Assembly: GCF_055900595.2 (NCBI RefSeq)
Contig: NZ_CM148325.1
Length of the DNA: 64,000 nucleotides
Strand: one strand, 5' to 3'
Part shown: piece by piece, positions 1-64,000 of the stretch
Position numbering within the stretch: position 1 is the stretch's first letter
How the letters are laid out: each line of letters opens with the position of its first letter
Program-made: the position numbers and the translations under genes
Notes under the pieces: model-generated
The model's input: the letters and a program-made list of their open reading frames with translations, nothing else
The model's database searches: none
Told to the model about the DNA's origin: nothing

Positions 1-519
1 CGTTGATCCGCCCGCCTGCGCCGTGACCGGTTCATCCCAGTCACGCAAGATGATCTCTTGTCCGGCTGCGTGATGGTAATAAACATGATCCTGTTCAGCT
101 TCACGAGGAAGACTACGGGCGAAACGATCAGGGAAGATCTGATAAAAAATCTGATCCGCAGCCCATTGTGGGCCGATATCCGGGACATCGACGGCAAACT
201 GCTCCAGTCGTGCTGGCGGCATTCGGCTGAAGCCCTGCGGTGTAAACCAACGCTGGCGATCGTGCCACAGTAATTTGAAACTATAACGCCGCCGAGGTTG
301 CCCGCTGGAGAGATCGATCGCCGCCCGCCATGCGGTGACACCAGGCTGGGGCTGACTGCGCTGCTTATGCATCGGTACTGACGTTTCTTCGTTATCGTTT
401 TCTGTACGTAGCATAATCCGCTGCGGTGGGTCTTCGCCTGTCAGCCACAGTGTAATGAGTAGTTGATCTTTGCTTTGTTTAACAAATGGGGGCACCGGCA
501 GGTGCCATGCATTTAACAT
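1..519 (-). CDS. malZ: maltodextrin glucosidase MalZ, N-terminal 173 codons only (gene runs off window start)
   Basis: Reverse complement of 481-519 reads ATG TTA AAT GCA TGG CAC CTG CCG = MLNAWHLP, the MalZ N-terminus; frame stays open to position 1. Not in ORF track because no stop lies in the window. Confidence 0.85.
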
Positions 520-632
520 CATAATTCCCCTGTGATGAAAATCTGATCACCTTGCCATAGCCTAATGCAGGATCACTCATCATCTGAAGGATATTTGGGG
601 GAGGAGGACGGGGGCGGATAACTTTCGGAATA

Positions 633-660
633 GCCGGATCAGGGCTTGCCTTGATCCGGC
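633..660 (-). terminator. possible proY terminator hairpin (9-bp perfect inverted repeat gccggatca / tgatccggc)
   Basis: Inverted repeat seen just downstream of the proY stop; the following U-tract is weak. Confidence 0.35.
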
Positions 661-676
661 TTACAGAACGCAGTGA

Positions 677-2050
677 TTAGTGATTTTCAGCCAGCTGACG
701 ATCGTGGCGGCGTTTAAACATCCAGCCAATCAACAGCAGAACAATCCACGCGAAACCAACGTACAGCGAGATACGTGTGTCCGGATGATAACCAATCAAT
801 CCGATAATAAAGAGCAGGAAAATCAAACCGCCGATGGTCGTTGCTACCCCACCTGGTACTTTAAATTTCAGTGCCTTCACTTCTTCTGGCGGCAAACGGC
901 GACGGAAAGCAATTTGCGACAGCAGGATCATAATCCATACCCACACCGTGGCGAAGGTTGCCAGCGAAGCGATCACCAGGAAGACATTTTCCGGCATGAT
1001 GTAGTTCAGATATACCGCAAACAATAGCGCGGTAGTCATCACCAGCACCGTGACCCACGGAATACCGCGACGCGAGGTTTTGCTGAAAATTTTCGGCGCG
1101 CTACCCTGCTCTGCCATGCCGTGAAGCATACGACCTACGCCAAATACGTCACTGTTAATTGCTGACAGCGAAGCGGTCAGCACAACAAAGTTAAGAATGC
1201 TGGCGGCAAAGGTAATGCCCATATGCTGGAACGTCAGCACGAACGGGCTACCGGCAGTGCCAACCTGATTCCACGGATAGATAGACATAATGACGAACAG
1301 CGTACCGACGTAGAACACCAGAATACGCATCGGCACGGAGTTAATCGCACGCGGAATCGATTTTTCCGGATCTTTCGCTTCCCCGGCGGTAATCCCGATA
1401 ATTTCGATCCCGCCGTAAGCAAACATTACCATTTGCAGCGACATCACCATGCCAAGCCAGCCGTTGCTGAAGAAGCCGCCGTTGCTCCAAAGATTATGGA
1501 TACCGGTCGGTTGCCCGCCGTTGCCAATCCCCCAGATGATGATGCCGAAACCGGCGACAATCATGATGATGATGGTGGCGACTTTAAAGAACGAAAACCA
1601 GAACTCAAGCTCACCAAATACCTTCACGCTCATCAGGTTTACGGCGCAAATGATCAGCACCACGCTCAGTACCCAAATCCAGTGCGGCACCGTCGGGAAC
1701 CAGACGCCCATATAGATACCGAACGCAGTCACATCGGCGATGGCGACAATAAGGATTTCAAAGCAGTAGGTCCAGCCAGTGATATAACCTGCCAGTGGAC
1801 CGAGGTTTTCCTGCGCATAGCGCGAGAAAGAGCTGGCTGCCGGGTTATGTACCGACATTTCCCCCAGCGCACGCATAATGATATACGCCGCGATACCACC
1901 GATAATATAGGCCAACAACACGCTCGGACCGGCCATTTTGATGGCGTCTGCCGAACCGTAAAACAACCCGGTGCCAATTGCTGAACCCAGTGCCATAAAG
2001 CGTATGTGTCGGGTACTTAGCCCACGCTTTAGCTTGTTCTTACTTTCCAT
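677..2050 (-). CDS. proY: proline-specific permease ProY (APC family)
   Basis: ORF track 677..2053; protein [26 protein letters not shown] matches ProY; start placed at the second Met. Confidence 0.95.
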
Positions 2051-2125
2051 CAATTCCTAACCCATCAACACAATAAAAAACCACGGGGCATCGCAGCCCC
2101 GTGGTTAAAACAAATGTTCAGTGAT

Positions 2126-3445
2126 TTAGTGAGCGCTGGAGGTCACCTGACGACCTGCCGCGCGATCCCAAATAATGGCCAGAACCACCATCACCACTGT
2201 TGGCATTAACCACGCAAGACCTTGTTCGGCCAGCGGTAAGCGCTGCGCCCAGGACGGTAAGATATCGCTGAATGCAGATGCTTTGATCCCGTCGAGAATA
2301 CCAAAAAGCAGGCTGATAAACATCGGCGGAGCAATCACGCGGGACGAACTATGCCACCATGAGCGTGTAAAACTTAATACAACCAGTGCGATACACGGCG
2401 GATAAATAGCGGTCAGCACCGGTACGGAGATCTGAATCAGCTGGCTCAAGCCGAGGTTAGACACCACCATCGAGAAGCCGCCGAGGATAAACACCAGCGT
2501 ACGATAGGAGAGCGGTACGTACTGAGCAAAGAATTCTGCACAAGCACAGGTCAGGCCAACCGCCGTGACCAGGCAGGCGATAAAGATTAACGCCGCCAGC
2601 AGGAAGCTACCGCCGCCGCCAAAGGTGTGCTGAACGTAGGCATGCAGAATAGCCGCACCGTTTGCAGACTGATCGACCAGCGACGCGCTGTCTGAACCCA
2701 GACGGAACAGTGCAAGGTACAGCAGAGTCAGACCAACACCCGCCATCAGGCCAGCCCAGACGGTATAACGGGTCAGCAGACGCGCTTCAGTAACGCCACG
2801 AGAACGCGCCGCGTTAACAATAACGATACCAAACACCATTGCGCCCAGCGTATCCATGGTCAGATAGCCATTAACGAAGCCGTTAGAAAACGCGGCGTTT
2901 TGATAAGCCTCAGTCGCCGTGCTGATAGAGCCTGCTGGCCAGACAATTGCCGCAACAGACAGGATGACCAGCGCGATAATTTTCAGCGGTGCCAGGAAGT
3001 TACCGACGGTATCCAGCAGTTTGCCCGGATAGAGCGAAACCAGAATAACGATAGCGAAATAGACCAGGCTGTAGATAAACAGCGGCAGCGCGGAGTCACC
3101 CGTCAGGGGCGCAATGCCCACTTCAAAGGAGACGGTGGCTGTACGCGGCGTGGCGAACAACGGCCCTACAGCCAGGTAGCAAACCGTTGCCAGCAGTACG
3201 CCAGCGACTTTACCAATTGGCGTGCTGAGGCTGTCAACACCACCGCCAACTTTCGCCAGCGCCACCACCGTTAATACCGGCAGGCCAACGGCAGTAATGA
3301 GGAAGCCGAATGCCGCAGTCCAGACGTGTTCGCCTGCCTGCAAGCCGACCATTGGAGGGAAAATGATGTTACCTGCGCCGACGAACAACGCAAATGTCAT
3401 AAAGCCCAGAGCGATGATATCGCGCGATCTTAATTGATGGGTCAT
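2126..3445 (-). CDS. brnQ: branched-chain amino acid transporter BrnQ
   Basis: ORF track, 439 aa, [31 protein letters not shown] matches BrnQ. Confidence 0.95.
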
Positions 3446-3799
3446 AAATCATACTGCCTGTGGATGTGGTGTTGTAACGTTAAATTTTTGTGCCAATCCC
3501 TGGGGATGATACAGCGGTATATTTAAACAATTTTAGCGGGAAATACTCCCAACCAGGCGCGGCGAAGAATAGTTTTTCGATTTACCGCGTGAATGCAGTC
3601 AGTATGACAGCACCTGAAGCGCAATTTAAACGCTTATAACGTTTTAAAGCAAGAAGGGATCTAAAAACCAGAGGTATATAGCGATAAGAAATCACCAACC
3701 AGTATAAAACACTATTTCCGTGAAAAAGACATGGCTAATCATGCGAACAAAAAATCACCAACCGTTGTAAAATCTAACGCCCGTATTTTGACTGCAAAG

Positions 3800-3830
3800 A
3801 AAATAAGCCAGCATCAGCTGGCTTATGGCA
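3800..3830 (-). terminator. possible phoBR operon terminator hairpin (agccagc..gctggct) followed by a T-rich stretch on the minus strand
   Basis: Inverted repeat about 25 bp downstream of the phoR stop. Confidence 0.4.
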
Positions 3831-3851
3831 ATAAAAGATGACAAAGGCGGA

Positions 3852-5147
3852 TTATTCGCTGTTTTTGGCAATTAAACGTTCCGGGATAACAAAACTGAAA
3901 CGCGTACCTTTTCCCACCGTACTCTCAATATGCAGGCGACTTTCGTGATGATTCACCGCATGTTTCACGATCGCTAACCCTAATCCGCTACCGCCAGTTT
4001 GTCGGGAACGTGCTTTATCAACGCGATAAAAACGCTCGGTCAGGCGCGGAATATGCTCCGGTGCGATGCCCGGTCCATTATCTTCAACGCTAAATTCGGC
4101 ACCGTGCGGCACTCGCTGCCAGCGTACGGTGATATGCGTACCTTCCGGCGTATGATTCACGGCGTTATATACCAGGTTAGAAATCGCGCTGCGAAGTTGG
4201 TCTTCGTTGCCAGACACCTTGAGGTCGTTATCTATTTCAAAGGTAAATGTCTGTTTCTGCTGGCTCAGAGTCTGGGCCTCACGCTCAACGACCCGCAGCA
4301 TCATCGGCACATCAACCTTTTCATTAAGCAACTGCGTTGGCGCGGCTTCTATTTTTGACAGCGTCAGTAACTGCTTCACCAGCCCTTCCATCCGCTGGGT
4401 CTGCTCGCGCATGGTGTGCAACGCTTTTTCACGTACCGCACCTTGCAGTGGTTGCTCATCCATCATCTCCAGGTAACCCTGTAACACTGTCAATGGCGTA
4501 CGCAACTCATGGCTCACGTTGGCAAAAAAGTTACGCCGCGCCCCTTCCAGTTGATGCATTTGCGTGACATCACGCGCCACCATCAGCAACTGTTTGTGGG
4601 TATAAGGCATGACGCGAATTTCCAGATGCCGCCCGGTATTGAGCACCAGATTGAGCGGGCGAGAAAAATCACGCGTTTTCAGATATTGCGTAAACTCCGG
4701 ATAACGAAGCAGATTAAGGATGTTCTGCCCGTTATCTTCCGGCCAGCGCAAACCAAGAATTTGTTGCGCCAGACCATTACACCAGAAAATACCGCCCTCT
4801 TCCGTGGTCAGCACCACCGCATCAGGCAGCGACTCCGCGCCGCTACGAAAGCGTTTAATCAGATTGCCCAGTTCGCGGCGACGTTTTTTATTACGCAGCT
4901 GCATCTGGTGTAAGCCGTATAGCAGCGGTTCCCAGCTACCACGCCCCGGAGGCGGGGTCATACTGCGATCCACCCACAGCCACCATGAAAGGCGCAATAA
5001 ATTCCAAAAATGCCAGATAAGCAGTCCTGTTACCGATGCCAGCAAAAACCAAGGCAGGTAACCAAAAAATGCACCCAGGATGAAAGCCGGGAGGCAGCAA
5101 AGTAGCAGCTCCAGCACCAGCCTTTTCCACGACAGCCGTTCCAGCAC
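3852..5147 (-). CDS. phoR: phosphate regulon sensor histidine kinase PhoR
   Basis: ORF track, 431 aa; N-terminal membrane segment, HELRTPLT H-box and ATPase motifs. Confidence 0.95.
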
Positions 5148-5204
5148 GTAAGATACTCCAGTTAAGAAATCATAAGCCCTGCTCTGCGTCCGATGAGCAA
5201 GGCG

Positions 5205-5894
5205 TTAAAAGCGGGTTGAAAAACGATATCCTGTACCGCGTACGGTCTGCACCATGCGGTCATGTCCGCCGGGCTCCAGTGCCTTACGCAGGCGACGAAT
5301 GTGAACATCGACCGTGCGGTCTTCCACATATACGTTGGTTCCCCAGACGTGGTTTAACAGCTGCTCGCGGCTGTACACGCGCTCGGGATGCGTCATAAAA
5401 AAGTGCAGCAGTTTAAATTCTGTCGGCCCCATCTCCAGCGGTTCTTCGCCCGCCATCACCCGGTGAGATGTCGGGTCGAGACTGAGCCCCTGCATCTCGA
5501 TCACCTCTTCCACCGCCATTGGCGAAATACGGCGCATTACCGCTTTGATTCGCGCCACCAGTTCCTTCGGCGAAAATGGCTTGGTGATATAGTCATCCGC
5601 ACCGGTTTCAAGGCCGCGCACGCGATCTTCTTCTTCCCCTCTGGCGGTCAGCATCACCACTGGAATATCTCGGGTCATCGACTCGCGCTTGAGGTGTTTG
5701 ATGAACTGGATACCGGAGCCGCCAGGTAACATCCAGTCAAGGAGAATTAAATCCGGCCAGGGTTCATTCAGTTGATTCACAGCACTGTCATAATCTTCCG
5801 CTTCGACCGGCTGAAAGCCATTTTGTTCGAGCACGAAGCAGACCATTTCGCGAATTGGAGCTTCATCTTCTACGACCAGAATACGTCTCGCCAT
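5205..5894 (-). CDS. phoB: phosphate regulon response regulator PhoB
   Basis: ORF track, 229 aa, [18 protein letters not shown] matches PhoB. Confidence 0.97.
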
Positions 5895-5944
5895 GATTTG
5901 CCCTGTTGTAATAAATAGGTTGCGATCATTAATGCGACGTCATT

Positions 5945-5985
5945 ATGCGTCAGATTTATGACAGATTTATGAAAAGCACGTCGCA
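5945..5985 (-). promoter_or_regulatory. Pho box of the phoB promoter (direct repeats ctgtcataaatctgtcataaatctgacg on the minus strand)
   Basis: Reverse complement of about 5951-5975 gives tandem CTGTCAT-type repeats upstream of phoB. Confidence 0.7.
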
Positions 5986-6083
5986 CATATCTTCAGGTAG
6001 TTGATTTCCGTGGCGCAGAAAAAAGCAAATGGCACATCTGTTTGGGTATAATCGCGCCCATGCTTTTTCGCCAGGGAATCGTT

Positions 6084-7286
6084 ATGCGCATCCTTCACAC
6101 CTCAGACTGGCATCTCGGCCAGAACTTCTACAGTAAAAGCCGCGAAGCTGAACACCAGGCCTTTCTTGACTGGCTGCTGGAAACAGCGCAAACCCATCAG
6201 GTGGATGCGATTATTGTTGCCGGTGATGTTTTCGATACCGGATCACCGCCCAGTTACGCCCGCACGTTATACAACCGTTTTGTTGTCAATTTACAGCAAA
6301 CGGGCTGTCATCTGGTGGTACTGGCAGGAAACCATGACTCGGTCGCCACGCTGAATGAATCGCGCGATATCATGGCGTTCCTCAATACTACCGTGGTCGC
6401 CAGCGCCGGACATGCGCCGCAAATCTTGCCTCGTCGCGACGGGACGCCAGGCGCAGTGCTGTGCCCCATTCCTTTTTTACGCCCGCGTGACATTATTACC
6501 AGCCAGGCGGGGCTTAACGGTATTGAAAAACAACAACATTTGCTGGCGGCTATTACCGATTATTACCAACAACATTATGCCGATGCCTGCAAACTGCGCG
6601 GCGATCAGCCTCTGCCCATCATCGCCACGGGGCATTTAACGACCGTTGGTGCCAGCAAAAGTGACGCCGTGCGTGACATTTATATTGGCACGCTGGACGC
6701 CTTCCCGGCACAAAACTTTCCGCCAGCCGACTACATCGCGCTCGGGCATATTCACCGCGCACAGATTATTGGCGGCATGGAACATGTTCGCTATTGCGGT
6801 TCCCCCATTCCACTGAGTTTTGATGAATGCGGAAAAAGTAAATATGTCCATCTGGTGACATTTTCAAACGGCAAATTAGAGAGCGTGGAAAACCTGAGCG
6901 TGCCGATAACGCAACCGATGGCGGTACTGAAAGGCGATCTGGCGTCGATTACCGAACAGCTGGAACAGTGGCGCGATGTATCACAGGAACCACCTGTCTG
7001 GCTGGATATCGAAATCACTACTGATGAGTATCTGCATGATATTCAGCGCAAAATCCAGGCATTAACTGAATCACTGCCTGTCGAAGTATTGCTGGTACGC
7101 CGCAGCCGTGAACAGCGCGAGCGTGTGTTAGCCAGCCAACAGCGTGAAACCCTCAGCGAACTCAGCGTCGAAGAGGTGTTTAATCGTCGTCTCGCACTGG
7201 AAGAACTGGATGAATCACAGCAGCAACGTCTGCAACATCTTTTCACCACGACGCTGCAGACCCTCGCCGGAGAACACGAAGCATGA
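6084..7286 (+). CDS. sbcD: DNA hairpin nuclease subunit SbcD
   Basis: ORF track 6042..7286; start placed at [13 protein letters not shown] (400 aa, Mre11-like phosphoesterase motifs). Confidence 0.95.
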
Positions 7287-10200
7287 AAATTCTCAGCCTG
7301 CGCCTGAAAAACCTGAACTCGTTAAAAGGCGAATGGAAGATTGATTTCACCCGCGAGCCGTTCGCCAGCAATGGGCTGTTTGCGATTACCGGCCCAACCG
7401 GCGCGGGGAAAACCACCCTGCTGGATGCCATTTGCCTGGCGCTGTATCACGAAACTCCGCGCCTTTCTAACGTTTCACAATCGCAAAATGATCTAATGAC
7501 CCGCGATACCGCCGAATGTCTGGCGGAAGTGGAGTTTGAAGTCAAAGGTGAAGCGTACCGTGCATTCTGGAGCCAGAATCGGGCGCGTAACCAGCCAGAC
7601 GGTAATTTGCAGGTGCCGCGCGTAGAGCTGGCGCGCTGTACCGATGGCAAAATTCTCGCTGACAAAGTGAAAGATAAGCTGGAACTGACGGCGACGTTAA
7701 CCGGACTGGATTATGGGCGTTTCACCCGTTCGATGCTGCTTTCGCAGGGGCAATTTGCTGCCTTCCTGAATGCCAAACCAAAAGAACGCGCGGAATTGCT
7801 CGAGGAATTAACCGGCACCGAAATCTACGGGCAAATCTCTGCGATGGTCTTTGAGCAGCACAAATCGGCCCGCACTGAGCTGGAGAAACTGCAAGCGCAG
7901 GCCAGCGGCGTCGCGTTATTAGCGCCAGAACAAGTGCAATCGCTGACAGAAAGTTTGCAGGTACTCACTGTCGAAGAGAAACAGTTACTCGCCGCGCAGC
8001 AGCAAGAACAACAATCGTTAAACTGGTTAACGCGTCTGGACGAATTGCAGCAAGAAGCCAGCCGCCGTCAGCAGGCATTGCAACAGGCGTTAGCCGAAGA
8101 AGAAAAAGCGCAACCTCAACTGGCGGCGCTCAGTCTGGCACAACCGGCGCGAAATCTTCGTCCGCACTGGGAACGCATCGCAGAACACACTGCGGCACTG
8201 GCGCATACTCGCCAGCAGATTGAAGAAGTAAATACTCGCTTACAGCGCACAATGGCGCTTCGTGCGAGCATTCGCCACCACGCGGCGAAGCAGTCTGCAG
8301 AATTACATCAGCAGCAACAAAGCCTGAATGCCTGGTTACAGGAACACGACCGCTTCCGTCAGTGGAACAACGAACTGGCGGGTTGGCGTGCGCAATTCTC
8401 TCAACAAACCAGCGAACGCGAGCATCTGCGGCAGTGGCAGCAACAGTTAACCCATGCAGAGCAAAAACTTAATTCACTTCCGGCGATCTCGTTGACGTTA
8501 AGCGCCGATGAAGTTGCTAGCGCCCAGGCGCAACATGCTGAGCAACGCACGCTGCGTCAGCGCCTGGTCGCGCTGCATGGGCAGATTGTTCCCCAACAAA
8601 AACGCCTGGCGCAATTACAGGTTGCTATCCAGAATGTCACGCAGGAACAGACGCAACGTAACGCCGCACTTAACGAAATGCGCCAGCGTTATAAAGAAAA
8701 AACGCAACAACTTGCCGATGTGAAAACCATTTGCGAGCAGGAAGCTCGTATCAAAACGCTGGAAGTTCAACGTGCGCAGTTACAGGCGGGTCAGCCTTGC
8801 CCACTTTGTGGTTCCACCAACCACCCGGCAGTAGAGGCGTATCAGGCACTGGAACCGGGTGTTAATCAGGCCCGCTTACTGACGCTTGAAAACGAAGTGA
8901 AAAAGCTCGGGGAGGAAGGCGCGGCGCTGCGCGGGCAACTGGACGCCTTAACGAAGCAGCTTCAGCGTGATGAAAACGAAGCGCAAAGCCTCCGACAAGA
9001 TGAGCAAGCACTTACTCAACAATGGCAAGCTGTCACGGCCAGCCTCAATATCACCTTGCAGCCACAGGACGATATTCAACCGTGGCTGGATGCACAAGAT
9101 GAGCACGAGCGCCAGCTGCGGATACTCAGCCAACGGCATGAATTACAAGGGCAGATTGCCGCGCATAATCAGCAAATTATCCAGTATCAACAGCAAATTG
9201 AACAACGCCAGCAGCAACTCTTAACGGCATTGGCGGGTTATGCACTGACATTGCCACAGGAAGATGAAGAAGAGAGCTGGTTGGCGACGCGTCAGCAAGA
9301 AGCACAGAGCTGGCAGCAACGCCAGAACGAATTAACCGCGCTGCAAAACCGTATGCAGCAGCTGACGCCGATTCTGGAAACGTTGCCGCAAAGTGATGAA
9401 TTCCCGCACAGCGAAGAAACTGTGGCGCTGGAAAACTGGCGGCAAATTCATGAACAATGTCTCGCGTTACAAAGCCAGCAGCAGACGTTACAGCAACAGG
9501 ATGTTCTGGCGGCGCAAAGTCTGCAAAAAGCCCAGGCGCAGTTTGACACCGCGCTACAGGCCAGTGTCTTTGACGATCAACAGGCGTTCCTTGCGGCGCT
9601 AATGGATGAACAAACACTAACGCAACTGGAACAGCTCAAGCAGAATCTGGAAAACCAGCGCCGTCAGGCGCAAACGCTGGTCACTCAGACAGCTGAAACG
9701 CTGGCACAGCATCAGCAACACCGACCTGACGGCCTGGATCTCAGTGTGACGGTGGAGCAGATTCAGCAAGAGTTAGCGCAAACTCACCAAAAGTTGCGTG
9801 AAAACACCACGAGTCAGGGCGAGATTCGTCAACAGCTGAAACAGGATGCGGAAAACCGTCAGCAACAACAAACCTTAATGCAGCAAATTGCTCAAATGAC
9901 GCAGCAGGTTGAGGACTGGGGATATCTTAATTCGCTAATAGGTTCCAAAGAGGGCGATAAATTCCGCAAGTTTGCCCAGGGGCTGACGCTGGATAATTTA
10001 GTCCATCTCGCTAATCAGCAACTTACCCGGTTACACGGGCGCTATCTGTTACAGCGCAAAGCCAGCGAGGCGCTGGAAGTCGAGGTTGTCGATACCTGGC
10101 AGGCAGACGCGGTACGCGATACCCGTACCCTTTCTGGCGGCGAAAGTTTTCTCGTCAGTCTGGCGCTGGCGCTGGCACTTTCAGATCTGGTCAGCCATAA

Positions 10201-10426
10201 AACGCGTATTGACTCGCTGTTCCTCGATGAAGGTTTCGGCACGCTGGATAGCGAAACACTGGATACCGCCCTTGATGCCCTGGATGCTCTGAATGCCAGT
10301 GGTAAAACTATCGGCGTGATTAGCCACGTTGAAGCGATGAAAGAGCGTATTCCGGTGCAGATCAAAGTGAAAAAGATCAACGGACTGGGATACAGCAAAC
10401 TGGAAAGTGCGTTTGCAGTGAAATAA
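7283..10426 (+). CDS. sbcC: SbcC (Rad50-like SMC ATPase, long coiled coil with CPLCGS zinc hook)
   Basis: ORF track, 1047 aa; Walker [10 protein letters not shown], glutamine-rich coiled coil, 4-bp overlap with sbcD. Confidence 0.95.
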
Positions 10427-10551
10427 CTATTCAGCAGGATAATGAATACAGAGGGGCGAATTATCTCTTGGCCTCGCTGGTCGTTATCCTGCAAGCTATC
10501 ACTTTATTGGCTACGGTGATTGGTAGCCGTTCTGGTGGTTGTGATGGTGGT

Positions 10552-11736
10552 ATGAAAAAAGTTATTTTATCTTTGGCTCTGGGCACGTTTGGTTTGGGAA
10601 TGGCCGAATTTGGCATTATGGGCGTGCTTACGGAGCTGGCACATAACGTAGGTATTTCGATTCCTGCCGCCGGGCATATGATCTCGTATTATGCGCTGGG
10701 GGTGGTGGTCGGTGCACCAATCATCGCACTCTTTTCCAGCCGCTACTCACTCAAACATATCTTGTTGTTTCTGGTGGCGTTGTGCGTCATTGGCAACGCC
10801 ATGTTCACGCTCTCTTCGTCTTACCTGATGCTCGCCATTGGTCGGCTGGTTTCCGGCTTTCCGCATGGTGCATTTTTTGGCGTCGGGGCGATTGTGTTAT
10901 CGAAAATTATCAAACCCGGCAAAGTCACCGCCGCCGTGGCGGGGATGGTTTCCGGGATGACAGTCGCCAATTTGCTGGGCATTCCGCTGGGGACGTATTT
11001 AAGTCAGGAGTTTAGCTGGCGTTACACCTTTTTATTGATCTCTGTGTTTAATATCGCGGTGATGGCATCGGTCTATTTTTGGGTGCCGGATATTCGCGAC
11101 GAGGCGAAAGGAAAGCTGCGCGAACAATTTCACTTTTTGCGCAGCCCGGCCCCGTGGTTAATTTTCGCTGCCACGATGTTTGGCAACGCGGGTGTATTTG
11201 CCTGGTTCAGCTACGTAAAGCCATACATGATGTTTATTTCCGGTTTTTCGGAAATGGCGATGACCTTTATTATGATGTTAGTTGGGCTGGGGATGGTGTT
11301 GGGGAATGTGCTAAGTGGCCGGATTTCAGGACGTTATTCACCACTACGCATTGCGGCAGTGACTGATTTCATTATTGTGCTGGCATTGCTGATGCTCTTT
11401 TTCTTCGGCGGCATGAAAACAACGTCGCTTATTTTTGCTTTTATTTGTTGCGCGGGATTATTTGCCCTCTCTGCACCGCTGCAAATATTGTTACTGCAAA
11501 ATGCCAAAGGTGGAGAATTATTAGGTGCCGCAGGTGGGCAAATAGCGTTTAACCTCGGTAGCGCCGTCGGCGCATATTGCGGAGGTATGATGCTGACGCT
11601 GGGGCTGACTTATAATTACGTGGCGCTGCCTGCCGCCCTGCTTTCGTTTGCTGCGATGTCGTCGTTGCTGCTGTATGGTCGCTATAAGCGCCAGCAAGCG
11701 GCGGATAGTCCGATGCTGGCGAAACCACTGGGATAG
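10552..11736 (+). CDS. araJ: MFS transporter AraJ
   Basis: ORF track 10468..11736; start placed at MKKVILSLALGTFGLGMAEFG (394 aa). Confidence 0.9.
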   Translation: MKKVILSLALGTFGLGMAEFGIMGVLTELAHNVGISIPAAGHMISYYALGVVVGAPIIALFSSRYSLKHILLFLVALCVIGNAMFTLSSSYLMLAIGRLVSGFPHGAFFGVGAIVLSKIIKPGKVTAAVAGMVSGMTVANLLGIPLGTYLSQEFSWRYTFLLISVFNIAVMASVYFWVPDIRDEAKGKLREQFHFLRSPAPWLIFAATMFGNAGVFAWFSYVKPYMMFISGFSEMAMTFIMMLVGLGMVLGNVLSGRISGRYSPLRIAAVTDFIIVLALLMLFFFGGMKTTSLIFAFICCAGLFALSAPLQILLLQNAKGGELLGAAGGQIAFNLGSAVGAYCGGMMLTLGLTYNYVALPAALLSFAAMSSLLLYGRYKRQQAADSPMLAKPLG

Positions 11737-11749
11737 GTTGCAGTCACTG

Positions 11750-11850
11750 CTTGTTGTCGGATGCGGCGCGAGCGTCTTATCCGACCTACGCGAGCTGCTC
11801 ATTTTGTAGGCCTGATAAGACGCGGCAAGCGTCGCATCAGGCATGATGCA
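11750..11850. repeat. REP (repetitive extragenic palindromic) elements between araJ and mak
   Basis: Motifs gtcggatgcggcg...cttatccgacctac and gtaggcctgataagacgcg...gcatcaggc. Confidence 0.7.
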
Positions 11851-11868
11851 CCAATTGCCTGTTTTTTT

Positions 11869-12777
11869 TTACTCTTGTGGCCATAACCACGCAGCGCCGC
11901 GTACGCCGCTGGAATCACCATGTTTCGCCTTACGCACCGGCGTTTCACATTCGCCGCCGAAGACAAATTGTTTAATCAACTGCGGAACCGTTTGATATAA
12001 ACGATCTACATTGCTCATCCCGCCCCCCAACACAATCACATCCGGATCGAGAATATTCACGACATGTGCCAGCGATTTTGCCAGCCGCAGCTCGTAGCGA
12101 CGCAATGCCAGTTCCGCTACCGGATCGCTTTCTTCTACCAGGCGGATAATTTCACTGCCTTTCAGCGCATGTCCGCTCAAACGACGATAATCCGTCGCGA
12201 ATCCCGTGCCCGAAATAAAGGTTTCAATACAACCTTGTTTACCGCAATAACAAGGGACTTCCTCGCGATAACGCAGTTCATCTTCGTCCATCCACGGTAG
12301 CGGATTGTGTCCCCACTCGCCTGCCGTGCCATTGCCGCCGATATGCGCTCGACCATTGAACGCTACGCCCGCGCCGCATCCCGTGCCGATAATCACGGCA
12401 AATACCGTCTGCGCTCCCGCTGCTGCGCCATCTACCGCTTCCGAGACCGCCAGACAGTTGGCGTCATTTGCCAACCGCACTTCCCGTTGCAACCGCGCGC
12501 TTAAATCTTTATCAAATGGCTGACCGTTAAGCCAGGTTGAATTGGCATTTTTCACCACGCCAGTGTAAGGCGAAATCGAGCCTGGAATGCCCATGCCTAC
12601 CGTTCCGCGCTGCCCTGTCGCCTGCTCCGCCATATCAACCAACGTGGCGATCGTTTCGATGGTCTGATGGTAATCATCACGCGGCGTGGGCAGACGATGA
12701 CGATACAACTGCTCCCCTGCATCGCCCAGTGCAATCACTTCAGTTTTGGTGCCGCCTAAATCGATACCTATACGCAC
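11869..12777 (-). CDS. mak: fructokinase/manno(fructo)kinase Mak (ROK family), GTG start
   Basis: ORF track 11869..12915; Mak begins at [14 protein letters not shown], placing the start at a GTG codon (302 aa). Confidence 0.9.
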
Positions 12778-12901
12778 GGTACTCTCCTTATTTTTTTCAA
12801 TATCAATAGCGTAGAGACGGACAACCGGATTGGCAATGCAAGGCCGCCGACAATTCGTTATCATGCCCGCTAAATTTAACGACAAGGCCGTGGAAATTAT
12901 C

Positions 12902-13813
12902 ATGCTGTGGTTCAAAAATTTAATGGTTTACCGTCTTAGCCGCGAGATTTCGCTGCGTGCAGAAGAGATGGAAAAACAGCTAGCCTCGATGGCATTTACC
13001 CCATGCGGCAGCCAGGACATGGCGAAGATGGGCTGGGTTCCTCCGATGGGATCGCACAGCGATGCGTTAACGCACGTTGCCAATGGTCAAATTGTTATCT
13101 GCGCGCGCAAAGAAGAAAAAATCCTCCCGTCTCCGGTGATTAAACAGGCGCTGGAAGCAAAAATCGCCAAGCTGGAAGCGGAACAGGCGCGCAAGCTGAA
13201 GAAAACCGAAAAAGATTCGCTGAAAGATGAAGTGCTGCACTCTCTTCTGCCGCGCGCTTTCAGCCGTTTCAGCCAAACCATGATGTGGATCGACACGGTA
13301 AACGGTTTGATTATGGTGGACTGCGCCAGTGCCAAAAAAGCAGAAGATACGCTGGCATTACTGCGTAAAAGCCTGGGGTCGTTACCGGTTGTACCATTGA
13401 GCATGGAAAACCCGATTGAACTGACGCTGACCGAATGGGTACGCTCTGGTAGTGCGGCACAAGGCTTCCAGCTGCTTGATGAAGCCGAACTGAAATCGTT
13501 GCTGGAAGATGGCGGCGTGATCCGCGCGAAGAAACAAGATTTGACCAGCGAAGAAATCACCAACCACATTGAAGCAGGAAAAGTGGTGACTAAACTGGCG
13601 CTCGACTGGCAGCAGCGCATTCAGTTTGTGATGTGCGACGATGGTTCACTCAAGCGTCTGAAGTTCTGCGACGAGCTGCGCGATCAAAACGAAGATATCG
13701 ACCGTGAAGATTTTGCCCAACGTTTTGATGCCGATTTCATCCTGATGACCGGTGAACTGGCAGCATTAATCCAAAACCTGATCGAAGGATTAGGTGGCGA
13801 AGCACAACGTTAA
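12902..13813 (+). CDS. rdgC: recombination-associated protein RdgC
   Basis: ORF track 12830..13813; start placed at [16 protein letters not shown] (303 aa). Confidence 0.92.
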
Positions 13814-13824
13814 TTGCTGATTTG

Positions 13825-13900
13825 CCTTTAATGCCGGATGCGACGCCTGCGGCGTCTTATCCGGCGTACGAATCCACACCAGGCATATAATCATTCGCTA
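13825..13900. repeat. REP element downstream of rdgC
   Basis: tgccggatgcgacgcctgcggcgtcttatccggcgtacg palindromic unit. Confidence 0.6.
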
Positions 13901-14036
13901 CGGCGGGCAATAATTTTTAGCGCAGCAATATTATGCGTTTTACGCCGTAACTGATCCAACCGTCTCATCCCTATTCGCCTGTCAGCGGCACGCAGAATAT
14001 TCACTAACCCCCATTTATCGCTGGTAAATTGTTTCG

Positions 14037-14345
14037 TTAACAGCTCCGCTTTTGGGTATCAATATATTCACGCAATAAATCAGAAATTGAACAAATATCC
14101 GTCAGATAAGGATACCAGCAAGTTTCACCATGAAAATTACGCACTCCACCATTGCCTGCCATAAAGTCTTTTGGGTAATCCCAGATCACGTCTTTATCCA
14201 ACGTGATCCAATAACGCGGTAAATCGGTGCTTCCACCATTTTGGCTGCGCATGGGATAACGGGTACAGTGAATTTGCAGGTTGATCGTTGGCGTCAGTAA
14301 GTCATAAATCTCCCTCTGTAACTTGCTCCAGGGGCGTTGTGTCAT
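14037..14345 (-). CDS. hypothetical 102-aa protein, translationally coupled (ATGA overlap) to the upstream 762-aa ORF; no signal peptide
   Basis: ORF track; start codon overlaps the stop of the large ORF; sits in the position of the K-12 ykiA locus but identity to ykiA is unverified. Confidence 0.6.
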
Positions 14346-16630
14346 TGTTTTTCCTCAAGCCGGTTACGCGCTTCACTGCGAATTTGCCGCGTTGCCCCGG
14401 TTTTCACTAAATCACGTAACTGCGAAAGATCGGGCTGATCGACAAATAAGATTAATGATGGATCCTCTTTTAACCACGCCGTTTTCACATCGGCAGCCAA
14501 CTGTGGATTATTAATAGCCAGCGCCCGATCCTGTGACTCAGTCAATGTCGTTAACAAAGAGGCTGGGGTATGTACATTGCGCAACGCCGTCTGCCGCAAA
14601 TGATCATTGTGACTTTTCAGCAATCCGCACCACCATTCATCATCTGATTTATCTTTTATCGTATCCAGCTCCGCAAAAATATCGCTTTCCTCATGATTCC
14701 AGCGGTGTAATCCTCTTTCACTTTGTCTACGGGTGCTATTTTTCATACTGACAACAGACAACGCCCAGTCAGAGTTAAAACGATACTGTTGATCGAGTTT
14801 GTTGATAATTCCGGAGGGTAAATCTTTATTATCAAATAACTGGTTTCGCATCCGATAGCGGTATTCAGCAGGTAAATAAACCAGTAAATCGATAGCATTA
14901 TTAAGCATCTCTTCGTCAATAATACCATTATCAATCAGCGCCAGCTGTACTTCGTAGGCTTGCTCTTGATCTTCTTGCCGTTTACTCATCATTAATTTTA
15001 AGGTGTGTTGCCATAATTGTTTCTTATACTCCAGAGGTAACAATTTATCGCGTGCCAGCTCATACCAGATGCTGGGAATGTCATGCTGATTCAGTAGATA
15101 ACTAATCACTTCCTTCGAGGTCAGATAACGCATGCCGTCACGTAAATTGTGCACATCTTCTTTTGCCAAAGTCAGTTGACGCGACTCCGGCAAAGCGACC
15201 AATAACGCCTTCACGATATTTTTATTTTCTTTATTATCCAGATACATTTGTTCTGCGATACGTTCAACATCCTCTGTCCTCAGGGTCGCTGACAGTTGGG
15301 TGATTTTTAGTTCAGTAAGCGTCCGGGCTAATGCTTGACGAACTTTCAGCGATTTATCTTTACTCAACAACACCGCTTGTTGTGCGGTTAAATCGGTTCC
15401 GGTAATTCTTTCGCGTAACTCCAGATCTTCGCTATTTATCAATTCATCAACCACTGCAGTTGGAACCAGCCAGGCGTAATCGTAATGGCTGATTAATGTC
15501 TTGCGCACACTGAGAAAAGGGCTTTGACTTAACGATACAACAATATCAGGAGAAAGATTATCCTGTCTGGCCTGCTCCAGCTGTACGCTCTCGACGGGTA
15601 CAGACATTAATTTTTTATTCACTTCGGCGGATATATTGCTGTTTTTAACCAGTCCTCTGGCAACAGCTTCATCTTTAATTAATTCATCGGTAAGCAAATG
15701 CATGTGTTGAGCAGGCCAGGACTGCGCCATTGATTCACGCGTCTGGTCATCGGGGTGCTGTAACAGTTGCAGCATAACGGCGGTTGACAAACTTTCTATA
15801 TGAGTCAGAAAACGTGCCACCAGTGGATCTTCATGCTTTATTTTATCCGCAAGGAAATTATCGAGTTTCCCCGTTTCAATCCATTTTAATTTCTCATTAA
15901 TTTCAGGAGCAGCTTTATCTCGAAAAAGAGGTAAACCCTGAACGATATTGTCTACGACGCTATCATAGTCAGGATACGCATTGGAAATATTATCGGTTTC
16001 GATTTCACTATGATCATAAAGATTAGGCGTCACCAGTGAATAGGCTTTTTGAATATTCTCGTCCCAGTTATATTCTTCACCGCTTTCATCTTCATTGATA
16101 TAAAACTCAGCTTTGATGACCTCAAATTGCGTTGCTTTATCGGAAACAATAATGCCTCGCGCGTTAATTCCTTTCATCACTTCAAAGTTGTGATCATTAT
16201 AATCAGCATAAACTAAACCTTTTGCTGTCATCTGCCCTTTGACATACGCGAAATCATGATTAATAAAGTTATCGACAATAACATTACCTAATACAATCAG
16301 ATGACCATTACCTGACAGATAATCATCATAATCGCCGGAAATCGTTAAATTACCGTTCACCACCAGTTTATGCTGATTGCTGAAGTTAGTGGGTAATGAT
16401 AGGTCACCATTATGATAATACCAGCGGATATTATCTTTTAGCATATAAGCAGCTTCCATACTATCGTTGGTTGCCGCTTTAACCACGTTGCGCTCATCTG
16501 CCGTCATAAGATGAAAGTCAGAGGTGATAAGGTCCTCGCTACTGATCCACTCTGTGGCACATGCATTGCCAGTCATAAAAAATACGACCATACAGATGAC
16601 CAATATATTAATTCTATTCATAATCTTCAC
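14342..16630 (-). CDS. hypothetical secreted 762-aa repeat protein (Sec signal peptide; N-terminal Asn/Gly/Asp-rich beta-type region; C-terminal HEAT/LRV-like helical repeats)
   Basis: ORF track; N-terminus MKIMNRINILVICMVVFFMTGNACA has n/h/c regions of a Sec signal peptide; repeated motifs such as HLRQTALRNVHTPASLLTTLTES and DRALAINNPQLAADVKTAWLKEDPSL; locally AT-rich DNA. Confidence 0.75.
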   Translation of the reverse strand: MKIMNRINILVICMVVFFMTGNACATEWISSEDLITSDFHLMTADERNVVKAATNDSMEAAYMLKDNIRWYYHNGDLSLPTNFSNQHKLVVNGNLTISGDYDDYLSGNGHLIVLGNVIVDNFINHDFAYVKGQMTAKGLVYADYNDHNFEVMKGINARGIIVSDKATQFEVIKAEFYINEDESGEEYNWDENIQKAYSLVTPNLYDHSEIETDNISNAYPDYDSVVDNIVQGLPLFRDKAAPEINEKLKWIETGKLDNFLADKIKHEDPLVARFLTHIESLSTAVMLQLLQHPDDQTRESMAQSWPAQHMHLLTDELIKDEAVARGLVKNSNISAEVNKKLMSVPVESVQLEQARQDNLSPDIVVSLSQSPFLSVRKTLISHYDYAWLVPTAVVDELINSEDLELRERITGTDLTAQQAVLLSKDKSLKVRQALARTLTELKITQLSATLRTEDVERIAEQMYLDNKENKNIVKALLVALPESRQLTLAKEDVHNLRDGMRYLTSKEVISYLLNQHDIPSIWYELARDKLLPLEYKKQLWQHTLKLMMSKRQEDQEQAYEVQLALIDNGIIDEEMLNNAIDLLVYLPAEYRYRMRNQLFDNKDLPSGIINKLDQQYRFNSDWALSVVSMKNSTRRQSERGLHRWNHEESDIFAELDTIKDKSDDEWWCGLLKSHNDHLRQTALRNVHTPASLLTTLTESQDRALAINNPQLAADVKTAWLKEDPSLILFVDQPDLSQLRDLVKTGATRQIRSEARNRLEEKQ

Positions 16631-16725
16631 TGATATTTATATCAACCTTGATGAATTATGAATATATCGGAAATCGAAAAAATCGCAGCAAAGGAAATAT
16701 TATTATGGGTTAAAGAGAGGATATT

Positions 16726-16760
16726 TCAGAAAAATGCCCTCCCGTTCATGGGGAAGGCGA
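16726..16760 (-). terminator. possible ppnP terminator hairpin followed by a T-run
   Basis: Minus-strand CCUUCCCC..GGGAGGG stem followed by AUUUUUCUG, about 10 bp downstream of the ppnP stop. Confidence 0.4.
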
Positions 16761-16764
16761 GGAA

Positions 16765-17049
16765 TTACAGATAGCGGCACAGATAAGAGGTGGGTTCGGC
16801 AACTTGCAGATGAAACTCGCTGTGACCGGGAACATTAAACACCGAACCGGCTTCATACACTTGCCAGTCGGTCGCGTCAGGCAGTAAAACATTCAGCGCG
16901 CCACTGATTACCGTCATCTCTTCCGGTTCAGCGGTGCTGAAGGTGTATTCGCCTTCAACCATAACACCTACGCTGGCGCGGCCAGTGCTACTGCTGGAAA
17001 AGCCGATCGATTTCACTTTGCCGGAAAAGTACTCATTACTTTGAAGCAT
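16765..17049 (-). CDS. ppnP: pyrimidine/purine nucleoside phosphorylase PpnP (YaiE)
   Basis: ORF track, 94 aa, [17 protein letters not shown] matches YaiE. Confidence 0.9.
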
Positions 17050-17120
17050 AAACTGGCCCTGTCTGGTAGTTGAACATCTACTTCACTATAGGGGCCAGAG
17101 GCGCTGGCTGTCACGCAAAA

Positions 17121-17798
17121 TTACACCAGCAATTCCGCTGCCAGCCTTGCAATCAATACGTTAGAGAGCAAGACAGGAACATTGAGCTGTTTTTGCAGTA
17201 AATCGCGATGACGCTGGTTAAATCCCAAACAATCCAGCATGATGACATCTGCGCCTTTTGCCAGTAATTCTTTCCCGGCATCAATGATTTTTTGTTCCGA
17301 ATCATGAATGGGGTTACCCAATGAAAATACCGGCGATTTCTGCAAAATTTGCCATTTTTGCGCCTGAACGGGCAGCATCTCCTCAACCGGAACGATAACC
17401 CCCACCTGATGATCTTCAATAATAGAGGAAACCAGCGGTGGCAATATTCGCGACGGCTCAAGAAAGATCGTATTACGCGCGGTCATACTACTAATGTTTG
17501 CCGTACTCATTAATATAATGACGTCGTAACCCTGATTATCGAGCACTTCAACCACACCTTGCAGGTCTCGCTCCACTTTGCGACGCGAAACATGGGCCAG
17601 CTGGTTGTCATTTAATAATGTGAGAATTGTGTCTTCGCCTGCTTCTGGCGCGTACTCCGCCATCACTTCTTCGCGGCTTAACTTCCCCAGCAGGCTATGA
17701 TGGGAAATATTATCTTCGTCAATGTATTCTGTCAGGAGCGGCAAAACTTCCTGCATAGGTACAATGCCGATGGTCAGGATCGCCAACGACGCACTCAT
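17121..17798 (-). CDS. aroM: AroM protein
   Basis: ORF track, 225 aa, [22 protein letters not shown]. Confidence 0.92.
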
Positions 17799-18055
17799 TG
17801 TTCTTCCACCTTACTTTTATTTCGTCGTTAATTACCAGGCAAGCGCTAAGCACCACTGCCGACACTTACCTGTGCTACAAATGACAAAAAGCGTAGCAGC
17901 AGACCTGCACGGCATAATGTAAAGATTCCAAATGATTCCAGTAATGGATTGTTATTGTTTAATATTCTAATTATTTGAAAAACATGAATTGTGAAAAATG
18001 TGACGCAGATCCCTTGTGGTGGCACTCAGAATCCCTTCCGAGCAGTCTGATGCGG

Positions 18056-18256
<201 letters not shown>

Positions 18257-18296
18257 TTATTTCACGGGATGAACGTTAAGTATAGGCGCTCGAAAA

Positions 18297-18821
18297 TCAA
18301 CAATTGATCGTCTGTGCCAGGGCGCTGCGAATTTCAGAAATCACCTGGCTGGGTTCGTTTGTTGCGTCGATGATAATATGCGCAACTTCGCGATATAGCG
18401 CATCGCGTTCTTCCAGCACTTCCTGAACTTCTTCGCTCAGCGGTTTCCCCGTTAAGGTTGGCCGTAAATCTTCTTCCGGTGCAGCTTGCAGTCGGTTAAC
18501 CAGGACTGATACTGGCGCACACAAATAAACCACGATCCCGTTATTTTGCATAAAGTGACGATTAAATTCCGTCAGGATAATGCCGCCGCCCGTGGCGATA
18601 ACGGTGGATGGCGCAGTTACCGCTTCCAACGCCGCCGTTTCTCTGGCGCGGAATCCCGCCCACTCTTCCCTTTCGACGATCTCCGCGACCGTCATATTGA
18701 GCTGTGATTGCAACCACTGGTCGGTATCGACAAATCGACGGTTAAGCGAATCGGCAAGGGCCATTCCGACCGTTGTTTTACCACAGCCCCGAGGCCCGAT
18801 CAGAAAAAGAGGTTGTGTCAT
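18297..18821 (-). CDS. aroL: shikimate kinase II AroL
   Basis: ORF track, 174 aa, Walker [10 protein letters not shown]. Confidence 0.95.
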
Positions 18822-18849
18822 CGTGGGTTTTCCCCAATAGGTCGCAATG

Positions 18850-19000
18850 CGGCGAAAGCCGGTGTCATGAGAATAGCGATCATACCATCAAACTAGTACA
18901 ATTTCGATTGTAAAGAAAAAATTCCACTTAAAGTGAAAATTTTAATACATCCCTTACTATACCAATAAATTTTCAAGAATGAAGTGTAAATAATAAATTA
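18850..19000 (-). promoter_or_regulatory. aroL promoter region with TyrR-box-like (TGTAAA-N6-TTTACA-like) and TrpR-like (actagtac) motifs
   Basis: tgtaaataataaattaca and tgtaaagaaaaaattcca motifs plus caaactagtacaat seen upstream of aroL; assignment rests on known TyrR/TrpR control of aroL. Confidence 0.45.
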
Positions 19001-19003
19001 CAT

Positions 19004-19462
19004 TCAGCCACGACTACGTTGCACTTCCAGCCACCACTTCTCCAGCTCCGCGGCAAAGGCCTGGCGGTCACGTTGTGTAAGGCTATCTGGTCCCCCGGTC
19101 TGGATCCCACTGGCGCGTAAGGTATCCATAAAATCGCGCATCGTCAGGCGCTCACGAATGGTCGCTGGTGTGTAACGTTCGCCGCGTGGATTAAGCGCCG
19201 CAGCGCCTTTCTCGATGGCTTCAGCAGCCAAAGGAATATCTGCGGTGATCACCAAATCGCCAGCTTCACACTGCCGGACAATTTCGTTATCGGCAACGTC
19301 GAAACCTGCCGCGACGCGCAGCGTTCGAATAAATCGCGAAGGCGGTACGCGTAAACTCTGGTTTGCTACCAGTACCAGCGGCATCTGCATACGTTCAGCC
19401 GCGCGATACAAAATCTCTTTAATTACATTGGGACACGCGTCGGCATCCACCCAAATTGTCAT
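19004..19462 (-). CDS. yaiI: YaiI (UPF0178 family)
   Basis: ORF track 19004..19582; start placed at [13 protein letters not shown]. Confidence 0.85.
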
Positions 19463-19581
19463 AAAGTCATCCTTTGTTGGGTAATTCTCTATTGTGTCGC
19501 GCTTTTGCCTTCCGGCATAGTTCTGTTTATGCTTCTGCCAGCGATTATCAAAACAATGAATTTCACGGCAGGAGTGAGGCA

Positions 19582-20391
19582 ATGGAAAAGAAAATCGGTT
19601 TTATTGGCTGCGGCAATATGGGAAAAGCCATTCTCGGCGGTCTGATTGCCAGCGGTCAGGTGCTTCCAGGGCAAATCTGGGTATATACCCCCTCCCCGGA
19701 TAAAGTCGCCGCCCTGCATGACCAGTTCGGCATCAACGCCGCAGAATCGGCGCAAGAAGTGGCGCAAATCGCCGACATCATTTTTGCCGCCGTTAAACCA
19801 GGCATCATGATTAAAGTGCTTAGCGAAATCACCTCCAGCCTGAATAAAGACTCTCTGGTCGTTTCTATTGCAGCAGGTGTCACGCTCGACCAGCTTGCCC
19901 GCGCGCTGGGCCATGACCGGAAAATTATCCGCGCCATGCCGAACACTCCCGCACTGGTTAATGCCGGGATGACCTCCGTAACGCCAAACGCGCTGGTAAC
20001 CCCAGAAGATACCGCTGATGTGCTGAATATTTTCCGCTGCTTTGGCGAAGCGGAAGTAATTGCCGAGCCGATGATCCACCCGGTGGTCGGTGTGAGCGGT
20101 TCTTCGCCAGCCTACGTCTTTATGTTTATCGAAGCGATGGCCGACGCCGCCGTGCTGGGCGGGATGCCACGCGCCCAGGCGTATAAATTTGCCGCTCAGG
20201 CGGTAATGGGTTCCGCAAAAATGGTGCTGGAAACGGGAGAACATCCGGGGGCACTGAAAGATATGGTCTGCTCACCGGGAGGCACCACCATTGAGGCGGT
20301 ACGCGTACTGGAAGAGAAAGGCTTCCGTGCCGCAGTAATCGAAGCGATGACGAAGTGTATGGAAAAATCAGAAAAACTCAGCAAATCCTGA
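19582..20391 (+). CDS. proC: pyrroline-5-carboxylate reductase ProC
   Basis: ORF track 19474..20391; start at [14 protein letters not shown] with RBS ggagtgagg upstream (269 aa). Confidence 0.95.
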
Positions 20392-20407
20392 TGATTTTTG
20401 CCGGACG

Positions 20408-21523
20408 TCAGGCCGCCACTTCGGTGCGGTTACGTCCTGCTTTCTTTGCTTTGTAGAGCGCCAAATCTGCCGATTTCAACCACTCCCGATAGTGACTCAT
20501 TTGTGGATTCAGCGGCGCAACCCCCACACTAATCCGTAATGTTACCTGTGGCGTATTCGGCAAACGTAACGTGTTTAGCCCTTCATGCACCCGTAACATG
20601 GCGGTAATGGCGCTCTCAGCTGGCGTACCGGACATGATCACCGCAAACTCATCGCCGCCAAACCGACCAATCACATCGCTACCGCGCAGGGTTATTTGTA
20701 ACTGTCGGGTAAGCGCCACAATCGCTTCATCGCCCACATCATGGCCCCAGGTATCGTTGATGCTCTTGAAATGGTCGATATCGATAATCAGTAATGTCGC
20801 ATCGCGGTTATGCCGCCGACAGTTATCAAATTCATTGCGTAACATCGTTTCCCAATGACGTCGGTTATACACGCCCGTCATACCGTCGCGGGTACTCATG
20901 ACCTGCAACCTGCGTTTATGTTCCGCCAGTTTAGTCGCCGTCTGGTAGCTGACCCAGCCAAACAGCAGAGGATAAATGACGATAATGGGAAGGGAGAGCC
21001 ACCATTCCAGCGGCGCACTATTGAACGACACGGTGATACCCGTCAGTTCGAGGGTGACAAGGCAGGAAACCACCATCAACACCAGACCCGCGACAAACAA
21101 ACGGGGGCCGCCTGCCCCCATCAAATTCAGACACATAATCATCAACATCGCGGTGGAAGGCAGCACGTTTACGCCCATTACGCCTACCCACATTCCCGCT
21201 AATACTGCATCGGTTTTTAAGTTATAAATTTCCCGGCTAAGCGGATCGACAGCCCTACTCGCAATCTGCCAGGCTAAATGCGGCCAGACGAACGCCCAGC
21301 CGACCAACACCAGCCACCACCAGCCCGGCGGCGGGTGCGAAACCAGCGTTGAAGCAATCGGTAAGAACATGCCAGCCAGGCCAACCGCGCGGGGTAGTCT
21401 GACGCGACGGGCGAAGCGCAGCCCGGACCGCTGATGTTCGTTTTGAGGAGTTAAAGGAGGTTCCTCCCCATGCGCCGCCGCTTTTTTGAAAAAGTTTTCA
21501 TCATTCATTATTTTTGGGAACAT
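20408..21523 (-). CDS. dgcC: diguanylate cyclase DgcC (AdrA/YaiC), MASE2 + GGDEF
   Basis: ORF track, 371 aa; GGDEF motif RFGGDEF present. Confidence 0.92.
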   Translation of the reverse strand: MFPKIMNDENFFKKAAAHGEEPPLTPQNEHQRSGLRFARRVRLPRAVGLAGMFLPIASTLVSHPPPGWWWLVLVGWAFVWPHLAWQIASRAVDPLSREIYNLKTDAVLAGMWVGVMGVNVLPSTAMLMIMCLNLMGAGGPRLFVAGLVLMVVSCLVTLELTGITVSFNSAPLEWWLSLPIIVIYPLLFGWVSYQTATKLAEHKRRLQVMSTRDGMTGVYNRRHWETMLRNEFDNCRRHNRDATLLIIDIDHFKSINDTWGHDVGDEAIVALTRQLQITLRGSDVIGRFGGDEFAVIMSGTPAESAITAMLRVHEGLNTLRLPNTPQVTLRISVGVAPLNPQMSHYREWLKSADLALYKAKKAGRNRTEVAA

Positions 21524-21624
21524 TCAGAAACAATTTTCCCAAATTATAGAGACGGGGCTAAAGGCAGAAGTATGAAATTTCGGGTGAGCCATTTTCGTAG
21601 CTCACCCGTTAGCACTATCAGGTA

Positions 21625-21945
21625 TCACGCGGCTTTCTTGAGGCAGGCACTCATAAACTTATTACGATCATCACCTTTCAGAGATTGTTGCGTTGCTTGA
21701 TTATTACATTCGCGCATCTTTTGCTGCTGTGGCGTCAAACTTTTTTCATCAGACGCAGACTTGCTGTTCTTCAGGCAATCACTCATGTAGGTCTTACGAG
21801 CATCCCCTTTCAACGCCTGCGCCGTCGCCTGCTGATTACAGGAGGTCATACGCTGTTGTTGCGGGGTTAAGGTTCTCTCGGCAGCGCCGACGGTGGTTAA
21901 AAAAACCAGTCCGAAAAGCAAGGTAACCAGTAATGTTATTTTCAT
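21625..21945 (-). CDS. psiF: phosphate starvation-inducible protein PsiF
   Basis: ORF track 21625..21963; start placed at MKITLLVTLLFGL; duplicated LTPQQQ..C..QA motif. Confidence 0.9.
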   Translation of the reverse strand: MKITLLVTLLFGLVFLTTVGAAERTLTPQQQRMTSCNQQATAQALKGDARKTYMSDCLKNSKSASDEKSLTPQQQKMRECNNQATQQSLKGDDRNKFMSACLKKAA

Positions 21946-22063
21946 AGCACCATCCCTCTTCATGTTTTAACCATGAGCGTTTGCGCCCGTGATCTGCCAT
22001 TAAGTCTGGTTGCTAACCGCAAAAAAACCACCCGACAGCGAAAATTCACCGCCGGGCGCGGTT

Positions 22064-23479
22064 TTATTTCAGCCCCAGGGCGGCTTTCATGGTGTAGAAG
22101 AGATCGGTCTGGTCGGTCAGTCCAACGACATTGGCGGCATGTGGGCCATACGCCGCAATACGCAGCTGACTACCGGTATGTTCTTGTGAATCCTCTTCGG
22201 AGTTCCCGTAACTCATTACCATCACCGCGCCATCTTTGGTATTTAGCGCCTGGGTGAGGCCCGGCGCTTTGGTGTCCGGCGCGACAATCTGGCTGGCGTG
22301 GGCGTGATCAGCGGTGACTATGACCAGCGTGTTGCCATCCTTTTTAGCGAATTCCAGCGCCCGTTGTACGGCTTCGTCGAGATCGACCGTCTCGCCAATT
22401 TGCCCACAAGGATTCGCCGCGTGATCCTGTTTATCGATTGATGCACCTTCAACTTGCAGGAAAAAGCCTTTCTCATTTTTACTCAACAATTCAATGGCTT
22501 TATCAGTCATCTGCGCCAGGGTCGGTACGCTGTCATTACGTTGCGGATTAGGCGTACAGGTAACTGCGGGCTTGTCGATATTGCCGTGGTACGTTGCTTT
22601 CGGTCCTTGCCTGCGCACTGGCATATTGCCGTCAGCAAACAGGCCAAGCAGGGGTTTTTGCTGGTTCGCTTCCGTCACTGCGTTCAGCGAGGCAGCGTCG
22701 TTCACTAACTGATAACCACGCACCTGCGCCTGTTCACGCAGCGTTTTTCCCTGCCATTCACCAGCGGTTGCCGTTTCCGCAAAGGTTTTTGCGCCGCCGC
22801 CAAGCGTAACATCGGCACGGGCGTTAAGCAGCTGTTCGGTAATCGATCCTTTTCCGCCTTTTTCCAGCGCGTTACCCGGACATTTTTCACTGGTCGCGCT
22901 CGGACCGTAGCATTTGCGCGAAGTCACATGCGCCACCAACGCGGCGGGAGTGGCATCCTGCAACTCTGCGGTAGAAACGTTACCGGTCGCCAGCCCTGCG
23001 GCTTTTGCCATTTCCAGAATCGTTGGGTGATCTTTTTCATGAATATCGACACCCAATGCGCCGTTATAGGTTTTGACACCGGTTGACCAGGCAGTTGCGG
23101 ATGCAGCCGAGTCGGTAACGTAGTCCGGTTTGCCGGTTTTTTTATTCAGCGCATAGTGAGTGTATTGCCCGGTAAGCGGTAAGGCATCAATACCTTTAAA
23201 AAAGCCGCCCGCACCTTCGGCATAATTACGTGCGGCAGTAATTTCCGAATCCCCCATCCCATCGCCAATCAGCAAAATAATATTTTTTGCAGGCTTATCG
23301 CTAAGAGAATCACGCAGAGCGGCGCTCTGATCACCCGTTAAGCGGCGAGCACCGCCGGGTGCAGTAATATCGCCCTGAGCAGCCCGGTTTTCCAGAACAG
23401 GCATTTCTGGTGTCCGGGCTTTTGTCACAGGGGAAAACAGTAACGGTAAGAGTGCCAGTGCAATAGTGCTTTGTTTCAC
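22064..23479 (-). CDS. phoA: alkaline phosphatase PhoA, GTG start
   Basis: ORF track, 471 aa; [15 protein letters not shown] signal peptide; near-identical to K-12 PhoA as I recall it. Confidence 0.97.
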
Positions 23480-23534
23480 TTTATTTTCTCCATGTACAAA
23501 TACATTAAAAATAAAAACAAAGCGACTATAAGTC

Positions 23535-23565
23535 TCGGCCGTGACAGCTTTATGACAGCTGTTGA
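23535..23565 (-). promoter_or_regulatory. Pho box of the phoA promoter (ctgtcataaagctgtcac on the minus strand)
   Basis: Reverse complement of about 23541-23558 gives the CTGTCATA-A-A-G-CTGTCAC direct repeats. Confidence 0.7.
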
Positions 23566-23578
23566 AAAGATTACCTTT

Positions 23579-23839
23579 TTACTGACGAGGATGCTTCAAT
23601 AACTTCTTTACATAATTGCGCAGCAGCTCCGTATCGTCGTCAGGAATGCTGGCATCGGGCTTTACCTCGTAAAGTGCCCCCTCTACCTGATCAATCAACC
23701 GCTGTTGGTCATTTTGCGCCATATTACGAAGCATTGCAGTGACGATAATCTCCAGTGCTTCTACCTGCGCGCACAGTTCTTTCGACTCTTCTTCTTTTTG
23801 GGCAAGCTTAAATAACAACTCAGCAATGAGATTTTTCAT
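23579..23839 (-). CDS. iraP: anti-adaptor protein IraP
   Basis: ORF track, 86 aa, [22 protein letters not shown]. Confidence 0.9.
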
Positions 23840-24301
23840 GTCTGTATTTCCTTATCCAAAGTATGGAGAAGTTAACATTATGCTTCACAACTTCATAGTG
23901 TCTGGAGGTAGTATTTTTATGACGAATGAAATACTTTGCACAAATATTTTTTCCATATTTATCAGCGAAACGTTTCTCTTATTTAAATAAGTAACCATAC
24001 AAAGTATAGGTTTTTAATTATCAACCTTTATTATAAGTAAAAGTTATGAAATATATTCTCTTTGCTAACTTATAATTAAGAGAAAAAAACTCACTGCATG
24101 GCCATTTAAACCAGGAATAAATTAGCTTCCCGTTCATCATTTTTGTGATCTTGCGCACATCTTTGAGATAACGCACTTTCTTCACCAGTACGTTGCACAC
24201 TTTGTCAGTAGAAGATTGCAACATTCTGTCATAAGGCCGCGAATCCCCCGTTTTGTCGTGGTAATGTATGCACTTTGTGTTAGACGGGATAGGTTTTCAA
24301 G

Positions 24302-25396
24302 ATGGAAAAACTGCGGGTAGGAATCGTTTTTGGTGGTAAATCAGCGGAACATGAAGTGTCTTTGCAATCGGCAAAAAACATTGTCGATGCCATTGATAAA
24401 AGTCGCTTCGACGTTGTGCTGCTGGGCATTGATAAACAAGGGCAATGGCACGTCAGCGATGCCAACAATTATCTGCTAAATGCAGACGATCCTGCCCATA
24501 TTGCGTTGCGCCCTTCGGCGACCAGTCTTGCGCAGGTGCCTGGTAAACATGAGCATCAGCTTATCGACGCGCAAAACGGTCAGCCATTGCCGACGGTGGA
24601 TGTCATTTTCCCGATTGTTCACGGTACGCTAGGCGAAGATGGTTCCTTGCAGGGAATGCTGCGGGTCGCCAATTTACCGTTTGTGGGTTCTGATGTTCTG
24701 GCGTCAGCAGCCTGTATGGATAAAGATGTCACCAAACGTCTGCTACGCGATGCCGGGCTGAACATTGCGCCATTTATTACCCTGACACGCACCAATCGTC
24801 AAAACATCAGTTTTGCCGAAGTGAAGTCAAAACTGGGGTTACCGCTGTTTGTAAAACCCGCTAACCAAGGCTCTTCTGTTGGTGTCAGCAAAGTAACCAG
24901 TGAAGAAGAGTACGCAATTGCCGTCGATCTGGCGTTCGAGTTCGATCATAAAGTGATCGTTGAGCAAGGGATCAAAGGTCGTGAGATCGAATGCGCGGTT
25001 CTGGGCAACGACAATCCGCAAGCCAGTACCTGTGGCGAGATCGTACTAACCAGCGATTTTTATGCCTACGACACCAAGTACATTGACGAAGATGGCGCGA
25101 AAGTGGTAGTTCCGGCAGCCATTGCGCCAGAAATCAACGATAAGATCCGGGCGATTGCCGTTCAGGCTTATCAGACGTTGGGATGCGCAGGCATGGCGCG
25201 TGTAGACGTGTTTTTAACCCCAGAGAACGAAGTGGTGATCAACGAGATCAACACACTGCCAGGCTTCACCAACATCAGTATGTATCCGAAGCTGTGGCAA
25301 GCCAGCGGTTTGGGTTACACCGACCTGATCACACGTCTGATCGAGTTGGCGCTGGAGCGTCACGCTGCGGATAACGCATTGAAAACCACAATGTAA
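24302..25396 (+). CDS. ddlA: D-alanine--D-alanine ligase A
   Basis: ORF track, 364 aa, [20 protein letters not shown]. Confidence 0.95.
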
Positions 25397-25434
25397 TTTT
25401 TAAATGCCCAATAACTGTAATTGGGCATTTAAGA

Positions 25435-25535
25435 TTGTAAGATTGCCTGATGCGCTTTGCTTATCAGGCCTACAAGATAATTGCAATATACTGATTTTGT
25501 AGGCAGGATAAGGCGTTCGCGCCGCATCCGGCAAA
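25435..25535. repeat. REP elements downstream of ddlA
   Basis: gcctgatgcgctttgcttatcaggcctac ... gtaggcaggataaggcgttcgcgccgcatccggc. Confidence 0.6.
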
Positions 25536-25578
25536 AACAACGAGCACTTTGTCAGCCCCCAGAACGCCCAGTCCTCTG

Positions 25579-25791
25579 TTATTGGGCGTTTTCAGTTTCT
25601 TCATCGCGACGACGAATAATCAGCCCCGCGAGCCAGAAACTAATCACCCACGTCACCAGACCAACGGCATAGGTCTGCCAACCTTTTGCTTCAAATCCCA
25701 GTAACCCCACCACGCCATTAAGAATGAATATCAGGCCAATGGCGAACGCATAGTAGTGCCAGTCACGGCGAATTTTTACAGGCAGACTCAT
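25579..25791 (-). CDS. yaiZ: small membrane protein YaiZ
   Basis: ORF track 25579..25818; start placed at MSLPVKIRRDWHYYAF. Confidence 0.8.
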   Translation of the reverse strand: MSLPVKIRRDWHYYAFAIGLIFILNGVVGLLGFEAKGWQTYAVGLVTWVISFWLAGLIIRRRDEETENAQ

Positions 25792-26050
25792 GGCAGCTCC
25801 GTTAACGAAAAATAACATCTTCGCATAATCGATAACTTACGTCTGTGGGGTAGACAGCATTTCCCGTATCGTTAAAAAATTTAACTTAAAGTTACCGTTT
25901 TGTGACTCGTGACAAATATTCCCGCTTCGGGAATATTCCCAACATCAATTTACCATGATTCTGATATTGACAATCTAAATGTCCTGTCAGACTTGCCATA
26001 AGCCGCTGGTATGACACCAGAAGAGAAGCAGATGACTTCCGGAGGTTTTT

Positions 26051-26359
26051 ATGGCTGATTTCACCCTGTCAAAATCGCTGTTTAGCGGAAAATATCGCAA
26101 TGCCTCTTCTACGCCTGGCAACATTGCCTATGCGTTGTTTGTGCTGTTTTGCTTTTGGGCTGGGGCGCAATTGCTGAACCTGTTAGTGCATGCGCCCGGC
26201 GTCTATGAGCGTTTAATGCAGGCTCAGGAAACAGGCCGCCCACGGGTGGAAATTGGTTTAGGTGTCGGTACCATTTTCGGGCTGATCCCATTTTTAATTG
26301 GCTGCTTCATTTTTGCAGTGGTGGCGCTATGGCTGCACTGGCGACATCGCCGCCAGTAA
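26051..26359 (+). CDS. yaiY: inner membrane protein YaiY
   Basis: ORF track, 102 aa, [17 protein letters not shown]. Confidence 0.85.
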
Positions 26360-26417
26360 GATTTACGTTTCCAGATGCCGCCTAAAACGCCTTATCTGGC
26401 AAGACGTTCCTGTTTGA

Positions 26418-27512
26418 TCACTGTTTCATACAACTCGCCCGCCGTTCGTCTACGCGCTTCGCAAACCAGGCCGTAGTCAGATTGCGGGTAATTTTCGGGC
26501 TTTCCAGTTGGATGCCGGGCAACATTTCGCGGGGTAGTGATCTACCCGTTTTCGCTTCGGCAAGTTGATAAACTTTCTTGTACAGCGCAGTCTCCTCAAA
26601 AGAGAAGCTGTCCCCTTTCTCTAACTGACGGCGAATTTCGCTGTCGCTCATCCCCAGTTTGCCTGCCAGTTTGCGCGTTGCCAGCTCTGTTTTCCCAGGT
26701 TCTTTACTGTCGTAACGAATTAAATCACCGTCCAGCGCCAGCTTCATGCCAGTGGCCTTACTGACCGCGTTCTGAAAAGCGGCATTACGGCTGGCGTACC
26801 AGCCAGCGTTAAAATCGGCAAAACGGTATATCGGCGCGCTATAACTGGCGGGATAATTCAGTAAATGGTAAGTTCCGAACCACAATCCGCCGCGGCGACT
26901 GAAGACTTCCTGACGGACTGTACCGTCCATTTTCCACGGATACCCTTTGGTATGCTGTTCGGCAAACGCAATGCTGACCTGCATCGGTCCACCGGTACGC
27001 ACTGGATTAAGCGAACCAAACAGCGTCTGCCCCATTGGCACCATGCTGATCAAATCGTCAAAAATCGCGCTTAATTGCTTTTCTGTACGCACAGAATCTA
27101 ACCGCTCACTATAACTTTTGCCGTTTGGCGATTTGATTTTTAGCGCGGTATGAACCAGAAAAGCAGGGATGTGCATCCGTTCGGCACGACGGTCAATCTC
27201 TTGCCATGCTATCTTGCTTAAGCCCGGAACGGGCGGATCTGCCTGATAATTTGACTCCTGTTGCGCCACCGCCAGCACCGAGCAGACATTTTCCAGCGTC
27301 GGTGCCAGCCCCTGACTTTCAAACGTGGTGGCAAGATCTTTCGCCCAGGCATCGCGGTCTTTCACACTCGCGGGCATCTTCTGCCGCACGACGCTCGCCA
27401 CATCTATCGCTTTTTCGCCCTTTTTCAACGGTTGCGGAGCCTGACTACTACACCCTGCTAAAACCAGAACCGCCAACAACGAAAGCGAAGATAGATGATT
27501 GACGCGCGACAT
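26418..27512 (-). CDS. yaiW: lipoprotein YaiW
   Basis: ORF track, 364 aa; lipobox LAGCSS after the signal peptide. Confidence 0.9.
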   Translation of the reverse strand: MSRVNHLSSLSLLAVLVLAGCSSQAPQPLKKGEKAIDVASVVRQKMPASVKDRDAWAKDLATTFESQGLAPTLENVCSVLAVAQQESNYQADPPVPGLSKIAWQEIDRRAERMHIPAFLVHTALKIKSPNGKSYSERLDSVRTEKQLSAIFDDLISMVPMGQTLFGSLNPVRTGGPMQVSIAFAEQHTKGYPWKMDGTVRQEVFSRRGGLWFGTYHLLNYPASYSAPIYRFADFNAGWYASRNAAFQNAVSKATGMKLALDGDLIRYDSKEPGKTELATRKLAGKLGMSDSEIRRQLEKGDSFSFEETALYKKVYQLAEAKTGRSLPREMLPGIQLESPKITRNLTTAWFAKRVDERRASCMKQ

Positions 27513-27524
27513 TACTTCTCCTTT

Positions 27525-28745
27525 TTAACTCAAGGTATGGGTTACTTCCTGAATTTTGTCACCATCCAGCTCATGTTCAAAGCTGCGCAGACGTTTGTAG
27601 ATAGACATCAACTCAACCAGCGTGGTCCATGAGTTAATCAGGTACTGAAAAGCACCGCGAACCTGACCAAAAACGTTGGTAATCTGCGTCATCAGGCCGA
27701 GCGTAATCGTACCGGCAACAATCGACGGAAACAGCAAGAACAAACCGAAAACGTTATCGACCTGCAAATAGAGAATGCGGGCGATGTTGAAATACATATA
27801 GTGAAAATAGAGGCGGAAATAGTTTTTCCGCACGGCGCTAAACAGCTCGCGTACCGTAGGCGGCGTCGCGCGCGATGCATCGTCTTCACCATAAACCAAC
27901 TCTTTACGGTAGGCAGCTTCTACACGCTGATTTTTAAACTCCAGTCCCGGCAGTTTGATCCCAACCACTGCCAGTAATCCGGTCCCCATCAACGACCATA
28001 CGATAGCAGCAATCACCAGACCATACGGAATATGCCCGACAATCGGCAGCTCTGGCACATGCGCAGAGAGCGTTACCAGTACCGGCAGGAAGGCGATCAA
28101 CGTCATAATAGCGTTGATAAAACTGACGCCCATATTCTCAAGCGTTGAAGCAAAACGCATGGTGTCTTCCTGCACACGCTGGGCGGCACCTTCGATATGA
28201 CGCAGTTGTTGCCAGTTCGCCATGTAATATTCGTTCATCGCCGTACGCCAGCGGAACACGTAGTGACTGACAAAGAAGTTGTTCAGCACACTGATCACCA
28301 CCGCGATCAGCGCAATCCCCAGAAAGACGCCCACTTCGCGGTAAAATTGTTCGATAGTGACTTTATGCGGCGAACTTAGCGCAGTTTGAATCAGATCATA
28401 AAACGGCGCATACCAGGCGTTGACGGCAACTCCAACTTCCACCAAAAACCAGGTGACGAAGATTATCAACGCAGTACCGAGTATTGACCAGTATTGCCAA
28501 CGATGCGGGCTATAAATAAACCAGAACAGTGCAAAAAGCCCTACGCAAACAATGTAGTAAGCGTAAAAAATCAGGAAATCTAACGACCAGAAACGCGCGG
28601 CGCTAATTGGGATCTGCCCGGAAGCTCCGGTGATGCGCGCCACCCAATCCCCCCCACCGGCTTGCCAGAAGATAACGGCAATCAATGCCCAAACAAAGGC
28701 CGAGAGAAAAAACGTTCCCGGCTTTGGGAAAAAAGACTTAAACAT
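27525..28745 (-). CDS. sbmA: peptide antibiotic transporter SbmA
   Basis: ORF track 27525..28751; start placed at [17 protein letters not shown] (406 aa). Confidence 0.93.
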
Positions 28746-29096
28746 ATGCACTCCTGCTAACTTCTTATCGTTTTAACAACTGCTGTGTATTAACCGCATG
28801 ACCGCTACAAAGAATCAGCCAAATGAAACCGCCCATTGTGACCCATAGCAAGGCGCATAGTTCGCCAGCCTGACCATAAGAATTGTTTCGACGGATTTCA
28901 CAAACCAAAGATTGTTTACATTAGCGGATTAACACGCGCAGGATCACAAATGCAGGCATTGGTGAGCAGGAAAAAGATCGTGTTTACGCGCCGTTACGTT
29001 TTTAACACTATTATTGCACTAATTCGCCCTTTGCAATCCATCAATGAGTAGTATAAATACGCTCAGTTACCTTCATTCAATCTATGGACACCACCG

Positions 29097-30254
29097 TTGA
29101 AACGTAGTCTGCTTTTTTCTGCCGTGCTTTGTGCGGCGTTATTGACCCCCGTCCATGCGGCGCAGCCGATCACTGAACCGGAGTTCGCCTCTGATATTGT
29201 CGATCGTTATGCCGATCATATTTTTTATGGCAGTGGTGCCACGGGGATGGCGCTGGTTGTTATCGACGGTAACCAGCGCGTCTTTCGCAGTTATGGCGAA
29301 ACGCGCCCGGGTAATAATGTTCGCCCGCAGCTGGATTCGGTCGTGCGTATTGCTTCGCTTACCAAGCTAATGACCAGTGAGTTGCTGGTGAAATTGCTCG
29401 ACCAGGGGACCGTGAAGTTAAACGATCCGCTAAGTAAATATGCTCCACCAGGCGCACGCGTGCCGACTTACAATGGCACGCCTATTACCCTGGTGAATCT
29501 GGCAACCCATACCAGTGCCCTGCCCCGTGAACAGCCGGGAGGTGTGGCACATCGTCCAGTGTTTGTCTGGCCAACGCGCGAGCAACGCTGGAAATACCTT
29601 TCTACGGCGAAGCTGAAAGCCGCGCCAGGCAGTCAGGCGGCATACTCTAACCTTGCGTTCGACCTGCTGGCAGATGCACTGGCGAATGCTTCCGGCAAGC
29701 CTTATACCCAGTTGTTTGAAGAGCAGATTACCCGTCCATTGGGGATGAAAGACACCACCTACACCCCCTCGCCGGACCAGTGCCGCCGTTTAATGGTTGC
29801 AGAGCGCGGTGCCAGTCCATGCAATAACACGCTGGCGGCAATTGGCAGCGGCGGAGTCTATTCCACGCCTGGCGATATGATGCGCTGGATGCAGCAATAT
29901 TTGTCATCTGATTTTTATCAGCGCAGTAACCAGGCAGATCGTATGCAGACGTTGATTTATCAGCGCGCGCAGTTTACGAAAGTGATTGGCATGGATGTCC
30001 CCGGCAAAGCGGATGCGCTTGGTTTAGGCTGGGTATATATGGCCCCGAAAGAGGGTCGTCCGGGGATTATTCAGAAGACAGGTGGTGGTGGCGGTTTCAT
30101 TACCTATATGGCGATGATCCCGCAGAAGAATATTGGCGCGTTTGTGGTGGTTACTCGTTCGCCATTGACGCGCTTTAAAAATATGAGCGATGGCATCAAT
30201 GACCTGGTGACTGAACTGAGCGGGAATAAACCGTTGGTCATCCCCGCGTCCTGA
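29097..30254 (+). CDS. ampH: D-alanyl-D-alanine carboxypeptidase/endopeptidase AmpH (class C beta-lactamase fold), apparent TTG start
   Basis: ORF track, 385 aa, MKRSLLFSAVLCAALLTPVHA signal peptide, SLTK active-site motif; start codon read as ttg. Confidence 0.92.
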   Translation: MKRSLLFSAVLCAALLTPVHAAQPITEPEFASDIVDRYADHIFYGSGATGMALVVIDGNQRVFRSYGETRPGNNVRPQLDSVVRIASLTKLMTSELLVKLLDQGTVKLNDPLSKYAPPGARVPTYNGTPITLVNLATHTSALPREQPGGVAHRPVFVWPTREQRWKYLSTAKLKAAPGSQAAYSNLAFDLLADALANASGKPYTQLFEEQITRPLGMKDTTYTPSPDQCRRLMVAERGASPCNNTLAAIGSGGVYSTPGDMMRWMQQYLSSDFYQRSNQADRMQTLIYQRAQFTKVIGMDVPGKADALGLGWVYMAPKEGRPGIIQKTGGGGGFITYMAMIPQKNIGAFVVVTRSPLTRFKNMSDGINDLVTELSGNKPLVIPAS

Positions 30255-30937
<683 letters not shown>

Positions 30938-30951
30938 AACCTATTTCTTCA

Positions 30952-33912
<2,961 letters not shown>

Positions 33913-34437
33913 TTGTCATCCCTCCTCAGGGACGTAATAAGTTGATCCATCAATTATCAATGCATAGAAAACATATTATGTTTCGCGTTTACGATTATGC
34001 GGCGTTATAGAGGAATGGTTCAATTATTCTTTCCCCTAAGTCCGATTGCGGACATATATAAAGCACGTGAACACACACACAGAAAGAAATAACAAAAACA
34101 CAATATTTCAATACGTTAATGAAAGCGTTAATTTTAAAACATAGACCATGAAAATATAAAACAACTAAAACAGACAAATAATCTATCAATAACCAATGAA
34201 CTTTACGTTATTCACTTTTTGAAAACGTCACCAAATCCCCAAAAACAATAATCTATAGCTATAAATAAAAATTAAAAATATTTTCAATGAATATAAATTT
34301 ATTGCTATTTCTATTACAAAGATGTCCTGACCTCTCATTCATTCTCTTCTTATCAACATCACGACAACTTTCGTAAAACATCCCCACCCTGCTTCAGGTA
34401 TACTATGCTCCTCGATTCCACAAACATCAGGCAGACC

Positions 34438-35412
34438 ATGACAGACCTAATCCAACGCCCTCGTCGCCTGCGCAAATCTCCTGCGCTGCGCGCTATGTTT
34501 GAAGAGACAACACTTAGCCTTAACGACCTGGTGTTGCCGATCTTTGTTGAAGAAGAAATTGACGACTACAAAGCCGTTGAAGCCATGCCAGGCGTGATGC
34601 GCATTCCAGAGAAACATCTGGCACGCGAAATTGAACGCATCGCCAACGCCGGTATTCGTTCCGTGATGACTTTCGGCATCTCTCACCATACCGATGAAAC
34701 CGGCAGCGATGCCTGGCGGGAAGATGGTCTGGTGGCGCGTATGTCGCGCATCTGTAAACAGACCGTGCCAGAAATGATCGTCATGTCAGACACCTGCTTC
34801 TGTGAATACACTTCTCACGGTCACTGCGGTGTGCTGTGTGAGCATGGCGTGGACAACGACGCGACCCTGGAAAATTTAGGCAAGCAGGCCGTGGTTGCAG
34901 CTGCTGCAGGTGCAGACTTCATCGCCCCTTCCGCCGCAATGGATGGCCAGGTACAAGCGATTCGCCAGGCGCTGGACGCTGCGGGCTTTAAAGATACGGC
35001 GATTATGTCGTATTCGACCAAGTTCGCCTCCTCCTTTTATGGCCCGTTCCGTGAAGCTGCCGGAAGCGCATTAAAAGGCGACCGCAAAAGCTATCAGATG
35101 AACCCAATGAACCGTCGTGAGGCGATTCGTGAGTCACTGCTGGATGAAGCCCAGGGCGCAGACTGCCTGATGGTTAAACCAGCCGGAGCGTACCTCGACA
35201 TCGTGCGTGAGCTGCGTGAGCGTACTGAATTGCCGATTGGTGCGTATCAGGTGAGCGGTGAGTACGCGATGATTAAGTTCGCTGCGCTGGCGGGTGCTAT
35301 AGATGAAGAAAAAGTGGTGCTCGAAAGTTTAGGTTCGATTAAGCGTGCGGGTGCGGATCTGATTTTCAGCTACTTTGCGCTGGATCTGGCTGAGAAGAAG
35401 ATTCTGCGTTAA
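34438..35412 (+). CDS. hemB: porphobilinogen synthase HemB
   Basis: ORF track 34405..35412; start placed at [18 protein letters not shown] (324 aa). Confidence 0.95.
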
Positions 35413-35420
35413 TGATCATT

Positions 35421-35446
35421 ATGCCGGGTTATCCAACCCGGCATTT
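35421..35446. terminator. hairpin between convergent hemB and tauD (gccgggtt-atcc-aacccggc), likely bidirectional terminator
   Basis: Perfect 8-bp inverted repeat with 4-nt loop in the 39-bp gap between the convergent stop codons. Confidence 0.55.
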
Positions 35447-35451
35447 CCCCC

Positions 35452-36303
35452 TTACCCCGCCCGATAAAACGGTTTATCCCCAAGAATCGTCGCCCGATGC
35501 ATAATCCGCCGCTGTGGCAGGTAATCCGCATTGGCATAGTGCTGGGTCACGCGGTTATCCCAAATCGCGATATCATTTGGTTGCCAGCGCCAACGCACCT
35601 GAAACTCCGGTTTAATGATGTGGGCAAACAAAAAACCTAACAAGGCTTCGCTCTCTTTCTCGCTGACATCAACAATTCGTGTGGTAAAACCTTCGTTCAC
35701 AAACAGCGCCTGTTTACCGGTCACCGGATGCGTTCGCACAACCGGATGGAGTAACGGTGGATTTTTCGCGACCGCCTCGCGCCAGCGTTGATGCTCCTCC
35801 TCCGTTTTGCGGTATTTGTATTCCGGGAACGATTTACGGAAATCATGCTCCGCACGCAGCCCGCTCAACAGCTGGCGGAAGGGAACAGAGAGCGCCTCAT
35901 AGGCCGCAATGCCGCTGGTCCAGAGCGTATCGCCGCCAGTCGAGGGTAACTCTTTCGCCGCCAGAATCGCCCCTGCGGGTGGCGTTTCAATAAATGTCAC
36001 ATCGGTGTGCCAGTTGTCGTTATCCGGCGGATTATCGTTATGGGTATCCAGGACGATGATCTCGTCAACCCCTTCGGCATGAGGGTAAACAGGATGAATA
36101 TGCAGTTCGCCAAAACGCTGGGCCAGCGCGCGTTGCTGCTGCGGTGTAATGGCTTGTTCACGCACAAATACCACCTGATGGCGCAGTACCGCATGGTAAA
36201 GCTGTTCAAACTGATTATCGCTTAACGGACGCGTCAGGTCGGCACCCGAAATTTGTGCACCGATATACGGCCCCAGCGGGGTAATGCTCAGACGTTCACT
36301 CAT
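35452..36303 (-). CDS. tauD: taurine dioxygenase TauD
   Basis: ORF track, 283 aa, [23 protein letters not shown]. Confidence 0.95.
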   Translation of the reverse strand: MSERLSITPLGPYIGAQISGADLTRPLSDNQFEQLYHAVLRHQVVFVREQAITPQQQRALAQRFGELHIHPVYPHAEGVDEIIVLDTHNDNPPDNDNWHTDVTFIETPPAGAILAAKELPSTGGDTLWTSGIAAYEALSVPFRQLLSGLRAEHDFRKSFPEYKYRKTEEEHQRWREAVAKNPPLLHPVVRTHPVTGKQALFVNEGFTTRIVDVSEKESEALLGFLFAHIIKPEFQVRWRWQPNDIAIWDNRVTQHYANADYLPQRRIMHRATILGDKPFYRAG

Positions 36304-37127
36304 TGTACTTCTCCATGCCAGGGCGTCAGGCGGCGCTGTAACGCGCGCAGACCCAGTTCTAAAAGAAAGGCGATAATCGCAATCACCGCGATCCCCGCCA
36401 GCACCACGTCAGTCGCGAGAAATTCACCCGCTGACTGGACCATAAAACCCAAACCGCGCGTCGCGGCAATCAACTCCGCCGCCACCAGGGTAGACCAGCC
36501 CACACCCAGACCAATGCGTAATCCAGTGAGAATTTCCGGCAGCGCACCGGGCAAAATAACAAACCACAGTACCTGTGTGCGGCTGGCCCCCAGCGACTGA
36601 GCGGCACGAATGCGAACCTGCTGCGCGCTTTTCACCCCCGCCAGCGCCGACATCGCCACAGGTGCAAAAATCGCTAAATAGATCAGTAAGATCTTCGAGG
36701 TTTCACCAATACCAAACCAGATCACCATCAGCGGCAAATAAGCCAGCGGCGGCACCGGACGATAAAGCTCGATTATCGGATCCAGAATGCCGCGCACCGT
36801 CGGGCTTAGCCCCATGGCGATCCCGACCGGAATACCGATCAACACCGCCGCGAGTAGCGCCAGCAAAATGCGCGTCAGGCTGGCTGCCAGATGCTGCCAC
36901 AGCGTGGCATCCATAAATCCCTGCGGCCCGGCAATGGTGAGCAGTTTTGCCAGTACCTGTTGCGGCGGCGGCAGAAACAGCGGGCTAATCAGTTGCAGCG
37001 CCGCCACCGCCCACCATACCGTGAGTAAAACCGCTAACGTGCCAATGCTTAAGGTCACCTGACGCGAGAGCGGCCAGCGCCATTTCAGCCGATGCGAATG
37101 CAGTTTTTCATTAATGAGCACACTCAT
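36300..37127 (-). CDS. tauC: taurine ABC transporter permease TauC
   Basis: ORF track, 275 aa; 4-bp overlaps with tauB and tauD. Confidence 0.93.
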
Positions 37128-37891
37128 GAGAACGCCTCCCGTTGCTCAAATACGCGGCTTAAAACATATTCGCGCATGGCGATGAATTGTGAATCGGACT
37201 TGATGCTGCGGCTCGACTCTCCCGCAACAAAGCGGCGAGCAAAGTTGAGCGGCAGCCGTTCCAGCACACGACCTGGACCAGGCGACAGCAAAACCAGTTC
37301 GGTTGCCATAAACACTGCTTCTTCTATATCGTGGGTAATCAACAGCACCTGCTTTCCCGTCTCCTGCCAGAGTTTCAGCAGCAGGGTTTGCATCTGGTCG
37401 CGGGTGAAGGCGTCCAGCGCACCAAACGGTTCGTCGAGTAATAACAGCTGGGGATTTGCCGCCAGCGCGCGGGCAATCCCTACCCGCTGACGTTGACCGC
37501 CGGAAAGCTGCCAGATATAGCGTTTTTCTGCGCCTTCCAGCCCCACTTTTTTCAGCATCTGGTGCGCGATTTCCAGGCGCTGTACTTTCTCTACACCTGC
37601 CAGTTGCAGGCCGAATGCCACGTTGTCTACCACATTACGCCACGGCAACAGCCCTTCATTCTGAAAAACCACGCCCCGCTCTGCGCCCGGTCCCTCAATG
37701 CACTTACCCGCCAGTTGAATGCTGCCATGCTGATAAGGCACAAAACCGGCAATCAGATTCAGCAAGGTGGTTTTGCCGCAGCCAGACGGTCCCAGAACCA
37801 CCAGAAGCTCGCCGCTTTCCAGCGTCAGGTTGATATCTTCCAACGCCGGTTTGCCGCCATAATCGGCGTAAAGATGAGAGATTTGCAGCAT
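37124..37891 (-). CDS. tauB: taurine ABC transporter ATPase TauB
   Basis: ORF track, 255 aa; Walker [10 protein letters not shown], signature LSGGQRQR. Confidence 0.95.
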
Positions 37892-37903
37892 CTGCGCCTC
37901 CTT

Positions 37904-38866
37904 TTATTGCACGAAGCGCGAGGTCACGTACTGGCTGTAATCATTCGCCACGGCAGGGACTTTGCCCTGATCTTTCAAAAACTGCGCGGTATCGATGATC
38001 GCTTTATTCACCGGTCCGGTCAGTTCTGCCGTTTGCTGCTGCGGTGTCAGATAGGTATTCCCCTTCACAAGCCCCGGAACGTCACCTTCCGGCACACCGC
38101 TTAAACGCGCCAGTTTGCTGATGTTTTCCGGCTGTTTCAGCCACGCGTCTGGGTTAGCAATGTACGGTTGCTGAGCATCGATGGCGCTTTTAGCGAACGC
38201 TTTCACGACTTCAGGATGTTTCTCGGCAAAATCTTTCCGCACGACCCAGACGTCCAGTGTCGGCGCGCCCCACTGCCCGACCTGTTCGGAATCAGTCAAC
38301 ACCTTGCCGTCTTTTTCCAGTGCGTTAACCGCCGGTGCCCAGACATAAGCACCATCAATGTCTCCCCGCTGCCAGGCGGCGATAATCGCAGGCGGCTGCA
38401 GGTTCACAATCTCCACTTGCCCGGGTTTAATGCCCCAGTGTTTCAGCGCCGCCAGCAAGCTGTAATGCGTGGTGGAGATAAACGGTACGGCAATGCGTTT
38501 GCCAATGAGATCTTCGGGTTTGCTGATGGTTTTCTTCACCACCAGCGCTTCGGAGTTACCCAGTTTTGACGCCAGCAAGAAGACCTCAATCGGCACCTGT
38601 TGGCTGGCTGCAACCGCTAATGGGCTGGAACCGAGGTTGCCGATTTGCACATCGCCAGAAGCCAGTGCCCGCACGATGCTGGCCCCGCTGTCAAACTTAC
38701 GCCAGTCCACGGTCGCCCCGCTCTCTTTAGCAAAGGTGTTATCGGCCTGAGCCACTTTCGCCGGTTCGGCGGAAGTTTGATAGGCCACGGTGACGTTCAC
38801 TGCCTGCACCTGAAAAGCGATGAATACCAGTGCGGCAAGAAGTGTGTTACGCGATGAAATTGCCAT
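37904..38866 (-). CDS. tauA: taurine-binding periplasmic protein TauA
   Basis: ORF track, 320 aa, MAISSRNTLLAALVFIAFQVQA signal peptide. Confidence 0.95.
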   Translation of the reverse strand: MAISSRNTLLAALVFIAFQVQAVNVTVAYQTSAEPAKVAQADNTFAKESGATVDWRKFDSGASIVRALASGDVQIGNLGSSPLAVAASQQVPIEVFLLASKLGNSEALVVKKTISKPEDLIGKRIAVPFISTTHYSLLAALKHWGIKPGQVEIVNLQPPAIIAAWQRGDIDGAYVWAPAVNALEKDGKVLTDSEQVGQWGAPTLDVWVVRKDFAEKHPEVVKAFAKSAIDAQQPYIANPDAWLKQPENISKLARLSGVPEGDVPGLVKGNTYLTPQQQTAELTGPVNKAIIDTAQFLKDQGKVPAVANDYSQYVTSRFVQ

Positions 38867-39168
38867 GATTGTCTGCTCCCCTGTCTTGTTATGGGAGCAG
38901 TATTTCGTTGCGGGTCAGTTTGATAAAGGAATTAAAACGTCTTGTTAAGAACAAAGCGTTTTTAGAAAAAAACTGGCAATGGTTAGCGAGTTTACGCATT
39001 TTGCAGCTTGGGCGAATGTAGCATGCCGATTCACAAACCAGATCAGATGTTCGCTCTCCGGCAAATTATTGCCATTTTGTTACATCCATTCCATATCTGT
39101 CGCTGGTAGATTGCCAGCGCCGCGCCGTGATGCATGATAGGAGAATGAGATAATAAGAGAAGAAAAGT

Positions 39169-39798
39169 ATGATTAGGGTTGTGCTGGTGGATGACCATGT
39201 GGTGGTGCGCTCTGGCTTCGCACAGTTACTCTCTCTGGAAGACGATCTGGAGGTCATTGGTCAGTACAGTTGTGCCGCGCAGGCATGGTCGGCATTAACT
39301 CATAATGACGTTAATGTTGCCGTCATTGATATCGCCATGCCGGACGAAAATGGCCTCAGTCTGCTTAAGCGTCTGCGTGCACAAAAACCGCAATTCCGCG
39401 CCATTATTCTTAGCATTTATGACACGCCAACCTTTGTACAAAGCGCTCTGGATGCTGGTGCCAGCGGCTATTTGACCAAACGCTGTGGGCCGGAAGAGTT
39501 AGTGCAGGCGGTGCGCTCGGTCGGGATGGGCGGGCATTATCTCTGCGCCGATGCAATTCGGGCTTTACGCGGCGGCGGGCAACCCGCCCAGGCGTTGGAA
39601 ATTCTCACCCCACGAGAACGTGAAGTGTTTGATTTATTAGTCAAAGGCGACAGTGTCAAAGAGATCGCCTTTAAGCTCGAACTCAGCCATAAAACGGTAC
39701 ATGTACATCGCGCCAACGTGCTGGGAAAACTGAACTGTCATAGCACCATTGAGCTGGTGCATTTTGCACTCAATCACCATCTGCTGGCGGGGCATTAA
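39169..39798 (+). CDS. UhpA-like NarL/FixJ-family response regulator (paralog, not the canonical uhpA)
   Basis: ORF track, 209 aa; receiver domain with conserved Asp residues and C-terminal LuxR-type HTH; close resemblance to UhpA from memory. Confidence 0.85.
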   Translation: MIRVVLVDDHVVVRSGFAQLLSLEDDLEVIGQYSCAAQAWSALTHNDVNVAVIDIAMPDENGLSLLKRLRAQKPQFRAIILSIYDTPTFVQSALDAGASGYLTKRCGPEELVQAVRSVGMGGHYLCADAIRALRGGGQPAQALEILTPREREVFDLLVKGDSVKEIAFKLELSHKTVHVHRANVLGKLNCHSTIELVHFALNHHLLAGH

Positions 39799-41339
39799 TG
39801 TCGCGTAACCTTCGTCATTGGGTGATTTCGCTGTTTATTGTGCTGGCCTGGGGAAGCGGCTGGCTGATGTTGTGGACGCTCAGCTTTTATCTGACCAATA
39901 ACGGTCAACAGGCAGTGTTATTTCTGCCGCACGGAGTTTACCTCGCTCTTCTTATTTTGCTCTCTCGCCGTTACTGGCCTGCGTTGGTGCTCCCCCCTTT
40001 GCTGATGATGTTCTGGCTGCACAGCGAGCAACTGTTGAACGGCTATCTCATGCTGGCAACGCCGGTTATTAGCCTGCTTCCTGCCATCCTTGCACAAAAC
40101 GTCTGGCACCGTTTTCCACTTTACTGGCAGCGTCTGACGTTGCTGTTAGCCTCAGTAACAGCAGCTTCATTGCTGAATACAGCCATGCTAACCCCTTTTA
40201 TGTCAGGCCCAATAATGCTGCCCGGTCTGACCTCATTTACCGGCGGCGTATTGTTGACGCCGTTTGTCTATCTCATCTTTGAGTTTCTGCGCCAGCAGCA
40301 TCGCTATCAGCTTCTGAGACTCGATACGCATAATCCCCCCTTGCGAACCTCTTTAATCATCTGGTGTAGCCTATTTTTTATTATTGGTATCGGCACCCAG
40401 ATGGTGTTGTCGCCTGAAATCGAACGCCTGCTGCTGATCGTGGTATTTCTACCCAATGTGGTCATGGCCTGGAAATTTGGCTGGCAAGGTGGCGTACTCT
40501 CGGGGCTTTTGGGCAGCATGATGATCACTATTGCCCGCCAGATTGGCGTGGGCTTTAGTAACCTGGTGGAACTGGAGATTTTTCTCGCAACCCAGGCATT
40601 GCTGGGAATTGGCCTGGGCATTGCCATCAGTCGCCAGCAACATCTGGCGCTAAACCTGCATCATTACCGTCAGCGACTGGAGGCAGAACTGGCAGCACGG
40701 CGGGCATTGGCTGAAAAGCTGATCCACACCGAGGAAGACACGCGTAAAAGCCTGGCTCGCGAGCTGCACGACGAAATCGGTCAGAACATTACCGCCATTC
40801 AGATCCAGTCGCAACTGGTGACGCGGGCACGCGATCCGGCGCAAGTTCATTCCGCAGCCAGCCAAATCAACGAACTCGCCCGCCGCATTCATCTCTCCAC
40901 CCGCCAGTTGCTGCGCCAGTTGCGGCCACCCGCGCTTGATGAACTGACATTCCGCGAAGCATTACTTCATCTGATTAATGAATTTGCCTTTAGTGAACGC
41001 GGCATTCATTGCCAGTTTACCTATCAACTAACCACCACGCCAGAAAACGAAACGGTTCGCTTTACACTGTATCGGTTATTGCAGGAGTTACTCAATAACG
41101 TCTGTAAACACGCCGAAGCCAGCGAAGTGACGATTATTCTGCGCCAGCAGGGAGAGATATTGCACCTGGAGGTCAGCGACAACGGTATAGGAATCGCCAG
41201 CGGGAAAATGACCGGATTTGGCATTCAGGGGATGCGTGAACGCGTCAGTGCCCTGGGCGGCGACTTAACGCTCGAAAAACATAACGGTACGCGAGTAATT
41301 GTTAACCTGCCCACATTTTTGCAACAAATCGCCGGATAA
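39798..41339 (+). CDS. UhpB-like sensor histidine kinase (multi-pass membrane N-domain + HisKA_3/HATPase)
   Basis: ORF track, 513 aa; H-box LARELHDEIGQ; 1-nt start/stop overlap (TAATG) with the upstream regulator gene. Confidence 0.85.
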   Translation: MSRNLRHWVISLFIVLAWGSGWLMLWTLSFYLTNNGQQAVLFLPHGVYLALLILLSRRYWPALVLPPLLMMFWLHSEQLLNGYLMLATPVISLLPAILAQNVWHRFPLYWQRLTLLLASVTAASLLNTAMLTPFMSGPIMLPGLTSFTGGVLLTPFVYLIFEFLRQQHRYQLLRLDTHNPPLRTSLIIWCSLFFIIGIGTQMVLSPEIERLLLIVVFLPNVVMAWKFGWQGGVLSGLLGSMMITIARQIGVGFSNLVELEIFLATQALLGIGLGIAISRQQHLALNLHHYRQRLEAELAARRALAEKLIHTEEDTRKSLARELHDEIGQNITAIQIQSQLVTRARDPAQVHSAASQINELARRIHLSTRQLLRQLRPPALDELTFREALLHLINEFAFSERGIHCQFTYQLTTTPENETVRFTLYRLLQELLNNVCKHAEASEVTIILRQQGEILHLEVSDNGIGIASGKMTGFGIQGMRERVSALGGDLTLEKHNGTRVIVNLPTFLQQIAG

Positions 41340-41411
41340 CCAGGAAAAAGTCTTAGGCATCCCGGATTTTCTCTCATCCTCTTTCACTTTCATTTTCATA
41401 TAGTCAGCAAC

Positions 41412-42728
41412 ATGGAGACGACCATGCACGCACGTTCAGCGAGAGAGATTAATCAATGCTACCGGACATTACGTCCGCGATTGCTGATGTGCATGATTAT
41501 TGGCTACGCCGCATTTTATCTGACGCGAAAAAGCGTGAATTACGTCCTTCCGGCGCTGCAAACCGACCTCGGACTGGATAAAGGCGACATTGGCCTGCTG
41601 GGTTCGCTGTTTTATCTCAGCTACGGATTGTCGAAATTTACCGCCGGACTGTGGCATGACAGCCACGGACAACGCGGTTTTATGGGCGTCGGCTTGTTCG
41701 CCACTGGGCTATTGAACATGGTGTTTGCCTTTGGCGAATCACTTACGCTTCTGCTTGTGGTCTGGACACTGAACGGTTTTTTTCAGGGCTGGGGATGGCC
41801 ACCGTGTGCCCGCTTACTGACCCATTGGTACTCCCGTAATGAACGTGGTTTCTGGTGGGGCTGCTGGAATATGTCGATCAACATTGGCGGAGCGATTATT
41901 CCGCTGATTAGCGCCTTTGCCGCCCACTGGTGGGGCTGGCAGGCCGCGATGCTGACACCGGGGATTATCAGCATGGCATTAGGGATCTGGTTAACGCTAC
42001 AGCTTAAAGGCACACCCCAGGAAGAGGGATTACCGACGGTGGGTCAGTGGCGTCACGATCCGCTGGAATTACGTCAGGAACAACAAAGTCCGCCGATGGG
42101 GCTGTGGCAAATGTTGCGAACCACAATGCTGCAAAATCCGATGATCTGGCTGCTGGGTGTCTCTTATGTACTGGTTTATGTGATCCGGATTGCGCTAAAC
42201 GACTGGGGCAATATCTGGCTGACGGAAAGCCACGGCGTCAACCTACTCAGCGCCAACGCCACGGTAATGCTGTTTGAAGTGGGCGGCTTACTCGGCGCGT
42301 TATTTGCCGGATGGGGTTCGGATTTGCTGTTTAGCGGGCAGCGAGCCCCCATGATTTTGCTGTTTACCCTTGGGTTGATGGTTTCGGTCGCTGCACTCTG
42401 GTTGGCACCGGTTCATCACTATGCCCTTCTGGCTGTGTGCTTTTTTACTGTGGGCTTTTTTGTCTTTGGCCCGCAAATGCTGATTGGACTTGCGGCAGTG
42501 GAATGTGGACACAAAGCTGCGGCGGGTTCAATTACCGGATTTCTCGGCCTGTTCGCCTATCTCGGTGCGGCGCTGGCAGGCTGGCCGTTGTCGCTGGTTA
42601 TCGAACGCTACGGCTGGTCAGGAATGTTCAGTTTACTCTCGGTCGCCGCAGTACTTATGGGTTTACTGCTGATGCCGTTACTGATGGCGGGCATCACCAC
42701 CACTCACGCTCGAAGGATAAAACAATGA
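41412..42728 (+). CDS. UhpC-like MFS sugar-phosphate sensor/transporter (organophosphate:Pi antiporter family)
   Basis: ORF track, 438 aa; strong resemblance to UhpC/UhpT (e.g. FFQGWGWPPCARLLTHWYSRNERG). Confidence 0.85.
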   Translation: METTMHARSAREINQCYRTLRPRLLMCMIIGYAAFYLTRKSVNYVLPALQTDLGLDKGDIGLLGSLFYLSYGLSKFTAGLWHDSHGQRGFMGVGLFATGLLNMVFAFGESLTLLLVVWTLNGFFQGWGWPPCARLLTHWYSRNERGFWWGCWNMSINIGGAIIPLISAFAAHWWGWQAAMLTPGIISMALGIWLTLQLKGTPQEEGLPTVGQWRHDPLELRQEQQSPPMGLWQMLRTTMLQNPMIWLLGVSYVLVYVIRIALNDWGNIWLTESHGVNLLSANATVMLFEVGGLLGALFAGWGSDLLFSGQRAPMILLFTLGLMVSVAALWLAPVHHYALLAVCFFTVGFFVFGPQMLIGLAAVECGHKAAAGSITGFLGLFAYLGAALAGWPLSLVIERYGWSGMFSLLSVAAVLMGLLLMPLLMAGITTTHARRIKQ

Positions 42729-43756
42729 AAATGCCCCTTACCTCTACTCTGATTGCTTCTGCCGTTGCGCTGGCAACCTTAACGGGTGCCGCACAAGCGA
42801 AAGGTCGACTGGTGGTCTATTGCAGCGCCACTAATGAAATGTGTGAGACCGAAACCAAAGCGTTTGGCGAGAAATATGATGTGAAAACCTCGTTTATCCG
42901 CAACGGCTCCGGTAGCACCCTGGCAAAAGTCGATGCTGAAAAGAAAAACCCACAGGCTGACGTCTGGTACGGCGGCACCTTAGACCCGCAGTCGCAGGCC
43001 GGCGAGATGGGCCTGTTACAGGCATATAAATCGCCTAACCTTGAACAGATCATGGAAAAATTCCGCGATCCGGCAAAAGTGAAAGGAAACCTTTCCTCCG
43101 CCGTTTATGTGGGGATCCTCGGGTTTGGCGTCAACACAGAGCGTCTGAAAGAGAAAAACCTGCCTGTGCCGAAGTGCTGGAAAGATCTCACCAAACCTGA
43201 ATATAAAGGCGAAATTCAGATTGCCGATCCACAAAGTTCCGGTACCGCCTACACCGCGCTGGCTACCTTTGCGCAGCTGTGGGGGGAAGATCAGGCCTTT
43301 GATTATCTAAAACAACTTAACACCAACGTCTCCCAGTACACCAAATCAGGCATTGCCCCGGCACGTAACGCCGCCCGCGGCGAAACGGCGATTGGTATTG
43401 GCTTCCTGCATGACTACTCGCTGGAAAAAGAACAGGGTGCGCCGCTGGAGTTGATTTCCCCGTGTGAAGGTACGGGCTACGAAATTGGCGGCGTCAGCAT
43501 TCTGAAAGGCGCGCGCAACCTCGACAACGCCAAACTGTTTGTGGACTGGGTATTATCAAAAGAAGCTCAGGAACTGGCGTGGAAGAAAGGGAAGTCTTAT
43601 CAGATCCTGACCAATACCACCGCCGAAACGTCGCCAAATTCGCTGAAGCTCGACGACCTGAAATTAATCAACTACGACATGGATAAATACGGTTCCACGG
43701 ATGTTCGTAAGGCATTGATTAATAAATGGGTCAGCGAAGTGAAGATGGGTAAATAA
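42725..43756 (+). CDS. afuA: AfuA/FbpA-type periplasmic substrate-binding protein of an ABC importer
   Basis: ORF track 42437..43756; start placed at MKMPLTSTLIASAVALATLTGAAQA (signal peptide); ATGA overlap with the preceding gene. Confidence 0.85.
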   Translation: MKMPLTSTLIASAVALATLTGAAQAKGRLVVYCSATNEMCETETKAFGEKYDVKTSFIRNGSGSTLAKVDAEKKNPQADVWYGGTLDPQSQAGEMGLLQAYKSPNLEQIMEKFRDPAKVKGNLSSAVYVGILGFGVNTERLKEKNLPVPKCWKDLTKPEYKGEIQIADPQSSGTAYTALATFAQLWGEDQAFDYLKQLNTNVSQYTKSGIAPARNAARGETAIGIGFLHDYSLEKEQGAPLELISPCEGTGYEIGGVSILKGARNLDNAKLFVDWVLSKEAQELAWKKGKSYQILTNTTAETSPNSLKLDDLKLINYDMDKYGSTDVRKALINKWVSEVKMGK

Positions 43757-43824
43757 ACCCGCATTGCGTGCATTTGCCGGGCGCAGCACAAACGCCTGCC
43801 CCGGCCAACCATACCGGAACTGCT

Positions 43825-45903
43825 ATGTCACAGACACTTGCACTCCATCCCGTGAAAAAGCGGGATGCGATTTTCCTTTGGGTTTTGCTGGGCTGGCTGG
43901 CATTTATCCTGTTGCCGAGCTGGAGCCTCGATTATGGCCTGCTGGAGTCCACGAGTGATGAGATCCTCGAGGCTTATGGCTGGTCGCATTTTAATATCAG
44001 CTGGCTGTGGTATTTATTACCGAGTCTGTTGCTGGTTCGTCCGTTTCGTGAGGCCACACGCGAACAGCGTAGTCGTCATTATTTTGATGCCAGTTGGGCA
44101 TTGCTCTGTATGGCGTTTATCGTCATCAGCGCCACCGTGGCTGGACGCGGTTTAGGCTACGCCGCCATCGTGCTGTTTATCGAATTAAGCGCGATAATGA
44201 CGCTGGCCTTAACCCGCCTCGAATGGCTGGGTGGCGACCGCTTTGTGATCGGCTCGCTGATTGCGATTGTGGCGCTGATTGGCATTTTTATCGTCTGGCC
44301 GAGCATCGCCATTTTTATCCCGATGTTCACCAACGACGCGGGAGAGTTCGCCCCACTGGCGTTTATGAATGTGCTCTCGCAGGCCCATATCATTCAGGTG
44401 ATCGTCAACTCTATCGTCTTATCGATAGCGGTGGGTATTGGCTGTACTTTCTTCGGTCTGGTGCTGGCGATATATACCACGCGCATCGCTAAACGCAGCG
44501 CCGTAATCGGCCGCATCTTTTCCATTCTGCCAATTGTCACGCCACCGTTTGTGGTCGGCTTAGGCGTTACGCTCATGATGGGGCGCTCCGGCTACATAAC
44601 GGAATTTATGGTGGAGTGGTTTGGGCTGACCAACACCAACTGGCTGTATGGTTTTACCGGGATCTGGCTGGCACAGGTCCTGGCATTTACGCCAATGGCT
44701 TTTATGATCCTCGATGGGGCCATTAAAACCATTCATCCCTCGCTGGAAGAAGCCTCCTACACCCTGCGCGCCAGCCGCTGGCAAACCTTTAACGGTGTGT
44801 TTGTGCCGTTGTTAAAGCCCGCGCTTGCCAATGCCTTTTTAATCGTTGTGGTGCAGTCACTGGCTGACTTCAGTAACCCGCTGGTGCTTGGCGGCAACTT
44901 CGACGTACTGGCGACGCAAATTTACTTCTACATTACCGGCTCGCAGCTGGATTATCAGGCCGCCAGCACCCTTGGCGCTTTCCTGCTGCTGTTCTCGCTA
45001 CTGGTGTTCTGCGTCCAGTATATGTGGATTGGTAAACGCTCTTACGTCACGGTTTCCGGAAAGTCCTACCGCGGCGATGTCCAGCCACTACCGGTCACCC
45101 TGGTGTGGAGCGTGGTCGCCATACTTGCGATATGGATTGCCTTTAACGCCCTGCTCTATGGCAGCATTTTCTACGGCAGCTTCACTGTGAACTGGGGCGT
45201 TGACTACACCCTGACGCTGGATAACTTTATCAAGTTATTTGGTCAGGGGATGAGCGACGGCGCGTGGCCTTCACTGTTAGATACCTTGCTCTACGCCGGG
45301 ATTGCCGCCCCCATTACCGCTATCTTTGGCCTGCTCATCGCCTGGGTGGTGGTGCGCCAACAATTCAAAGGCAAAAAGACCATAGAGTTCACCACCATGT
45401 TGTGCTTTGCCGTACCGGGTACAGTGGCGGGTGTCTCGTATATTCTTGCCTTTAATAGCGCCCCGGTCTATCTCACCGGAACGGCAGCAATTGTGATTAT
45501 TTCGATGGTGATGCGCAACGTTCCGGTGGGTATTCGCGCCGGGATTGCAGGTCTGGGGCAGATCGACAAATCGCTGGATGAAGCCTCACTTAGCCTGCGT
45601 GCGGGTTCCCTGCGAACCATTACGCACATTTTACTGCCGTTGTTACGCCCAGCTATTCTCTCGGCCCTGATTTACAGCTTTGTGCGGGCTATCACGACGG
45701 TCAGCGCCATCGTCTTTCTCGTCACGCCGGACACACGCGTGGCAACCGCCTACATCCTTAACCGCGTAGAAGACGGCGAATATGGCGTAGCCATCGCCTA
45801 CGGTTCGATTCTGATCGTGGTGATGCTGGCGATTATTTTCCTCTTTGACTGGCTGATCGGTGAAGCACGTATTTCCCGTTCTAAAGCCAAAAACCAGGCG
45901 TAA
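43825..45903 (+). CDS. afuB: AfuB/FbpB-type fused two-domain ABC permease
   Basis: ORF track 43768..45903; start placed at MSQTLALHP (692 aa); many transmembrane segments. Confidence 0.85.
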
Positions 45904-45914
45904 TGGAGCGCACT

Positions 45915-46961
45915 ATGAGTCAGAAAAATTTTGTGGAACTGCGCAACGTCACTAAACGATTCGGCAGTAATAGGGTTATCGACAATATCAATCTCACCAT
46001 CCCACAAGGGCAAATGGTGACGCTGCTCGGTCCTTCCGGATGCGGCAAAACCACCATTCTGCGTCTGGTTGCCGGGCTGGAAAAACCGAGCGAAGGGCAA
46101 ATTTTTATAGATGGCGAAGATGTCACGCATCGTTCCATTCAGCAACGCGATATCTGCATGGTGTTTCAGTCATACGCTCTGTTCCCACATATGTCGCTGG
46201 GCGAAAACGTTGGCTATGGGCTGAAAATGCTTGGCGTGTCGCGTAGTGAAGTGAAGCAGCGGGTGAAAGATGCGCTAGCAATGGTGGATCTGGAAGGATT
46301 CGAAGACCGCTATGTCGACCAGATTTCCGGTGGTCAGCAACAGCGTGTGGCTCTGGCCCGTGCGTTGATCCTTAAGCCTAAAGTGCTGCTGTTTGATGAG
46401 CCGTTAAGTAACCTCGATGCCAACCTGCGTCGCAGCATGCGCGATAAAATCCGCGAGCTGCAAAAGCAATTTAACATCACTTCGCTCTATGTGACTCACG
46501 ATCAAAGTGAAGCTTTCGCGGTGTCCGACACCGTGTTGGTGATGAATAAAGGTCACATCATGCAGATTGGTTCACCGCAGGATCTCTATCGTCAGCCCGC
46601 CTCCCGCTTTATGGCAAGTTTTATGGGCGACGCCAACCTGTTCCCGGCGAACTTTAGCGAAGAGTATGTCGATATCTACGGTTATCGCCTGCCGCGCGCG
46701 GCGCATTTCCCGGCGCAAGGTAGCGGCACCGTCGGCGTTCGCCCGGAAGCCATCACCTTAAGCAATCACGGCGAAGAGAGTCAGCGTTGTGTTATTCGCC
46801 ATGTCGCCTACATGGGGCCGCAGTACGAAGTGACCGTAGAATGGCATGGTCAGGAGATTTTATTGCAAGTCAACGCCACCCGTTTACAGCCCGATATTGG
46901 TGAGCACTATTACCTCGAAATCCATCCTTACGGGATGTTTGTTTTAGCGGATGCGGCATAA
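45915..46961 (+). CDS. afuC: AfuC/FbpC-type ABC ATPase
   Basis: ORF track 45903..46961; start at [12 protein letters not shown]; Walker [10 protein letters not shown], signature ISGGQQQRV. Confidence 0.88.
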
Positions 46962-46973
46962 AAATAGCACATA

Positions 46974-47003
46974 AACGGTCCCAACCTGTCTTGAGGGACC
47001 GTT
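46974..47003 (+). terminator. possible afuC terminator hairpin (aacggtccc ... gggaccgtt)
   Basis: 9-bp perfect inverted repeat 13 bp after the afuC stop; trailing T-run is weak. Confidence 0.45.
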
Positions 47004-47042
47004 CACCTGTTTAGACGTCGGACAACAATTATTCTCAGGTGT

Positions 47043-47097
47043 TATATACTATAGGGGGGTATGCATTGACATATAGCATACCCCCCTATAGTATATT
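47043..47097 (+). promoter_or_regulatory. frmR promoter/operator: long perfect palindrome atatactataggggggtatgc ... gcatacccccctatagtatat
   Basis: About 21-bp inverted-repeat arms around a central attgacatata, immediately upstream of frmR; consistent with a FrmR operator. Confidence 0.7.
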
Positions 47098-47120
47098 GCG
47101 TGCAGATGATGAGGTGCGAA

Positions 47121-47396
47121 ATGCCCAGTACTCCGGAAGAGAAGAAAAAGGTCCTTACTCGAGTTCGTCGTATTCGGGGGCAAATTGATGCTCTGGAACG
47201 GTCGCTGGAGGGTGATGCCGAATGCCGTGCCATACTCCAACAGATCGCTGCCGTTCGGGGCGCGGCTAACGGGCTGATGGCAGAAGTGCTTGAAAGCCAT
47301 ATCCGGGAAACGTTTGACCGAAATGACTGCTACAGCCGCGAAGTCAGCCAATCCGTTGACGACACTATTGAACTGGTTCGTGCCTATCTTAAATAG
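47121..47396 (+). CDS. frmR: formaldehyde-responsive repressor FrmR
   Basis: ORF track 47100..47396; start placed at [21 protein letters not shown] (91 aa). Confidence 0.92.
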
Positions 47397-47400
47397 CTGA

Positions 47401-48540
<1,140 letters not shown>

Positions 48541-48632
48541 TTTCCCGCAGGTTTTACCCCGTCCAGTTCAGGCGGGGTTATTAATACTCTCCCCGGGCAG
48601 CCGTCCGGGGATTAACCATGAGATAATGACTG

Positions 48633-49466
48633 ATGGAACTCATTGAAAAACATGCCAGCTTTGGCGGCTGGCAAAATGTGTATCGGCATTATTCCCAATT
48701 ACTGAAATGTGAAATGAATGTCGGCGTCTATCTCCCACTAAAAGCCGGGAATGAAAAATTGCCGGTACTGTACTGGCTTTCGGGCCTGACCTGTAACGAG
48801 CAGAATTTCATTACTAAATCGGGGATGCAACGTTACGCGGCTGAGCACAACATTATTGTTGTTGCGCCAGACACCAGTCCGCGAGGCAGTCATGTCGCAG
48901 ATGCCGACCGTTATGATCTCGGGCAAGGTGCCGGGTTTTACCTGAACGCAACGCAAGCGCCGTGGAATGAACATTACAAAATGTATGATTATATCCACAA
49001 CGAGCTGCCGGATTTAGTGATGCAACATTTTCCGGCAACGGAAAGAAAGTCAATCGCGGGTCATTCAATGGGCGGCCTGGGCGCGCTGGTGCTGGCGTTA
49101 CGTAACCCAGATGAATATGTCAGCGTCTCGGCATTTTCGCCCATTGTCTCCCCATCGCAAGTACCGTGGGGACAGCAAGCCTTTGCCGCGTATCTTGGTG
49201 AAAATAAAGAAACCTGGATGGATTACGATCCGGTGAGCCTTATTTCACAAGGTCAACGCGTTGCGGAAATCATGGTTGATCAAGGATTGAGTGATGATTT
49301 TTACGCAGAACAGCTGCGGACTCCAAATCTTGAAAAGATCTGCCAGGAGATGAATATCAAAACGTTAATCCGTTATCACGAGGGTTATGATCACAGCTAT
49401 TATTTTGTCTCCAGTTTTATTGGCGAGCATATTGCCTACCACGCCAATAAACTGAATATGCGTTGA
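48633..49466 (+). CDS. frmB: S-formylglutathione hydrolase FrmB
   Basis: ORF track, 277 aa, MELIEKHASFGGWQNVYRH; GHSMGG esterase motif. Confidence 0.95.
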   Translation: MELIEKHASFGGWQNVYRHYSQLLKCEMNVGVYLPLKAGNEKLPVLYWLSGLTCNEQNFITKSGMQRYAAEHNIIVVAPDTSPRGSHVADADRYDLGQGAGFYLNATQAPWNEHYKMYDYIHNELPDLVMQHFPATERKSIAGHSMGGLGALVLALRNPDEYVSVSAFSPIVSPSQVPWGQQAFAAYLGENKETWMDYDPVSLISQGQRVAEIMVDQGLSDDFYAEQLRTPNLEKICQEMNIKTLIRYHEGYDHSYYFVSSFIGEHIAYHANKLNMR

Positions 49467-49790
49467 GCATCCGCGCACGCCAGCCGGATGCGGCGTGAAC
49501 GCCTTATCCGCCTACATTTCGCCCATAAACCGTAGGCATGATAAGACGCGCATAGCGTCGCATCAGGCATCTGCGCACAGCTGCCGGATGCGGCGTGAAC
49601 GCCTTATCCGCCTACATTTCGCCCATAAACCGTAGGCATGATAAGACGCGCATAGCGTCGCATCAGGCATCTGCGCACAACTGCCGGATGCGGCGTGAAC
49701 GCCTTATCCGGCCTACATTTCGCCCATGAGCCGTAGGCATGATAAGACGCGTCAGCGTCGCATCAGGCATCTGTGCACGGCTTATCGATG
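49467..49790. repeat. BIME-type array: about three tandem copies of a ~100-bp unit, each with paired REP palindromes
   Basis: Unit ctgccggatgcggcgtgaacgccttatccgcctac...gtaggcatgataagacgcg...gcatcaggcatctgcgcaca repeated with a few substitutions. Confidence 0.8.
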
Positions 49791-49791
49791 A

Positions 49792-50331
49792 TTACCACAT
49801 CAAATCATCAGGCACTTTAAAGTCGGCATACGGATCGTCTTCATCCTGCTCTTCGGCGCTGAGCGCGCTGTGCAACACAATACTGCTGGCATCACGCTGA
49901 GCAATTTTATCGGCAACGCTGGCGGGAATAATGGCGTATTCACCTTCGCTATTGTTATCGACCAACAAGCGGGCAATCGCCAGACGACCATTAATCAACT
50001 GCGCTTGCGTGAGCTTATCGACAAAGATTTTCTTAATCAGATTACCGTCAATGAAGTTAAAACCAATATCGCCATTAGCAATGGTGATCCGGTTCATTTC
50101 AATGAGCTGCTTCACCTGGGCTTTATATTCTTTCGCCAACGCCGCTTGTTTTTGCTGCTCGCTAAGCTGTTTATCACGCTCAAGCTGTGCCTTTTTATTT
50201 TCTTCTACCGCCGCCCGAGCTTCACGCGCCTGAACGCGCGATTTTTTCGCCGTTCTCTCGACCTTCGCCGCTTTTTTGCTGGTGACTAATCCTGCTTTGA
50301 GCAACTGCTCTTGTAAGGTAAGTTTTGCCAT
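49792..50331 (-). CDS. yaiL: YaiL (DUF2058 family)
   Basis: ORF track 49792..50343; start placed at MAKLTLQEQLLKAGL. Confidence 0.85.
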   Translation of the reverse strand: MAKLTLQEQLLKAGLVTSKKAAKVERTAKKSRVQAREARAAVEENKKAQLERDKQLSEQQKQAALAKEYKAQVKQLIEMNRITIANGDIGFNFIDGNLIKKIFVDKLTQAQLINGRLAIARLLVDNNSEGEYAIIPASVADKIAQRDASSIVLHSALSAEEQDEDDPYADFKVPDDLMW

Positions 50332-50432
50332 CTTTGTTTCCAAACCCGCTGAATAATTTTTAGCGAGTATACCTGTAAACGCCGTAGGTGTATTGGGGGC
50401 AAGTCCCTTTCGCCCCTACCTAATAAGGCGCG

Positions 50433-51644
50433 TCAGGCATCGGCGCACGGCTGCATTCGTGATTTTCGACTCATCAAAATAAACACCGCTAATCCAGCAA
50501 CAAGAATACCCGGCGCAGATGCGGCCATTACGCCAACCGTGCCAGTGCCTAATGCCAGCATTTTCCCTGCCAGCAACGGGCCGCTCATGGCACCCAGACG
50601 CCCAATCGCCACGGCGGTTCCCACGCCGGTTGCGCGGATCTGCGAACTGTAAAACAACGGAGCCAATGCATACAAAACGCTTTGCCCACCTGTTGCAAAC
50701 AACCCTGCGACGAATCCCGCCAGCAACATACCGTTAAATGATGACACTGTTCCCAGCGCTAACAGCGAAGCTAACATACCGCTATAAATCAGTAGCGACA
50801 TGGTCATTGGACGCAGTTTATCCATCAGTGCGCCCAATATTAACGTCCCGCTTGCCGCCCCCATTTGTAGTGCAAACATCACCCCTGCCGCCTGCGATGG
50901 CTGGAATCCTTGTTCCACTAAAAGCAGCGGTAGCCAGTTGATCAACATGTAGACCACCAGCAAAGTGAAGAAATAACACAACCACAGCAGCAGCGTTGCG
51001 GTTGCCGTGTCGGGCGCAAATAACGCACGCAGCGGCGGCGCAGCCTGTTTTTCGCCAGCGAACACCATCGACTCCGGCAGCCAGCGCATTAACAGCGGCA
51101 CCAGAATCAACGGCACCACACCACCTACCCAAAACACCGTTTGCCAGGCTAAGTTTGCCCCCGCGAAACCCAGTGTCGCCGCCAGCGCCGCGCCAATGGG
51201 AACACCGCAATACATCAGGCTCACTGCCCTCCCACGAAAACGTGGACCCGCGGCTTCAGACGTCAGGGCGATAAGATTCGGCAACGCCGCCCCCAGCCCG
51301 ACACCGGTCATCAGCCGCGCAAAGACCAGTGAGGGGAAATCCCAGGCAATCGCCGTTGCCAGTGAGAACAAACCAAACAGCGCAACTGAGCCAATCAAAA
51401 TGCGCTTGCGACCATAACGGTCCGCCAGCATTCCACCAACCAACGCGCCGGGTAGCAAACCGAGTATTCCGGCGCTGAATATCCAACCCATTTGCATTTT
51501 ATCGAGTGCAAAAGCCTGGGCGATGCCACCCGCCGCAATGCCAGCCGCCTGAAGATCCAGTCCTTCCATCAGAGCGACCAAAAAACAAAGCCCGATGGTC
51601 AGCATCAGGCGGGATGAAGATGATGAAGGGGTACGAGTCGACAT
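50433..51644 (-). CDS. mhpT: 3-(3-hydroxyphenyl)propionate MFS transporter MhpT
   Basis: ORF track 50433..51713; start placed at MSTRTPSSSSSRLMLT (403 aa). Confidence 0.9.
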   Translation of the reverse strand: MSTRTPSSSSSRLMLTIGLCFLVALMEGLDLQAAGIAAGGIAQAFALDKMQMGWIFSAGILGLLPGALVGGMLADRYGRKRILIGSVALFGLFSLATAIAWDFPSLVFARLMTGVGLGAALPNLIALTSEAAGPRFRGRAVSLMYCGVPIGAALAATLGFAGANLAWQTVFWVGGVVPLILVPLLMRWLPESMVFAGEKQAAPPLRALFAPDTATATLLLWLCYFFTLLVVYMLINWLPLLLVEQGFQPSQAAGVMFALQMGAASGTLILGALMDKLRPMTMSLLIYSGMLASLLALGTVSSFNGMLLAGFVAGLFATGGQSVLYALAPLFYSSQIRATGVGTAVAIGRLGAMSGPLLAGKMLALGTGTVGVMAASAPGILVAGLAVFILMSRKSRMQPCADA

Positions 51645-51714
51645 AAGATGAACCTCGTTGCGAATGCAGGTGAATCGCGGCTGATACATTGCCAGCCGCG
51701 TAATCAAAACCATT

Positions 51715-51835
<121 letters not shown>

Positions 51836-51843
51836 GCACGTTG

Positions 51844-52865
51844 TCAGCAGTCACATGATTTGTTGTTGCGCAGATCCAGCGCCACGTCGACGATCATATC
51901 CTCCTGGCCGCCGACCATCCGGCGTTTACCCAGCTCAACGAGAATATCCACCGCGCTTAAACCATAACGCGCCGCCGCCGTTTCACAGTGACGCAAAAAG
52001 CTTGAGTAAACACCAGCGTATCCCAGCGCCAGCGTTTCGCGGTCGACACGTACCGGACGATCCTGCAACGGACGCACCAGGTCGTCAGCGGCATCCATTA
52101 ACGCATAGAGATCGGTCCCATGCTGCCAGCCCAGTTTATCCGCGGCGGCAATAAACACTTCCAGCGGTGCGTTACCTGCACCCGCGCCCATCCCCGCGAG
52201 GCTAGCGTCGATGCGGTCACAGCCCTCTTCCACCGCCGCGATAGAGTTCGCCACACCAAGACTCAGGTTATGGTGAGCATGCATGCCAGTTTGCGTTTCC
52301 GGTTTGAGCACCGCTTTCAGGGCGCGGAAACGGTCGCGGATATCGCTCATGTTCATCGCACCGCCAGAATCCACCACATAAATACAGGTCGCACCGTAGC
52401 CTTCCATCAGCTTTGCCTGCTTTGCGAGATTCTCCGGCGTGGTCATGTGGCTCATCATCAGAAAGCCAACGGTATCCATTCCGAGTTCGCGGGCATACTG
52501 AATATGCTGAGCGGAAACATCAGCTTCGGTGCAGTGCGTAGCCACACGCACCACCCGCGCGCCAGCCTGCCAGGCATTTTTCAGATCGTGAATAGTGCCA
52601 ATTCCTGGCAGCAACAACGTCGCGATTTTGGCGTGCTTCACCACATCCGCCGCCGCTTCAATCCATTCAAGGTCGCTATGTGCGCCGAAACCATAGTTAA
52701 AGCTGGAACCCTGCAAACCATCGCCATGGGCCACTTCAATCGAATCCACGCGGGCATCATCCAGTGCTTTGGCAATCTGGCGGACATTTTCAAGTGAATA
52801 CTGATGACGAATGGCGTGCATACCGTCACGCAACGTGACGTCTGAAATATAAAGTTTTTTACCGT

Positions 52866-52869
<4 letters not shown>
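51844..52869 (-). CDS. mhpE: 4-hydroxy-2-oxovalerate aldolase MhpE
   Basis: ORF track, [19 protein letters not shown]. Confidence 0.95.
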
Positions 52870-54631
<1,762 letters not shown>

Positions 54632-55498
54632 TTAAGGACGTGCGAGGAAATTCAGTACCAGTTGATTGAAAGCGTCGGCATGTTCCCACTGAGCCCAGTG
54701 ACCACAGTCGCGGAAGATATGCAGCTCAGAACCGGCGATGCCAGAAAGCAGACGCAGCCCTGCGTCCATCGGCACAAAACGGTCGTTACGCCCCCAGACA
54801 ATCAGAGTTTGCGCTTTGATTTCCGCCAGACGTGGGCCAAAATCCGGGAACTGTTTCGGATTGGCTTCCAGGCTCTTAACGAAGTTTTCCAGGTGATCGC
54901 GACGCGACAGCATATTATTCAGGCGCGCTTCAAACAGGGCGTCAGTCAAATCGCTGGTATCGAAAACGAAGATATCCATCATCAGCTTCAGATTTTCGAT
55001 AGTCGGCTGGCGATAAAGCTGATTCAGTCGCTTAATGCCTTCAGTTGGCATCGGCGTAAACAAACTCATGCCACCTGTACCGCCGCCCATCAGCACCAGT
55101 TTGCCGACGCGCTCCGGCCAGTTAAGGGTGAACGCCACAGAACTGTGGCCGCCCATCGAGTTGCCCAGCAGGTGGATTTTGGCGATATCCAGTTGATCCA
55201 CCACGCTTTTCAGGATGCGCGCATTGAGATCCGATCGCGAACCACTGTTAACGATCGAATCGCTCTTACCCCAACCAGGACAATCCAGCAGGATCACCCG
55301 ATAACCCGCTTCTACCAGCGGATCGATATTGCGGCTGAAGTTCGCCCAGCCCGTAGCCCCCGGGCCGGAGCCGTGCAGCAGGACAACGGTTTCGTCGCCT
55401 TGACCGCAGTCATTAAAATGGATGCGCAGCGTTTTACCCGCTTCTTCTACATTTAGAAAACGGCTGGTGGCGGCTTCGGTTTGTGGCTGATAACTCAT
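54632..55498 (-). CDS. mhpC: C-C hydrolase MhpC (alpha/beta hydrolase)
   Basis: ORF track 54632..55561; start placed at [14 protein letters not shown]; GNSMGG motif. Confidence 0.9.
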
Positions 55499-55515
55499 CA
55501 TCTTCTCCTGCATAT

Positions 55516-56460
55516 TCAGTTCTCTGTTCTGGCGCTTAACGAGCCAAATCCGGCAATCCACTCCGGGATCGGGCGGTAATAACGCCCTTCGCTACGCCAG
55601 TTGCCAAACGCAGAAATAGCGGCAAAAGCAGCGACCCAGGTTTTGATTTCATGTGTCGACTTTCCTGCAATGGCGGAAAGCTCTTCGTTACTGACGGCAT
55701 CCAGTTCCTGTATGCGTCCCTGCTCCAGCAAAGACATGAACTGGTTATCCCAAATCGGGTTGAGCGGATGCAGAGTTCTCTGATCCTCAACAAACCTCTC
55801 AGCGGCGCTAATCACCCGTTGCTGGCGCATTTCGCGCTCATTGGCGGGCAAATCTTTCCCGCTACCCAACAGACGATCGCGCATATGGGCATCCGCTTTC
55901 GCCAGTTCTGGCACTGGCGGCTGATGGGAAAGCCCACCGGAACCCAGGAACAGCACGCGCTTATTCAGCGTGCTGGTGAAACGTCCAATGGCTTCACCCA
56001 ACATGCGGGTACGCTGAAAACCAGGTAGCGGCGTGGCGACACCGTTGATGAATACAGGTAGGACCGGCACCTTATCCAGCCCACCGAGCAAGAACTCCAG
56101 CGGCTGGGCGAACCCATGATCCACCTGCATACAGTAAGAAACGGCAAGATCAATCCCGCTCTTCATGACGGCATGTGCACAATCCTCCGCCAACTCCACA
56201 GGCACAGGAAGCTCTCCTGCCGCACTGCCGAAATCGCCAATTGCCGTCGCCCCAACGCCTAAACAGAAGGGTGGCATCACGTCATAGAAAAAACCGTTGT
56301 AATGATCTGGCGCAAACAGCACCACCAGTTCAGGGGAGAAGGCCGCAATACGCTCGCGGGCACTGGCAATCACGCCATTGACCTCATCGAGTATCTCTTG
56401 CGCCGGGTCGACATACCCTACCAGCGGCGAGTGGGAAAGACAGTGAAGATAAGCGTGCAT
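55516..56460 (-). CDS. mhpB: extradiol dioxygenase MhpB
   Basis: ORF track, 314 aa, [19 protein letters not shown]. Confidence 0.95.
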
Positions 56461-56461
56461 A

Positions 56462-58126
56462 TCAGGCTACCTTTTCGACAGAAACGTCGACATCAGGGCG
56501 GTTGAGTGTCATCACGGACGCCAGTTTATTCAGCGTATTACCCAGAGTTTGCGGAATGGCGATGGCGGCAACAAAGCGATCCGGGCGCATCACCACTAGC
56601 GAAGCATTATGTTGTGCGAACCAGCTACGCATGCGACCTTGCGTATCGCCCACGCGCAGCACGCCGTCGTAGTTATCCTGCGCGGTATGAATTTGCACAT
56701 CCGGCACCACCTGAATGAAGCGAGTACCCAGCGCGCGCCATTGCTGGATTTGCTCATCGCTCATCCCCCACAGTGGATTGCATCCCCAGCCAATTACCGC
56801 GAAGTTCGCGCCGATCGCGTTATCGAGCAACGTCACGTCGCCGTTTTCCAGCGTAACTTTCGGCTGAATAAACATCTTGCCGACCGGAGAGTGTTTCGCT
56901 TCGCCTTCACGCACCAGCGCACCGGCGTAATATTGCGGCATCGGCTTGAAGCGCATTTCGAGAAAGTAGCGTTTTACTGGCGGCAGATAATTCAGCAGCC
57001 AGGAAACACCGTCACGTAACGTACCCTGCCAGCGTTTCGGCGGAGCCAGTACGTTGCCCGCCGTCACCGACAGATCAATCATCGCTTTGGCGTGATCGCG
57101 ACGTTCTTGTTGATAGGTATCGAGCAGCGCATCGCGAGCTTTCCCCTGGATAACCAACGCCAGTTTCCAGGCGAGGTTAAAGGCGTCGCGCATACCACTG
57201 TTATAGCCCTGCCCCTGCCACACCGGCATGATATGTGCGGCATCGCCCGCCAGCAGTACGCGGTCAATACGAAAACGTTGTGCCAGTCGCGCGTTGTGGG
57301 TGTAGACACGCTGGCGAATCAACTCGACGTTGTCCGGATTAGGCAGCACTTTGCTTAACAGCTTGCGCATATTTTGCGGCTCGCGGAGCTGTTCTTCGGT
57401 TTCGCCCGGCATCACCATAAATTCAAAGCGACGTACCGCATGAGGCAGAGCCGCAGAAACATACGGGCGCACCGGATCGCAACACAAATAGATATGCGGC
57501 GTACTTAACGGATCGTTGGCGATATCCACCACAATCCACTGATTTGGTGCGGTTTTACCTTCAAACGGCACATTCAGGGTGCGCCGGACAAAACTTGCTC
57601 CACCGTCACAGGCTACCAGCCACTGGGCTTTGACCGTTTCCCGCTGCCCTTCTGCCGTTTTCAGATACAAGGTCACTTCGTCATCTTGCTGGCTGAAGGC
57701 CTCCAGCTCGCGGGAAAACAGGCAGCGCACATTCGGAAACCGCGACAACCCTTCCAGCATCACCGCATCGACCTGCGGCTGAATAAAGGCGTTACGACGC
57801 GGCCAGCCAAATTCATCGGTCATTGGCTGAATATCAGCAAAACAGCGGCCTTTTGGGGTAAGAAAACGCATCGCATGCCACGGCGTAGTGTGCGGCAGAA
57901 CATTATCGACAAGGTCAACCGACTGCATGGTGCGCAGCGCCTCGTCATCAATTCCAATCGCGCGTGGATAGTCGATCAACTTATCGAGTTTCTCCACCAC
58001 CAGCACGTCAATGCCCATCTGGCCGAGATAGTTCGCCATCATCAGCCCGACCGGACCGGCACCAGCGATCGCCACCTGAACGCAATGGTTAATAGCAGGC
58101 TGGATGTCAGGGTGTTGTATTGCCAT
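56462..58126 (-). CDS. mhpA: 3-(3-hydroxyphenyl)propionate hydroxylase MhpA (FAD monooxygenase)
   Basis: ORF track, 554 aa, [27 protein letters not shown]. Confidence 0.95.
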
Positions 58127-58265
58127 TTCAGTACCTCACGACTCGGAAAAAATGCCGTTGCGCGCACAGTTCAACGCAACTTATTTTGTTAAAAACATGT
58201 AAATGATTTTTTATTGTGCGCTCAGTATAGGAAGGGTGTTTTCGGCTACAATCAAAACATGCCTG

Positions 58266-58286
58266 AGTGTGCACCAGGTGCACAAC
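58266..58286. promoter_or_regulatory. candidate MhpR operator palindrome (gtgcacc-a-ggtgcac) in the mhpR-mhpA divergent region
   Basis: Near-perfect 15-17 bp palindrome seen between the divergent mhpA and mhpR starts. Confidence 0.5.
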
Positions 58287-58316
58287 GTTGTTTTAAATAT
58301 AGAAATGTCAATTAAT

Positions 58317-59150
58317 ATGCAGAAAGATGAGCAGACGGAATACAAAACCGTGCGCGGCTTAACCCGCGGTCTAATGTTATTAAATATGTTAAATAAACTC
58401 GATGGCGGTGCCAGCGTCGGGCTGCTGGCGGAGCTCAGCGGCCTGCATCGCACCACTGTGCGGCGACTGCTGGAAACGCTGCAGGAAGAGGGATATGTCC
58501 GGCGCAGTACCTCCGATGACAGTTTTCGTCTGACCATCAAAGTGCGGCAATTAAGCGAAGGATTTCGTGACGAACAATGGATTTCTGCACTGGCAGCCCC
58601 GCTGCTGGGCGATCTGTTGCGCGAAGTGGTATGGCCGACAGATGTGTCCACGCTGGATGTTGATGCAATGGTGGTACGCGAAACCACCCACCGTTTCAGC
58701 CGTTTATCTTTTCACCGGGCAATGGTCGGACGGCGTTTACCGCTCCTGAAAACCGCCTCGGGACTGACCTGGCTGGCCTTTTGCCCGGAACAAGAACGCA
58801 AGGAGTTAATCGAAATGTTAGCCGCCCGCCCCGGTGATGACTATCAACTGGCACGGGAACCGTTAAAGCTGGAAGCCATTCTGGCGCGCGCACGCAAAGA
58901 GGGTTACGGACAGAACTACCGTGGCTGGGATCAGGAAGAGAAGATCGCCTCCATTGCCGTGCCCCTACGCAGTGAACAACGGGTGATTGGCTGTCTGAAT
59001 CTGGTGTATATGGCAAGCGCAATGACCATCGAACAGGCAGCGGAAAAGCATCTTCCGGCGCTACAACGGGTAGCAAAACAGATCGAAGAAGGGGTTGAAT
59101 CGCAGGCTATTCTGGTGGCCGGACGGCGAAGCGGCGTGCATTTACGCTAG
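58317..59150 (+). CDS. mhpR: IclR-family activator MhpR
   Basis: ORF track 58203..59150; start placed at MQKDEQTEYKTVRGLTRGL (277 aa). Confidence 0.9.
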   Translation: MQKDEQTEYKTVRGLTRGLMLLNMLNKLDGGASVGLLAELSGLHRTTVRRLLETLQEEGYVRRSTSDDSFRLTIKVRQLSEGFRDEQWISALAAPLLGDLLREVVWPTDVSTLDVDAMVVRETTHRFSRLSFHRAMVGRRLPLLKTASGLTWLAFCPEQERKELIEMLAARPGDDYQLAREPLKLEAILARARKEGYGQNYRGWDQEEKIASIAVPLRSEQRVIGCLNLVYMASAMTIEQAAEKHLPALQRVAKQIEEGVESQAILVAGRRSGVHLR

Positions 59151-59264
59151 TTGCGCCAATGTGTAATTTGGCCCATTCTCATCGTTATTCGCCCATTTGC
59201 CCACATGCACAGTACGGGCTGCACGCTACGCTAATGCCATCAATACTGTGATGTGGAGCAAATC

Positions 59265-60041
59265 ATGAAAATTACTCAAATTCGTAATGCCACCCAAATT
59301 ATCCAATACGCTGGCAAAACATTTCTTATTGACCCGTTACTCGCGCCTAAAGGAAGTTATCCGGGTTTTGCCGGAACGGCACGCGCAGAAATCCGCAATC
59401 CAACGGTAGAATTACCGTGCGATTTAACAACGTTACTCAACGTTGACGCCCTAATAGTGACCCATTTGCATGAAGATCATTGGGACGAAACAGCCTCCCG
59501 CGTCGTCCCCAAAGATAAACAGATTTATGTGCAAAATGAGCAAGATGCTGAATCACTGCATAAACAAGGATTTACGCATCTTACCGTACTTGCCGACGAG
59601 ACTAAATTTGGCGATATTACTCTGCATAAAACGACAGGGCAGCACGGCTCCGATCGCACCTATGCAGACCCGGCTATGGCGAAGCGTTTAGGCGCAGCCT
59701 GCGGCGTTGTTTTCCAGCACCCGACAGAGAAAACGCTCTATCTGGCTGGCGATACCCTCTGGCGTGATGACGTCGAGGCTACAATGCTAACTTTCCAACC
59801 AGAAGTGGTGGTGTTGAATGCCGGATTTGCGCATGTTCTGGGGCATGGCGCGATAATTATGGGAGCTGAAGATATTCTCAAAACACATTTTACCCTGCCA
59901 GAAGCGCAAATTGTCGCGACACATATGGAGGCCGTAAACCACTGTTTGCTGACGCGTGATGCGCTCAAGGAATACGCCAGAGATAATCAAATTATCGAAT
60001 TTGTGAACGTACCAGAAGATGGTGAAACGTTGACATTCTAA
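59265..60041 (+). CDS. metallo-beta-lactamase-fold hydrolase (HxHxDH motif THLHEDHWD), function unknown
   Basis: ORF track 59253..60041; start placed at MKITQIRNATQ with a GGAG RBS upstream; motif seen directly. Confidence 0.8.
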   Translation: MKITQIRNATQIIQYAGKTFLIDPLLAPKGSYPGFAGTARAEIRNPTVELPCDLTTLLNVDALIVTHLHEDHWDETASRVVPKDKQIYVQNEQDAESLHKQGFTHLTVLADETKFGDITLHKTTGQHGSDRTYADPAMAKRLGAACGVVFQHPTEKTLYLAGDTLWRDDVEATMLTFQPEVVVLNAGFAHVLGHGAIIMGAEDILKTHFTLPEAQIVATHMEAVNHCLLTRDALKEYARDNQIIEFVNVPEDGETLTF

Positions 60042-60060
60042 TTCGGAGATAAAGAGTGTT

Positions 60061-61014
60061 ATGCGCCCGCTAACTGTTGCCATTATCGCCGTTGCCGGTT
60101 TTAGTCCTTTTCACCTTTCCGTACCGTTTATCGTGTTTAGCGAAAAAATGGCGGAGAAAAAACGCTTTCATGTAATTATCTGCGCTGAAAAGCCGGGAAA
60201 TGTGGACTCTGCCGATGGGTTTTCCGTAACCGCCACCCATGACTATACGGCAGTCATCCAGGCGGATATTGTGATAATTCCTTACTGGGGAACAATTACA
60301 CAAAAACCGCCACAAAAACTGCTGGAAGCCTTAACGATCGCACGAGATAACGGGGCACAGATTGTCGGGCTTTGCCTGGGCACGTTTGTGCTCGGCTATG
60401 CAGGTTTACTGAACAATAAGCGTGCTGCCACGCACTGGGAGTTCGAGCGTGAATTTCAGGCACGTTTTCCACAAACACATCTGGATATTAACGCGTTGTA
60501 TGTAGACGATGATGGCATTATTACCTCTGCCGGTACTGCCGCGGCGCTGGATTGCTGTTTGTATATTGTTCGGCAACATTTTGGCAGCGACTATGCTAAC
60601 CATATTGCCCGACGGATGGTCGTACCGCCATATCGCACCGGCGGTCAGGCGCAGTTTATAGAGCAACCGGTGCCGAAAAATACCCATGATGAACGCATTA
60701 ACCTCCTGCTGGATTACCTGCGGCAAAACATTGCGCAACAGCATGATCTCGACTCGCTGGCTCAGCGAGTAATGATGAGTCGCCGCACACTAACCCGTCA
60801 TTTTATGAAAGCGACCGGTTCGAGTATCGCCGAATGGCTCATCACTGAACGCTTACGCCGTAGCCAGGAACTGTTGGGATCCAGTCAGTTGCCCGTTGAG
60901 CGGATAGCGGCTGAGGTGGGTTTTCTCTCACCTGTGACCTGGCGTCAGCATTTTAAATCTCACTTCGGCGTCAGCCCCGCAGAATGGCGCAAAACCTTTC
61001 GTGGTATGGCATGA
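60061..61014 (+). CDS. GlxA-type regulator: N-terminal DJ-1/PfpI-like domain + C-terminal AraC-family HTH
   Basis: ORF track, 317 aa; C-terminal AraC signature (...SPVTWRQHFKSHFGVSPAEWRK); RBS ggagataaag upstream. Confidence 0.85.
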   Translation: MRPLTVAIIAVAGFSPFHLSVPFIVFSEKMAEKKRFHVIICAEKPGNVDSADGFSVTATHDYTAVIQADIVIIPYWGTITQKPPQKLLEALTIARDNGAQIVGLCLGTFVLGYAGLLNNKRAATHWEFEREFQARFPQTHLDINALYVDDDGIITSAGTAAALDCCLYIVRQHFGSDYANHIARRMVVPPYRTGGQAQFIEQPVPKNTHDERINLLLDYLRQNIAQQHDLDSLAQRVMMSRRTLTRHFMKATGSSIAEWLITERLRRSQELLGSSQLPVERIAAEVGFLSPVTWRQHFKSHFGVSPAEWRKTFRGMA

Positions 61015-61015
61015 T
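60987..61015 (+). promoter_or_regulatory. lacI promoter (-35 gcgcaa, -10 catgat) lying inside the last ~10 codons of the upstream GlxA-type gene
   Basis: Sequence gaatggcgcaaaacctttcgtggtatggcatgatagcgcccggaag matches the classical lacI promoter region (site of the lacIq -35 change) from memory; here it is the 3' coding end of the upstream ORF. Confidence 0.7.
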
Positions 61016-61050
61016 AGCGCCCGGAAGAAAGTCAATTCAGGGTGGTGAAT

Positions 61051-62126
61051 GTGAAACCAGTAACGCTATACGATGTCGCGGAGTATGCCGGTGTCTCTTA
61101 TCAGACCGTTTCCCGCGTGGTGAATCAGGCCAGCCACGTTTCAGCGAAAACGCGGGAAAAAGTGGAAGCGGCGATGGCGGAGCTAAATTACATTCCCAAC
61201 CGCGTAGCACAACAGTTAGCGGGCAAACAGTCGTTGCTGATTGGCGTTGCCACCTCCAGTCTGGCCCTGCACGCACCGTCGCAAATTGTCGCGGCGATTA
61301 AATCTCGCGCCGATCAACTGGGTGCCAGCGTGGTGGTGTCGATGGTAGAAAGAAGCGGTGTCGAAGCCTGTAAAGCGGCAGTACACAATCTTCTCGCGCA
61401 ACGCGTAAGTGGTCTGATCATCAACTATCCGCTGGATGACCAGGATGCCATTGCTGTGGAGGCAGCCTGCGCTAATGTTCCGGCGCTATTTCTTGATGTC
61501 TCTGACCAGACTCCCATCAACAGTATTATTTTTTCCCATGAAGACGGTACGCGGCTGGGCGTAGAGCATTTGGTCGCATTGGGTCACCAGCAAATCGCGC
61601 TGTTAGCGGGCCCATTAAGTTCTGTCTCGGCGCGTCTGCGTCTGGCGGGCTGGCATAAATATCTTAAACACAATCAAATTCAACCGATAGCGGAACGGGA
61701 AGGCGACTGGAGCGCCATGTCCGGTTTTCATCAAACCATGCAGATGCTGAATGAGGGCATCATTCCTACCGCGATGCTGGTTGCCAACGATCAGATGGCG
61801 CTGGGTGCAATGCGCGCCATTACCGAGTTCGGGCTGCGCGTCGGCGCGGATATCTCGGTAGTGGGATACGACGATACCGAAGACAGCTCGTGTTATATCC
61901 CGCCATTAACGACCATCAAACAGGATTTTCGCCTGCTTGGGCAAACCAGCGTGGACCGCTTGCTGCAACTCTCTCAGGGCCAGGCGGTGAAGGGCAATCA
62001 GCTGTTGCCCGTCTCACTGGTGAAACGAAAAACCACCCTGCCACCCAATACGCAAACCGCTTCTCCCCAGGCGTTGGCTGATTCCTTAATGCAGCTGGCG
62101 CGACAAATTTCCCGACTGGAAAGCGA

Positions 62127-62133
<7 letters not shown>
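61051..62133 (+). CDS. lacI: lactose repressor LacI, GTG start
   Basis: ORF track 61042..62133; canonical start GTG AAA CCA GTA (MKPVTLYDVAEYAGVSYQTV), 360 aa. Confidence 0.95.

Positions 62134-64000
<1,867 letters not shown>

Follow-up and report, generated by a model that had tools for sequence, protein, structure and literature searches.

The TTG start codon of ampH in Escherichia coli and its conservation in related enterobacterial genera

AmpH is classed as a DD-peptidase (a peptidoglycan DD-endopeptidase/carboxypeptidase) and not as a β-lactamase. AmpC and other class C β-lactamases are its distant relatives, homologous in fold and in active-site motif; AmpC chains are matched by the protein considered here at approximately 1e-17 to 1e-19, and its score of 92.7 bits against the class C β-lactamase equivalog lies below the cut-off of 415 bits. 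The closest solved relative is the structure 3ozh of the Yersinia pestis homologue, a β-lactamase/D-alanine carboxypeptidase (residues 31-374, E = 5e-152), with an alignment that starts only at query residue 31. Comparisons with AmpC and 3ozh are irrelevant to the ampH start codon.

About 3% of E. coli genes begin with UUG, and output from the three canonical start codons amounts to 10-100% of that from AUG. On the genome-wide scale, UUG starts tend to give way to AUG at a rate above the neutral one, and stronger Shine-Dalgarno sequences tend to offset sub-optimal starts. The typical UUG-initiated genes of E. coli are similar to ampH in using a canonical alternative start, which is read by the initiator tRNA and is expected to yield less translation than AUG. 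In contrast to the genome-wide trend, UUG of ampH has been kept across families, and its Shine-Dalgarno sequence stays minimal.

In K-12 MG1655, ampH (b0376, NP_414910.1, NC_000913.3) is annotated as a CDS at 395130..396287(-) with the same TTG start and 385 aa. The TTG start of this gene is already known, being recorded in the E. coli K-12 reference annotation. The fixation of TTG in E. coli and its deep conservation together with GGA are added here, the latter being a modest addition.

Start-site profiling data were also taken from the literature. In the INRI-seq technique, all K-12 initiation regions (-30 to +150), synthesized as a pool, were translated in a cell-free system, and a start was called where the 3' ends of reads accumulated 15 +/- 3 nt into the CDS. 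Table S2 of that study lists ampH b0376 (start 396287(-)) with 41.9, 43.6, 29.7, 44.4 and 43.5 CPM and with a peak of arrested ribosomes identified in 5/5 replicates. This peak belongs to TTG, because the out-of-frame ATG is located 13 nt away, beyond the tolerance of +/-3. The peak of ampH (30-44 CPM) is similar to those of neighbouring genes, so that an unusually poor translation of ampH from TTG is not evident. Table S3, the complete list of non-annotated start sites, contains no ampH entry. In the Ribo-RET results obtained in vivo (Meydan 2019), tabulated by the authors of INRI-seq, the ampH column is 0, with no peak, probably due to low ampH expression. The gene is also absent from the TRAINSPOTTER supplement and from the Salmonella riboproteogenomics supplement.

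Reading frame and product of ampH

The window, that is, the whole stretch of DNA analysed (64,000 nucleotides), carries ampH between sbmA and iprA (yaiV), as in the K-12 and RMDEC465 annotations; the K-12 MG1655 neighbourhood, sbmA - ampH - iprA - yaiT, is the same as that in the window. The features of the gene and its start region are as follows:

29097..30254, + strand: ampH ORF, 385 aa with a TTG start, MKRSLLFSAV... (ORF listing)
29097..29099, + strand: TTG, assigned as the initiation codon of ampH (direct read, annotations, orthologs, INRI-seq)
29049..29051, + strand: in-frame TAG that closes the frame upstream of the ampH start (translation of 28977-29180)
29084..29107, + strand: out-of-frame ATG mini-ORF MDTTVET, overlapping the ampH start (translation)
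29086..29088, + strand: GGA, putative minimal Shine-Dalgarno core 8 nt 5' of TTG (near-invariant in alignment A2)
29100..29102, + strand: AAA (Lys2), conserved A-rich second codon (ortholog counts, alignment A2)
29097..29159, + strand: predicted Sec signal peptide MKRSLLFSAVLCAALLTPVHA (inspection of the translation)
29355..29366, + strand: active-site S-x-x-K motif, Ser87-Leu-Thr-Lys90 (translation; homology to class C β-lactamases/DD-peptidases)

On exact extraction, T29097, T29098 and G29099 form TTG within ccaccgTTGaaacgtagtctg, and the extracted context of this codon is atctatggacaccaccgTTGaaacgtagtctg. The initial annotation had proposed that ampH begins with TTG, and bases 29097-29099 bear this out, the first of them not being A. 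It had also reported a mismatch of one base between its own reading and the ORF track; the coordinate of the track (start 29097) proved right. The ampH gene of the window is correctly called with a non-ATG start, which results neither from a frameshift nor from a misreading.

TTG is the first start-type codon 3' of the in-frame TAG at 29049-29051, and frame translation of the 15 codons between this stop and 29097 (YKYAQLPSFNLWTPP) gave no ATG, GTG or TTG. It is also the sole start-type codon in the frame that gives the conserved N-terminus of AmpH. The only nearby ATG, described earlier as out of frame and running into a stop, is indeed of this kind: it occupies 29084-29086, 13 nt 5' of TTG, and is followed after the 7 codons of MDTTVET by TAG at 29105-29107.

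The translated ORF scores 695.2 bits against the NCBIfam NF007943 AmpH equivalog (cut-off 266). Its residues 1-378 are aligned with profile positions 1-380 of 380, and therefore the profile of the AmpH family starts at the ORF start. At the DNA level, 5,420 E. coli genomes have an annotated ampH that is 95-99% identical to it. The S-x-x-K motif is situated within the match to a degenerate DNA pattern at 29346-29374. By inspection, the predicted signal peptide consists of M-K-R, SLLFSAVLCAALL and T-P-V-H-A, followed by AQP, and shows an n-region made basic by K2 and R3, a core of hydrophobic residues and, at -3/-1, small residues (V-H-A); cleavage is predicted after VHA. Since the signal peptide is predicted to be cleaved, N-terminal proteomics of mature AmpH (AQPITEP...) would miss the initiator residue. 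The signal peptide of the window differs from that of K-12 by S15L and S18P (29139-29150).

Initiation at TTG is supported by the K-12/PGAP annotation, the AmpH model matched from residue 1, the invariance in orthologs and the INRI-seq peak. It may be concluded with high confidence that ampH is translated from UUG at 29097.

Upstream of the gene, a sigma-70 consensus scan of 28700-29200 called no promoter. The sequence TATAAATACGC at 29052-29062 is conserved, as judged by eye, 5' of ampH in Escherichia, Salmonella, Kluyvera, Trabulsiella, Enterobacter and others; it resembles a -10 region, with TTGCAA at 29031-29036, and the consensus scan called nothing there because the spacing is off. According to the literature, the divergent promoter region of sbmA and ampH (28752-29096) includes a predicted CpxR box, the expression of ampH being CpxR-dependent (PMC9600279), and a weak FlhDC ChIP peak without clear regulation (PMC4183435).

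Some other features of the window may be mentioned. The longest ORF of iprA (yaiV), at 30255-30923 (-), encodes 222 aa with ATG at 30923, and in K-12/PGAP the gene has 207 aa (624 nt) and a start 15 codons further in. An intact yaiT-like autotransporter of 982 aa occupies 30964-33912 (-), at the place where in K-12 an IS3 interrupts a yaiT pseudogene. The segment 45000-47000, with fbpC and an ABC-transporter permease, is present in about 980 of 5,426 E. coli genomes and thus belongs to an accessory region.

Conservation of TTG in E. coli and in other genera

The ampH allele of the window has about 97% DNA identity to that of K-12 MG1655, and the two 5' regions are identical across 29042 to 29127, without differences in the start region. 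Position 396287 of K-12, read on the minus strand, is T of the same ccaccgTTGaaacg. The comparison with K-12 envisaged in the initial annotation has thus revealed an identical TTG, annotated as the start there. PGAP starts ampH at the same base in the six other strains that were opened.

An 86-base query around the ampH start found 5,421 matching records, and C/T at 29082 was the only common polymorphism near the start. The 45 bases 29083-29127 recur without any change in 5,185 E. coli records, and a haplotype with A29106T, which also has TTG, is exact in 205 further records. The 45-nt megablast query passed over 207 records, as A29106T breaks its 28-base seed; they were recovered by blastn and a variant query. 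TTG was found in at least 5,390 of the 5,421 E. coli records. The variant strains sampled keep it in 3/3 cases, two of them being taken from the remaining 31 or so records (changes at 29094 and 29126), and the 45-mer in which ATG or GTG replaces TTG had 0 exact matches anywhere. The TTG start of ampH is effectively fixed in E. coli.

The substitution A29106T corresponds to Ser4Cys, a residue found in Enterobacter, and changes the TAG stop of the mini-ORF to TTG. Of 5,426 complete E. coli genomes, a single record (strain RMDEC465) has an ampH region with 99% identity or more, and only 18 records have such an sbmA; for the alleles of both genes, most genomes show 95-97% (window 27525-30254). These rare alleles of sbmA and ampH indicate that the window comes from an uncommon E. 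coli lineage.

Orthologs were searched for with the degenerate DNA pattern over the active-site motif against a collection of species-representative genomes. The pattern matches the window once, where chance would give no match, and the scan yielded at least 120 loci. The loci among the matches listed were distributed as follows:

AmpH orthologs (score 500 or more): 99
Too short upstream for assessment: 8
ATG-start orthologs: 26
Other assessable loci and the window: 65 + 1 = 66

TTG occupies the start-aligned codon in 66/66 of these assessable AmpH loci among the matches listed, in a species sample that is phylogenetically non-independent. The 66 loci represent, among the matches listed, 24 named genera of Enterobacteriaceae, Erwiniaceae and Yersiniaceae, plus Hafnia. 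In 62/66 of the listed loci TTG stands directly 5' of the Lys codon, and in the other 4/66 (three Yersinia and Ewingella) it stands one codon further 5' (TTG-CTG-AAA). The second codon in the same listed loci is AAA in 57, AAG in 5 and CTG in 4 of 66. In alignment A2, which includes one sequence per genus, the only invariant or near-invariant columns are those of GGA and TTGAA(A), TTGAA being invariant; the rest of the 5' region has a mean identity of 55%.

As a control, degenerate columns conserved at the amino acid level were considered: 0/20 of them keep one codon, and the commonest codon accounts for 26-85%. In the 19 loci with an in-frame upstream ATG among the matches listed, TTG is found at this position in 19/19 cases, compared with 12.1% of the Leu codons elsewhere in the gene. 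Since synonymous sites in the same genes are scrambled, this difference means that T of TTG is constrained at the nucleotide level. This constraint is best explained by the use of TTG as a start codon.

AmpH proteins of Edwardsiella and Morganellaceae belong to the same family (52-66% identity over approximately 340-375 residues, with S-x-x-K kept) and differ in their starts. In Edwardsiella, TTG is lost and the protein, MDT(H/R/P)FR..., has an in-frame ATGGAT start (L020, L025, L065); the start codon is relocated there within the same ATGGAT element. In Morganellaceae (Photorhabdus, Xenorhabdus, Providencia, Proteus and Arsenophonus), AmpH has an ATG start and a longer N-terminus that ends in a lipobox-like L-x-[AS]-C, so that this is probably a lipoprotein form. 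The ATG-start loci with a lipobox-like motif are the following:

L008, L009, L013, L029, L031, L033, L034, L047, L049, L052
L055, L082, L084, L098, L107, L108, L114, L119, L123, L125

Putative Shine-Dalgarno site and alternative explanations

The distance between GGA and TTG is 6-10 nt in 63/66 of the loci among the matches listed, with a mode of 8. The pairing of GGA with the 3' end of 16S rRNA is predicted at -3.0 kcal/mol, a value equalled or surpassed at 41% of random window positions. We infer that GGA is a weak Shine-Dalgarno site of ampH.

The triplet ACA at 29088-29090, 9 nt 5' of TTG, occurs in Escherichia, Citrobacter and Salmonella and is absent in Enterobacter. The table of the MazF regulon lists for ampH a cleavage site '9', which matches this ACA (Sauert et al. 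2016, PMC5001579). MazF cleavage at 29088-29090 would strip GGA and leave a 9-nt leader. The sequence AUGGA also resembles the A(N)GGA core of CsrA sites, and no link between CsrA and ampH was found in the literature.

The history of the start region may be read in another way. The ancestral start would be the ATG of ATGGA(Y), with the N-terminus M-D-x-x-x-L-K, and after an indel in the Escherichia/Citrobacter/Salmonella lineage the downstream Leu codon TTG would have taken over; ATG 29084 of E. coli would then be a relic, and it might still represent a tiny upstream ORF coupled to ampH. Such a history is suggested by the in-frame ATGGAY 12 or 15 nt 5' of TTG in Erwinia, Pantoea, Yersinia, Hafnia, Rouxiella and Ewingella, by Edwardsiella, which has that ATG only, and by the -14 class of loci, whose upstream ORF ends in TGA overlapping TTG, as is typical of translational coupling. 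Moreover, AT precedes GGA in 52/64 GGA-bearing loci (about 80%) among the matches listed, though U in that place cannot pair with the anti-Shine-Dalgarno sequence. Shine-Dalgarno function alone does not account for this retention of ATG in ATGGA, and the ATG may possibly be a second, lineage-specific start or belong to a coupling upstream ORF. However, the presence of TTG in all the listed loci where ATG is in frame, against a share of 12% among Leu codons, speaks for TTG as the start there too. The distance between ATG and TTG is 12, 13, 14 or 15 nt across genera, both in and out of frame, and ATG itself is changed to CTG, TTG, ACG or CAG in Cedecea, Pseudenterobacter, Y. thracica, Tenebrionibacter and Mangrovibacter, while GGA persists. 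With the distance and identity of ATG varying and GGA kept, ATGGA(Y) behaves as a Shine-Dalgarno spacer and not as a coding segment. ATG 29084 of E. coli has no Shine-Dalgarno pairing (+0.8 kcal/mol), INRI-seq gave no alternative start for ampH, and the stop of the mini-ORF is gone in 205 E. coli strains. An ancestral ATG start is unlikely on these grounds, and it concerns history, the present-day use of TTG in E. coli not being disputed by it. The out-of-frame mini-ORF was rejected, for want of support, as a functional element, as its phase and length vary and it has neither Shine-Dalgarno pairing nor an INRI-seq start, and the loss of its stop undercuts such a function further; the mini-ORF 29084..29107 is judged incidental.

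Other explanations dispute the use of TTG in E. coli itself. Both GTG at codon 10 (29124-29126) and ATG at codon 51 (29247-29249) exist in frame, and ATG is generally stronger, so that either of them could be the real start, TTG being merely the first start-like triplet. A start at codon 51 would, however, remove the whole signal peptide and about 30 conserved residues of the mature protein, and a start at codon 10 would remove the basic n-region. In addition, GTG of codon 10 is not conserved, being replaced by Ala or other codons in Citrobacter, Salmonella and Enterobacter, residues 22-50 are conserved as protein across genera, the AmpH profile covers residue 1 onward, and the INRI-seq peak corresponds to the annotated start with no alternative start listed; a downstream start is highly improbable. 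It is very unlikely that T29097 is conserved for a reason other than initiation, with TTGAAA functioning in DNA or RNA, for instance as a hexamer of the -35 type, as a site for a regulator or as a part of a structure sequestering the start. TTGAAA does match 5/6 positions of the -35 consensus, and a hairpin of UUCAAU (29076-29081) with GUUGAA (29096-29101) is predicted, but this hairpin gains no stability over shuffled sequence (z = 0.08; 104/200 shuffles fold as well), and Citrobacter and other genera do not preserve its 5' arm. A start-masking RNA structure was rejected for these two reasons. In any case, no other start codon can make the conserved signal peptide, so that TTG must be the start regardless of such elements. 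Finally, an error of sequencing or assembly, with A as the true base, has a negligible probability, being refuted by the identical sequence in thousands of independent complete genomes and by the failure to find an ATG allele.

Possible significance of the TTG start

In the mechanism proposed for ampH, the initiator tRNA would read UUG at 29097 as formyl-Met, in a minimal initiation region composed of GGA 8 nt upstream, UUG and AAA as an assisting second codon. The product would begin with Met-Lys-Arg and a hydrophobic signal peptide, whose removal is predicted on export to the periplasm. The weak codon and the weak Shine-Dalgarno sequence would together hold the synthesis of AmpH low, and TTG would be maintained by purifying selection against stronger ATG or GTG alleles.

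It is plausible, on the basis of this analysis, that TTG and the minimal Shine-Dalgarno sequence keep the output of AmpH low. The suggestion in the initial annotation that a non-ATG start would limit the translation of AmpH agrees with the general data on UUG starts and with the weak pairing of GGA. The gene has neither switched to AUG nor strengthened its Shine-Dalgarno sequence, suggesting selection on this particular gene for a low set-point. In our opinion, it may be tentatively suggested, with somewhat less than even confidence, that the start codon is a hard-wired dosage limiter, an excess of the DD-endopeptidase/carboxypeptidase being harmful and single-mutation ATG or GTG alleles being removed. 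No report of a start-codon swap specific to ampH was found in the literature searched.

The result on TTG of ampH is incremental and raises no new question. At the same time, ampH is a clean case of a sub-optimal start fixed over family-level divergence, against the genome-wide drift to ATG. If the dosage reading is true, the start codon of a cell-wall hydrolase would carry a translational set-point, and this would bear on safe levels of redundant peptidoglycan hydrolases and on the engineering of AmpH expression.

Follow-up and report, generated by a model that had tools for sequence, protein, structure and literature searches.

A covarying hairpin antisense to the last codons of iprA and its probable role in forming the 3' end of ampH mRNA

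The genes ampH and yaiV converge tail to tail within the 64,000-nucleotide stretch of DNA analysed here (the window), and their coordinates, with those of the other features discussed below, are collected in Table 1. AmpH matches the Pfam Beta-lactamase family (PF00144, E = 1e-67). The gene yaiV is currently named iprA (hydrogen peroxide resistance inhibitor) in RefSeq, and we use that name here; residues 138-205 of IprA constitute a winged-helix HTH_46 domain (Pfam PF15977, E = 5e-31). The open frame of iprA reaches 30923 (ORF 30255..30923, minus strand), beyond the RefSeq start at 30878, and the methionine that begins the 207-residue protein is the start in all IprA orthologues.

Positions 30250-30259 of the plus strand read cc-tga-tta-at. 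The ampH stop is the TGA at 30252-30254 and the iprA stop is the TAA at 30257-30255 of the minus strand, seen as TTA at 30255-30257 on the plus strand, with zero bases between the two. A preliminary description of this DNA had claimed that the two stop codons abut directly, and this is borne out by the sequence, by the list of open reading frames and by the RefSeq annotation of E. coli. The closest E. coli strain and a K-12 derivative are annotated with the same abutment, as is MG1655 (iprA 394506..395129, ampH 395130..396287), and the 2-kb region is 95-99% identical in 5,420 of 5,426 complete E. coli genomes. That description had also named the one finding that would count against it, namely a true stop lying further upstream in either gene. 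The C-terminal residues of both proteins are conserved, IprA ending in RLPxEY and AmpH mostly in PAS, so neither stop is an artefact of ORF calling and each lies where it is annotated. Every E. coli annotation already shows the abutting stops, which are unremarkable in themselves.

Table 1. Features at the ampH/iprA junction, in window coordinates
Feature	Position	Strand	Description	Basis
ampH CDS	29097..30254	+	385 aa, DD-carboxypeptidase/endopeptidase	ORF list and RefSeq annotation of syntenic E. coli, same coordinates
iprA (yaiV) CDS	30255..30878	-	207 aa with the RefSeq start	ORF list and RefSeq annotation
Abutting stop codons	30252..30257	.	TGA/TTA, no spacer	Sequence; tight junction kept across loci
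Conserved stem-loop	30264..30300	+	16 bp	Folding, conservation, covariation, synonymous constraint
U-rich tract	30297..30307	+	UUUAUUCAUUU, at and past the 3' base of the stem	Sequence and fold
Predicted ampH 3' UTR	30255..30309	+	About 51-55 nt	Position of hairpin and U-tract
Mirror hairpin for iprA (rejected candidate)	30215..30248	-	-16.8 kcal/mol, z = -1.5	

To place the junction in its family context we recovered 80 loci with IprA relatives, one genome per species, and ampH is convergent with iprA in every one of these 80 loci recovered via iprA. In six of them one gene is frameshifted or truncated, and gaps were counted in the other 74, which belong to the Enterobacteriaceae. The stop-to-stop gap is -4 nt (a TTAA overlap) in 15 of these intact loci, 0 nt in 13, 1 nt in 12, 2 nt in 14, 3-5 nt in 12 and 13-17 nt in six, with single loci at 39 nt and at 44 nt. 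It thus lies between -4 and +5 nt in 66 of the 74 and is no greater than 17 nt in 72. A near-zero gap across loci of the Enterobacteriaceae indicates an old and maintained feature rather than an accident of one genome. Ten convergent gene pairs in the syntenic genome region have gaps of 0, 16, 39, 57, 77, 102, 120, 131, 182 and 226 nt; the ampH/iprA junction is the tightest among these ten pairs, yet it stands at the end of a continuum. It is most likely an ordinary kind of gene junction, furnished with a dual-coding solution.

A little beyond the ampH stop, the plus strand can fold into the stem-loop listed in Table 1, which is antisense to iprA codons 194-205 (KGKLVAINRLPS) and so lies within the last 15 codons of that gene. 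An 8-bp core pairs 30267-30274 with 30290-30297 (AGGCAAAC/GUUUGCCU), an apical stem pairs 30275-30279 with 30284-30288 around a loop at 30280-30283, and A30289 is bulged. Read in the ampH sense, the hairpin is UGAAGGCAAACGGUUG-AUAG-CAACC-A-GUUUGCCUUUA. The codons that form the stem encode K G K L V A I N R L P S, the wing of the HTH_46 winged-helix domain. The plus strand folds with a free energy of -21.2 kcal/mol (z = -6.0), and none of 200 shuffled sequences folds as well; the minus strand of the same palindrome folds at -18.0 kcal/mol (z = -5.4) and is followed by CAGAGUAUUAAUCAGG. A simple terminator scan reported only the 5-6 bp apical part, in a number of hits not above that in shuffled sequences, and the full stem was recovered only by folding. 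Searching positions 29000-31100 on both strands with Rfam covariance models gave no match at E <= 1.

The two strands present this palindrome in different settings. In ampH RNA the stem starts about 10 nt (9-12) past the TGA, in untranslated RNA, and the U-rich tract at its 3' base holds 8 U in 11 nt, an interrupted tract that is antisense to iprA codons E191-M192-N193-K194. A ribosome terminating at the ampH stop could, by virtue of its footprint, partly occlude a stem that starts 9-12 nt downstream. On the minus strand the stem lies inside the iprA frame, ends 7-10 nt ahead of the TAA and lacks a U-tract. The extent of the predicted ampH 3' UTR in Table 1 assumes termination 7-9 nt past the stem. 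A mirror hairpin for iprA, located in the last ampH codons just past the iprA stop, was also considered; it is limited to Escherichia and some Citrobacter, most genera lacking it, and it is unsupported as a functional element.

We aligned the last 23 iprA codons, gap-free, from 79 sequences. The ampH-sense hairpin is present in 78 of the 79, with a median free energy of -18.8 kcal/mol as against roughly -5.4 kcal/mol in other 39-nt windows of iprA; a value of -14 kcal/mol is reached by only 2.4% of these control windows. On the ampH-sense strand the 8-bp core is paired in 622 of 624 alignment cells, and its pairs are maintained through changes on both sides. Pair 13-43 in the ampH sense is A-U in 44 sequences, G-C in 32 and G-U in one, and pair 19-37 is A-U in 56, G-C in 19 and G-U in three. 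The latter joins the third position of Lys196 with the third position of Arg/His202 (at codon level A/T 56, G/C 20, A/C 3, G/T 0), and the arms covary, with Lys196/Arg202 passing from AAA/CGT to AAG/CGC. Pair 19-37 needs at least 10 state changes on a neighbour-joining tree of the remaining iprA sequence, which indicates that the double switch has been repeated. At least seven A-T to G-C switches in the stem are counted on a tree, and pair 16-40 shows one full C-G to U-A switch. One lineage carries GGT...TTA. As a register control we slid the 3' partners by 1-3 columns, and pairing fell from 86% to 28-56%.

Synonymous variation in the same codons gives a concordant picture. Synonymous diversity is 0.05 at Gly195 (0.63-0.75 at other Gly codons in iprA), 0.06 at Asn201 (0.28-0.51 at other Asn codons), 0.23 at Leu203 and 0.27 at Leu197 (0.57-0.81 at other Leu codons), 0.43 at Arg202 (0.51-0.80 at other Arg codons) and 0.51 at Pro204 (0.70-0.73 at other Pro codons). 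The stem codons thus have the lowest synonymous diversity in iprA for their amino acid. Diversity this low is beyond the reach of protein constraint and points to selection on nucleotide structure. The hairpin is kept by compensatory evolution across the Enterobacteriaceae.

A palindrome is available for folding on either strand, and the substitutions reveal which strand carries the better-preserved structure. Pairing of the core drops from the value given above for the ampH strand to 604 of 624 cells on the iprA strand, and among core cells changed on one side only, 19 read G·U in the ampH sense, hence A·C in the iprA sense, versus one of the reverse kind. Pair 20-36 is instructive: a CTG-to-TTG change at Leu197, which would be synonymous and leave a wobble on the iprA strand but break pairing on the ampH strand, is found in no sequence, and the change of Arg202 to His, which keeps U·G on the ampH strand, arose about five times. 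The pairs of the apical stem are for the most part G·U or U·G in the ampH sense and mismatches in the iprA sense. Over all 16 pairs, 86.0% of cells are paired on the ampH strand versus 74.8% on the iprA strand. The ampH-sense fold is the more stable in 60 of the 79 sequences (mean -19.1 versus -16.7 kcal/mol for the iprA sense), and control windows of iprA have no such strand bias (-5.4 versus -5.9 kcal/mol). This asymmetry in pairing and in stability identifies the ampH-strand RNA as the better-preserved structure. The iprA-sense hairpin is nevertheless still stable and may have a role on its own strand.

These results bear directly on the possibility that the palindrome has no function in RNA, being a by-product of the IprA wing KGKLVxINRLP or else a DNA binding site, with the zero gap a neutral outcome. 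The arms do encode conserved HTH_46 residues, and protein reasons alone limit non-synonymous variation in both of them. However, protein constraint cannot explain the choice of synonymous third positions and the covariation between them, or why synonymous diversity is tenfold lower at Gly195 and Asn201; G·U-type changes confined to one strand would not be tolerated in a DNA palindrome; and the loss of pairing in the slid registers tells against this reading as well. It is already strongly disfavoured, and we find it scarcely credible. Known binding sites in the vicinity (HusR, CyuR and FlhDC) all lie off the junction: the HusR SELEX peak named "yaiV" falls within yaiT at MG1655 393,934, some 1.2 kb distant, the CyuR motif is upstream of iprA, and the FlhDC site is at the ampH/sbmA promoter.

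The tract that follows the stem is more variable than the stem itself. Counting nine bases from the second position past the 8-bp core, we find 5-7 U in 49 of the 79 sequences, from Escherichia, Citrobacter, Kluyvera and related genera. In an Enterobacter-like clade the same stretch begins CGGCUCAUAUU and has 2-3 U in nine, which amounts to no U-tract, and the hairpin there is retained with its stem lengthened by G-C pairs. Given this clade, what is conserved may be a role in protecting the 3' end or in pausing, and not intrinsic termination of the classical kind. Where the U-tract is present, the iprA codons under it favour A-ending or A-rich synonyms (Asn193 AAT 25:3, Lys194 AAA 46:8, Glu191 GAA 32:6), and this bias is consistent with selection for U on the opposite strand.

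Two lineages with unusually long spacers offer a further comparison. Buttiauxella brennerae has a 39-nt spacer with a canonical bidirectional terminator (GCAGGUCGGUGCACCGGCCUGC plus UUUCUUUAUU), ordered as an A-tract, then GCAGGUCGG-UGCA-CCGGCCUGC and finally UUUCUUUAUU, and its in-gene hairpin has decayed to -5.6 kcal/mol, the sole such lineage among the 79 sequences. In Salmonella enterica subsp. diarizonae the spacer is 44 nt long and has a hairpin of its own followed by AUUUUUG, yet the in-gene hairpin is kept as well. Since both are present there, the relation between a spacer terminator and the in-gene hairpin is not absolute.

A hairpin at a convergent junction might serve both genes. 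Ju et al. 2019 and Wang et al. 2022 have described overlapping bidirectional terminators; were this hairpin one of them, polymerases arriving from ampH and from iprA would both pause at it, and head-on collisions would fix both 3' ends around it. The likeness to such terminators is that one hairpin at a convergent junction is foldable on both strands, stably so in the window and, as the means above indicate, across genera, and that the transcripts would overlap across it. There is also no other terminator near the junction, the candidate on the iprA side being weak and unconserved. In the collision model a hairpin at the overlap is required and a canonical U-tract is not (bioRxiv 10.1101/2022.10.23.513370), and the model would therefore explain why the hairpin is kept in the Enterobacter clade. 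Yet the ampH/iprA hairpin differs in lying upstream of the iprA stop, in translated RNA, and not in a shared 3' UTR. With the stem ending so close ahead of the TAA, an end right after the stem on the iprA strand would fall at or before the stop codon and leave an iprA transcript without one, a non-stop mRNA. Translating ribosomes should moreover melt the stem on that strand, and the substitutions favour one strand, keeping the ampH-sense pairing in the 19-to-1 ratio of G·U-type changes. Finally, both genes are apparently weakly expressed (the normalized RNA-seq value of ampH is about 108; PMC4183435), and collision termination is more efficient for highly than for weakly expressed pairs (bioRxiv 10.1101/2022.10.23.513370). 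We regard a bidirectional terminator as rather unlikely here, though worth keeping in view.

Published transcriptome data bear on the ampH strand. In TERMITe, Adams 2021, Choe 2022, a Rend-seq annotation paper, Dar and Sorek 2018, Conway 2014 and SMRT-Cappable-seq, with their supplements covered in part, we found no ampH/yaiV 3' end. Adams et al. 2021 (PMC7815308, Supplementary file 2) place a region of Rho termination on the ampH strand; its best position, MG1655 395316, corresponds to about 30068 in the window, 186 nt before the ampH stop. Upon treatment with bicyclomycin, reads in the 800-nt downstream window rise from 57 to 247 and those in the upstream window from 56 to 98 (Rho score 2.48, p = 5e-5; PMC7815308). 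The downstream window extends over the 3' end of ampH and the whole of antisense iprA, and the rise in reads implies that Rho limits ampH-strand RNA across this region. The Rho signal shows either that termination at the hairpin is incomplete or that other transcripts are involved. It fits a leaky hairpin terminator with Rho as back-up, and it also fits Rho termination followed by trimming to the hairpin, Rho-terminated transcripts being typically processed by 3'-to-5' exonucleases (Adams et al., PMC7815308).

Trimming could in principle be the whole of the matter: Rho would end ampH transcription inside antisense iprA, exonucleases would trim the RNA back, and the stem-loop would act as a stability element that sets the mature 3' end. 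The mature ends of Rho-dependent transcripts are reportedly set in just this way, by exonuclease trimming to a stable stem-loop. Like the stem-loops at Rho-terminated mRNA ends (Dar and Sorek 2018), the ampH hairpin is stable, sits near a gene end and has a Rho signal nearby on the same strand (Adams 2021); unlike them it has a U-tract in Escherichia and could terminate alone. Conservation of the hairpin in the Enterobacter clade, which has no U-tract, is in keeping with a role in stability, as is the score of the Rho termination region. Against such a role stand the U-rich tract that follows the stem in Escherichia, Citrobacter and Kluyvera and the bias toward A in the codons beneath it, which a pure stability element would not need. 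We consider this account unlikely, and it overlaps with the one we prefer rather than excluding it.

Observation establishes the abutment and a hairpin with covarying arms, constrained synonymous sites and an asymmetry between strands. From these we infer termination at the hairpin: our preferred reading, which we hold to be probable though well short of certain, is that the hairpin is a 3'-end-forming element (an intrinsic terminator) of ampH mRNA, embedded antisense in iprA. RNA polymerase transcribing ampH would pass the TGA, transcribe the 16-bp stem-loop 10 nt further on and then the UUUAUUCAUUU tract, and in Escherichia the hairpin and tract would together act as a Rho-independent terminator of ampH. 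The ampH mRNA would thereby acquire a 3' UTR some 50 nt long, lying antisense to iprA codons 190-207. Read-through transcripts would probably be stopped by Rho deeper in antisense iprA, and trimming may then bring their 3' ends back to the hairpin, which would shield them. In iprA mRNA the palindrome would have no such effect, as it lies in a translated frame and has no U-tract, and ribosomes should keep it melted. Transcription of iprA is instead expected to run past its own stop into antisense ampH, where its transcripts would likeliest be ended by Rho acting on untranslated antisense-ampH RNA.

The proposed element resembles the intrinsic terminators of E. coli in having a GC-containing stem (16 bp with its A-U base counted), a 4-nt loop and a folding energy of about -21 kcal/mol, followed in the window by a U-rich tract, and in standing just past the ampH stop. 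It differs from them in lying wholly inside an opposing coding sequence and in having a U-tract that is interrupted, and absent in Enterobacter-like lineages. The preliminary description had supposed that genes with back-to-back stops leave no room for terminators. That supposition does not hold, for a terminator-like hairpin with a U-rich tail, marked by covariation and synonymous constraint, is accommodated in the last 15 codons of iprA itself. The arrangement looks like an evolved limit on read-through and not a licence for interference.

In a more elaborate version of this idea, the conserved palindrome would couple the two genes as a strand-selective switch gated by translation. Here ampH would be terminated only in untranslated RNA and folding on iprA mRNA would depend on ribosome traffic, such that iprA, which encodes an oxidative-stress regulator, might through its level or its translation modulate the read-through and stability of ampH, which encodes a peptidoglycan hydrolase, or the reverse. 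We think such a switch improbable; if real, it would explain why a zero-spacer convergent arrangement is kept throughout the Enterobacteriaceae.

It had further been argued at the outset that the two transcripts must overlap at their 3' ends, and for the case in which both genes are transcribed this is correct: there is no intergenic DNA, and any 3' UTR of one gene is antisense to the other. On the predicted ampH 3' UTR the overlap would be at minimum about 50 nt, set against iprA codons 190-207. Such overlap is, however, common. Among the 370 convergent E. coli operons of Conway 2014 (PMC4161252), 276 overlap at their 3' ends, by a mean of 286 nt. With overlap at 75% of convergent operons whatever their spacer, a zero gap is not needed for overlap, nor is it diagnostic.

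This bears on the suggestion, made in the preliminary description, of possible antisense interference between ampH and iprA. Spelled out, the abutment would exist to create reciprocal interference, or would create it inevitably, through polymerase collision or RNase III cleavage of the duplex, as an excludon-like unit. Geometry does force an overlap of about 50 nt or more if both genes are on, the two are convergent in every locus recovered through iprA, and convergent 3' overlaps are common, with some authors proposing a regulatory role for them (PMC4161252). But synteny within one bacterial family is to be expected anyway, the zero gap is undiagnostic for the reason just given, and the conserved element would limit read-through rather than extend the overlap. 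We found no published expression data in which ampH and iprA behave reciprocally. Reciprocal interference therefore seems to us very unlikely.

The convergent overlapping units ilvA/ilvY and dnaQ/rnh (cited in PMC4161252) are similar in being tail to tail with little or no spacer and in having mutually antisense 3' ends, and ampH/iprA likewise resembles 4-nt TTAA tail-to-tail overlaps, a form that this very pair takes in Kluyvera, Pseudocitrobacter and some Enterobacter (gap -4). What sets ampH/iprA apart from such units is that, beyond the overlap alone, it has a structure conserved by covariation inside one of the partners.

The ampH/iprA hairpin opens no long-standing question. It is a new and well-supported example of a known arrangement, one in which a protein-coding sequence doubles as a predicted terminator for the opposite strand, here backed by covariation. 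Terminator predictors and gene finders that are restricted to intergenic DNA will miss elements of this sort, and dips in synonymous rate at gene ends can flag functional RNA structures on the antisense strand. A further consequence is that 3'-end formation of ampH is likely to be altered when iprA/yaiV is deleted or "silently" recoded, for instance in knock-out collections or by codon optimisation. The intergenic terminator that appears to be missing from this junction would not be missing at all, but encoded antisense in the winged-helix codons of iprA, where it constrains synonymous choice family-wide.

The ampH coding sequence contains a strong predicted hairpin of its own, distinct from the main hairpin past the gene's stop codon, which lies inside iprA. 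This internal element is followed by UUUAAAAAUAUG and the ampH stop codon lies approximately 80-120 nucleotides beyond it. Its position is shortly downstream of a Rho termination region mapped at MG1655 coordinate 395316, equivalent to approximately position 30068 of the window (Adams et al., 2021; PMC7815308). At its other end, the annotated ampH ORF of 385 amino acids begins with a TTG codon at position 29097, and the coordinates of ampH are identical in the RefSeq annotation of the closest strain. Among the ten convergent junctions annotated in the syntenic region, the spacer separating proC and adrA (dgcC) ranks as the second tightest.

Further features of the window
Feature	Position	Strand	Details
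proC-adrA (dgcC) convergent junction	20390-20411		16-nt spacer, tga-tgatttttgccggacg-tca
Hairpin within ampH coding sequence	30135-30174	+	GGCGCGUUUGUGGUGG...CGCCAUUGACGCGC, -23 kcal/mol, z = -3.2
Autotransporter ORF, yaiT/ehaB locus	30964-33912	-	intact, 982 aa (ORF list)
Highly AT-rich segment	33950-34400		G+C 0.28-0.31, GC skew strongly negative

In Citrobacter amalonaticus S646, the 3' end of ampH holds a G+C-rich, highly structured insertion of 157 nucleotides that substitutes for the AmpH C-terminus. The former ampH end remains flush against the iprA stop codon.

On its upstream side iprA is adjoined by the autotransporter ORF of the yaiT/ehaB locus, a gene that is intact in the window and whose K-12 counterpart is a pseudogene split by IS3. 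The AT-rich segment upstream of the autotransporter gene is presumably its regulatory region. Past approximately 32 kb the window and RMDEC465, the closest listed strain, lose collinearity and, over the roughly 32000-50000 interval compared, ORFs of the size expected for mhp genes are offset roughly 6-8 kb later in the window. This displacement, read from ORF sizes and positions, implies a putative insertion or additional genes in the window, relative to RMDEC465, somewhere between 32 and 50 kb.

In a comparison with three relatives' loci (L003, L004 and L005), the window's IprA shows 100% identity to its counterpart in Escherichia sp. E1V33, 99.5% to the one in Escherichia sp. MOD1-EC7003 and 98.6% to the E. 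whittamii protein, while the 2-kb region used for the genome comparison matches typical E. coli at only about 96.8%. Judged from these sequence identities, the source of the window may be either a cryptic Escherichia clade or a divergent lineage of E. coli.

Follow-up and report, generated by a model that had tools for sequence, protein, structure and literature searches.

H-NS represses several autotransporter genes of E. coli. Intrinsic curvature and phased A-tracts are often cited for promoters silenced by this protein but do not strictly define them, and the high-affinity motif is not required for H-NS to bind. Leaders that are repressed by CsrA, such as those of pgaA and glgC, have GGA motifs, one of which lies in a hairpin loop and another of which overlaps the Shine–Dalgarno (SD) sequence.

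The closest described relative of the locus treated here is yaiU of Salmonella (now seaB), which has been called a "previously reported H-NS-repressed gene" (Li et al., Nat Commun 2023, PMC10657408). Binding of H-NS to the yaiU promoter was demonstrated by EMSA, ITC and ChIP-qPCR, with Kd values in ITC of 0.29–0.46 μM across four promoters including that of yaiU; c-di-GMP inhibits the binding, and yaiU expression is lower in an hns(K107A) mutant (PMC10657408). The hemB–seaB–iprA synteny has been confirmed in Salmonella, and phenotypes of both SeaB and its E. coli counterpart EhaB were obtained by overexpression only (PMC13248724), which fits a silenced promoter.

In this study, we analyzed the spacer between ehaB (yaiT in K-12) and hemB in a 64-kb stretch of E. 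coli DNA (64,000 nucleotides, hereafter the window). The spacer is an ordinary divergent control region of an adhesin gene and a heme gene, and the explanation that we consider probable is that of a three-part regulatory spacer, with a conserved ehaB module, a core that serves as an H-NS platform, and a hemB promoter block. H-NS silencing of this kind of promoter has already been demonstrated in the Salmonella ortholog, and the element is of a known type. A literature search for yaiT and H-NS together found no paper, a search for hemB and H-NS gave a false match on an author's name, and the ExcludonFinder and HusR papers deal with other neighbors of yaiT.

Materials and methods

A scan with the EhaB protein, using one genome per species, yielded 53 loci. 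In 40 of these, ehaB faces hemB, and together with K-12 (locus L002) they provided 41 comparison spacers. The genera with this arrangement include Escherichia, Citrobacter, Kluyvera, Pseudocitrobacter, Trabulsiella and Yokenella as well as Leclercia, Lelliottia, Pluralibacter, Raoultella, Intestinirhabdus and others. The comparison overall covered 43 spacers from about 20 enterobacterial genera, and 26 spacers entered alignment A1. Two loci labeled Chryseobacterium sp. 18061 (L038) and Xanthobacter autotrophicus AM3 (L054) carry typical enterobacterial ehaB sequence, the Xanthobacter record being a 444-bp contig at 0.8x coverage; both probably represent contamination or mislabeling of public assemblies.

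Results

Positions 33913–34437 are the exact 525-bp non-coding gap between the divergent genes ehaB (minus strand) and hemB (plus strand), so that the region of about 500 bp between yaiT and hemB noted in an earlier, sequence-only reading was delimited correctly. The ehaB gene (982 aa; RefSeq name "autotransporter adhesin EhaB") starts at 33912 and encodes a protein with the Pfam Autotransporter beta-domain, while hemB (porphobilinogen synthase, 324 aa from the RefSeq start; Pfam ALAD) begins at 34438. Among 5426 complete E. coli genomes, 5423 had a match to the spacer with the same ehaB/hemB arrangement; in K-12 (NC_000913.3), the orthologous spacer lies at 389,728–390,250.

The GC content of the spacer is 32.6%, compared with 46.9% for ehaB, 54.2% for hemB and 51.4% for the whole window. 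Only 0.25% of the 525-bp segments in the 64 kb are as poor in GC, and the minimum for this length (31.0%, 33857–34381) overlaps the spacer, whose lowest local value is 10% over the 50 bp at 34263–34312. The plus strand is A-rich, with an AT skew of up to +0.32, and we counted 14 homopolymeric A or T stretches of four bases or longer, while tandem repeats were not found in the spacer. The earlier statements that the region is far more AT-rich than the surrounding genes and that it contains repeated A/T runs are therefore both correct. The 41 other Enterobacteriaceae spacers are 371–617 bp long with 31–44% GC, whereas the adjoining hemB genes have 54–62%. When the alignments are considered together, the spacer splits into an ehaB side of about 145 bp, a center of about 300 bp and a hemB side of about 75 bp.

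The locus is arranged differently in Buttiauxella. In its five loci (L012, L013, L020, L025 and L028), the ehaB homolog lies downstream of proB-proA and not opposite hemB, yet 300–400 bp of 16–33% GC precede the gene, and a similar promoter, the ATTGATGGACCAAC box and the SD hairpin described below are kept. Since ehaB retains the AT tract there without hemB on the other side, the tract belongs to ehaB and not to hemB. The Buttiauxella leader is longer, and the hairpin loop is TGGG or GTAG in place of GAGG in three of the five loci.

The ehaB gene is intact in the window (30964–33912, minus strand), whereas yaiT of K-12 is a pseudogene split by IS3. The first 120 residues of EhaB are 52% identical to K-12 YaiT but 82–91% identical to Citrobacter and Pseudocitrobacter proteins, and E. 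coli therefore has at least two deeply divergent alleles of the passenger domain. The allele in the window is the rarer one; across the junction, E. coli DNA matches it at 98.5% at best. Downstream, iprA (30255–30878, minus strand) follows ehaB in 49 of the 51 loci examined, Buttiauxella included, and encodes a protein with a winged-helix HTH_46 domain and a weak cNMP-binding-like domain. Judged from this gene order, ehaB and iprA form what is evidently a conserved pair.

The ehaB side of the spacer (33913 to about 34056) is, as far as its sequence can tell, a deeply conserved control module with a promoter of the sigma-70 type. A consensus scan identified a putative −10 hexamer, CATAAT (33994–33999, minus strand), which is exact in 41 of 42 spacers and also in a Salmonella-like locus (L059), and a putative −35 hexamer, TTGAAC (34018–34023, minus strand), that is likewise conserved. 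The combination TTGAAC-N18-CATAAT, which agrees with the sigma-70 consensus at 9 of 12 positions, recurs unchanged across genera in all but one of the 42 spacers. Because the intervening 18 nt (34000–34017) change in sequence among the spacers but never in length, the pair has the signature of a promoter. The −10 hexamer ends 60–83 nt from the ATG among the spacers (81 nt in the window), and its position predicts an ehaB transcription start site (TSS) at 33986–33988. Promoter-like consensus matches in the region are not in excess (3, against 2.8 ± 1.6 in shuffled sequences); the assignment of the ehaB promoter thus stands on conservation and not on a mapped TSS. The proposal of the sequence-only reading that the spacer holds the yaiT promoter agrees well with these observations.

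Upstream of the −35 hexamer lies a palindrome, GTCCG-N4-CGGAC (34040–34053), centered at about −59.5 from the predicted ehaB TSS. It is the sole perfect copy in the 64 kb, and no second copy was found near iprA or elsewhere in the window. None of the 42 spacers departs from its outer GT..G/..AC positions, and the arms pair at five of five positions in 18 spacers and at four of five in 17, that is, at four or more positions in 35 of 42. The conserved palindrome is a candidate site for a dimeric transcription factor. Farther upstream, near −120 relative to the predicted TSS, is an IHF-like box, TTTCAATACGTTA (34106–34118, plus strand), with one mismatch from WATCAANNNNTTR. Boxes in the same orientation with at most one mismatch occur 78–89 nt beyond the −35 hexamer in 24 of 41 spacers, distant genera among them, but such matches are frequent in AT-rich DNA and the box is for this reason only a candidate. 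Readings of the conserved boxes as Fur-box, FNR or marbox sites gave poor matches by eye and were dropped. In Salmonella, a SoxS ChIP-seq peak without a motif has been reported at hemB<>yaiU (PMC10268841).

The predicted 5′ untranslated leader of ehaB comprises about 75 nt from the putative TSS (33913–33987, minus strand). Conservation and folding point to a hairpin around the SD sequence, CGUCCCU-GAGG-AGGGAUG (33917–33934, minus strand), which stops a few nucleotides before the ATG and has the SD/GGA in its loop and 3′ arm. The corresponding TCCCTGAGGAGGGA stands unaltered 5–7 nt from the ATG in 39 of 42 spacers, and this hairpin is the only helix of the RNAalifold consensus and is also present in the single-sequence minimum free energy (MFE) fold. 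A leader box, UUGA-UGGA-UCAA (33942–33953, minus strand), recognized in alignments A1 and A2 and in the MFE fold, would form a second, small hairpin with GGA in its 4-nt loop; as DNA, ATTGATGGA(T/C)CAAC is almost invariant, and GGA is retained in 25 of 26 sequences. The leader of the window folds into exactly these two hairpins (MFE −20.5 kcal/mol, z = −2.0). Covariation in the two hairpins was not significant (105 of 500 shuffles did equally well), and RNAalifold indicated no compensatory pairs; with a sequence that hardly varies, the structure cannot be proved in this way. The only GATC (Dam) site of the spacer (33945–33948) lies inside the leader box TTGATCCATCAA; the Dam site itself is not conserved, as many other genera carry GGTCC there.

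These features make the ehaB leader resemble a CsrA target, which we regard as a lead and not as a finding. GGA motifs are present both in the UUGA-UGGA-UCAA loop, a candidate upstream CsrA site or else a DNA operator, and in GAGGAGGGAUG at the SD sequence, the two places expected of a CsrA-controlled leader. The conserved GGA motifs occupy two sites that are separated by about 25–30 nt, with a single motif in the loop and a pair within or beside the SD sequence; a loop motif and an SD motif are also found in pgaA and glgC, which CsrA represses. Supplementary Data 2 of Potts et al. 2017 (PMC5694010) marks yaiT′ of K-12 as one of the CsrA targets that Kulkarni et al. 2014 had predicted, and the ribosome footprints of yaiT′ were elevated in a csrA mutant (log2 +0.63, significant) and classified as "repressed by CsrA" (PMC5694010). 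However, yaiT′ showed no CsrA CLIP-seq peak, and neither its translation efficiency nor its RNA level was significantly altered (PMC5694010), so that the ehaB leader is a candidate only.

At the opposite end of the spacer, the hemB-proximal block (34360–34437) contains a putative −10 hexamer, TATACT (34399–34404, plus strand), in a conserved register: TAnAnT is found 31–33 nt from the hemB ATG in 43 of 43 spacers, and the predicted TSS is at about 34410–34415. According to the alignment, a conserved box, CAACTTTCGTAAAACA (34365–34380, plus strand), covers the −35 region and may be either a weak −35 hexamer (AAAACA, 18-nt spacing) or a factor site, and the leader and ribosome-binding region CCACAAACATCAGGCAGACC (34418–34437, plus strand) is conserved as well, the conserved leader of the block being CCACAAACATCAGGCA. 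The hemB promoter looks like a separate, constitutive, housekeeping promoter at the far end of the spacer. An upstream in-frame ATG at 34405, used for an older 335-aa version of HemB, overlaps TATACT, and other genera do not share it; the RefSeq start at 34438, which gives the 324-aa HemB, is the one that the comparison supports.

Between the two conserved sides lies an AT-rich core (34056–34360) of about 26% GC, delimited by composition and alignment and A-rich on the plus strand, which we propose as an H-NS platform. What is conserved in it is its low GC content, its A-richness on the plus strand and its being long, and hardly its sequence. Over 34056–34365, 3162 of 5418 E. coli genomes share only 60–80% identity with the window, against about 99% in the adjoining hemB. 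So much divergence within one species is unusual for intergenic DNA of the core genome, and the divergent stretch does not run on into the variable part of ehaB. A (CA)5 run at 34073–34083 in this allele is broken or absent in K-12 and other Escherichia, and the run and the bases after it yield the only terminator-like match of the spacer.

Two properties often associated with H-NS were also evaluated. The high-affinity motif TCGATAAATT (tCGATAAATT) has three matches with two mismatches in the spacer (33946, 34180 and 34296) and none better. AA/TT periodicity at 10–11 bp was not above that of dinucleotide shuffles (the fraction of shuffles at least as high was 0.32–0.84), and a wedge model, which is only approximate, put the spacer at 7.0 degrees per turn, close to the 6.5 that the window averages. 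The curved DNA assumed in the sequence-only reading was accordingly not borne out.

Such properties might be expected if the core were slack intergenic DNA, AT-rich through mutational bias without constraint and bound by H-NS, if at all, without a regulatory role. The absence of a strong H-NS motif and of curvature agrees with this explanation, as does the alignment of the central 200–300 bp, which succeeds between genera in patches only and with a length that varies, and which gives 62.6% identity between the window and K-12 over 34063–34260, in contrast to 91–96% in the flanking blocks. Nevertheless, more than 40 taxa have kept the length (371–617 bp) and low GC content of the spacer even though the sequence has turned over completely, the AT tract also persists next to a different neighbor gene, as in Buttiauxella, and H-NS binds the orthologous Salmonella fragment in vitro and in vivo (PMC10657408). 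We therefore consider slack DNA improbable. The core is an example of DNA in which a high AT content and a long extent are maintained although the sequence changes.

It is very unlikely that the spacer hides an independent gene, whether for a small RNA, a small protein or a leader peptide, although the sequence-only reading had allowed for a small RNA or a leader peptide. The spacer is long, mechanically called open reading frames (ORFs) reach 64 aa, and the ehaB leader has ATG triplets, one of which is inside the conserved TGATGGA box; this ATG, however, is missing in Leclercia, Lelliottia and Enterobacter ENT03. The apparent ORF families mirror conserved blocks of DNA, with lengths that differ and indels of 1–2 nt that shift the frame, and no leader peptide or small ORF with a constant frame and length was found across the taxa. 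Likewise, no Rfam family matched even at E ≤ 10, permissive thresholds over 33000–35500 returning only two chance eukaryotic matches, and the sole terminator-like hairpin (34080–34063) needs the allele-specific CA run, so that a small RNA gene here would have neither an Rfam family nor a conserved core or terminator. The curated K-12 annotation has no gene in the spacer, yet it includes small proteins such as YkiC and YtiB, and of the 5418 matching E. coli genomes, the 30 that were listed have no annotated feature beneath the central spacer. The core in particular cannot encode anything, because it is too variable even within E. coli.

A phase-variable switch that works by inversion of a promoter, of the fimS or UpaE type, is scarcely credible for the core: UpaE, another autotransporter adhesin as EhaB is, is controlled by an invertible switch (PMC6083910), and the core has imperfect inverted repeats (34085–34107/34290–34312, 74% complementary) and a 9-nt perfect inverted pair (34149–34157/34278–34286), but these repeats are short or imperfect, lie in DNA of about 25% GC and are missing from K-12, the promoter with its conserved hexamers is outside them, the segment aligns as one colinear piece among the genomes listed, and neither perfect flanking repeats nor both orientations nor a nearby recombinase gene was found, the neighbors being iprA, ampH, hemB and tauDCBA.

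The primers published for the Salmonella experiments were compared with the window. The yaiU-ChIP-R primer, TTGTCATCCCTCCTCAGGGAC, is identical to 33913–33933, and the yaiU EMSA primer CAAGAAGGATTATGCGGCG covers the ehaB −10 block. An exact primer search of metagenome contigs retrieved two Salmonella-like loci, L059 and L064, in which both ChIP primers are exact and the other EMSA primer has one mismatch. The spacer of L059 (512 bp, 34.6% GC) holds every ehaB-proximal element; within it, the ChIP amplicon corresponds to offsets 1–299 and the EMSA probe, of 73.8% AT, to offsets 75–375. By position, these fragments correspond to approximately 33913–34211 and 33987–34287 of the window, respectively.

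Discussion

The data suggest the following model for the control of ehaB. Transcription would be controlled by a sigma-70 promoter (34023–34018/33999–33994) with the palindrome around −60 and the IHF-like box around −120, and the resulting leader would present one GGA in the loop of a small hairpin while burying the SD sequence in a second one. The central 300 bp or so is most likely a platform on which H-NS nucleates and from which it spreads over the ehaB promoter, and this spreading would keep the adhesin silent when cells are grown in the laboratory. The silencing is lifted in Salmonella once c-di-GMP lowers H-NS binding. The hemB-proximal 75 bp would contribute a housekeeping hemB promoter (TATACT, 34399–34404) and a short leader. 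For the E. coli allele, we infer the occupancy by H-NS from the composition of the core and from the ortholog. Repression of the yaiT promoter of the H-NS type, as the sequence-only reading had suggested, is in this way supported by analogy, through the EMSA, ITC and ChIP-qPCR results with yaiU. Overall, that reading was largely right about an AT-rich, H-NS-type promoter region of a surface-protein gene, whereas its curvature and its hidden gene did not hold. The spacer looks odd because a silencing tract of this type precedes a conserved adhesin promoter.

A more elaborate scheme can be envisaged, in which ehaB and iprA form a self-contained cassette of adhesin and regulator, the palindrome is the operator of IprA, IprA counteracts silencing by H-NS, and CsrA gates translation through the two GGA sites. 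We consider this scheme doubtful. Co-occurrence of the palindrome with iprA cannot be assessed, as iprA is present in almost every locus.

EhaB and SeaB are biofilm and colonization factors and vaccine candidates. The present analysis provides promoter and leader coordinates that are absent from E. coli genome annotations, and the promoter, the −60 palindrome and the GGA leader offer concrete starting points in the search for conditions and factors that induce ehaB. Beyond the known element type, what is new lies in the deeply conserved leader and −60 palindrome, the constant pairing of ehaB with iprA and the high within-species divergence of the core.

Compared with known systems, the locus differs from typical H-NS-silenced adhesin loci in that it is no recent island, the gene, the AT tract and the promoter being syntenic in about 20 genera, and it differs from the H-NS-silenced promoters often called curved in that curvature is not predicted for the ehaB spacer. 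It is similar to the H-NS-silenced adhesin and autotransporter promoters of E. coli in having an AT-rich upstream tract and a surface-protein gene of low GC content (46.9% vs. 51.4%); as in H-NS-bound regions, the high AT content extends over hundreds of base pairs (32.6% GC in the spacer and about 26% in the core, vs. 51.4%), and, as with H-NS-silenced adhesins in general, no laboratory phenotype of EhaB has been seen without overexpression. Relative to yaiU of Salmonella Typhimurium, the sequence of the AT-rich core differs, H-NS binding is a prediction for the E. coli allele, and the adhesin passenger differs as well (SeaB and EhaB are 49.7% identical there; PMC13248724). Nonetheless, yaiU (seaB) is the positional ortholog of ehaB, divergent from hemB and followed by iprA, and the two loci share the SD hairpin, the TTGATCCATCAA box, the −10 hexamer, the 18-nt promoter spacer, the −35 hexamer and the GTCCG-N4-CGGAC palindrome.

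Follow-up and report, generated by a model that had tools for sequence, protein, structure and literature searches.

The OI-20 cassette between tauA and frmR in Escherichia coli joins a UhpABC-like sensor triad to an AfuABC-type importer and is a probable hexose-phosphate uptake system

The closest described relatives of the locus reported here are O-island OI-20 of enterohaemorrhagic E. coli (EHEC) O157:H7 and its counterpart in C. rodentium, the VCA0682-VCA0687 locus of V. cholerae, the UhpABC-UhpT system of E. coli K-12, and AfuABC of A. pleuropneumoniae. In V. cholerae, VCA0682-0684 reportedly induce uptake genes in response to hexose-6-phosphate. Import of glucose-6-phosphate (G6P), fructose-6-phosphate (F6P) and S7P by AfuABC of A. 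pleuropneumoniae and C. rodentium was demonstrated experimentally, with nanomolar binding of all three ligands and rescue of uhpT deletion on G6P or F6P; the AfuA family had previously been misannotated as iron transport, and both afuABC and FusKR were placed on OI-20 (Sit et al. 2015, PMC4546632). Published work describes the FusR/FusK pair as sensing fucose and repressing LEE. As relayed by citing papers, FusK autophosphorylates in response to L-fucose, and FusR binds the ler promoter and acts on ler, the fuc genes and z0461 by repression, not activation (Pacheco et al. 2012). Z0461 is described in such secondary accounts as helping fucose import. The reading favored here, as a fairly probable one, is that the OI-20 cassette is a hexose-phosphate sensor triad that drives the uhpC-like gene and afuABC through an inverted repeat, and that its role in fucose and LEE regulation is added or indirect.

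The window is a DNA stretch of 64,000 nucleotides (NCBI RefSeq assembly GCF_055900595.2, contig NZ_CM148325.1). It contains six intact open reading frames on the plus strand, with outer CDS limits 39169-46961, between tauA and frmR (Table 1). Gene calls were taken from the PGAP annotation of NZ_CP098223.1, which is 100% identical across window positions 38800-47500, and they bear out the position, strand and coordinates given in the original prediction, which had been made from the letters of the sequence. Beyond the locus, NZ_CP098223.1 carries an IS1-bounded resistance region that is absent from the window. The island is not new. Its insertion site and proteins 95-99% identical to those of O157:H7 identify it as the already described OI-20, which has the same six genes in the same order, as does the C. 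rodentium counterpart. The window carries a divergent allele class, which differs from O157:H7 OI-20 by 5.6% of nucleotides with dS of 0.20-0.29, and the dN/dS of 0.02-0.07 against the O157:H7 alleles for all six genes indicates that they are real and under strong purifying selection. By blastn, homology of the window to the empty-site E. coli 20AR0734 stops at 39004 and restarts at 47029; in K-12-type genomes the left break lies at 38904/38905, homology running until 38904. No RNA element known to Rfam was found in a scan of 38000-48000, PADLOC defence-system models gave generic HTH and ABC-ATPase matches only, and simple promoter and terminator scans yielded sites no more numerous than in shuffled sequence. 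A GC-rich hairpin 3' of afuC is a possible, weak terminator with a z-score of -1.69 and no U-run after it.

Table 1. Features of the tauA-frmR locus, with window positions, strand and basis of assignment (identities to O157:H7 are at the amino acid level)
Feature	Position	Strand	Basis or remark
tauA	37904-38866	-	left neighbor of the island
Variable segment (island)	39005..47028	.	blastn against empty-site E. coli 20AR0734
Response regulator (REC and LuxR/GerE HTH), FusR (Z0463) orthologue, UhpA paralogue	39169..39798	+	96.2% identity to O157:H7
Histidine kinase (MASE1, HisKA_3, HATPase_c), FusK (Z0462) orthologue, UhpB paralogue	39798..41339	+	95.3% identity to O157:H7 FusK
Inverted repeat, 17 bp, CCAGGAAAAAGTCTTAG	41340..41356	+	directly 3' of the kinase stop codon; candidate response-regulator site
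Conserved block TCTCATCC	41372..41379	+	19 nt upstream of the -10-like hexamer
-10-like hexamer TATAGT	41399..41404	+	kept as TA.A.TC across genera
Shine-Dalgarno GGAG	41414-41417	+	after the -10-like hexamer; kept across genera
UhpC-type MFS sensor, organophosphate:phosphate antiporter family, Z0461 orthologue	41424..42728	+	99.1% identity to O157:H7 Z0461
AfuA, periplasmic hexose/heptose-phosphate binding protein, signal peptide MKMPLTSTLIASAVALATLTGAAQA	42725..43756	+	orthology to solved AfuA; 98.5% identity to O157:H7
AfuB, fused two-domain ABC permease, 692 aa	43825..45903	+	two NCBIfam permease stretches in a single protein; 98.1% identity to O157:H7
AfuC, ABC ATPase	45915..46961	+	NCBIfam NF008513, 697 bits, cut-off 496; 99.1% identity to O157:H7
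GC-rich 9-bp hairpin 3' of afuC	46974..47003	+	RNA fold centroid -15 kcal/mol, z-score -1.69
frmR	47121-47396	+	right neighbor of the island

The cassette is found in 518 of 5,426 complete E. coli genomes (about 10%), many of them non-EHEC and drawn from many pathotypes and hosts. The yaiP-yaiS type occupies tauA-frmR in 4,818, and the few other genomes include an empty site with a tauA-frmR spacer of 305 bp. The site thus has at least three allelic states and is strain-variable, as predicted; the K-12 content that the prediction named (yaiO/yaiP/yaiS and an IS2 copy) agrees with the K-12 gene order frmR, yaiO, yaiX::IS2A, yaiP, yaiS, tauA. Identity to the window cassette is at least 95% in only 81 of the 518 cassette-bearing genomes, and the sole record without any difference comes from a canine isolate that is not EHEC. 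None of the plasmids carried the cassette; only a K-12-type afuBC remnant was seen there. Among 80 loci from about 27 genera of Enterobacterales, the six-gene order is colinear in every locus with enough flank, and it recurs in Vibrio; the six genes form a single conserved, tightly packed unit. In the window the kinase start overlaps the regulator stop codon by 1 bp, and the afuA start ATG overlaps the stop of the uhpC-like gene by 4 bp (ATGA). Across the cassette loci the spacer between kinase and uhpC-like gene is steady at 76-96 bp, and afuA mostly starts -4 to +15 bp from the end of the uhpC-like gene. The V. cholerae locus shares the six-gene order and the domain architectures, but the genes for its MFS and binding proteins are 112 bp apart, compared with the overlap in the window, and its AfuA, AfuB and AfuC are only 67-77% identical to those of the window. 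The cassette adjoins tauA in many genera, which argues for an old element and not for an EHEC-specific acquisition.

The six gene identities given in the original prediction are right by identity to known proteins (UhpA, UhpB and UhpC below, AfuA structures further on). The description of the first two genes as a UhpA/UhpB-like pair holds as homology, and it missed that the pair is already known as OI-20 FusR/FusK. The response regulator is 49% identical to K-12 UhpA, which is also its best NCBIfam match, at 193 bits and under the cut-off of 258 bits. The kinase is 33% identical to UhpB over its full length and scores 373 bits with its best NCBIfam match, the UhpB model (cut-off 408). In a Pfam scan it has MASE1 (2.6e-60), HisKA_3 and HATPase_c and no periplasmic sensing domain. 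As judged by these scores, below both equivalog cut-offs, the two are paralogues of UhpA and UhpB and not UhpA and UhpB proper. The Vibrio regulator and kinase are 63% and 42% identical to FusR and FusK, as against 51% and 39% to K-12 UhpA and UhpB. The MFS sensor passes its best NCBIfam match, the UhpC subfamily model (586 bits, cut-off 564), and is 53% identical to K-12 UhpC versus 29% to UhpT. Both organophosphate-family arginines are present, in LTRKS and VIRIA. Isoleucine stands at the position of the histidine conserved in GlpT, UhpT and UhpC, so this sensor could recognize another ligand than UhpC does. The likely start of the sensor gene is ATG 41424; the ATG at 41412 lacks conservation and includes the Shine-Dalgarno sequence. 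The cassette shares with K-12 UhpABC-UhpT the one-strand order of regulator, kinase, sensor and transporter, the MASE1 kinase and the UhpC-type sensor. It differs in that its sensing proteins are only 33-53% identical to UhpA, UhpB and UhpC, and in that its transporter is an ATP-driven ABC system and not a phosphate antiporter like UhpT.

The spacer between the kinase and uhpC-like genes carries a putative operator and promoter, assigned from conservation and geometry. Relative to the inferred transcription start, the inverted repeat is centered some 63 bp upstream. The motif CYAGGAA-N4-TCYTRG occurs at this junction in nearly every cassette locus, as the sole match there except for an extra one in locus L051, and in the window it has one match versus 0.23 expected with one mismatch allowed. 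The repeat is a perfect palindrome in Erwinia and Pantoea and also in Vibrio, whose kinase/uhpC junction has the same palindrome (CTAGGAAATATTCCTAG), and its right half is imperfect in E. coli. Conservation of the block TCTCATCC reaches at least 90% across 23 genera, although the kinase drops to 55% amino acid identity, and the block may serve the regulator as a second contact close to the promoter. Repeat, block and -10-like hexamer recur together in the spacer of all the enterobacterial genera, whereas in Vibrio the repeat alone is kept. The -10-like hexamer lacks a good -35 hexamer, an arrangement typical of promoters that depend on an activator. In K-12, the uhpT promoter has CCAGG-N5-CCTGG and, 19 nt upstream of its -10 hexamer TACAAT, TCTCAGGC. 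It shares with the cassette the CCAGG/CCTGG half-sites and, 19 nt ahead of the -10 hexamer, a TCTCAnnC block, but half-site spacing is N7 in the cassette and N5 in K-12, and the cassette repeat lies about one helical turn further upstream. The putative regulated promoter of the cassette lies upstream of the sensor gene, that of K-12 Uhp downstream. No second operator was found by the fusR promoter, even with three mismatches. By eye, the TCTCATCC region was rejected as a Pho box, as the first heptamer alone is conserved and the spacing is wrong. The repeat was likewise rejected by eye as an intrinsic terminator of the kinase gene; the stem is just 5 bp with an AT-rich center, the "loop" shows conservation and a palindrome of its own, and the stem is not directly followed by a U-run.

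The published model, taken whole, holds that FusK senses L-fucose, that FusR represses LEE, fuc and z0461, that Z0461 aids fucose import, and that afuABC is an independently regulated neighbor. Reviews and a transcriptome paper summarize Pacheco et al. 2012 in this way, and fusK, fusR and z0461 are reported to increase along with the fuc genes when EHEC is in bovine intestinal contents. Against this, Z0461 is a member of the organophosphate:phosphate antiporter family that scores above the UhpC cut-off and retains the two phosphate-binding arginines, and so is not of the fucose-permease type; its stop codon overlaps the start of afuA; and the six-gene unit and operator-like repeat are common to about 27 Enterobacterales genera and Vibrio. 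To our knowledge, most of the cassette genera (Erwinia, Pantoea, Rahnella, Buttiauxella, Serratia) have neither LEE nor a mucosal fucose niche. In UhpABC it is UhpC, not the kinase, that senses the ligand, so a kinase-only assay would miss sensing of G6P. The published model is regarded as unlikely to be the whole account. No study of the effect of G6P on FusK was found in the open literature, in which Sit et al. 2015 was the only paper found to name both FusK and UhpB. In the supplementary tables of EHEC RNA-seq, which were searched for co-regulation of afu and z0461, Z0458 and Z0460 are absent among the rows listed, and Z0457 is frmR, not afuC.

The importer genes agree in composition with an AfuABC operon by gene order and family matches (binding protein, fused two-domain permease and ATPase). 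AfuA shares 77-79% identity with the solved AfuA structures (E = 3e-170 to A. pleuropneumoniae AfuA, 4R72-4R75; E = 2.5e-173 to 8X1A), and the Vibrio orthologue of AfuB has BPD_transp_1. PGAP labels AfuC with the legacy name fbpC, 'ferric ABC transporter ATP-binding protein'. AfuABC of A. pleuropneumoniae (4R72-4R75), whose AfuA is 77% identical and has an identical ligand pocket, likewise has a fused permease and an ATPase. The one Pasteurellaceae afuABC locus examined, that of Gallibacterium, is without a Uhp-like triad and has afuC followed by a class-B acid phosphatase. All 19 of the 19 published ligand-contact residues of AfuA are identical in the window protein, including S37, T150, H205, D206 and E229 (A. 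pleuropneumoniae numbering; list from PMC8427247). The sugar-coordinating His205, Asp206 and Glu229 correspond to window His229, Asp230 and Glu253, with no change between 4R72, 8X1A and the window protein when aligned. The phosphate cradle (Ser37, Gly38, Thr60, Ser148, Gly149, Thr150, Gly185) and other ring contacts, among them Tyr103 and Gln269, are kept as well. Orthology to solved and assayed proteins and the identical pocket thus show the window AfuA, at the level of sequence, to be a sugar-phosphate binding protein, and import of sugar phosphate in place of iron, as originally predicted, accords with the assays of Sit et al. 2015 (PMC4546632).

A system of importer and triad for another organophosphate, for example pyridoxal-5-phosphate or 2-aminoethylphosphonate, appears very improbable. 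The P5PA paralogue is related to AfuA (E = 3e-110), the best NCBIfam models for AfuA and AfuB are of the PhnS2 and PhnU2 types, both below cut-off, and the His-to-Ile change of the sensor leaves scope for an altered ligand; but P5PA has alanine at both the D206 and E229 positions, where the window AfuA has Asp230 and Glu253, and for the C. rodentium orthologue both G6P binding and rescue of a uhpT deletion mutant with G6P or F6P are established (PMC4546632). Iron uptake had been set against the sugar-phosphate reading in the original prediction through a comparison with ferric-binding residues, and here the di-tyrosine is missing and the sugar-phosphate contacts are all kept. AfuA Leu228-His229 aligns to the Tyr-Tyr of the ferric-binding protein 8K7N, and the Tyr-Tyr of 1Y4T lies in an insertion just before AfuA Ile225 that is missing from AfuA; these tyrosines we take to be the iron ligands of the two proteins. 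Ferric-iron ABC uptake, as the old Afu/FbpC name has it, is refuted for practical purposes, as its persisting 'ferric ABC transporter ATP-binding protein' and 'Iron(III) ABC transporter' names and distant homology of AfuA to FbpA, HitA and SfuA (E = 1e-9 to 1e-12) stand against a match to G6P-bound structures at E = 1e-170 with every contact conserved, the replacement of the tyrosines, and the misannotation of the family (Sit et al. 2015, PMC4546632).

In the favored hexose-phosphate mechanism, external hexose phosphate would be bound by the UhpC-type sensor, which would switch the MASE1 kinase FusK. Phosphorylated FusR would then bind the 17-bp inverted repeat that directly follows the kinase gene and activate an otherwise weak promoter, from which the uhpC-like gene and afuABC would be expressed as a single transcript. 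AfuA would catch the sugar phosphate in the periplasm, and its import by AfuBC would involve no exchange of phosphate. What has been published on FusKR, fucose and LEE in EHEC would reflect an additional or indirect output of this system. That afuABC would be sugar-phosphate-inducible through the triad in E. coli is strongly backed by the cross-order synteny, the operator-like repeat, the translational coupling and the sensor's organophosphate-family arginines, and it agrees with what Moisi et al. 2013 reportedly found in V. cholerae. Counted against the mechanism are the published L-fucose response of FusK and repression by FusR (Pacheco et al. 2012, as represented in citing papers), the sub-cut-off UhpA and UhpB scores, the Ile-for-His change in the sensor, and the imperfect right half of the E. 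coli repeat. A more detailed joint reading is put forward tentatively, at somewhat less than an even chance. It holds that FusR/FusK/Z0461 would not be primarily a fucose sensor and would be the Enterobacterales orthologue of the Vibrio hexose-phosphate sensor. Z0461 would detect external sugar phosphate, and FusR~P would activate z0461-afuABC via CYAGGAA-N4-TCYTRG near -63, in parallel to UhpABC-UhpT and insulated from it by the different half-site spacing. The EHEC fucose and LEE effects would be a lineage-specific add-on or indirect, and the cassette would be an old resident beside tauA that was lost by most E. coli, with no recent acquisition by EHEC.

For annotation, the locus is OI-20 and the "ferric" and fbpC names are wrong. 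The main tension is between a sensor published as a fucose sensor and an anatomy and multi-genus conservation that point to sugar-phosphate sensing. In the EHEC field, FusKR is viewed as a virulence-tuning fucose sensor that was gained horizontally and is confined to EHEC. In contrast, about one tenth of complete E. coli genomes carry the cassette, as do dozens of enterobacterial genera and Vibrio, and it is always joined to a sugar-phosphate importer and has a conserved operator-like repeat. Should hexose phosphate be its primary signal, current models of gut sensing by EHEC would need revision, as would therapies directed at fucose signaling. Cassette-bearing E. coli would have a second, phosphate-sparing route of G6P uptake, which bears on competition in the gut and possibly on uhpT-linked fosfomycin phenotypes.

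The stretch between tauA (minus strand) and frmR (plus strand) is filled from 39169 to 46961 by six long plus-strand ORFs, where the original prediction had placed a six-gene island. Over positions 38800 to 47500 the window's sequence and that of the canine isolate E. coli Z0117EC0005 (NZ_CP098223.1) are 100% identical, and the gene coordinates below are those of the PGAP annotation of that record. The island is the EHEC O-island OI-20, already known and named. An O157:H7 genome carries the same six genes at the same chromosomal site, with amino-acid identities of 96.2% (FusR), 95.3% (FusK), 99.1% (Z0461), 98.5% (AfuA), 98.1% (AfuB) and 99.1% (AfuC). None of the six genes is disrupted, and purifying selection on them is strong (dN/dS 0.02-0.07 against the O157:H7 alleles). 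On OI-20, an island also conserved in C. rodentium, afuABC is accompanied by the two-component system FusKR (Sit et al. 2015, PMC4546632); the UhpA-like and UhpB-like genes of the prediction are therefore FusR (Z0463) and FusK (Z0462), and its UhpC-like gene is Z0461. The prediction is supported in part: its gene identities, a substrate of sugar phosphate rather than iron, and strain variability all stand, but the island and its sensor had already been named and characterised, with a different published signal.

Coordinates of the cassette genes and of elements in the kinase/uhpC spacer (window positions)
Feature	Position	Strand	Basis or remark
Response regulator (FusR)	39169-39798	+	PGAP on identical record
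MASE1 sensor kinase (FusK)	39798-41339	+	PGAP on identical record
17-bp inverted repeat	41340-41356		E. coli form CCAGGAAAAAGTCTTAG; directly 3' of kinase stop codon
Invariant TCTCATCC block	41372-41379		Phylogenetic footprint
-10-like TATAGT	41399-41404		19 nt beyond TCTCATCC block
Shine-Dalgarno GGAG	41414-41417		Ahead of ATG 41424
uhpC-type MFS receptor (Z0461)	41424-42728	+	PGAP on identical record
ABC substrate-binding protein (AfuA)	42725-43756	+	PGAP on identical record
ABC permease (AfuB)	43825-45903	+	PGAP on identical record
fbpC ATPase (AfuC)	45915-46961	+	PGAP on identical record

As the prediction states, K-12 carries yaiO, yaiX::IS2A, yaiP and yaiS at this site. The break points are 39004/39005 and 47028/47029 against an empty-site strain, in which the tauA-frmR spacer is 305 bp, and the left break is at 38904 against K-12. 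The cassette is present in 518 of 5,426 complete E. coli genomes and the yaiP-yaiS type in 4,818; the small remainder includes empty sites. The empty allele of E. coli 20AR0734 contains a 75-bp REP-element-like filler (GCCTGATGTGACGCTCACGCCTCTTATCATGCCTAC...; 1704-1778 of that locus) where the cassette or yai genes would stand. Just upstream of frmR, a long near-perfect palindrome (TATATACTATAGGGGGGTATGC...GCATACCCCCCTATAGTATAT, 47044-47096) overlaps the best sigma-70-like promoter match and is presumably the frmRAB operator and promoter. Outside the island the window differs from NZ_CP098223.1. In that record about 11.7 kb bounded by IS1 (tet(A), intI1-aadA1, TnAs3) separate an autotransporter gene from hemB; the window lacks this region (30964-33912 and about 33990 compared), and its 982-aa autotransporter ORF contains a divergent stretch at 32233-33829. 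A sharply AT-rich segment (34000-34499, 35% G+C) just upstream of hemB coincides with the point of the IS1-bounded insertion in the related strain. Between mhpR and lacI the window has two genes (59253-61014), one for an MBL-fold metallo-hydrolase and one for a GlxA-family regulator; since mhpR and lacI adjoin each other in K-12, the pair may be another small accessory insert.

Reviews of the field describe FusKR as a recent horizontal acquisition of EHEC, "possibly from E. faecalis", confined to a few EHEC serotypes. These statements disagree with the genome survey. The 518 cassette-bearing genomes include O55:H7, O145, O157:H16 and O169:H41, and their sources include dog, chicken, frog, meat and wastewater. 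In Citrobacter, Enterobacter, the Klebsiella oxytoca group, Raoultella, Leclercia and others the cassette likewise adjoins tauA divergently, so the position is old, and the majority of E. coli no longer carry the cassette, through replacement or loss. Two E. coli allele classes are dS 0.20-0.29 apart. Relative to O157:H7, tauA and tauB (37124-38866) differ at 5.6-6.2% of nucleotides, as much as the island, whereas frmR and frmA (47121-48540) differ at only 1.1-2.6%; the island allele thus seems to be linked to the tau side, the two forming one old haplotype. In E. coli O16:H6 CU37RT-2 a cassette 97.8% identical to the window occupies another chromosomal site (locus positions 2631-11887): a tyrosine-type integrase beside ulaE/ulaF immediately precedes it and transposase remnants lie beyond afuC, so an integrative island is the vehicle of the cassette in some lineages. 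Only afuC and the 3' end of afuB are present in K-12-type genomes (about 460 of the collection) and on 32 plasmids, F' included; this segment (K-12 about 277 kb) is 85% identical to window 45555-46961 and is what remains of a second afu locus that has diverged.

Against the solved A. pleuropneumoniae AfuA (4R72-4R75) the AfuA of the window scores E = 3e-170, and against 8X1A E = 2.5e-173; bona fide ferric-binding proteins reach only 1e-9 to 1e-12. All 19 published ligand-contact residues are identical, among them the phosphate pair Ser37/Thr150 and the sugar triad His205/Asp206/Glu229, mutation of which abolishes G6P binding. In the vitamin-B6 paralogue P5PA both the Asp206 and the Glu229 positions are occupied by Ala, and the Tyr-Tyr of ferric-binding proteins aligns with AfuA Leu228-His229. 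Because the pocket is not of the ferric type and every sugar-phosphate contact is kept, iron transport by AfuABC is excluded for practical purposes. The A. pleuropneumoniae and C. rodentium systems bind G6P, F6P and S7P at nanomolar concentrations and rescue a uhpT deletion mutant (Sit et al. 2015, PMC4546632).

The response regulator is 49% identical to K-12 UhpA and the kinase 33% identical to K-12 UhpB over its whole length; kinase and UhpB have a common MASE1, HisKA_3 and HATPase_c architecture. UhpA and UhpB are the top NCBIfam matches, both under the equivalog cut-off, and the two proteins are paralogues of UhpA and UhpB rather than UhpA and UhpB themselves. The MFS protein is 53% identical to K-12 UhpC versus 29% to UhpT, and passes the NCBIfam UhpC model (586 against a cut-off of 564). 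It is a member of the organophosphate:phosphate antiporter family; among solved proteins, GlpT and the human G6P exchanger SLC37A4 come closest to it, and the two family arginines are retained. However, in the motif WNMSINIGG it has Ile in place of the His conserved in GlpT (His165), UhpT and K-12 UhpC, and this Ile is common to all cassette orthologues (WN(M/T)SIN(I/L)GG).

An AfuA profile scan of one genome per species yielded 80 loci in about 27 Enterobacterales genera, including Citrobacter, Enterobacter, Klebsiella, Raoultella, Serratia, Yersinia, Rahnella, Buttiauxella, Erwinia and Pantoea. Wherever the flanks were long enough, all six genes are there, in a conserved order and on a single strand. 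The V. cholerae/metoecus locus matches the cassette in gene content and order, and its regulator and kinase are nearer to FusR/FusK than to K-12 UhpA/UhpB. A Gallibacterium anatis locus (Pasteurellaceae; positions 8001-13118) has afuABC alone, without Uhp-like sensing genes; a class-B acid phosphatase gene lies directly 3' of its afuC. The uhpC-like/afuA spacing in Enterobacterales is mostly -4 to +15 bp, with an ATGA overlap in the window, which leaves no room for a promoter there.

The kinase/uhpC spacer is constant in Enterobacterales (76-96 bp) and carries a sharply defined phylogenetic footprint, even though identity in the adjoining kinase drops to 55%. The inverted repeat reads CCAGGAATAATTCCTGG in Erwinia and Pantoea and is a perfect palindrome, CTAGGAAATATTCCTAG, in Vibrio. 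A -35 hexamer was not recognisable in the footprint. The PGAP start of the uhpC-like gene is 41412 in O157:H7 and 41424 in the window-identical record; we favour 41424 as the probable start, because its GGAG is conserved and the upstream ATG is not. The repeat pattern, CYAGGAA-N4-TCYTRG, marks this very junction in nearly all cassette loci and is found nowhere else in each, except for one extra site in Entomohabitans teleogrylli. There, a second perfect copy (locus positions 15540-15556) precedes a class-A (PhoN-like) acid phosphatase ORF (14613-15359, minus strand) by 181 bp, which hints that a periplasmic phosphatase can belong to the regulon of the repeat. The K-12 uhpT promoter is organised similarly, with CCAGG-N5-CCTGG followed by TCTCAGGC 19 nt before TACAAT, but its half-sites are two bases closer together and its repeat is about one helical turn nearer to the promoter. 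From these alignments we infer that the spacer would be an activator-dependent promoter driving a single z0461-afuABC transcript that would start near 41411; the putative operator would suit a dimer of the NarL/UhpA family and may differ from the UhpA site sufficiently to keep the system insulated from UhpABC.

The published signal is fucose. According to the reviews, FusK is a fucose sensor and FusR~P a repressor of ler, the fuc genes and z0461, and later papers label Z0461 "fucose transporter (optimal import)". The comparative results do not disprove fucose sensing by FusKR. Ligand detection in UhpABC is the task of UhpC rather than of the kinase, so G6P sensing would escape a kinase-only assay; a test of G6P on FusK, FusR or Z0461 was not found in the open-access literature. 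In V. cholerae, hexose-6-phosphate uptake by the VCA0685-0687 system is established. VCA0682-0684 are reported (Moisi 2013) to induce that system in response to hexose-6-phosphate. Given this precedent and a UhpC-type detection that such an assay would miss, hexose phosphate is the more economical primary signal. The interest of the locus lies in whether FusKR-Z0461 really senses hexose phosphate, driving afuABC via the conserved repeat.

Follow-up and report, generated by a model that had tools for sequence, protein, structure and literature searches.

Does a four-nucleotide overlap between the gene of a UhpC-like sensor and that of a sugar-phosphate-binding protein mark an unusual coupling of sensing to import, or is it an ordinary operon junction? 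The question is raised by six consecutive genes, all on the + strand, of a 64,000-nucleotide stretch of contig NZ_CM148325.1 (assembly GCF_055900595.2), hereafter the window. The first gene (39169–39798) encodes a response regulator of the FusR/Z0463 type with 49% identity to K-12 UhpA; its best NCBIfam match, to UhpA, scores 193 bits against an equivalog cut-off of 258, and on this comparison it is a UhpA paralogue and not an equivalog. It is followed by a histidine kinase of the FusK/Z0462 type (39798–41339), a UhpB paralogue with 33% full-length identity to K-12 UhpB, for which UhpB is likewise the best NCBIfam match but at 373 bits against a cut-off of 408; RefSeq names it 'MASE1 domain-containing sensor histidine kinase', and Pfam assigns MASE1 to its Vibrio orthologues. 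The third product (41424–42728), of the Z0461 type, is a major facilitator superfamily (MFS) protein with 53% identity to K-12 UhpC and 29% to UhpT, and it passes the NCBIfam UhpC receptor subfamily (588 bits, cut-off 564; UhpT scores 215). Its start is ATG 41424, as in RefSeq; an alternative ATG at 41412 lies inside the Shine-Dalgarno element, is not conserved and was rejected. The cassette thus has a NarL-family regulator, a MASE1 kinase and a UhpC-type MFS co-sensor in the same order as K-12 UhpABC-UhpT. It differs from that system in containing no uhpT; its output is the ABC importer AfuABC. By sequence, then, the region encodes a paralogous version of UhpA/UhpB/UhpC sugar-phosphate sensing in which AfuABC appears to replace UhpT.

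The importer genes come next. AfuA (42725–43756) is a periplasmic sugar-phosphate-binding protein matching PDB entries 4r72-75 (A. pleuropneumoniae AfuA, E = 3e-170) and 8x1a (Vibrio, E = 2.5e-173). Its residues H229, D230 and E253, numbered with the signal peptide, are invariant in an alignment of 12 orthologues and would correspond, through a constant offset of +24, to the sugar-coordinating triad H205/D206/E229 of Sit 2015. AfuB is a fused double permease (43825–45903) with NCBIfam permease matches on both halves; the RefSeq start at 43825 was preferred over GTG 43768. For the ATPase AfuC (45915–46961; NCBIfam PRK11432, 697 bits), ATG 45903 was rejected as the start, the family profile beginning at residue 5 of the longest open reading frame, that is, at 45915. 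The 68-nt spacer between afuA and afuB, which among the loci is 53–191 nt long, contains a GC-rich hairpin (43776–43805, a centroid stem) that is not significant (z = -1.09).

These six genes are the fusR-fusK-z0461-afuABC cassette (FusR, FusK, Z0461, AfuABC) of OI-20, an island already described from E. coli. The cassette lies between tauA and frmR, as do ECs_0413-0418 of O157:H7 Sakai, with which it has 94.5% nucleotide identity and identical start/stop junctions; this is the locus known as FusKR/Z0461 in enterohaemorrhagic E. coli (EHEC) O157:H7, at an unchanged chromosomal site. Following Pacheco et al. 2012 (Nature 492:113), PMC11644481 describes FusKR as an O157:H7-specific fucose sensor that represses the LEE and z0461. 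In contrast to that specificity, we found that, of 5426 complete E. coli genomes, 518 carry the cassette at 80% coverage or more, and that it also occurs in 79 loci of other Enterobacterales genomes and in Vibrionaceae, a spread that corrects the notion that the system is restricted to O157:H7. The six-gene order is kept in the 79 other Enterobacterales loci fetched, wherever the flank sufficed, and likewise in three Vibrionaceae loci, all reached through PDB chain 8x1a. All fetched loci whose flank is long enough have afuABC joined to the cassette, and AfuB and AfuC adjoin afuA in all 80 loci (NCBIfam, RefSeq). A search with AfuA representatives at 50% identity returned mostly unrelated binding-protein contexts or short contigs; a plasmid search did not find the cassette, its sole match being a 1.4-kb afuB'-afuC fragment. 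The one Pasteurellaceae-type afuA locus examined has no Uhp-like neighbours, unlike the cassette. The same six-gene order is seen in V. cholerae VCA0682-VCA0687, reported to be a hexose-6-phosphate system (Moisi et al. 2013, J Bacteriol 195:1800; PMC4101255).

Both overlaps that the first-pass annotation had singled out are present exactly as it gave them. The regulator stop (TAA, 39796–39798) and the kinase start (ATG, 39798–39800) share one base in TAATG (39796–39800), and the stop of the UhpC-like gene (TGA, 42726–42728) overlaps the afuA start (ATG, 42725–42727) by four nucleotides in ATGA (42725–42728); RefSeq places both junctions identically in its annotation of a genome that matches the 8.1-kb locus query at 100% identity. 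Overlaps of this kind are routine in this DNA. Of 40 same-strand neighbour pairs among the 58 annotated genes of the window, eight overlap, seven by 4 nt and one by 1 nt, the others including sbcD/sbcC, tauD/C/B and mhpE/F/D; both junctions are ordinary operon junctions and do not exceed chance. For a comparison among orthologues we used the E. coli reference locus and the 80 Enterobacterales loci fetched, of which 76 could be scored at the regulator/kinase junction and 79 at the others. The regulator/kinase spacing is -1 in 61 of the 76, 0 in 10 and -4 in two (73 of 76 together), and K-12 uhpA and uhpB likewise overlap by 1 nt (TGATG); there is nothing atypical about this overlap, which the canonical system shares. 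On our reading it is ancestral to the Uhp family and holds both signalling partners on one message.

The overlap between sensor and afuA behaves differently. Among the 79 loci, the spacing is -4 in 23, -1 in nine and between +4 and +60 nt in most others, and 77 fall within -4 to +60 nt; the junction is short throughout the Enterobacterales, but the 4-nt overlap is lineage-specific. ATGA is the classic geometry for termination and reinitiation and recurs in those 23 loci, which would suit an obligatory coupling in which AfuA synthesis needs ribosomes terminating at the UhpC-like stop, the co-translation of sensor and importer originally proposed for this junction. We regard such coupling as improbable, given that orthologous cassettes tolerate the full range from -4 to +60 nt and that afuA everywhere keeps a strong Shine-Dalgarno sequence at optimal spacing. 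This AAGGA (42713–42717) lies within the 3' end of the UhpC-like gene, 7 nt before ATG 42725, and every junction class among the 79 loci retains it, as all 79 retain the ATG itself; the next in-frame ATG, at 42731, lacks such conservation and was rejected as a start. Since afuA always keeps its own site, strict co-translation would not be required. The start region is A-rich, and no sequestering fold was predicted for it (z = +0.46). Translational coupling would call for an afuA whose ribosome-binding site is either not independent or sequestered; the sequence and the predicted fold show neither. It would also seem physiologically odd for a sensor and a periplasmic binding protein to be made in a 1:1 ratio. 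Obligatory co-translation of the sensor and AfuA is thus not supported by these comparisons, and the ATGA overlap probably arises because the MFS protein has a variable C-terminal tail whose coding sequence extends across the conserved Shine-Dalgarno sequence of afuA.

A further possibility is that afuABC is transcribed from a promoter of its own lying within the 3'-terminal part of the UhpC-like gene, so that sensor and importer would be expressed independently, the overlap notwithstanding, and canonical Uhp logic kept. Promoters inside coding sequence are common and difficult to recognize from sequence, and a binding protein is usually required in far larger amounts than a membrane sensor; Moisi reportedly described an inducible operon for an ABC transporter in 2013. 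The 66–176 nt that separate the MFS gene from afuA in Vibrionaceae also speak for this arrangement. Nevertheless, no sigma-70-like match lies on the + strand between 42400 and 42725 (in a generic scan that is uninformative in that its overall count equals the shuffle expectation). Synonymous-site entropy in this region is 0.9–1.3 against a gene mean of 1.05, with no peak of conservation over the final 250 nt of the MFS coding sequence, which argues that no conserved element is embedded there, and the 45 nt that precede the Shine-Dalgarno sequence vary freely among clades. A UhpA-type palindrome occurs in the MFS/afuA junction of no locus, those of Vibrionaceae included. We therefore consider an embedded afuABC promoter a poor prospect. 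Of the independent promoter and ribosome-binding site for afuA that the first-pass annotation set against its own proposal, the ribosome-binding site exists, but neither the sigma-70 scan nor synonymous-site conservation disclosed an independent promoter.

What is conserved in the alignments is the kinase/sensor spacer and not the ATGA overlap. The spacer between the kinase and UhpC-like genes is 84 nt long here and 83–90 nt in 75 of 79 loci, and it contains three conserved blocks with entropies of 0.07–0.35, compared with 1.05 ± 0.18 at the synonymous sites of the adjacent gene, which served as the baseline. The first block, directly after the kinase stop, is a 17-bp near-palindrome, CCAGGAAAAAGTCTTAG (41340–41356), a putative FusR (UhpA-type) operator with a mean column entropy of 0.28 over 74 distinct spacers. 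The palindrome is perfect as CCAGGAATAATTCCTGG in Buttiauxella and Erwinia and reads CTAGGAAATTTTCCTAG in Vibrionaceae; in E. coli its right half-site is degenerate, with three mismatches to the perfect palindrome. Allowing three mismatches, the pattern is not statistically unique, with three matches in the window against 2.2 expected, so that conservation and position, rather than motif count, give it its significance. The second block, 15 nt past the palindrome, is the invariant box TCTCATCC (41372–41379; entropy 0.07), whose TCTCA core lies 22 nt before the third, a -10-like hexamer TATAGT (41399–41404) in which the pattern TAnAnT is kept (entropy 0.35). The Shine-Dalgarno GGAG of the UhpC-like gene (41414–41417) is also kept in the spacer alignment. 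A good -35 hexamer is absent from the spacer, as might be expected of an activator-dependent promoter, and the same uninformative sigma-70 scan, which would be expected to miss a promoter of this kind, did not flag it.

The spacer aligns without gaps to PuhpT, the uhpT promoter of K-12, and the two have in common a layout of palindrome, TCTCA and -10 element. At the position equivalent to the near-palindrome, PuhpT reads CTAAGAAATTTTCCAGG; its TCTCA lies 16 nt past the palindrome and 22 nt before TACAAT, with which TATAGT aligns. PuhpT also has a CCAGG-N5-CCTGG repeat, from which the spacer palindrome differs in half-site spacing. This layout, with the 15/22 spacing around TCTCA, also precedes the MFS gene in the three Vibrionaceae loci. 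In that of the V. cholerae clade (L096) there are two differences from the window: the palindrome lies within the 3' end of the kinase gene, and the MFS gene and afuA are separated by 112 nt in place of the 4-nt overlap. Vibrionaceae gaps at the MFS/afuA junction are of a size into which a second promoter could fit.

The element stands in a different place relative to the sensor gene: it lies upstream of the uhpC-like gene in the cassette and downstream of uhpC in K-12. There, uhpC follows uhpB after 9 nt, and uhpT stands behind a 137-nt promoter region, which bears out the starting premise that the canonical transporter is set apart from the sensory genes. Here, the promoter-sized gap of 84 nt precedes the UhpC-like gene, which itself abuts afuA, and this suggests that the sensor gene has moved into the transcription unit of the transporter. 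Of the atypical sensor-transporter wiring proposed at first, what stands is the grouping of the sensor gene with the importer genes behind a promoter-sized gap; its atypical character would come from co-transcription of sensor and importer and not from the overlap. We thus favour, with a probability of roughly 0.7, the reading that the overlaps are routine and that the approximately 85-nt spacer contains a uhpT-type activator-dependent promoter, activated by FusR, that drives the co-sensor and afuABC as one operon. Its parts would be the 17-bp near-palindrome, 15 nt, TCTCA, 22 nt and TAnAnT. In response to an inducing ligand, phosphorylated FusR would bind and activate this promoter, and z0461 and afuABC would be induced jointly as a single operon, with positive feedback on the sensor. 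Basal sensor may come from read-through out of fusRK, which we propose because no terminator-like site is seen between the kinase and MFS genes.

That missing terminator would equally suit a single operon of all six genes, transcribed from a promoter upstream of fusR, with the conserved element acting as a FusR roadblock or repressor operator, or at the RNA level, to throttle read-through into z0461-afuABC. The position of the palindrome, which starts one base past the kinase stop and within the kinase coding sequence in the V. cholerae-clade locus, is compatible with such a role, as is the repression of z0461 by FusKR reported in PMC6199705. A roadblock, however, has no need of a TAnAnT conserved at a constant distance (22 nt) from TCTCA or of collinearity with PuhpT, a characterized activator-dependent promoter, and the imperfect palindrome of the E. 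coli clade lacks the compensatory changes that an RNA hairpin would be expected to show. We judge this single-operon arrangement unlikely, if somewhat less so than either proposal for the sensor/afuA junction, and continue to favour a FusR-activated promoter in the spacer.

Published data bear on this promoter from several sides. In a published RNA-seq study of EDL933, Z0461 and afuB (Z0459) are both listed as up-regulated, with similar mean read counts of 178 and 154, possibly under different conditions. PMC6199705 reports z0461 expression to be FusKR-dependent and, like PMC11644481, summarizes Pacheco 2012 as finding that FusKR represses z0461 and senses fucose and not sugar phosphates. The reported repression of z0461 would fit direct control by FusKR, though not simple activation. 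Sit et al. 2015 (PMC4546632) placed afuABC in OI-20 and showed transport of G6P and F6P by the orthologue from C. rodentium; regulation and operon structure are not addressed there, and our literature search on afuA, uhpC and FusR found no paper on operon structure.

The overlaps themselves carry no importance, and the anatomy around them is modestly important. It supplies a candidate promoter and operator, now testable, for FusKR, a two-component system studied in EHEC virulence. The genetic tie of FusKR to AfuABC across two bacterial orders also prompts the question whether a sugar phosphate, and not fucose, is the native signal of this system. Tentatively, and at slightly less than even odds, we suggest that the 'fucose sensor' FusKR is the two-component pair of a widespread, ancient Uhp-paralogous system with AfuABC as its output and the co-sensor under its own output promoter, its effects on virulence being secondary. 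If so, the cassette would be a naturally rewired Uhp circuit, in which placement of the co-sensor in the induced operon predicts positive feedback and induction dynamics unlike those of the textbook system. With the co-sensor under the system's own output promoter, induction would be self-amplifying and possibly a bistable switch, and the virulence effects in EHEC would represent the secondary recruitment of an ordinary nutrient-uptake circuit.

Both start/stop overlaps described in the first-pass annotation are present in the raw sequence, and the same junctions appear in the RefSeq annotation of a genome identical across the 8.1-kb locus query. The response-regulator ORF (39169-39798, + strand) ends in TAA at 39796-39798, the last A of which also opens the kinase start ATG (39798-39800, +); the stop TGA of the UhpC-like ORF (42726-42728, +) overlaps the afuA start ATG (42725-42727, +). 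Placed in window coordinates, the 58 genes of that annotation give 40 same-strand neighbouring pairs, 8 of which overlap (seven by 4 nt, one by 1 nt), with sbcD/sbcC, tauD/tauC/tauB and mhpE/F/D among the others; judged against these 40 pairs, the overlaps do not exceed chance. In E. coli K-12, uhpA and uhpB have exactly one base in common (TGATG), which makes the regulator/kinase overlap ancestral in this gene family and no peculiarity. Both overlaps are real and ordinary. Longest-ORF starts at 41412 (MFS), 43768 (afuB) and 45903 (afuC) differ from the RefSeq starts (41424, 43825 and 45915). ATG 41412 was rejected for its lack of conservation and its overlap with the Shine-Dalgarno sequence, and ATG 45903, which would create another 1-nt stop/start overlap, because the family profile begins at 45915. 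Elsewhere in the window (13930-16661, - strand), adjacent SF0329 family and DUF2773 genes overlap by 4 nt, and both carry frameshifted-pseudogene annotations in the RefSeq genome that matches the 8.1-kb Uhp-Afu query at 100% identity.

The regulator is 49% identical to UhpA and the kinase 33% to UhpB, which are their respective top NCBIfam matches, the former under the equivalog cut-off and the latter also under cut-off. The MFS protein shares 53% identity with UhpC versus only 29% with UhpT and clears the NCBIfam UhpC-receptor cut-off (588 versus 564 bits); Z0461 is described in the literature as a fucose transporter. Downstream lie the genes for AfuA, AfuB and AfuC. The sugar-binding H/D/E triad is retained in AfuA, which hits the solved A. 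pleuropneumoniae protein (4r72-75) at E = 3e-170, and AfuABC imports hexose and heptose phosphates (Sit et al., PMC4546632). The cassette (39169-46961) is flanked by tauA on one side and frmR on the other. All six genes occupy this site in O157:H7 Sakai too, where every junction is identical and the gap-free nucleotide identity is 94.5%; the cassette is therefore island OI-20, a locus already published as FusKR/Z0461/AfuABC.

A 2024 review places the FusKR-Z0461-AfuABC cassette only in EHEC O157:H7 (PMC11644481). In our search it reaches 80% coverage or more in 518 of the 5426 complete E. coli genomes, and it also occurs in 79 loci of other Enterobacterales genomes and in Vibrionaceae. An AfuA alignment gave 438 relatives among species-representative genomes, of which the best 80 loci were taken. 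All 80 are Enterobacterales (Citrobacter, Klebsiella, Raoultella, Enterobacter, Lelliottia, Serratia, Buttiauxella, Rahnella, Erwinia, Pantoea, Brenneria, Yersinia and one further E. coli), with the six genes in identical order wherever there was enough flank. Junction distances, referenced to the identical E. coli locus (negative for overlap), are -1 for regulator/kinase in 61 loci, 0 in 10 and -4 in 2; 83-90 nt for kinase/MFS in 75 of 79; mostly 53-191 nt for afuA/afuB; and mostly 4-25 nt for afuB/afuC. In Citrobacter youngae ATCC 29220 (L011, 6706-8001), the UhpC-like reading frame meets a stop near codon 103 although the remainder of the gene aligns at 94% identity, likely a pseudogene or sequencing error; the afuABC genes downstream are intact. 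Roughly 1000 further E. coli genomes match the cassette only partially, and 1.4 kb of the window (45555-46961, the afuB 3' end and afuC) is 85% identical to 32 mostly conjugative E. coli plasmids. These matches seem to be left over from a second afu cluster; in K-12, prophage CP4-6 carries afuBC remnants.

The MFS/afuA junction is -4 in 23 loci (Escherichia, Citrobacter, Trabulsiella, Serratia marcescens), -1 in 9 (Klebsiella, Raoultella), +4 to +20 in 34, +35 to +60 in 11 and 160 in one Yersinia; its tightness is thus conserved, and the overlap is only one lineage's variant, arising because the variable MFS C-terminal tail reads through the afuA ribosome-binding site. Obligatory translational coupling of the UhpC-like gene and afuA is disfavoured, since a conserved AAGGA lies about 7 nt before the conserved afuA ATG in every junction class, and folding of the junction revealed no structure making afuA initiation dependent on upstream ribosomes. 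Obligatory co-translation of sensor and importer consequently finds no support. The afuA/afuB spacer (43757-43824) contains a GC-rich hairpin (43776-43805) whose fold z-score is not significant. The spacer's length differs between species (53-191 nt; some Citrobacter have inserts of about 139 nt), and it may attenuate or stabilise the message, setting the binding-protein/permease ratio.

Alignment of 74 distinct kinase/MFS spacers revealed three conserved blocks on the + strand: a 17-bp near-palindrome directly 3' of the kinase stop (41340-41356, entropy 0.28), which is the perfect palindrome CCAGGAATAATTCCTGG in Buttiauxella and Erwinia; an invariant TCTCATCC (41372-41379, 0.07); and a TAnAnT hexamer, here TATAGT (41399-41404, 0.35), followed by a GGAG ribosome-binding site and the MFS ATG at 41424. 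In the same loci the neighbouring MFS gene has an entropy of 1.05 +/- 0.18 at the third base of its codons, and by this comparison the blocks are under selection. Across those loci, third-codon entropy does not dip in the last 250 nt of the MFS gene, so nothing comparable is embedded before afuA, which disfavours a promoter of afuA's own there.

The K-12 uhpT promoter region (PuhpT), characterised by experiment, aligns gap-free to the spacer: CTAAGAAATTTTCCAGG, 16 nt, TCTCA, 22 nt and TACAAT in K-12 correspond to CCAGGAAAAAGTCTTAG, 15 nt, TCTCA, 22 nt and TATAGT in the window. UhpA reportedly occupies the stretch from about -80 to -32 of PuhpT (Merkel 1995; Olekhnovich 1999); taking -12 to -7 as the position of the -10 hexamer, the window palindrome would be centred near -63. 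The K-12 gaps are -1 (uhpA/uhpB), 9 nt (uhpB/uhpC) and 137 nt (uhpC/uhpT, the uhpT promoter), whereas those here are -1, 84 nt and -4 (UhpC-like/afuA), so that the promoter-sized gap lies downstream of uhpC in K-12 but upstream of the uhpC-type gene here.

Three Vibrionaceae loci, reached via PDB chain 8x1a (a Vibrio AfuA), all keep the six-gene order. Their palindrome, CTAGGAAAT(A/T)TTCCTAG or, in the L097 locus, CTAGGAATTTTTCTTAG, is followed in all three by 15 nt, TCTCA or TCCCA, 22 nt, and TAACAT or TAGGAT. The element lies upstream of the MFS gene in each and is absent between that gene and afuA, where gaps are 66-176 nt. In one of them (L096, V. cholerae/metoecus clade), the UhpA-type palindrome (6490-6506) falls within the final kinase codons (stop at 6510), and the putative operator thus overlaps the kinase C-terminus in that lineage. 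The one Pasteurellaceae-type locus inspected (L085, a metagenome contig) has no Uhp-like neighbours of afuA; at 3550-5781 an afuA homologue, whose product shares 73% identity with E. coli AfuA, is followed by a second tandem binding-protein gene, with udk/dcd-like genes upstream.

The best-supported arrangement, judged from sequence, would be two transcription units, fusR-fusK and z0461-afuABC, the latter transcribed from a UhpA-type promoter that needs phosphorylated FusR. Basal co-sensor could come from fusRK read-through, as a sequence scan detected no terminator-like site in the spacer. Published RNA-seq of EDL933 offers weak expression support: Z0461 and afuB are both up-regulated with similar mean read counts, in passages that leave unstated whether conditions were the same. 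FusKR control of z0461, reported as repression (Pacheco 2012 via PMC6199705), adds similarly weak support; it is compatible with direct control but is the main tension with activation by FusR. That repression would also suit the less likely rival reading of an operator acting as a roadblock on read-through into z0461-afuABC. Neither the promoter/operon reading nor the breadth of distribution was found in the searchable literature.

Of the atypical wiring first proposed, the overlap itself is ordinary and lineage-specific; what stands is that sensor and importer genes probably share one transcription unit behind a conserved uhpT-like predicted promoter. A co-sensor under its own output would constitute positive feedback, unlike canonical Uhp, and the shared sensor/importer arrangement is ancient and widespread, not a strain peculiarity.

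Follow-up and report, generated by a model that had tools for sequence, protein, structure and literature searches.

Organization of the frmR upstream region

The window, that is, the whole 64,000-nucleotide stretch of contig NZ_CM148325.1 analysed here, contains a long perfect palindrome between afuC/fbpC, the last gene of an accessory island, and frmR, which is followed by frmA and frmB (Table 1). As the first-pass annotation had placed it, the palindrome lies between the afu island and frmR: it begins 82 bp after the afuC/fbpC stop (ORF end 46961) and ends 24 bp before the frmR ATG (47121). The product of frmR matches the FrmR equivalog model well above its cut-off; its score on the RcnR model, 68 bits, falls far short of the cut-off of 138. 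Beyond frmB, between this gene and yaiL, we observed three tandem units of about 100 nt (49486–49778) that contain repeated spurious open reading frames (MNALSAYISPINRRHDK...). One unit fewer is present in strain Z0117EC0005, which is otherwise near-identical, and two are present in K-12. The arrangement resembles a REP/BIME-type array of variable copy number.

On the other side of the palindrome, afuA, afuB and afuC occupy 42725–46961 and are preceded by a uhpC-like gene (approximately 41424–42728). The 'ferric' annotation of AfuABC/FbpC is probably a misnomer; Sit et al. (2015; PMC4546632) found AfuABC to be a hexose/heptose-phosphate transporter. A role in sugar-phosphate uptake fits the adjoining uhpC-like sensor and the two-component system in the island. 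After afuC, the island-specific DNA contains a hairpin that is possibly the afuC terminator, in which case it would shield the frm promoter (Pfrm) from read-through. Its loop is longer than 8 nt, so that the terminator scan made no call for this candidate.

Table 1 Features in and around the palindrome (window coordinates)
Feature	Coordinates	Strand	Details
afuC/fbpC	45903–46961	+	ABC-transporter ATPase, last gene of the upstream accessory island; NF008513, 697 bits
Hairpin after afuC, candidate terminator	46974–47003	+	9-bp stem (AACGGTCCC / GGGACCGTT), 12-nt loop; island-specific DNA; sequence reading
Short conserved leader	47018–47043	+	CGGA..AA..TTATTCTC..GTGTT; common to every upstream context examined; island/core junction at its left edge
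Left palindrome arm	47044–47064	.	ATATACTATAGGGGGGTATGC; perfect complement of right arm
Putative FrmR site 1	47046–47062	+	ATAC-TATAGGGGG-GTAT, type I CsoR/RcnR-family operator (definition from Denby 2016); G6 tract 47054–47059
Spacer	47065–47075	+	11 nt between arms; consensus −35 TTGACA at 47066–47071
Right palindrome arm	47076–47096	.	GCATACCCCCCTATAGTATAT; perfect complement of left arm
Putative FrmR site 2	47078–47094	−	Reverse complement of site 1; plus-strand C6 tract 47081–47086; overlaps −10 box
Alternative −10, TATAGT	47087–47092	+	Alternative to TAGTAT at 47089–47094
−10 hexamer, TAGTAT	47089–47094	+	17-nt spacing from −35; 10/12 consensus matches
Shine–Dalgarno for frmR, GAGGTG	47110–47115	+	Sequence reading
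frmR	47121–47396	+	91 aa, formaldehyde-responsive DUF156 repressor; NCBIfam NF008464 FrmR equivalog, 189 bits, cut-off 133
frmA	47431–48540	+	S-(hydroxymethyl)glutathione dehydrogenase; TIGR02818, 743 bits
frmB/fghA	48633–49466	+	S-formylglutathione hydrolase; TIGR02821, 396 bits

The palindrome is the longest in the window

The arms of the palindrome are 21 nt each and 100% complementary, and they are separated by the 11-nt spacer ATTGACATATA. All 21 positions pair and the G6 and C6 runs can be assigned to 47054–47059 and 47081–47086, in agreement with the earlier description of perfect arms of about 21 bp with G6/C6 runs. That description had set the extent of the palindrome at 47043–47097; the palindrome itself is real, but these boundaries overshoot it by one base at either end, since positions 47043 and 47097 both hold T and do not pair.

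With loops of up to 20 nt allowed, no other perfect inverted repeat in the 64-kb window is as long. The runner-up has arms of 13 nt, and the longest arms in ten shuffles of the whole window were 8–11 nt. Each arm contains the 17-mer ATACTATAGGGGGGTAT, at 47046–47062 on the plus strand and at 47078–47094 on the minus strand. These are the two exact copies in the window, compared with 0.02 expected by chance, and a search that tolerated up to three mismatches found the 17-mer nowhere else in the window. The shuffles and the 17-mer count rule out a chance origin of the palindrome.

As single-stranded DNA, the palindrome has a folding energy of −21.5 kcal/mol, compared with −7.5 ± 2.1 kcal/mol in shuffles (z = −6.6). 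Such a stable predicted fold would be consistent with a structural role, in which the palindrome acts as a DNA cruciform or an RNA hairpin, for example as a terminator or insulator against read-through from afuC or as a supercoiling-sensitive switch. However, the stem is followed by a run of T on neither strand, and at the palindrome the terminator scan made no call. Rfam gave only sub-threshold matches to generic miRNA hairpins, with 21–27 bits against gathering scores of 80–100 (best match, 26.8 bits; gathering score, 90). The missing T-run, the terminator scan and the sub-threshold Rfam matches together exclude an intrinsic terminator or a structured RNA at the palindrome.

Two putative FrmR sites bracket the −35 element

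The 17-mer has the form ATAC-N9-GTAT with the G6 tract inside, which is the form of a type I operator of the CsoR/RcnR (DUF156) family. We found this form at 47046–47062 and, as its reverse complement, at 47078–47094; by our count, the centres of the two putative FrmR sites are 32 bp apart. Two further properties of type I DUF156 operators are present: the gene for the cognate repressor, frmR, adjoins the sites, and the sites overlap the core promoter, with the −35 between them and the −10 inside site 2. Within 46800–47500, the sole match to a sigma-70-like promoter is the one with its −35 in the spacer and its −10 in the right arm.

Transcription of frmR is predicted to start at approximately 47099–47101. 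The lower value follows from the description by Denby et al. (2016; PMC5146963) of a repeat 'centred at −29', together with the palindrome centre at 47070. On this numbering, the palindrome covers approximately −55 to −3 of the frmRAB promoter. Because it lies upstream of the predicted transcription start, it would be absent from the frm mRNA, which argues against a function as an RNA hairpin in that transcript.

The frm promoter is intact beside a variable island

The first-pass annotation had also proposed that the frm promoter sits undisrupted at the junction with the island. We found that fbpC adjoins frmR in only 450 of 5,426 E. coli genomes. In other genomes, among the matches listed, homology to the window begins at 47029 (query base 180), with weaker similarity from approximately 47018, so that the shared sequence starts about 15–26 bp upstream of the palindrome. 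Given these starting points, the frm promoter lies intact just inside the shared DNA, as had been proposed. The island in the window is about 8 kb long (approximately 39005–47017), with its left junction at approximately 39004 and its right junction at approximately 47018–47029. It carries a response regulator, a MASE1 histidine kinase, the uhpC-like gene and afuABC, and no integrase.

Other Escherichia genomes have different DNA at this position. In E. albertii and Escherichia sp. E1V33, tauA adjoins frmR, with about 75 bp between the two genes, including REP-like sequence. The same tauA|frmR gap holds yaiO and neighbouring genes in K-12 and E. whittamii, and Escherichia sp. MOD1-EC7003 shows a further, different upstream context. 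From these alignments, the window island and the K-12 yaiO block look like alternative fillings of the same gap. At least four upstream contexts share the breakpoint 15–26 bp upstream of the palindrome, and the operator-promoter is left intact.

Among complete genomes, NZ_CP098223 is the closest; window positions 33984–64000 align with it collinearly at 99.8–99.96% identity. Upstream of hemB, this genome carries a class 1 integron, TnAs3 and IS1, which are unmatched by the window (window <33984; L002 1–7134).

The position of the palindrome, no more than about 26 bp from a junction at which four or more upstream contexts meet, might suggest that it is the remnant or end of a mobile element, such as a MITE, a REP-like repeat or a terminal repeat of the island, that is tied to the afu island. 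Its distribution argues otherwise. The 53-mer is single-copy, with a median of one place per genome across 5,134–5,387 E. coli genomes, and the window contains it at one locus. It is located on the conserved frm side of the junction, and it is present in the 'empty-site' genomes in which tauA adjoins frmR as well as in K-12, which lacks the afu island. The single copy, with no dispersed copies found, and the presence of the palindrome in island-free genomes exclude a mobile-element repeat; we give this origin practically no credence. The palindrome is likewise identical in genomes without afuC upstream, which is difficult to reconcile with a cruciform or hairpin that insulates the frm genes from afuC read-through.

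The perfect palindrome is the majority allele in E. coli

Comparison with the K-12 frmR upstream region had been put forward as a check on the operator assignment. In an alignment with Pfrm of MG1655 (K-12), 52 of the 53 positions across the palindrome are identical, and the match is collinear through frmR. The one difference is at position 47077, which is C in the window and A in K-12; the K-12 arms are therefore complementary at 20 of 21 positions, compared with 21 of 21 in the window. A second difference, G in the window and A in K-12, lies just downstream of the palindrome at 47099. The exact 53-mer is present in 3,554 of 5,135 matching E. coli records, and 1,578 records are one or two bases off. 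The perfect palindrome is thus the majority E. coli allele, and the K-12 laboratory reference is a variant. The prevalence of perfect arms among E. coli genomes would favour a cruciform or hairpin, but a stem mismatch is tolerated in K-12.

Both formaldehyde biosensing and synthetic methylotrophy make wide use of Pfrm. A mildly useful point is therefore that the K-12 allele in such constructs is a minority operator variant with one mismatch.

The pair of sites is conserved in other genera

Lack of conservation at other frmR promoters had been named as the finding that would count against an operator. We read the upstream 100 nt at 80 loci that encode FrmR relatives in species-representative genomes. 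At all 18 loci with an FrmR of at least 84% identity, two ATAC...GTAT sites flank a TTGA(C) −35, and the proximal site overlaps the −10. These loci come from other Escherichia, Citrobacter, Klebsiella, Pantoea, Edwardsiella (including a plasmid copy), Enterobacter, Providencia, Morganella, Serratia, Erwinia, Aeromonas and Maribrevibacterium. The two-site layout around the −35 is therefore kept in other genera, among them Enterobacterales and Aeromonas, and the operator reading withstood this comparison. The G6 tract is not universal; GTGGAG, GTGTAG, GTGGGG or GGGAG is found instead, depending on the genus. Perfect arms of 18–21 nt also occur in the Edwardsiella plasmid, Enterobacter and Morganella group, and most other lineages have one to four mismatches per 17-mer.

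Two arrangements in these genomes bear directly on a structural role. The two FrmR sites of Erwinia are direct repeats, and a single site is found in Tatumella, Pasteurellaceae and alpha-proteobacterial relatives (for example, ATACTATA-CTCCCA-TATAGTAT), so that a hairpin is impossible in these lineages. When the left arm was compared with the reverse complement of the right arm, we counted 1.67 mismatches within lineages and 2.11 between lineages (9 lineages; permutation p = 0.07). As this difference in arm likeness is not significant, we make no claim of selection for complementarity as such. Taking these observations with the stable fold and with the missing T-run, we consider it very unlikely that the palindrome functions as a cruciform or hairpin. 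Judged by sequence comparison, what is conserved and selected is two protein-binding sites on either side of the −35, rather than a hairpin, because distant relatives have one site and the Erwinia sites are direct. A long palindrome arises where the two 17-bp sites are inverted relative to each other and near-identical.

The 21 nt of perfect symmetry are more than two independent 17-bp sites need, and the 31-bp site spacing is unusual compared with 19 bp at rcnR-rcnA (Denby et al., PMC5146963). Both features would be compatible with a second, conventional dimeric regulator that reads the 53-bp dyad besides FrmR. According to the literature, however, deletion of frmR alone leads to constitutive expression, and no other regulator is reported in the FrmR literature examined. 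Outside Escherichia, moreover, the symmetry no longer extends past the 17-mers, and a second regulator of this kind seems extremely improbable. Other explanations of the extra symmetry in Escherichia are intrastrand template switching from one arm to the other, which would keep the arms homogeneous, and a clamp in which one tetramer holds the sites with its two faces and loops out the −35; separately, the palindrome might promote integration, because four upstream contexts share the breakpoint 15–26 bp upstream of it. We regard these ideas as unlikely. That one FrmR tetramer could clamp both sites is a possibility raised by Denby et al. (PMC5146963).

We also noted frmR-frmA cassettes with the two-site operator on plasmids, including Edwardsiella anguillarum plasmid 1 (L010) and E. 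coli plasmids, and near-identical frm copies across unrelated genera, for example in a Citrobacter MAG, Klebsiella grimontii and Maribrevibacterium. On the basis of these plasmid cassettes and near-identical copies, the sequences indicate that the frm operon and its operator have spread horizontally together. Upstream of the operator, a TTATTCT block (window 47029–47036, TTATTCTC) is kept in Escherichia and is also found in L010, L012 and L020 (Edwardsiella plasmid, Enterobacter and Morganella), at approximately −92 to −85 from the ATG. This block could enlarge the region that FrmR contacts, in line with the DNA wrapping reported for RcnR, or it could be the edge of a mobile frm cassette.

A model for FrmR repression at the palindrome

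The K-12 literature provides direct evidence on this promoter. Denby et al. (2016, Sci Rep 6:38879, Fig. 6a; PMC5146963) described in K-12 Pfrm a large inverted repeat whose centre is at −29 and which holds tandem FrmR sites of type I, built from ATAC/GTAT repeats around G/C-rich tracts. For K-12, the literature documents in vivo repression as well as specific binding to a Pfrm fragment and release by formaldehyde. FrmR bound the MG1655 Pfrm fragment, a PCR product, with a Kd of approximately 220 nM by BLItz, compared with approximately 3,600 nM for a control promoter, in data fitted to a 1:1 model (PMC5146963). Formaldehyde dissociated the FrmR–Pfrm complex; in vitro transcription was blocked by FrmR and relieved by formaldehyde (PMC5146963). 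A biosensor review (PMC6540204) offers nothing further on the operator, and the literature examined for FrmR and Pfrm yielded no footprint of E. coli FrmR on the individual arms. In Salmonella, a 33-bp C6 site accommodates two FrmR tetramers, and binding was lost when one of the T/A-rich repeats of this site was mutated (Osman et al., PMC4528141, PMC5016687).

Very probably, then, the palindrome is the operator-promoter of an autoregulated frmRAB operon, in which two inverted FrmR sites bracket the −35. The first-pass annotation had considered the palindrome consistent with an FrmR operator, and three lines of evidence support it: an FrmR equivalog is encoded immediately downstream, the palindrome matches K-12 Pfrm at all but one position, and FrmR binding and repression have been published for that promoter. 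Without formaldehyde, tetrameric FrmR would occupy both sites and shut out RNA polymerase. One tetramer per site is likely, although a single tetramer that uses both faces has also been proposed (Denby et al., PMC5146963). Once formaldehyde has cross-linked Pro2 of FrmR to Cys35, FrmR comes off the DNA, and frmR, frmA and frmB are then transcribed. We infer the contacted bases, the stoichiometry on the E. coli operator and the occlusion of the −35 and −10. The mechanism is established for the repressor together with the promoter fragment, and the assignment of FrmR sites to the E. coli arms follows from analogy with RcnR and from the Salmonella mutant.

As an FrmR operator-promoter, the palindrome is ordinary and already published, and the current understanding of FrmR is unchanged by it. 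For this strain, the result means that the formaldehyde-detoxification operon keeps an intact autoregulated promoter despite a different neighbouring island.

Comparison with known systems

The nearest known system is K-12 Pfrm, which has the same locus, genes and architecture as the window and in which the −35, −10 and Shine–Dalgarno sequences are identical. The two differ in their upstream neighbour, which is yaiO in K-12 and afuC in the window.

Another close system is the rcnR-rcnA intergenic operator of RcnR (Iwig and Chivers 2009, as cited in Denby 2016). Its flank sequence differs from that of the window, its site centres are 19 bp apart, compared with 31–32 bp in the window, and its effector is Ni/Co rather than formaldehyde. 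Denby et al. likewise gave the centre-to-centre spacing of the Pfrm sites as 31 bp and considered it unusual relative to the 19 bp of the rcnR-rcnA intergenic region (PMC5146963).

The frmRAPro of Salmonella Typhimurium (Osman 2015, 2016) likewise combines a C6 tract with T/A-rich inverted repeat flanks, and its repression is relieved by formaldehyde. It has one C6 site, whereas the window has two inverted sites, and Salmonella FrmR is only 52% identical to E. coli FrmR. Osman et al. called the E. coli and Salmonella FrmRs polyphyletic, with distinct operator-promoter sequences (PMC4528141, PMC5016687).

Follow-up and report, generated by a model that had tools for sequence, protein, structure and literature searches.

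The interval between frmB and yaiL in the 64,000-nucleotide (64-kb) stretch of DNA analyzed here, hereinafter the window, almost certainly contains a BIME-2 element, in which six alternating Y- and Z2-type REPs (numbered PU1 to PU6) form three 100-bp units. Taking all the observations together, we consider this reading highly probable; the BIME-2 may serve as a bidirectional hairpin block in the 3'UTRs of both genes, and its third unit was probably born from an exchange or slippage event. Elements of this kind are already known, REPs and BIMEs having been recognized since the 1980s, and the K-12 reference genome also carries one at this position; the rare third unit is the sole peculiarity of the window.

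Structure and classification of the array

Tandem Repeats Finder (TRF) delineates a single array at 49467-49782, with a period of 100, 3.2 copies, 93% matches, 0% indels and a score of 539, and an independent repeat search places 100-nt copies in register at 49467, 49567 and 49667. These results bear out the original prediction of three tandem units of about 100 bp, and the tandem periodicity that a self-alignment was proposed to reveal is present, at 100 nt. The predicted end of the feature, 49790, approximates the end of the intergenic region (49791), but the repeat proper stops at 49782 and closes with part of a fourth linker (14-16 nt). The array fills the gap between the two genes (49467-49791, 325 bp) and is wholly extragenic, lying between the stop codons at the 3' ends of frmB and yaiL (Table 1). 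The copies differ by few substitutions, as had been noted: the gapped identity is 96% for units 1 and 2, 92% for units 2 and 3, and 89% for units 1 and 3, and all 4 substitutions between units 1 and 2 fall within the first 16 nt.

Each unit consists of a Y palindrome on the plus strand, a 16-nt linker, an inverted Z2 palindrome and a 14-nt linker. The Y palindrome (33-34 nt) reads GCCGGATGCGGCGTGAACGCCTTATCCG(G)CCTAC on the plus strand, and the inverted Z2 palindrome (36-37 nt) reads GCCTGATGCGACGCT(A)TG(C)GCGTCTTATCATGCCTAC on the minus strand. The units were typed by edit distance to the three reference REP sequences (Y, Z1 and Z2) quoted in PMC11208160. All six classify cleanly, at distances of 1-2 to the published Y or 2-3 to Z2 and of 7-9 to the other types, in the order Y(+), Z2(-), Y(+), Z2(-), Y(+), Z2(-), so that the proposed REP pairs are indeed the building blocks of the array. 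When the window was shuffled 100 times, 0 chance matches were expected for the 34-nt Y-REP consensus at no more than 3 mismatches; PU5 is an exact match to this query with a GTGAAC loop. The CTAC/GTAG foot is present in 6 of the 6 units, all of which end with CCTAC in the PU orientation, and the folds place an internal mismatch or bulge in the stem of every one of them.

Table 1. Coordinates of the array components, the flanking genes and the Rfam matches in the array (window positions)
Feature	Position	Strand	Remarks
frmB (fghA), S-formylglutathione hydrolase, 277 aa	48633..49466	+	stop codon 49464-49466; the array is its 3'UTR
16-nt flank right after the frmB stop, GCATCCGCGCACGCCA	49467..49482	+	resembles the internal 14-nt linker; start of unit 1 in TRF
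PU1, Y-type REP, 33 nt	49483..49515	+	one G of the CCGGCC foot missing; edit distance 2 to Y, 8-9 to Z1/Z2
16-nt linker, CTAC/GTAG side, ATTTCGCCCATAAACC	49516..49531	+	
PU2, Z2-type REP, inverted, 37 nt	49532..49568	-	edit distance 3 to Z2, 9 to Y/Z1
14-nt linker, side away from GTAG, ATCTGCGCACAGCT	49569..49582	+	like that of unit 3 except for one base
PU3, Y-type REP	49583..49615	+	same sequence as PU1
16-nt linker	49616..49631	+	same sequence as 49516-49531
PU4, Z2-type REP	49632..49668	-	same sequence as PU2
14-nt linker, ATCTGCGCACAACT	49669..49682	+	
PU5, Y-type REP, 34 nt	49683..49716	+	one base off the published Y consensus
16-nt linker, ATTTCGCCCATGAGCC	49717..49732	+	
PU6, Z2-type REP, 36 nt	49733..49768	-	23 nt past the yaiL stop
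Partial fourth linker, ATCTGTGCACGGCT, then 9 nt to the yaiL stop codon	49769..49791	+	
yaiL, DUF2058 protein, 179 aa per RefSeq	49792..50331	-	stop codon 49792-49794
Rfam RF02564 (naRNA4), 66.8 bits	49535..49613	-	PU3-linker-PU2 doublet, yaiL-sense strand
Rfam RF02564 (naRNA4), 75.8 bits	49635..49713	-	PU5-linker-PU4 doublet

BIME-2 elements are defined by y and z2 REPs in inverse orientation that form multiple tandem copies with short linkers, the copy number being variable between strains; BIME-1 elements consist of z1 and y REPs in a single copy, with a long L linker that frequently contains an IHF site (PMC3333891). Judged from its sequence, the array agrees with the BIME-2 definition in its REP types, their inverse orientation, the tandem copies and the short linkers. 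BIME-2 elements are subdivided by linker motifs (S and s/l/r); the linkers here are about as long as those of REP325 but differ from them in sequence. Identity with BIME-1 (RIP) elements was considered and rejected given that the partners of the Y units are Z2, with edit distances of 8-9 to Z1, and that the array contains no IHF consensus. The suggestion that the array could provide IHF sites does not suit this subtype, given that the target of IHF is the long L linker found in BIME-1 (PMC3333891), whereas the linkers here are only 14 and 16 nt in length, and the IHF consensus WATCAANNNNTTR has no match within the array. In the whole window, this consensus is matched 4 times versus 2.7 expected, i.e., at chance level, and the nearest match, at 49355, is inside frmB. 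A CRISPR-like array was rejected as well because the apparent "spacers" are 14-16 nt long and vary little from unit to unit, and because successive repeats point in opposite directions.

Genomic setting and predicted RNA structure

The last 300 nt of frmB and of yaiL are 100% identical to RefSeq genomes in which the two genes are annotated as fghA and yaiL, in convergent orientation, and the K-12 neighborhood (mhpT-yaiL-frmB-frmA) is organized likewise, which confirms the convergent setting assumed in the original prediction. frmB is the last gene of the formaldehyde-detoxification operon frmRAB. The other strand of the array is the 3'UTR of yaiL, and PU6 is the first hairpin that a yaiL transcript would encounter. 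In the window lineage, both gene ends (49167-49466 and 49792-50091) are only ~96% identical to those of K-12 or O157, but 100% identical to those of a small group of strains (E200086, Z0117EC0005); these identities imply that the locus belongs to a comparatively divergent haplotype block. A mechanically predicted ORF at 49739-49900 (53 aa) was rejected as a gene because it begins inside a REP and overlaps yaiL in antisense. A full-text search for literature on the REP element of this particular locus found none; in the supplements of preprint 10.64898/2026.03.23.713779, yaiL appears in an expression table only.

In the RNA structure prediction that had been suggested as a check, each REP folds strongly on both strands. 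The energies of single REPs range from -14 to -21 kcal/mol irrespective of the strand, with PU1 at -14.5 kcal/mol on the plus strand and -15.3 kcal/mol on the minus strand, and PU5 being the strongest hairpin (-21.3 kcal/mol); alternatively, the adjacent REPs of a doublet can pair with each other in a single long hairpin (-39 to -46 kcal/mol). Compared with its shuffles, the array as a whole is much more structured (z = -8.2 on the plus strand and -8.9 on the minus strand). In its global minimum-free-energy fold, distant units pair to form one giant hairpin, which we regard as a thermodynamic idealization, since the local hairpins of individual REPs would already have formed in the course of transcription. 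A search for intrinsic terminators (a hairpin followed by a T-run) in 49467-49791 detected none on either strand, and each Y hairpin is followed by just ATTTC. Given that the gap contains neither a terminator nor an IHF site, the REP hairpins are the only structured elements between frmB and yaiL.

Copy number variation among E. coli genomes

A megablast search of 5,426 complete E. coli genomes detected the locus in essentially all of them. The number of units was read from the intergenic span of the joined flank matches and verified on fetched loci, one unit corresponding to 124 bp (O157:H7), two units to 223-225 bp (K-12, E200086 and Z0117EC0005) and three units to 325-326 bp. Two systematic samples were taken in even steps down the match ranking, the second one with a flank-only query and thus unbiased by the array. 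The first sample included 34 one-unit and 24 two-unit loci, with three-unit or interrupted loci not seen in it, and the second sample included 33 one-unit, 24 two-unit, 1 three-unit and 2 interrupted loci. With both samples pooled (67 one-unit, 48 two-unit, 1 three-unit and 2 interrupted loci), about 58% of the intact loci have one unit, about 41% have two and about 1% have three; more than three units were found in none of the sampled loci, and each of the 116 intact ones has one REP doublet or more. The copy number variation between strains that had been proposed for such arrays is thus real at this locus, where other E. coli carry one, two or three units, and the window allele has one unit more than ~98% of the sampled strains.

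The locus behaves like a small VNTR that is, in addition, a recurrent landing site of IS621 (see below), and could be useful for strain typing and for checking assemblies. The natural one-, two- and three-unit alleles with identical flanks would also provide a ready series for testing the effect of the number of hairpins on termination and mRNA stability.

Origin of the third unit

The closest relatives, E200086 and Z0117EC0005, have flanks that are 100% identical to those of the window and two units, which we denote A and B. In the window, the order is A, then a hybrid in which a linker of 14-16 nt that resembles that of B, apart from one private base, is joined to the body of A, and then B. 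Such a composition points to a single event, either a misaligned exchange between A and B or slippage, and is as expected for a third unit that was created by unequal homologous exchange, or by slippage during replication, within an ancestral two-unit allele; the crossover would fall in the 5' part of the Y REP. Three-unit alleles of other strains are built differently. In EC42405, the middle unit resembles B as far as the Z2 loop and A from there on, 2020CK-00188 carries two identical B units, and the three units of 3CM are all mutually diverged. These differences show that the expansion occurred several times, with different exchange intervals, for which homology-driven unequal exchange is a better fit than cleavage at a fixed site.

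An assembly artifact, i.e., an erroneous expansion of a two-unit repeat, would also generate an apparent third unit, and it is true that the exact allele of the window is absent from all 5,426 complete genomes, with 97.8% identity in the best match for the middle unit together with both junctions, and that the closest relatives have two units. Nevertheless, the middle unit copies neither of its neighbors, as a real exchange would leave it, the complete genomes EC42405, 2020CK-00188 and 3CM contain three-unit alleles from four other sequence types, and an array of 300 bp is shorter than most paired-end inserts and any long read. We consider such an artifact exceedingly unlikely.

The flank that follows the frmB stop codon is lineage-specific as well: the window lineage has GCATCCGCGCACGCCA (16 nt) there, whereas K-12, O157 and 3CM have TAATAG(T)GCACGACT (13-15 nt). 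In the window, this flank resembles the linkers inside the array, which would be consistent with a remodeling of the left edge by exchange.

Proposed role at the 3' ends of frmB and yaiL

Because the two genes converge and the gap between them contains no other terminator, transcripts from both sides would be expected to enter the array, and its most likely role appears to be that of a bidirectional hairpin block common to the frmRAB and yaiL 3'UTRs. The REP hairpins would block 3'->5' exonucleases and so stabilize the upstream message, and would attenuate read-through, in part in a Rho-dependent manner; the array would thus insulate the frmB and yaiL transcription units from each other. From published work on the family, we lean slightly towards the view that such a terminator or stabilizer role indeed operates at this locus. 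The REP325 array has been described as a partly Rho-dependent terminator that also stabilizes the upstream mRNA, ~60% of REPs are located between convergent genes, convergent pairs with a REP are expressed above controls, and nearly 40% of the REPs between convergent genes overlap predicted bidirectional terminators (preprint 10.64898/2026.03.23.713779). In the same work, terminal REPs showed no genome-wide link to longer mRNA half-lives, their effects being context dependent (preprint 10.64898/2026.03.23.713779). This context dependence and the tolerance of all three copy numbers in nature suggest that any effect at the frmB-yaiL locus is probably modest.

We also infer by analogy that the array may be a preferred site of DNA gyrase binding and cleavage. 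The affinity of gyrase for BIME-2 is higher than that for BIME-1 (PMC1475751), and high-affinity binding and in vivo cleavage of BIME-2 are reported in the accounts that PMC3333891 and PMC1475751 give of the work of Espeli and Boccard 1997.

A different view is that the array has no host function but is a selfish or neutral REPIN cluster that was seeded by RAYT/TnpAREP, drifts in copy number through slippage and persists owing to the safe space between convergent genes. This is a genuine possibility that we nevertheless judge to be doubtful. The coexistence of one-, two- and three-unit alleles, the free divergence of units and linkers between lineages and the tolerance of IS621 insertions within the array in two strains are all compatible with neutrality, and TnpAREP cleaves and recombines BIMEs in vitro (PMC3333891), but neutrality does not readily account for the conservation of at least one doublet in every intact sampled locus and in E. 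albertii. The lack of an alternative terminator in the gap and the literature support for local effects of REPs in 3'UTRs (preprint 10.64898/2026.03.23.713779) also speak against it. Moreover, this possibility overlaps in part with the hairpin block favored here inasmuch as a selfish origin is compatible with subsequent co-option by the host. At the other extreme, the number of units (1, 2 or 3) might be a heritable and reversible dial on the expression of frmRAB, yaiL or both, which appears improbable. Tolerance of all three states argues against a strong dependence of function on copy number. Were the number of units such a dial, more hairpins would mean stronger insulation and stabilization, and the recurrent, independent expansions to three units would reflect selection in particular lineages rather than neutral slippage.

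Two further readings involve specific RNA-level mechanisms. According to one, the first REP would stall terminating ribosomes near the frmB stop, leading to mRNA cleavage, trans-translation and reduced production of FrmB. The Y REP of the K-12 and O157 alleles begins 13-15 nt past the frmB stop, the K-12 distance (13 nt) being within the published 15-nt limit for stalling, but in the window the stop and the Y REP are separated by 16 nt (49467-49482), just beyond this limit; the first paired base of PU1 is another 2 nt in, and the distance on the yaiL side is 23 nt. The lineage-specific length of the flank thus shifts the first REP across the published limit, and stalling is an unlikely explanation for the window allele. 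The other reading, which we find very unlikely, is that the array is an naRNA4-like cluster of non-coding RNAs, in which Y-Z2 doublets would be cut from read-through yaiL transcripts to yield two-hairpin RNAs of ~77 nt that would bind HU, bridge DNA cruciforms and condense the chromosome. Two matches to RF02564 on the minus (yaiL-sense) strand exceed the gathering score of 59.5 (Table 1), and HU binding and DNA condensation in vitro were reported for the REP325 model (PMC4550694). The plus-strand scores within the array, 51.7 and 40.7, are under the threshold, and RF02564 is the only Rfam family with above-threshold matches in the 64-kb window, three in total, including one at 51740-51816 in addition to those in the array. 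This unrelated doublet scores 78.1 bits, and the RF02564 consensus, namely an inverted Y hairpin, a 13-nt linker and a Z2 hairpin in a model built on REP325 doublets, is effectively a profile of the BIME-2 doublet that any BIME-2 is expected to match. The Rfam matches accordingly restate the BIME-2 assignment and provide no independent evidence of an sRNA. Furthermore, deletion or overexpression of REP325 leaves the nucleoid volume unchanged, Hi-C shows no REP-REP contacts, and no stable complex of HU, cruciform and naRNA4 was found (preprint 10.64898/2026.03.23.713779, which shares an author with the original work), so that the chromosome condensation biology of naRNA4 and HU is disputed. Finally, ViennaRNA favors the single long hairpin per doublet over two separate hairpins (about -28 kcal/mol in total). 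Matches to mir-641, mir-58, MIR5274 and SNORD2, all far under the respective gathering scores, were dismissed as hairpin artifacts. Despite its similarity to naRNA4, the region is most probably neither a gene nor a CRISPR array nor an sRNA locus, and merits annotation as a repeat element.

Relationship to other REP arrays

The closest counterpart of the array is the REP element of K-12 MG1655 (377312-377534, NC_000913.3), which is orthologous, lies between the same convergent genes and is built of the same unit (Y, 16 nt, Z2, 14 nt), with the last 300 nt of the flanking genes ~96% identical to those of the window. The K-12 element differs in having two units (223 bp) rather than three (325 bp), in the flank past the frmB stop, which is TAATAGCACGACT (13 nt) as opposed to GCATCCGCGCACGCCA (16 nt), and in the Z2 units, which read ATCAGGCCTAC in K-12 and ATCATGCCTAC in the window.

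REP325 of K-12 (yjdM-yjdN) is the BIME-2 from which naRNA1-6 derive. It also has a 100-bp period and alternating Z2 and Y REPs that are nearly identical to those of the window, and it too exceeds the gathering threshold of RF02564. Its layout is Z2, 13 nt, Y, 17 nt, so that the linkers are 13-14 and 16-17 nt across both arrays. REP325, however, comprises 5.8 units (12 PUs) and is located between tandem genes of one operon, compared to 3.2 units between convergent genes in the window, and the whole units are only 78.6% identical, with the mismatches concentrated in the linkers.

BIME-1, RIP and RIB elements resemble the window array in consisting of two inverted REPs, one of them Y, at extragenic 3' ends, but contain Z1 in a single copy, with a long L linker and an IHF site (PMC3333891), in contrast to the tandem Z2-containing units with short linkers and no IHF consensus seen here. 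As in REPINs (RAYT/TnpAREP), the Y-Z2 doublets of the window can fold into one long hairpin, and its REPs have the two features on which TnpAREP depends, namely the GTAG foot and a mismatch in the stem (PMC3333891). Unlike fixed-site cleavage by TnpAREP, the copy number changes at this locus are explained by homologous exchange over intervals that differ from strain to strain.

For relatives beyond E. coli, one genome per species was scanned for the conserved C-terminus of YaiL. Among the at least 120 gammaproteobacterial yaiL loci listed, frmB is convergent to yaiL in only two, both from Escherichia. The GTDB representative labeled E. coli has a single Y + Z2 doublet at the frmB-yaiL junction, and E. 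albertii NBRC 107761 has a single doublet of Y and a Z1-like REP with a 10-nt linker at the same junction, ~105 bp downstream of yaiL. The single doublet therefore either predates the split of E. coli and E. albertii or recurs across it. As far as these genomes go, the tandem amplification is a feature seen within E. coli.

IS621 insertions and other REPs in the window

According to the published work on these families, the REP-associated tyrosine transposase uses REPs as substrates, and IS621 targets them. The frmB-yaiL BIME of E. coli STEC1590 and PEC199 is interrupted by IS621, an IS110-family element with a bridge-RNA recombinase, the ends of which are at 3469/3470 and 4749/4750 in STEC1590 and at about 2068 and 3347 in PEC199 (coordinates of the retrieved loci). 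In both genomes, the insertion point is between GTAG and GCCTGATAAG of a Z2 REP; the second Z2 was hit in STEC1590 and the first one in PEC199, implying two independent insertions. The natural target of IS621 is ATCAGGCCTAC (PMC11208160), from which the Z2 units of the window, ATCATGCCTAC, differ by one mismatch; the third Y of the window reads ATCCGGCCTAC.

Additional REPs in the window were collected with a fuzzy-regex scan, which yields a list of sites rather than a count, given that it misses the first two units of the array. A second Y + Z2 doublet, at 51737-51819, adjoins mhpT, its two REPs being separated by a linker of 13 nt on the side away from GTAG; it includes the plus-strand match at 51740-51816 that has the best naRNA4 score in the window. 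At 25445-25532, a Z1-type REP (25445-25473, plus strand) faces a Y-type REP (25499-25532, minus strand) across a 25-nt linker, a BIME-1-like arrangement in which an exact IHF consensus is absent. A Z2-type REP that stands alone and deviates from the consensus by 2 mismatches is located at 11806-11842, and a degenerate palindrome that resembles a REP but has 6 mismatches at 13833-13869.
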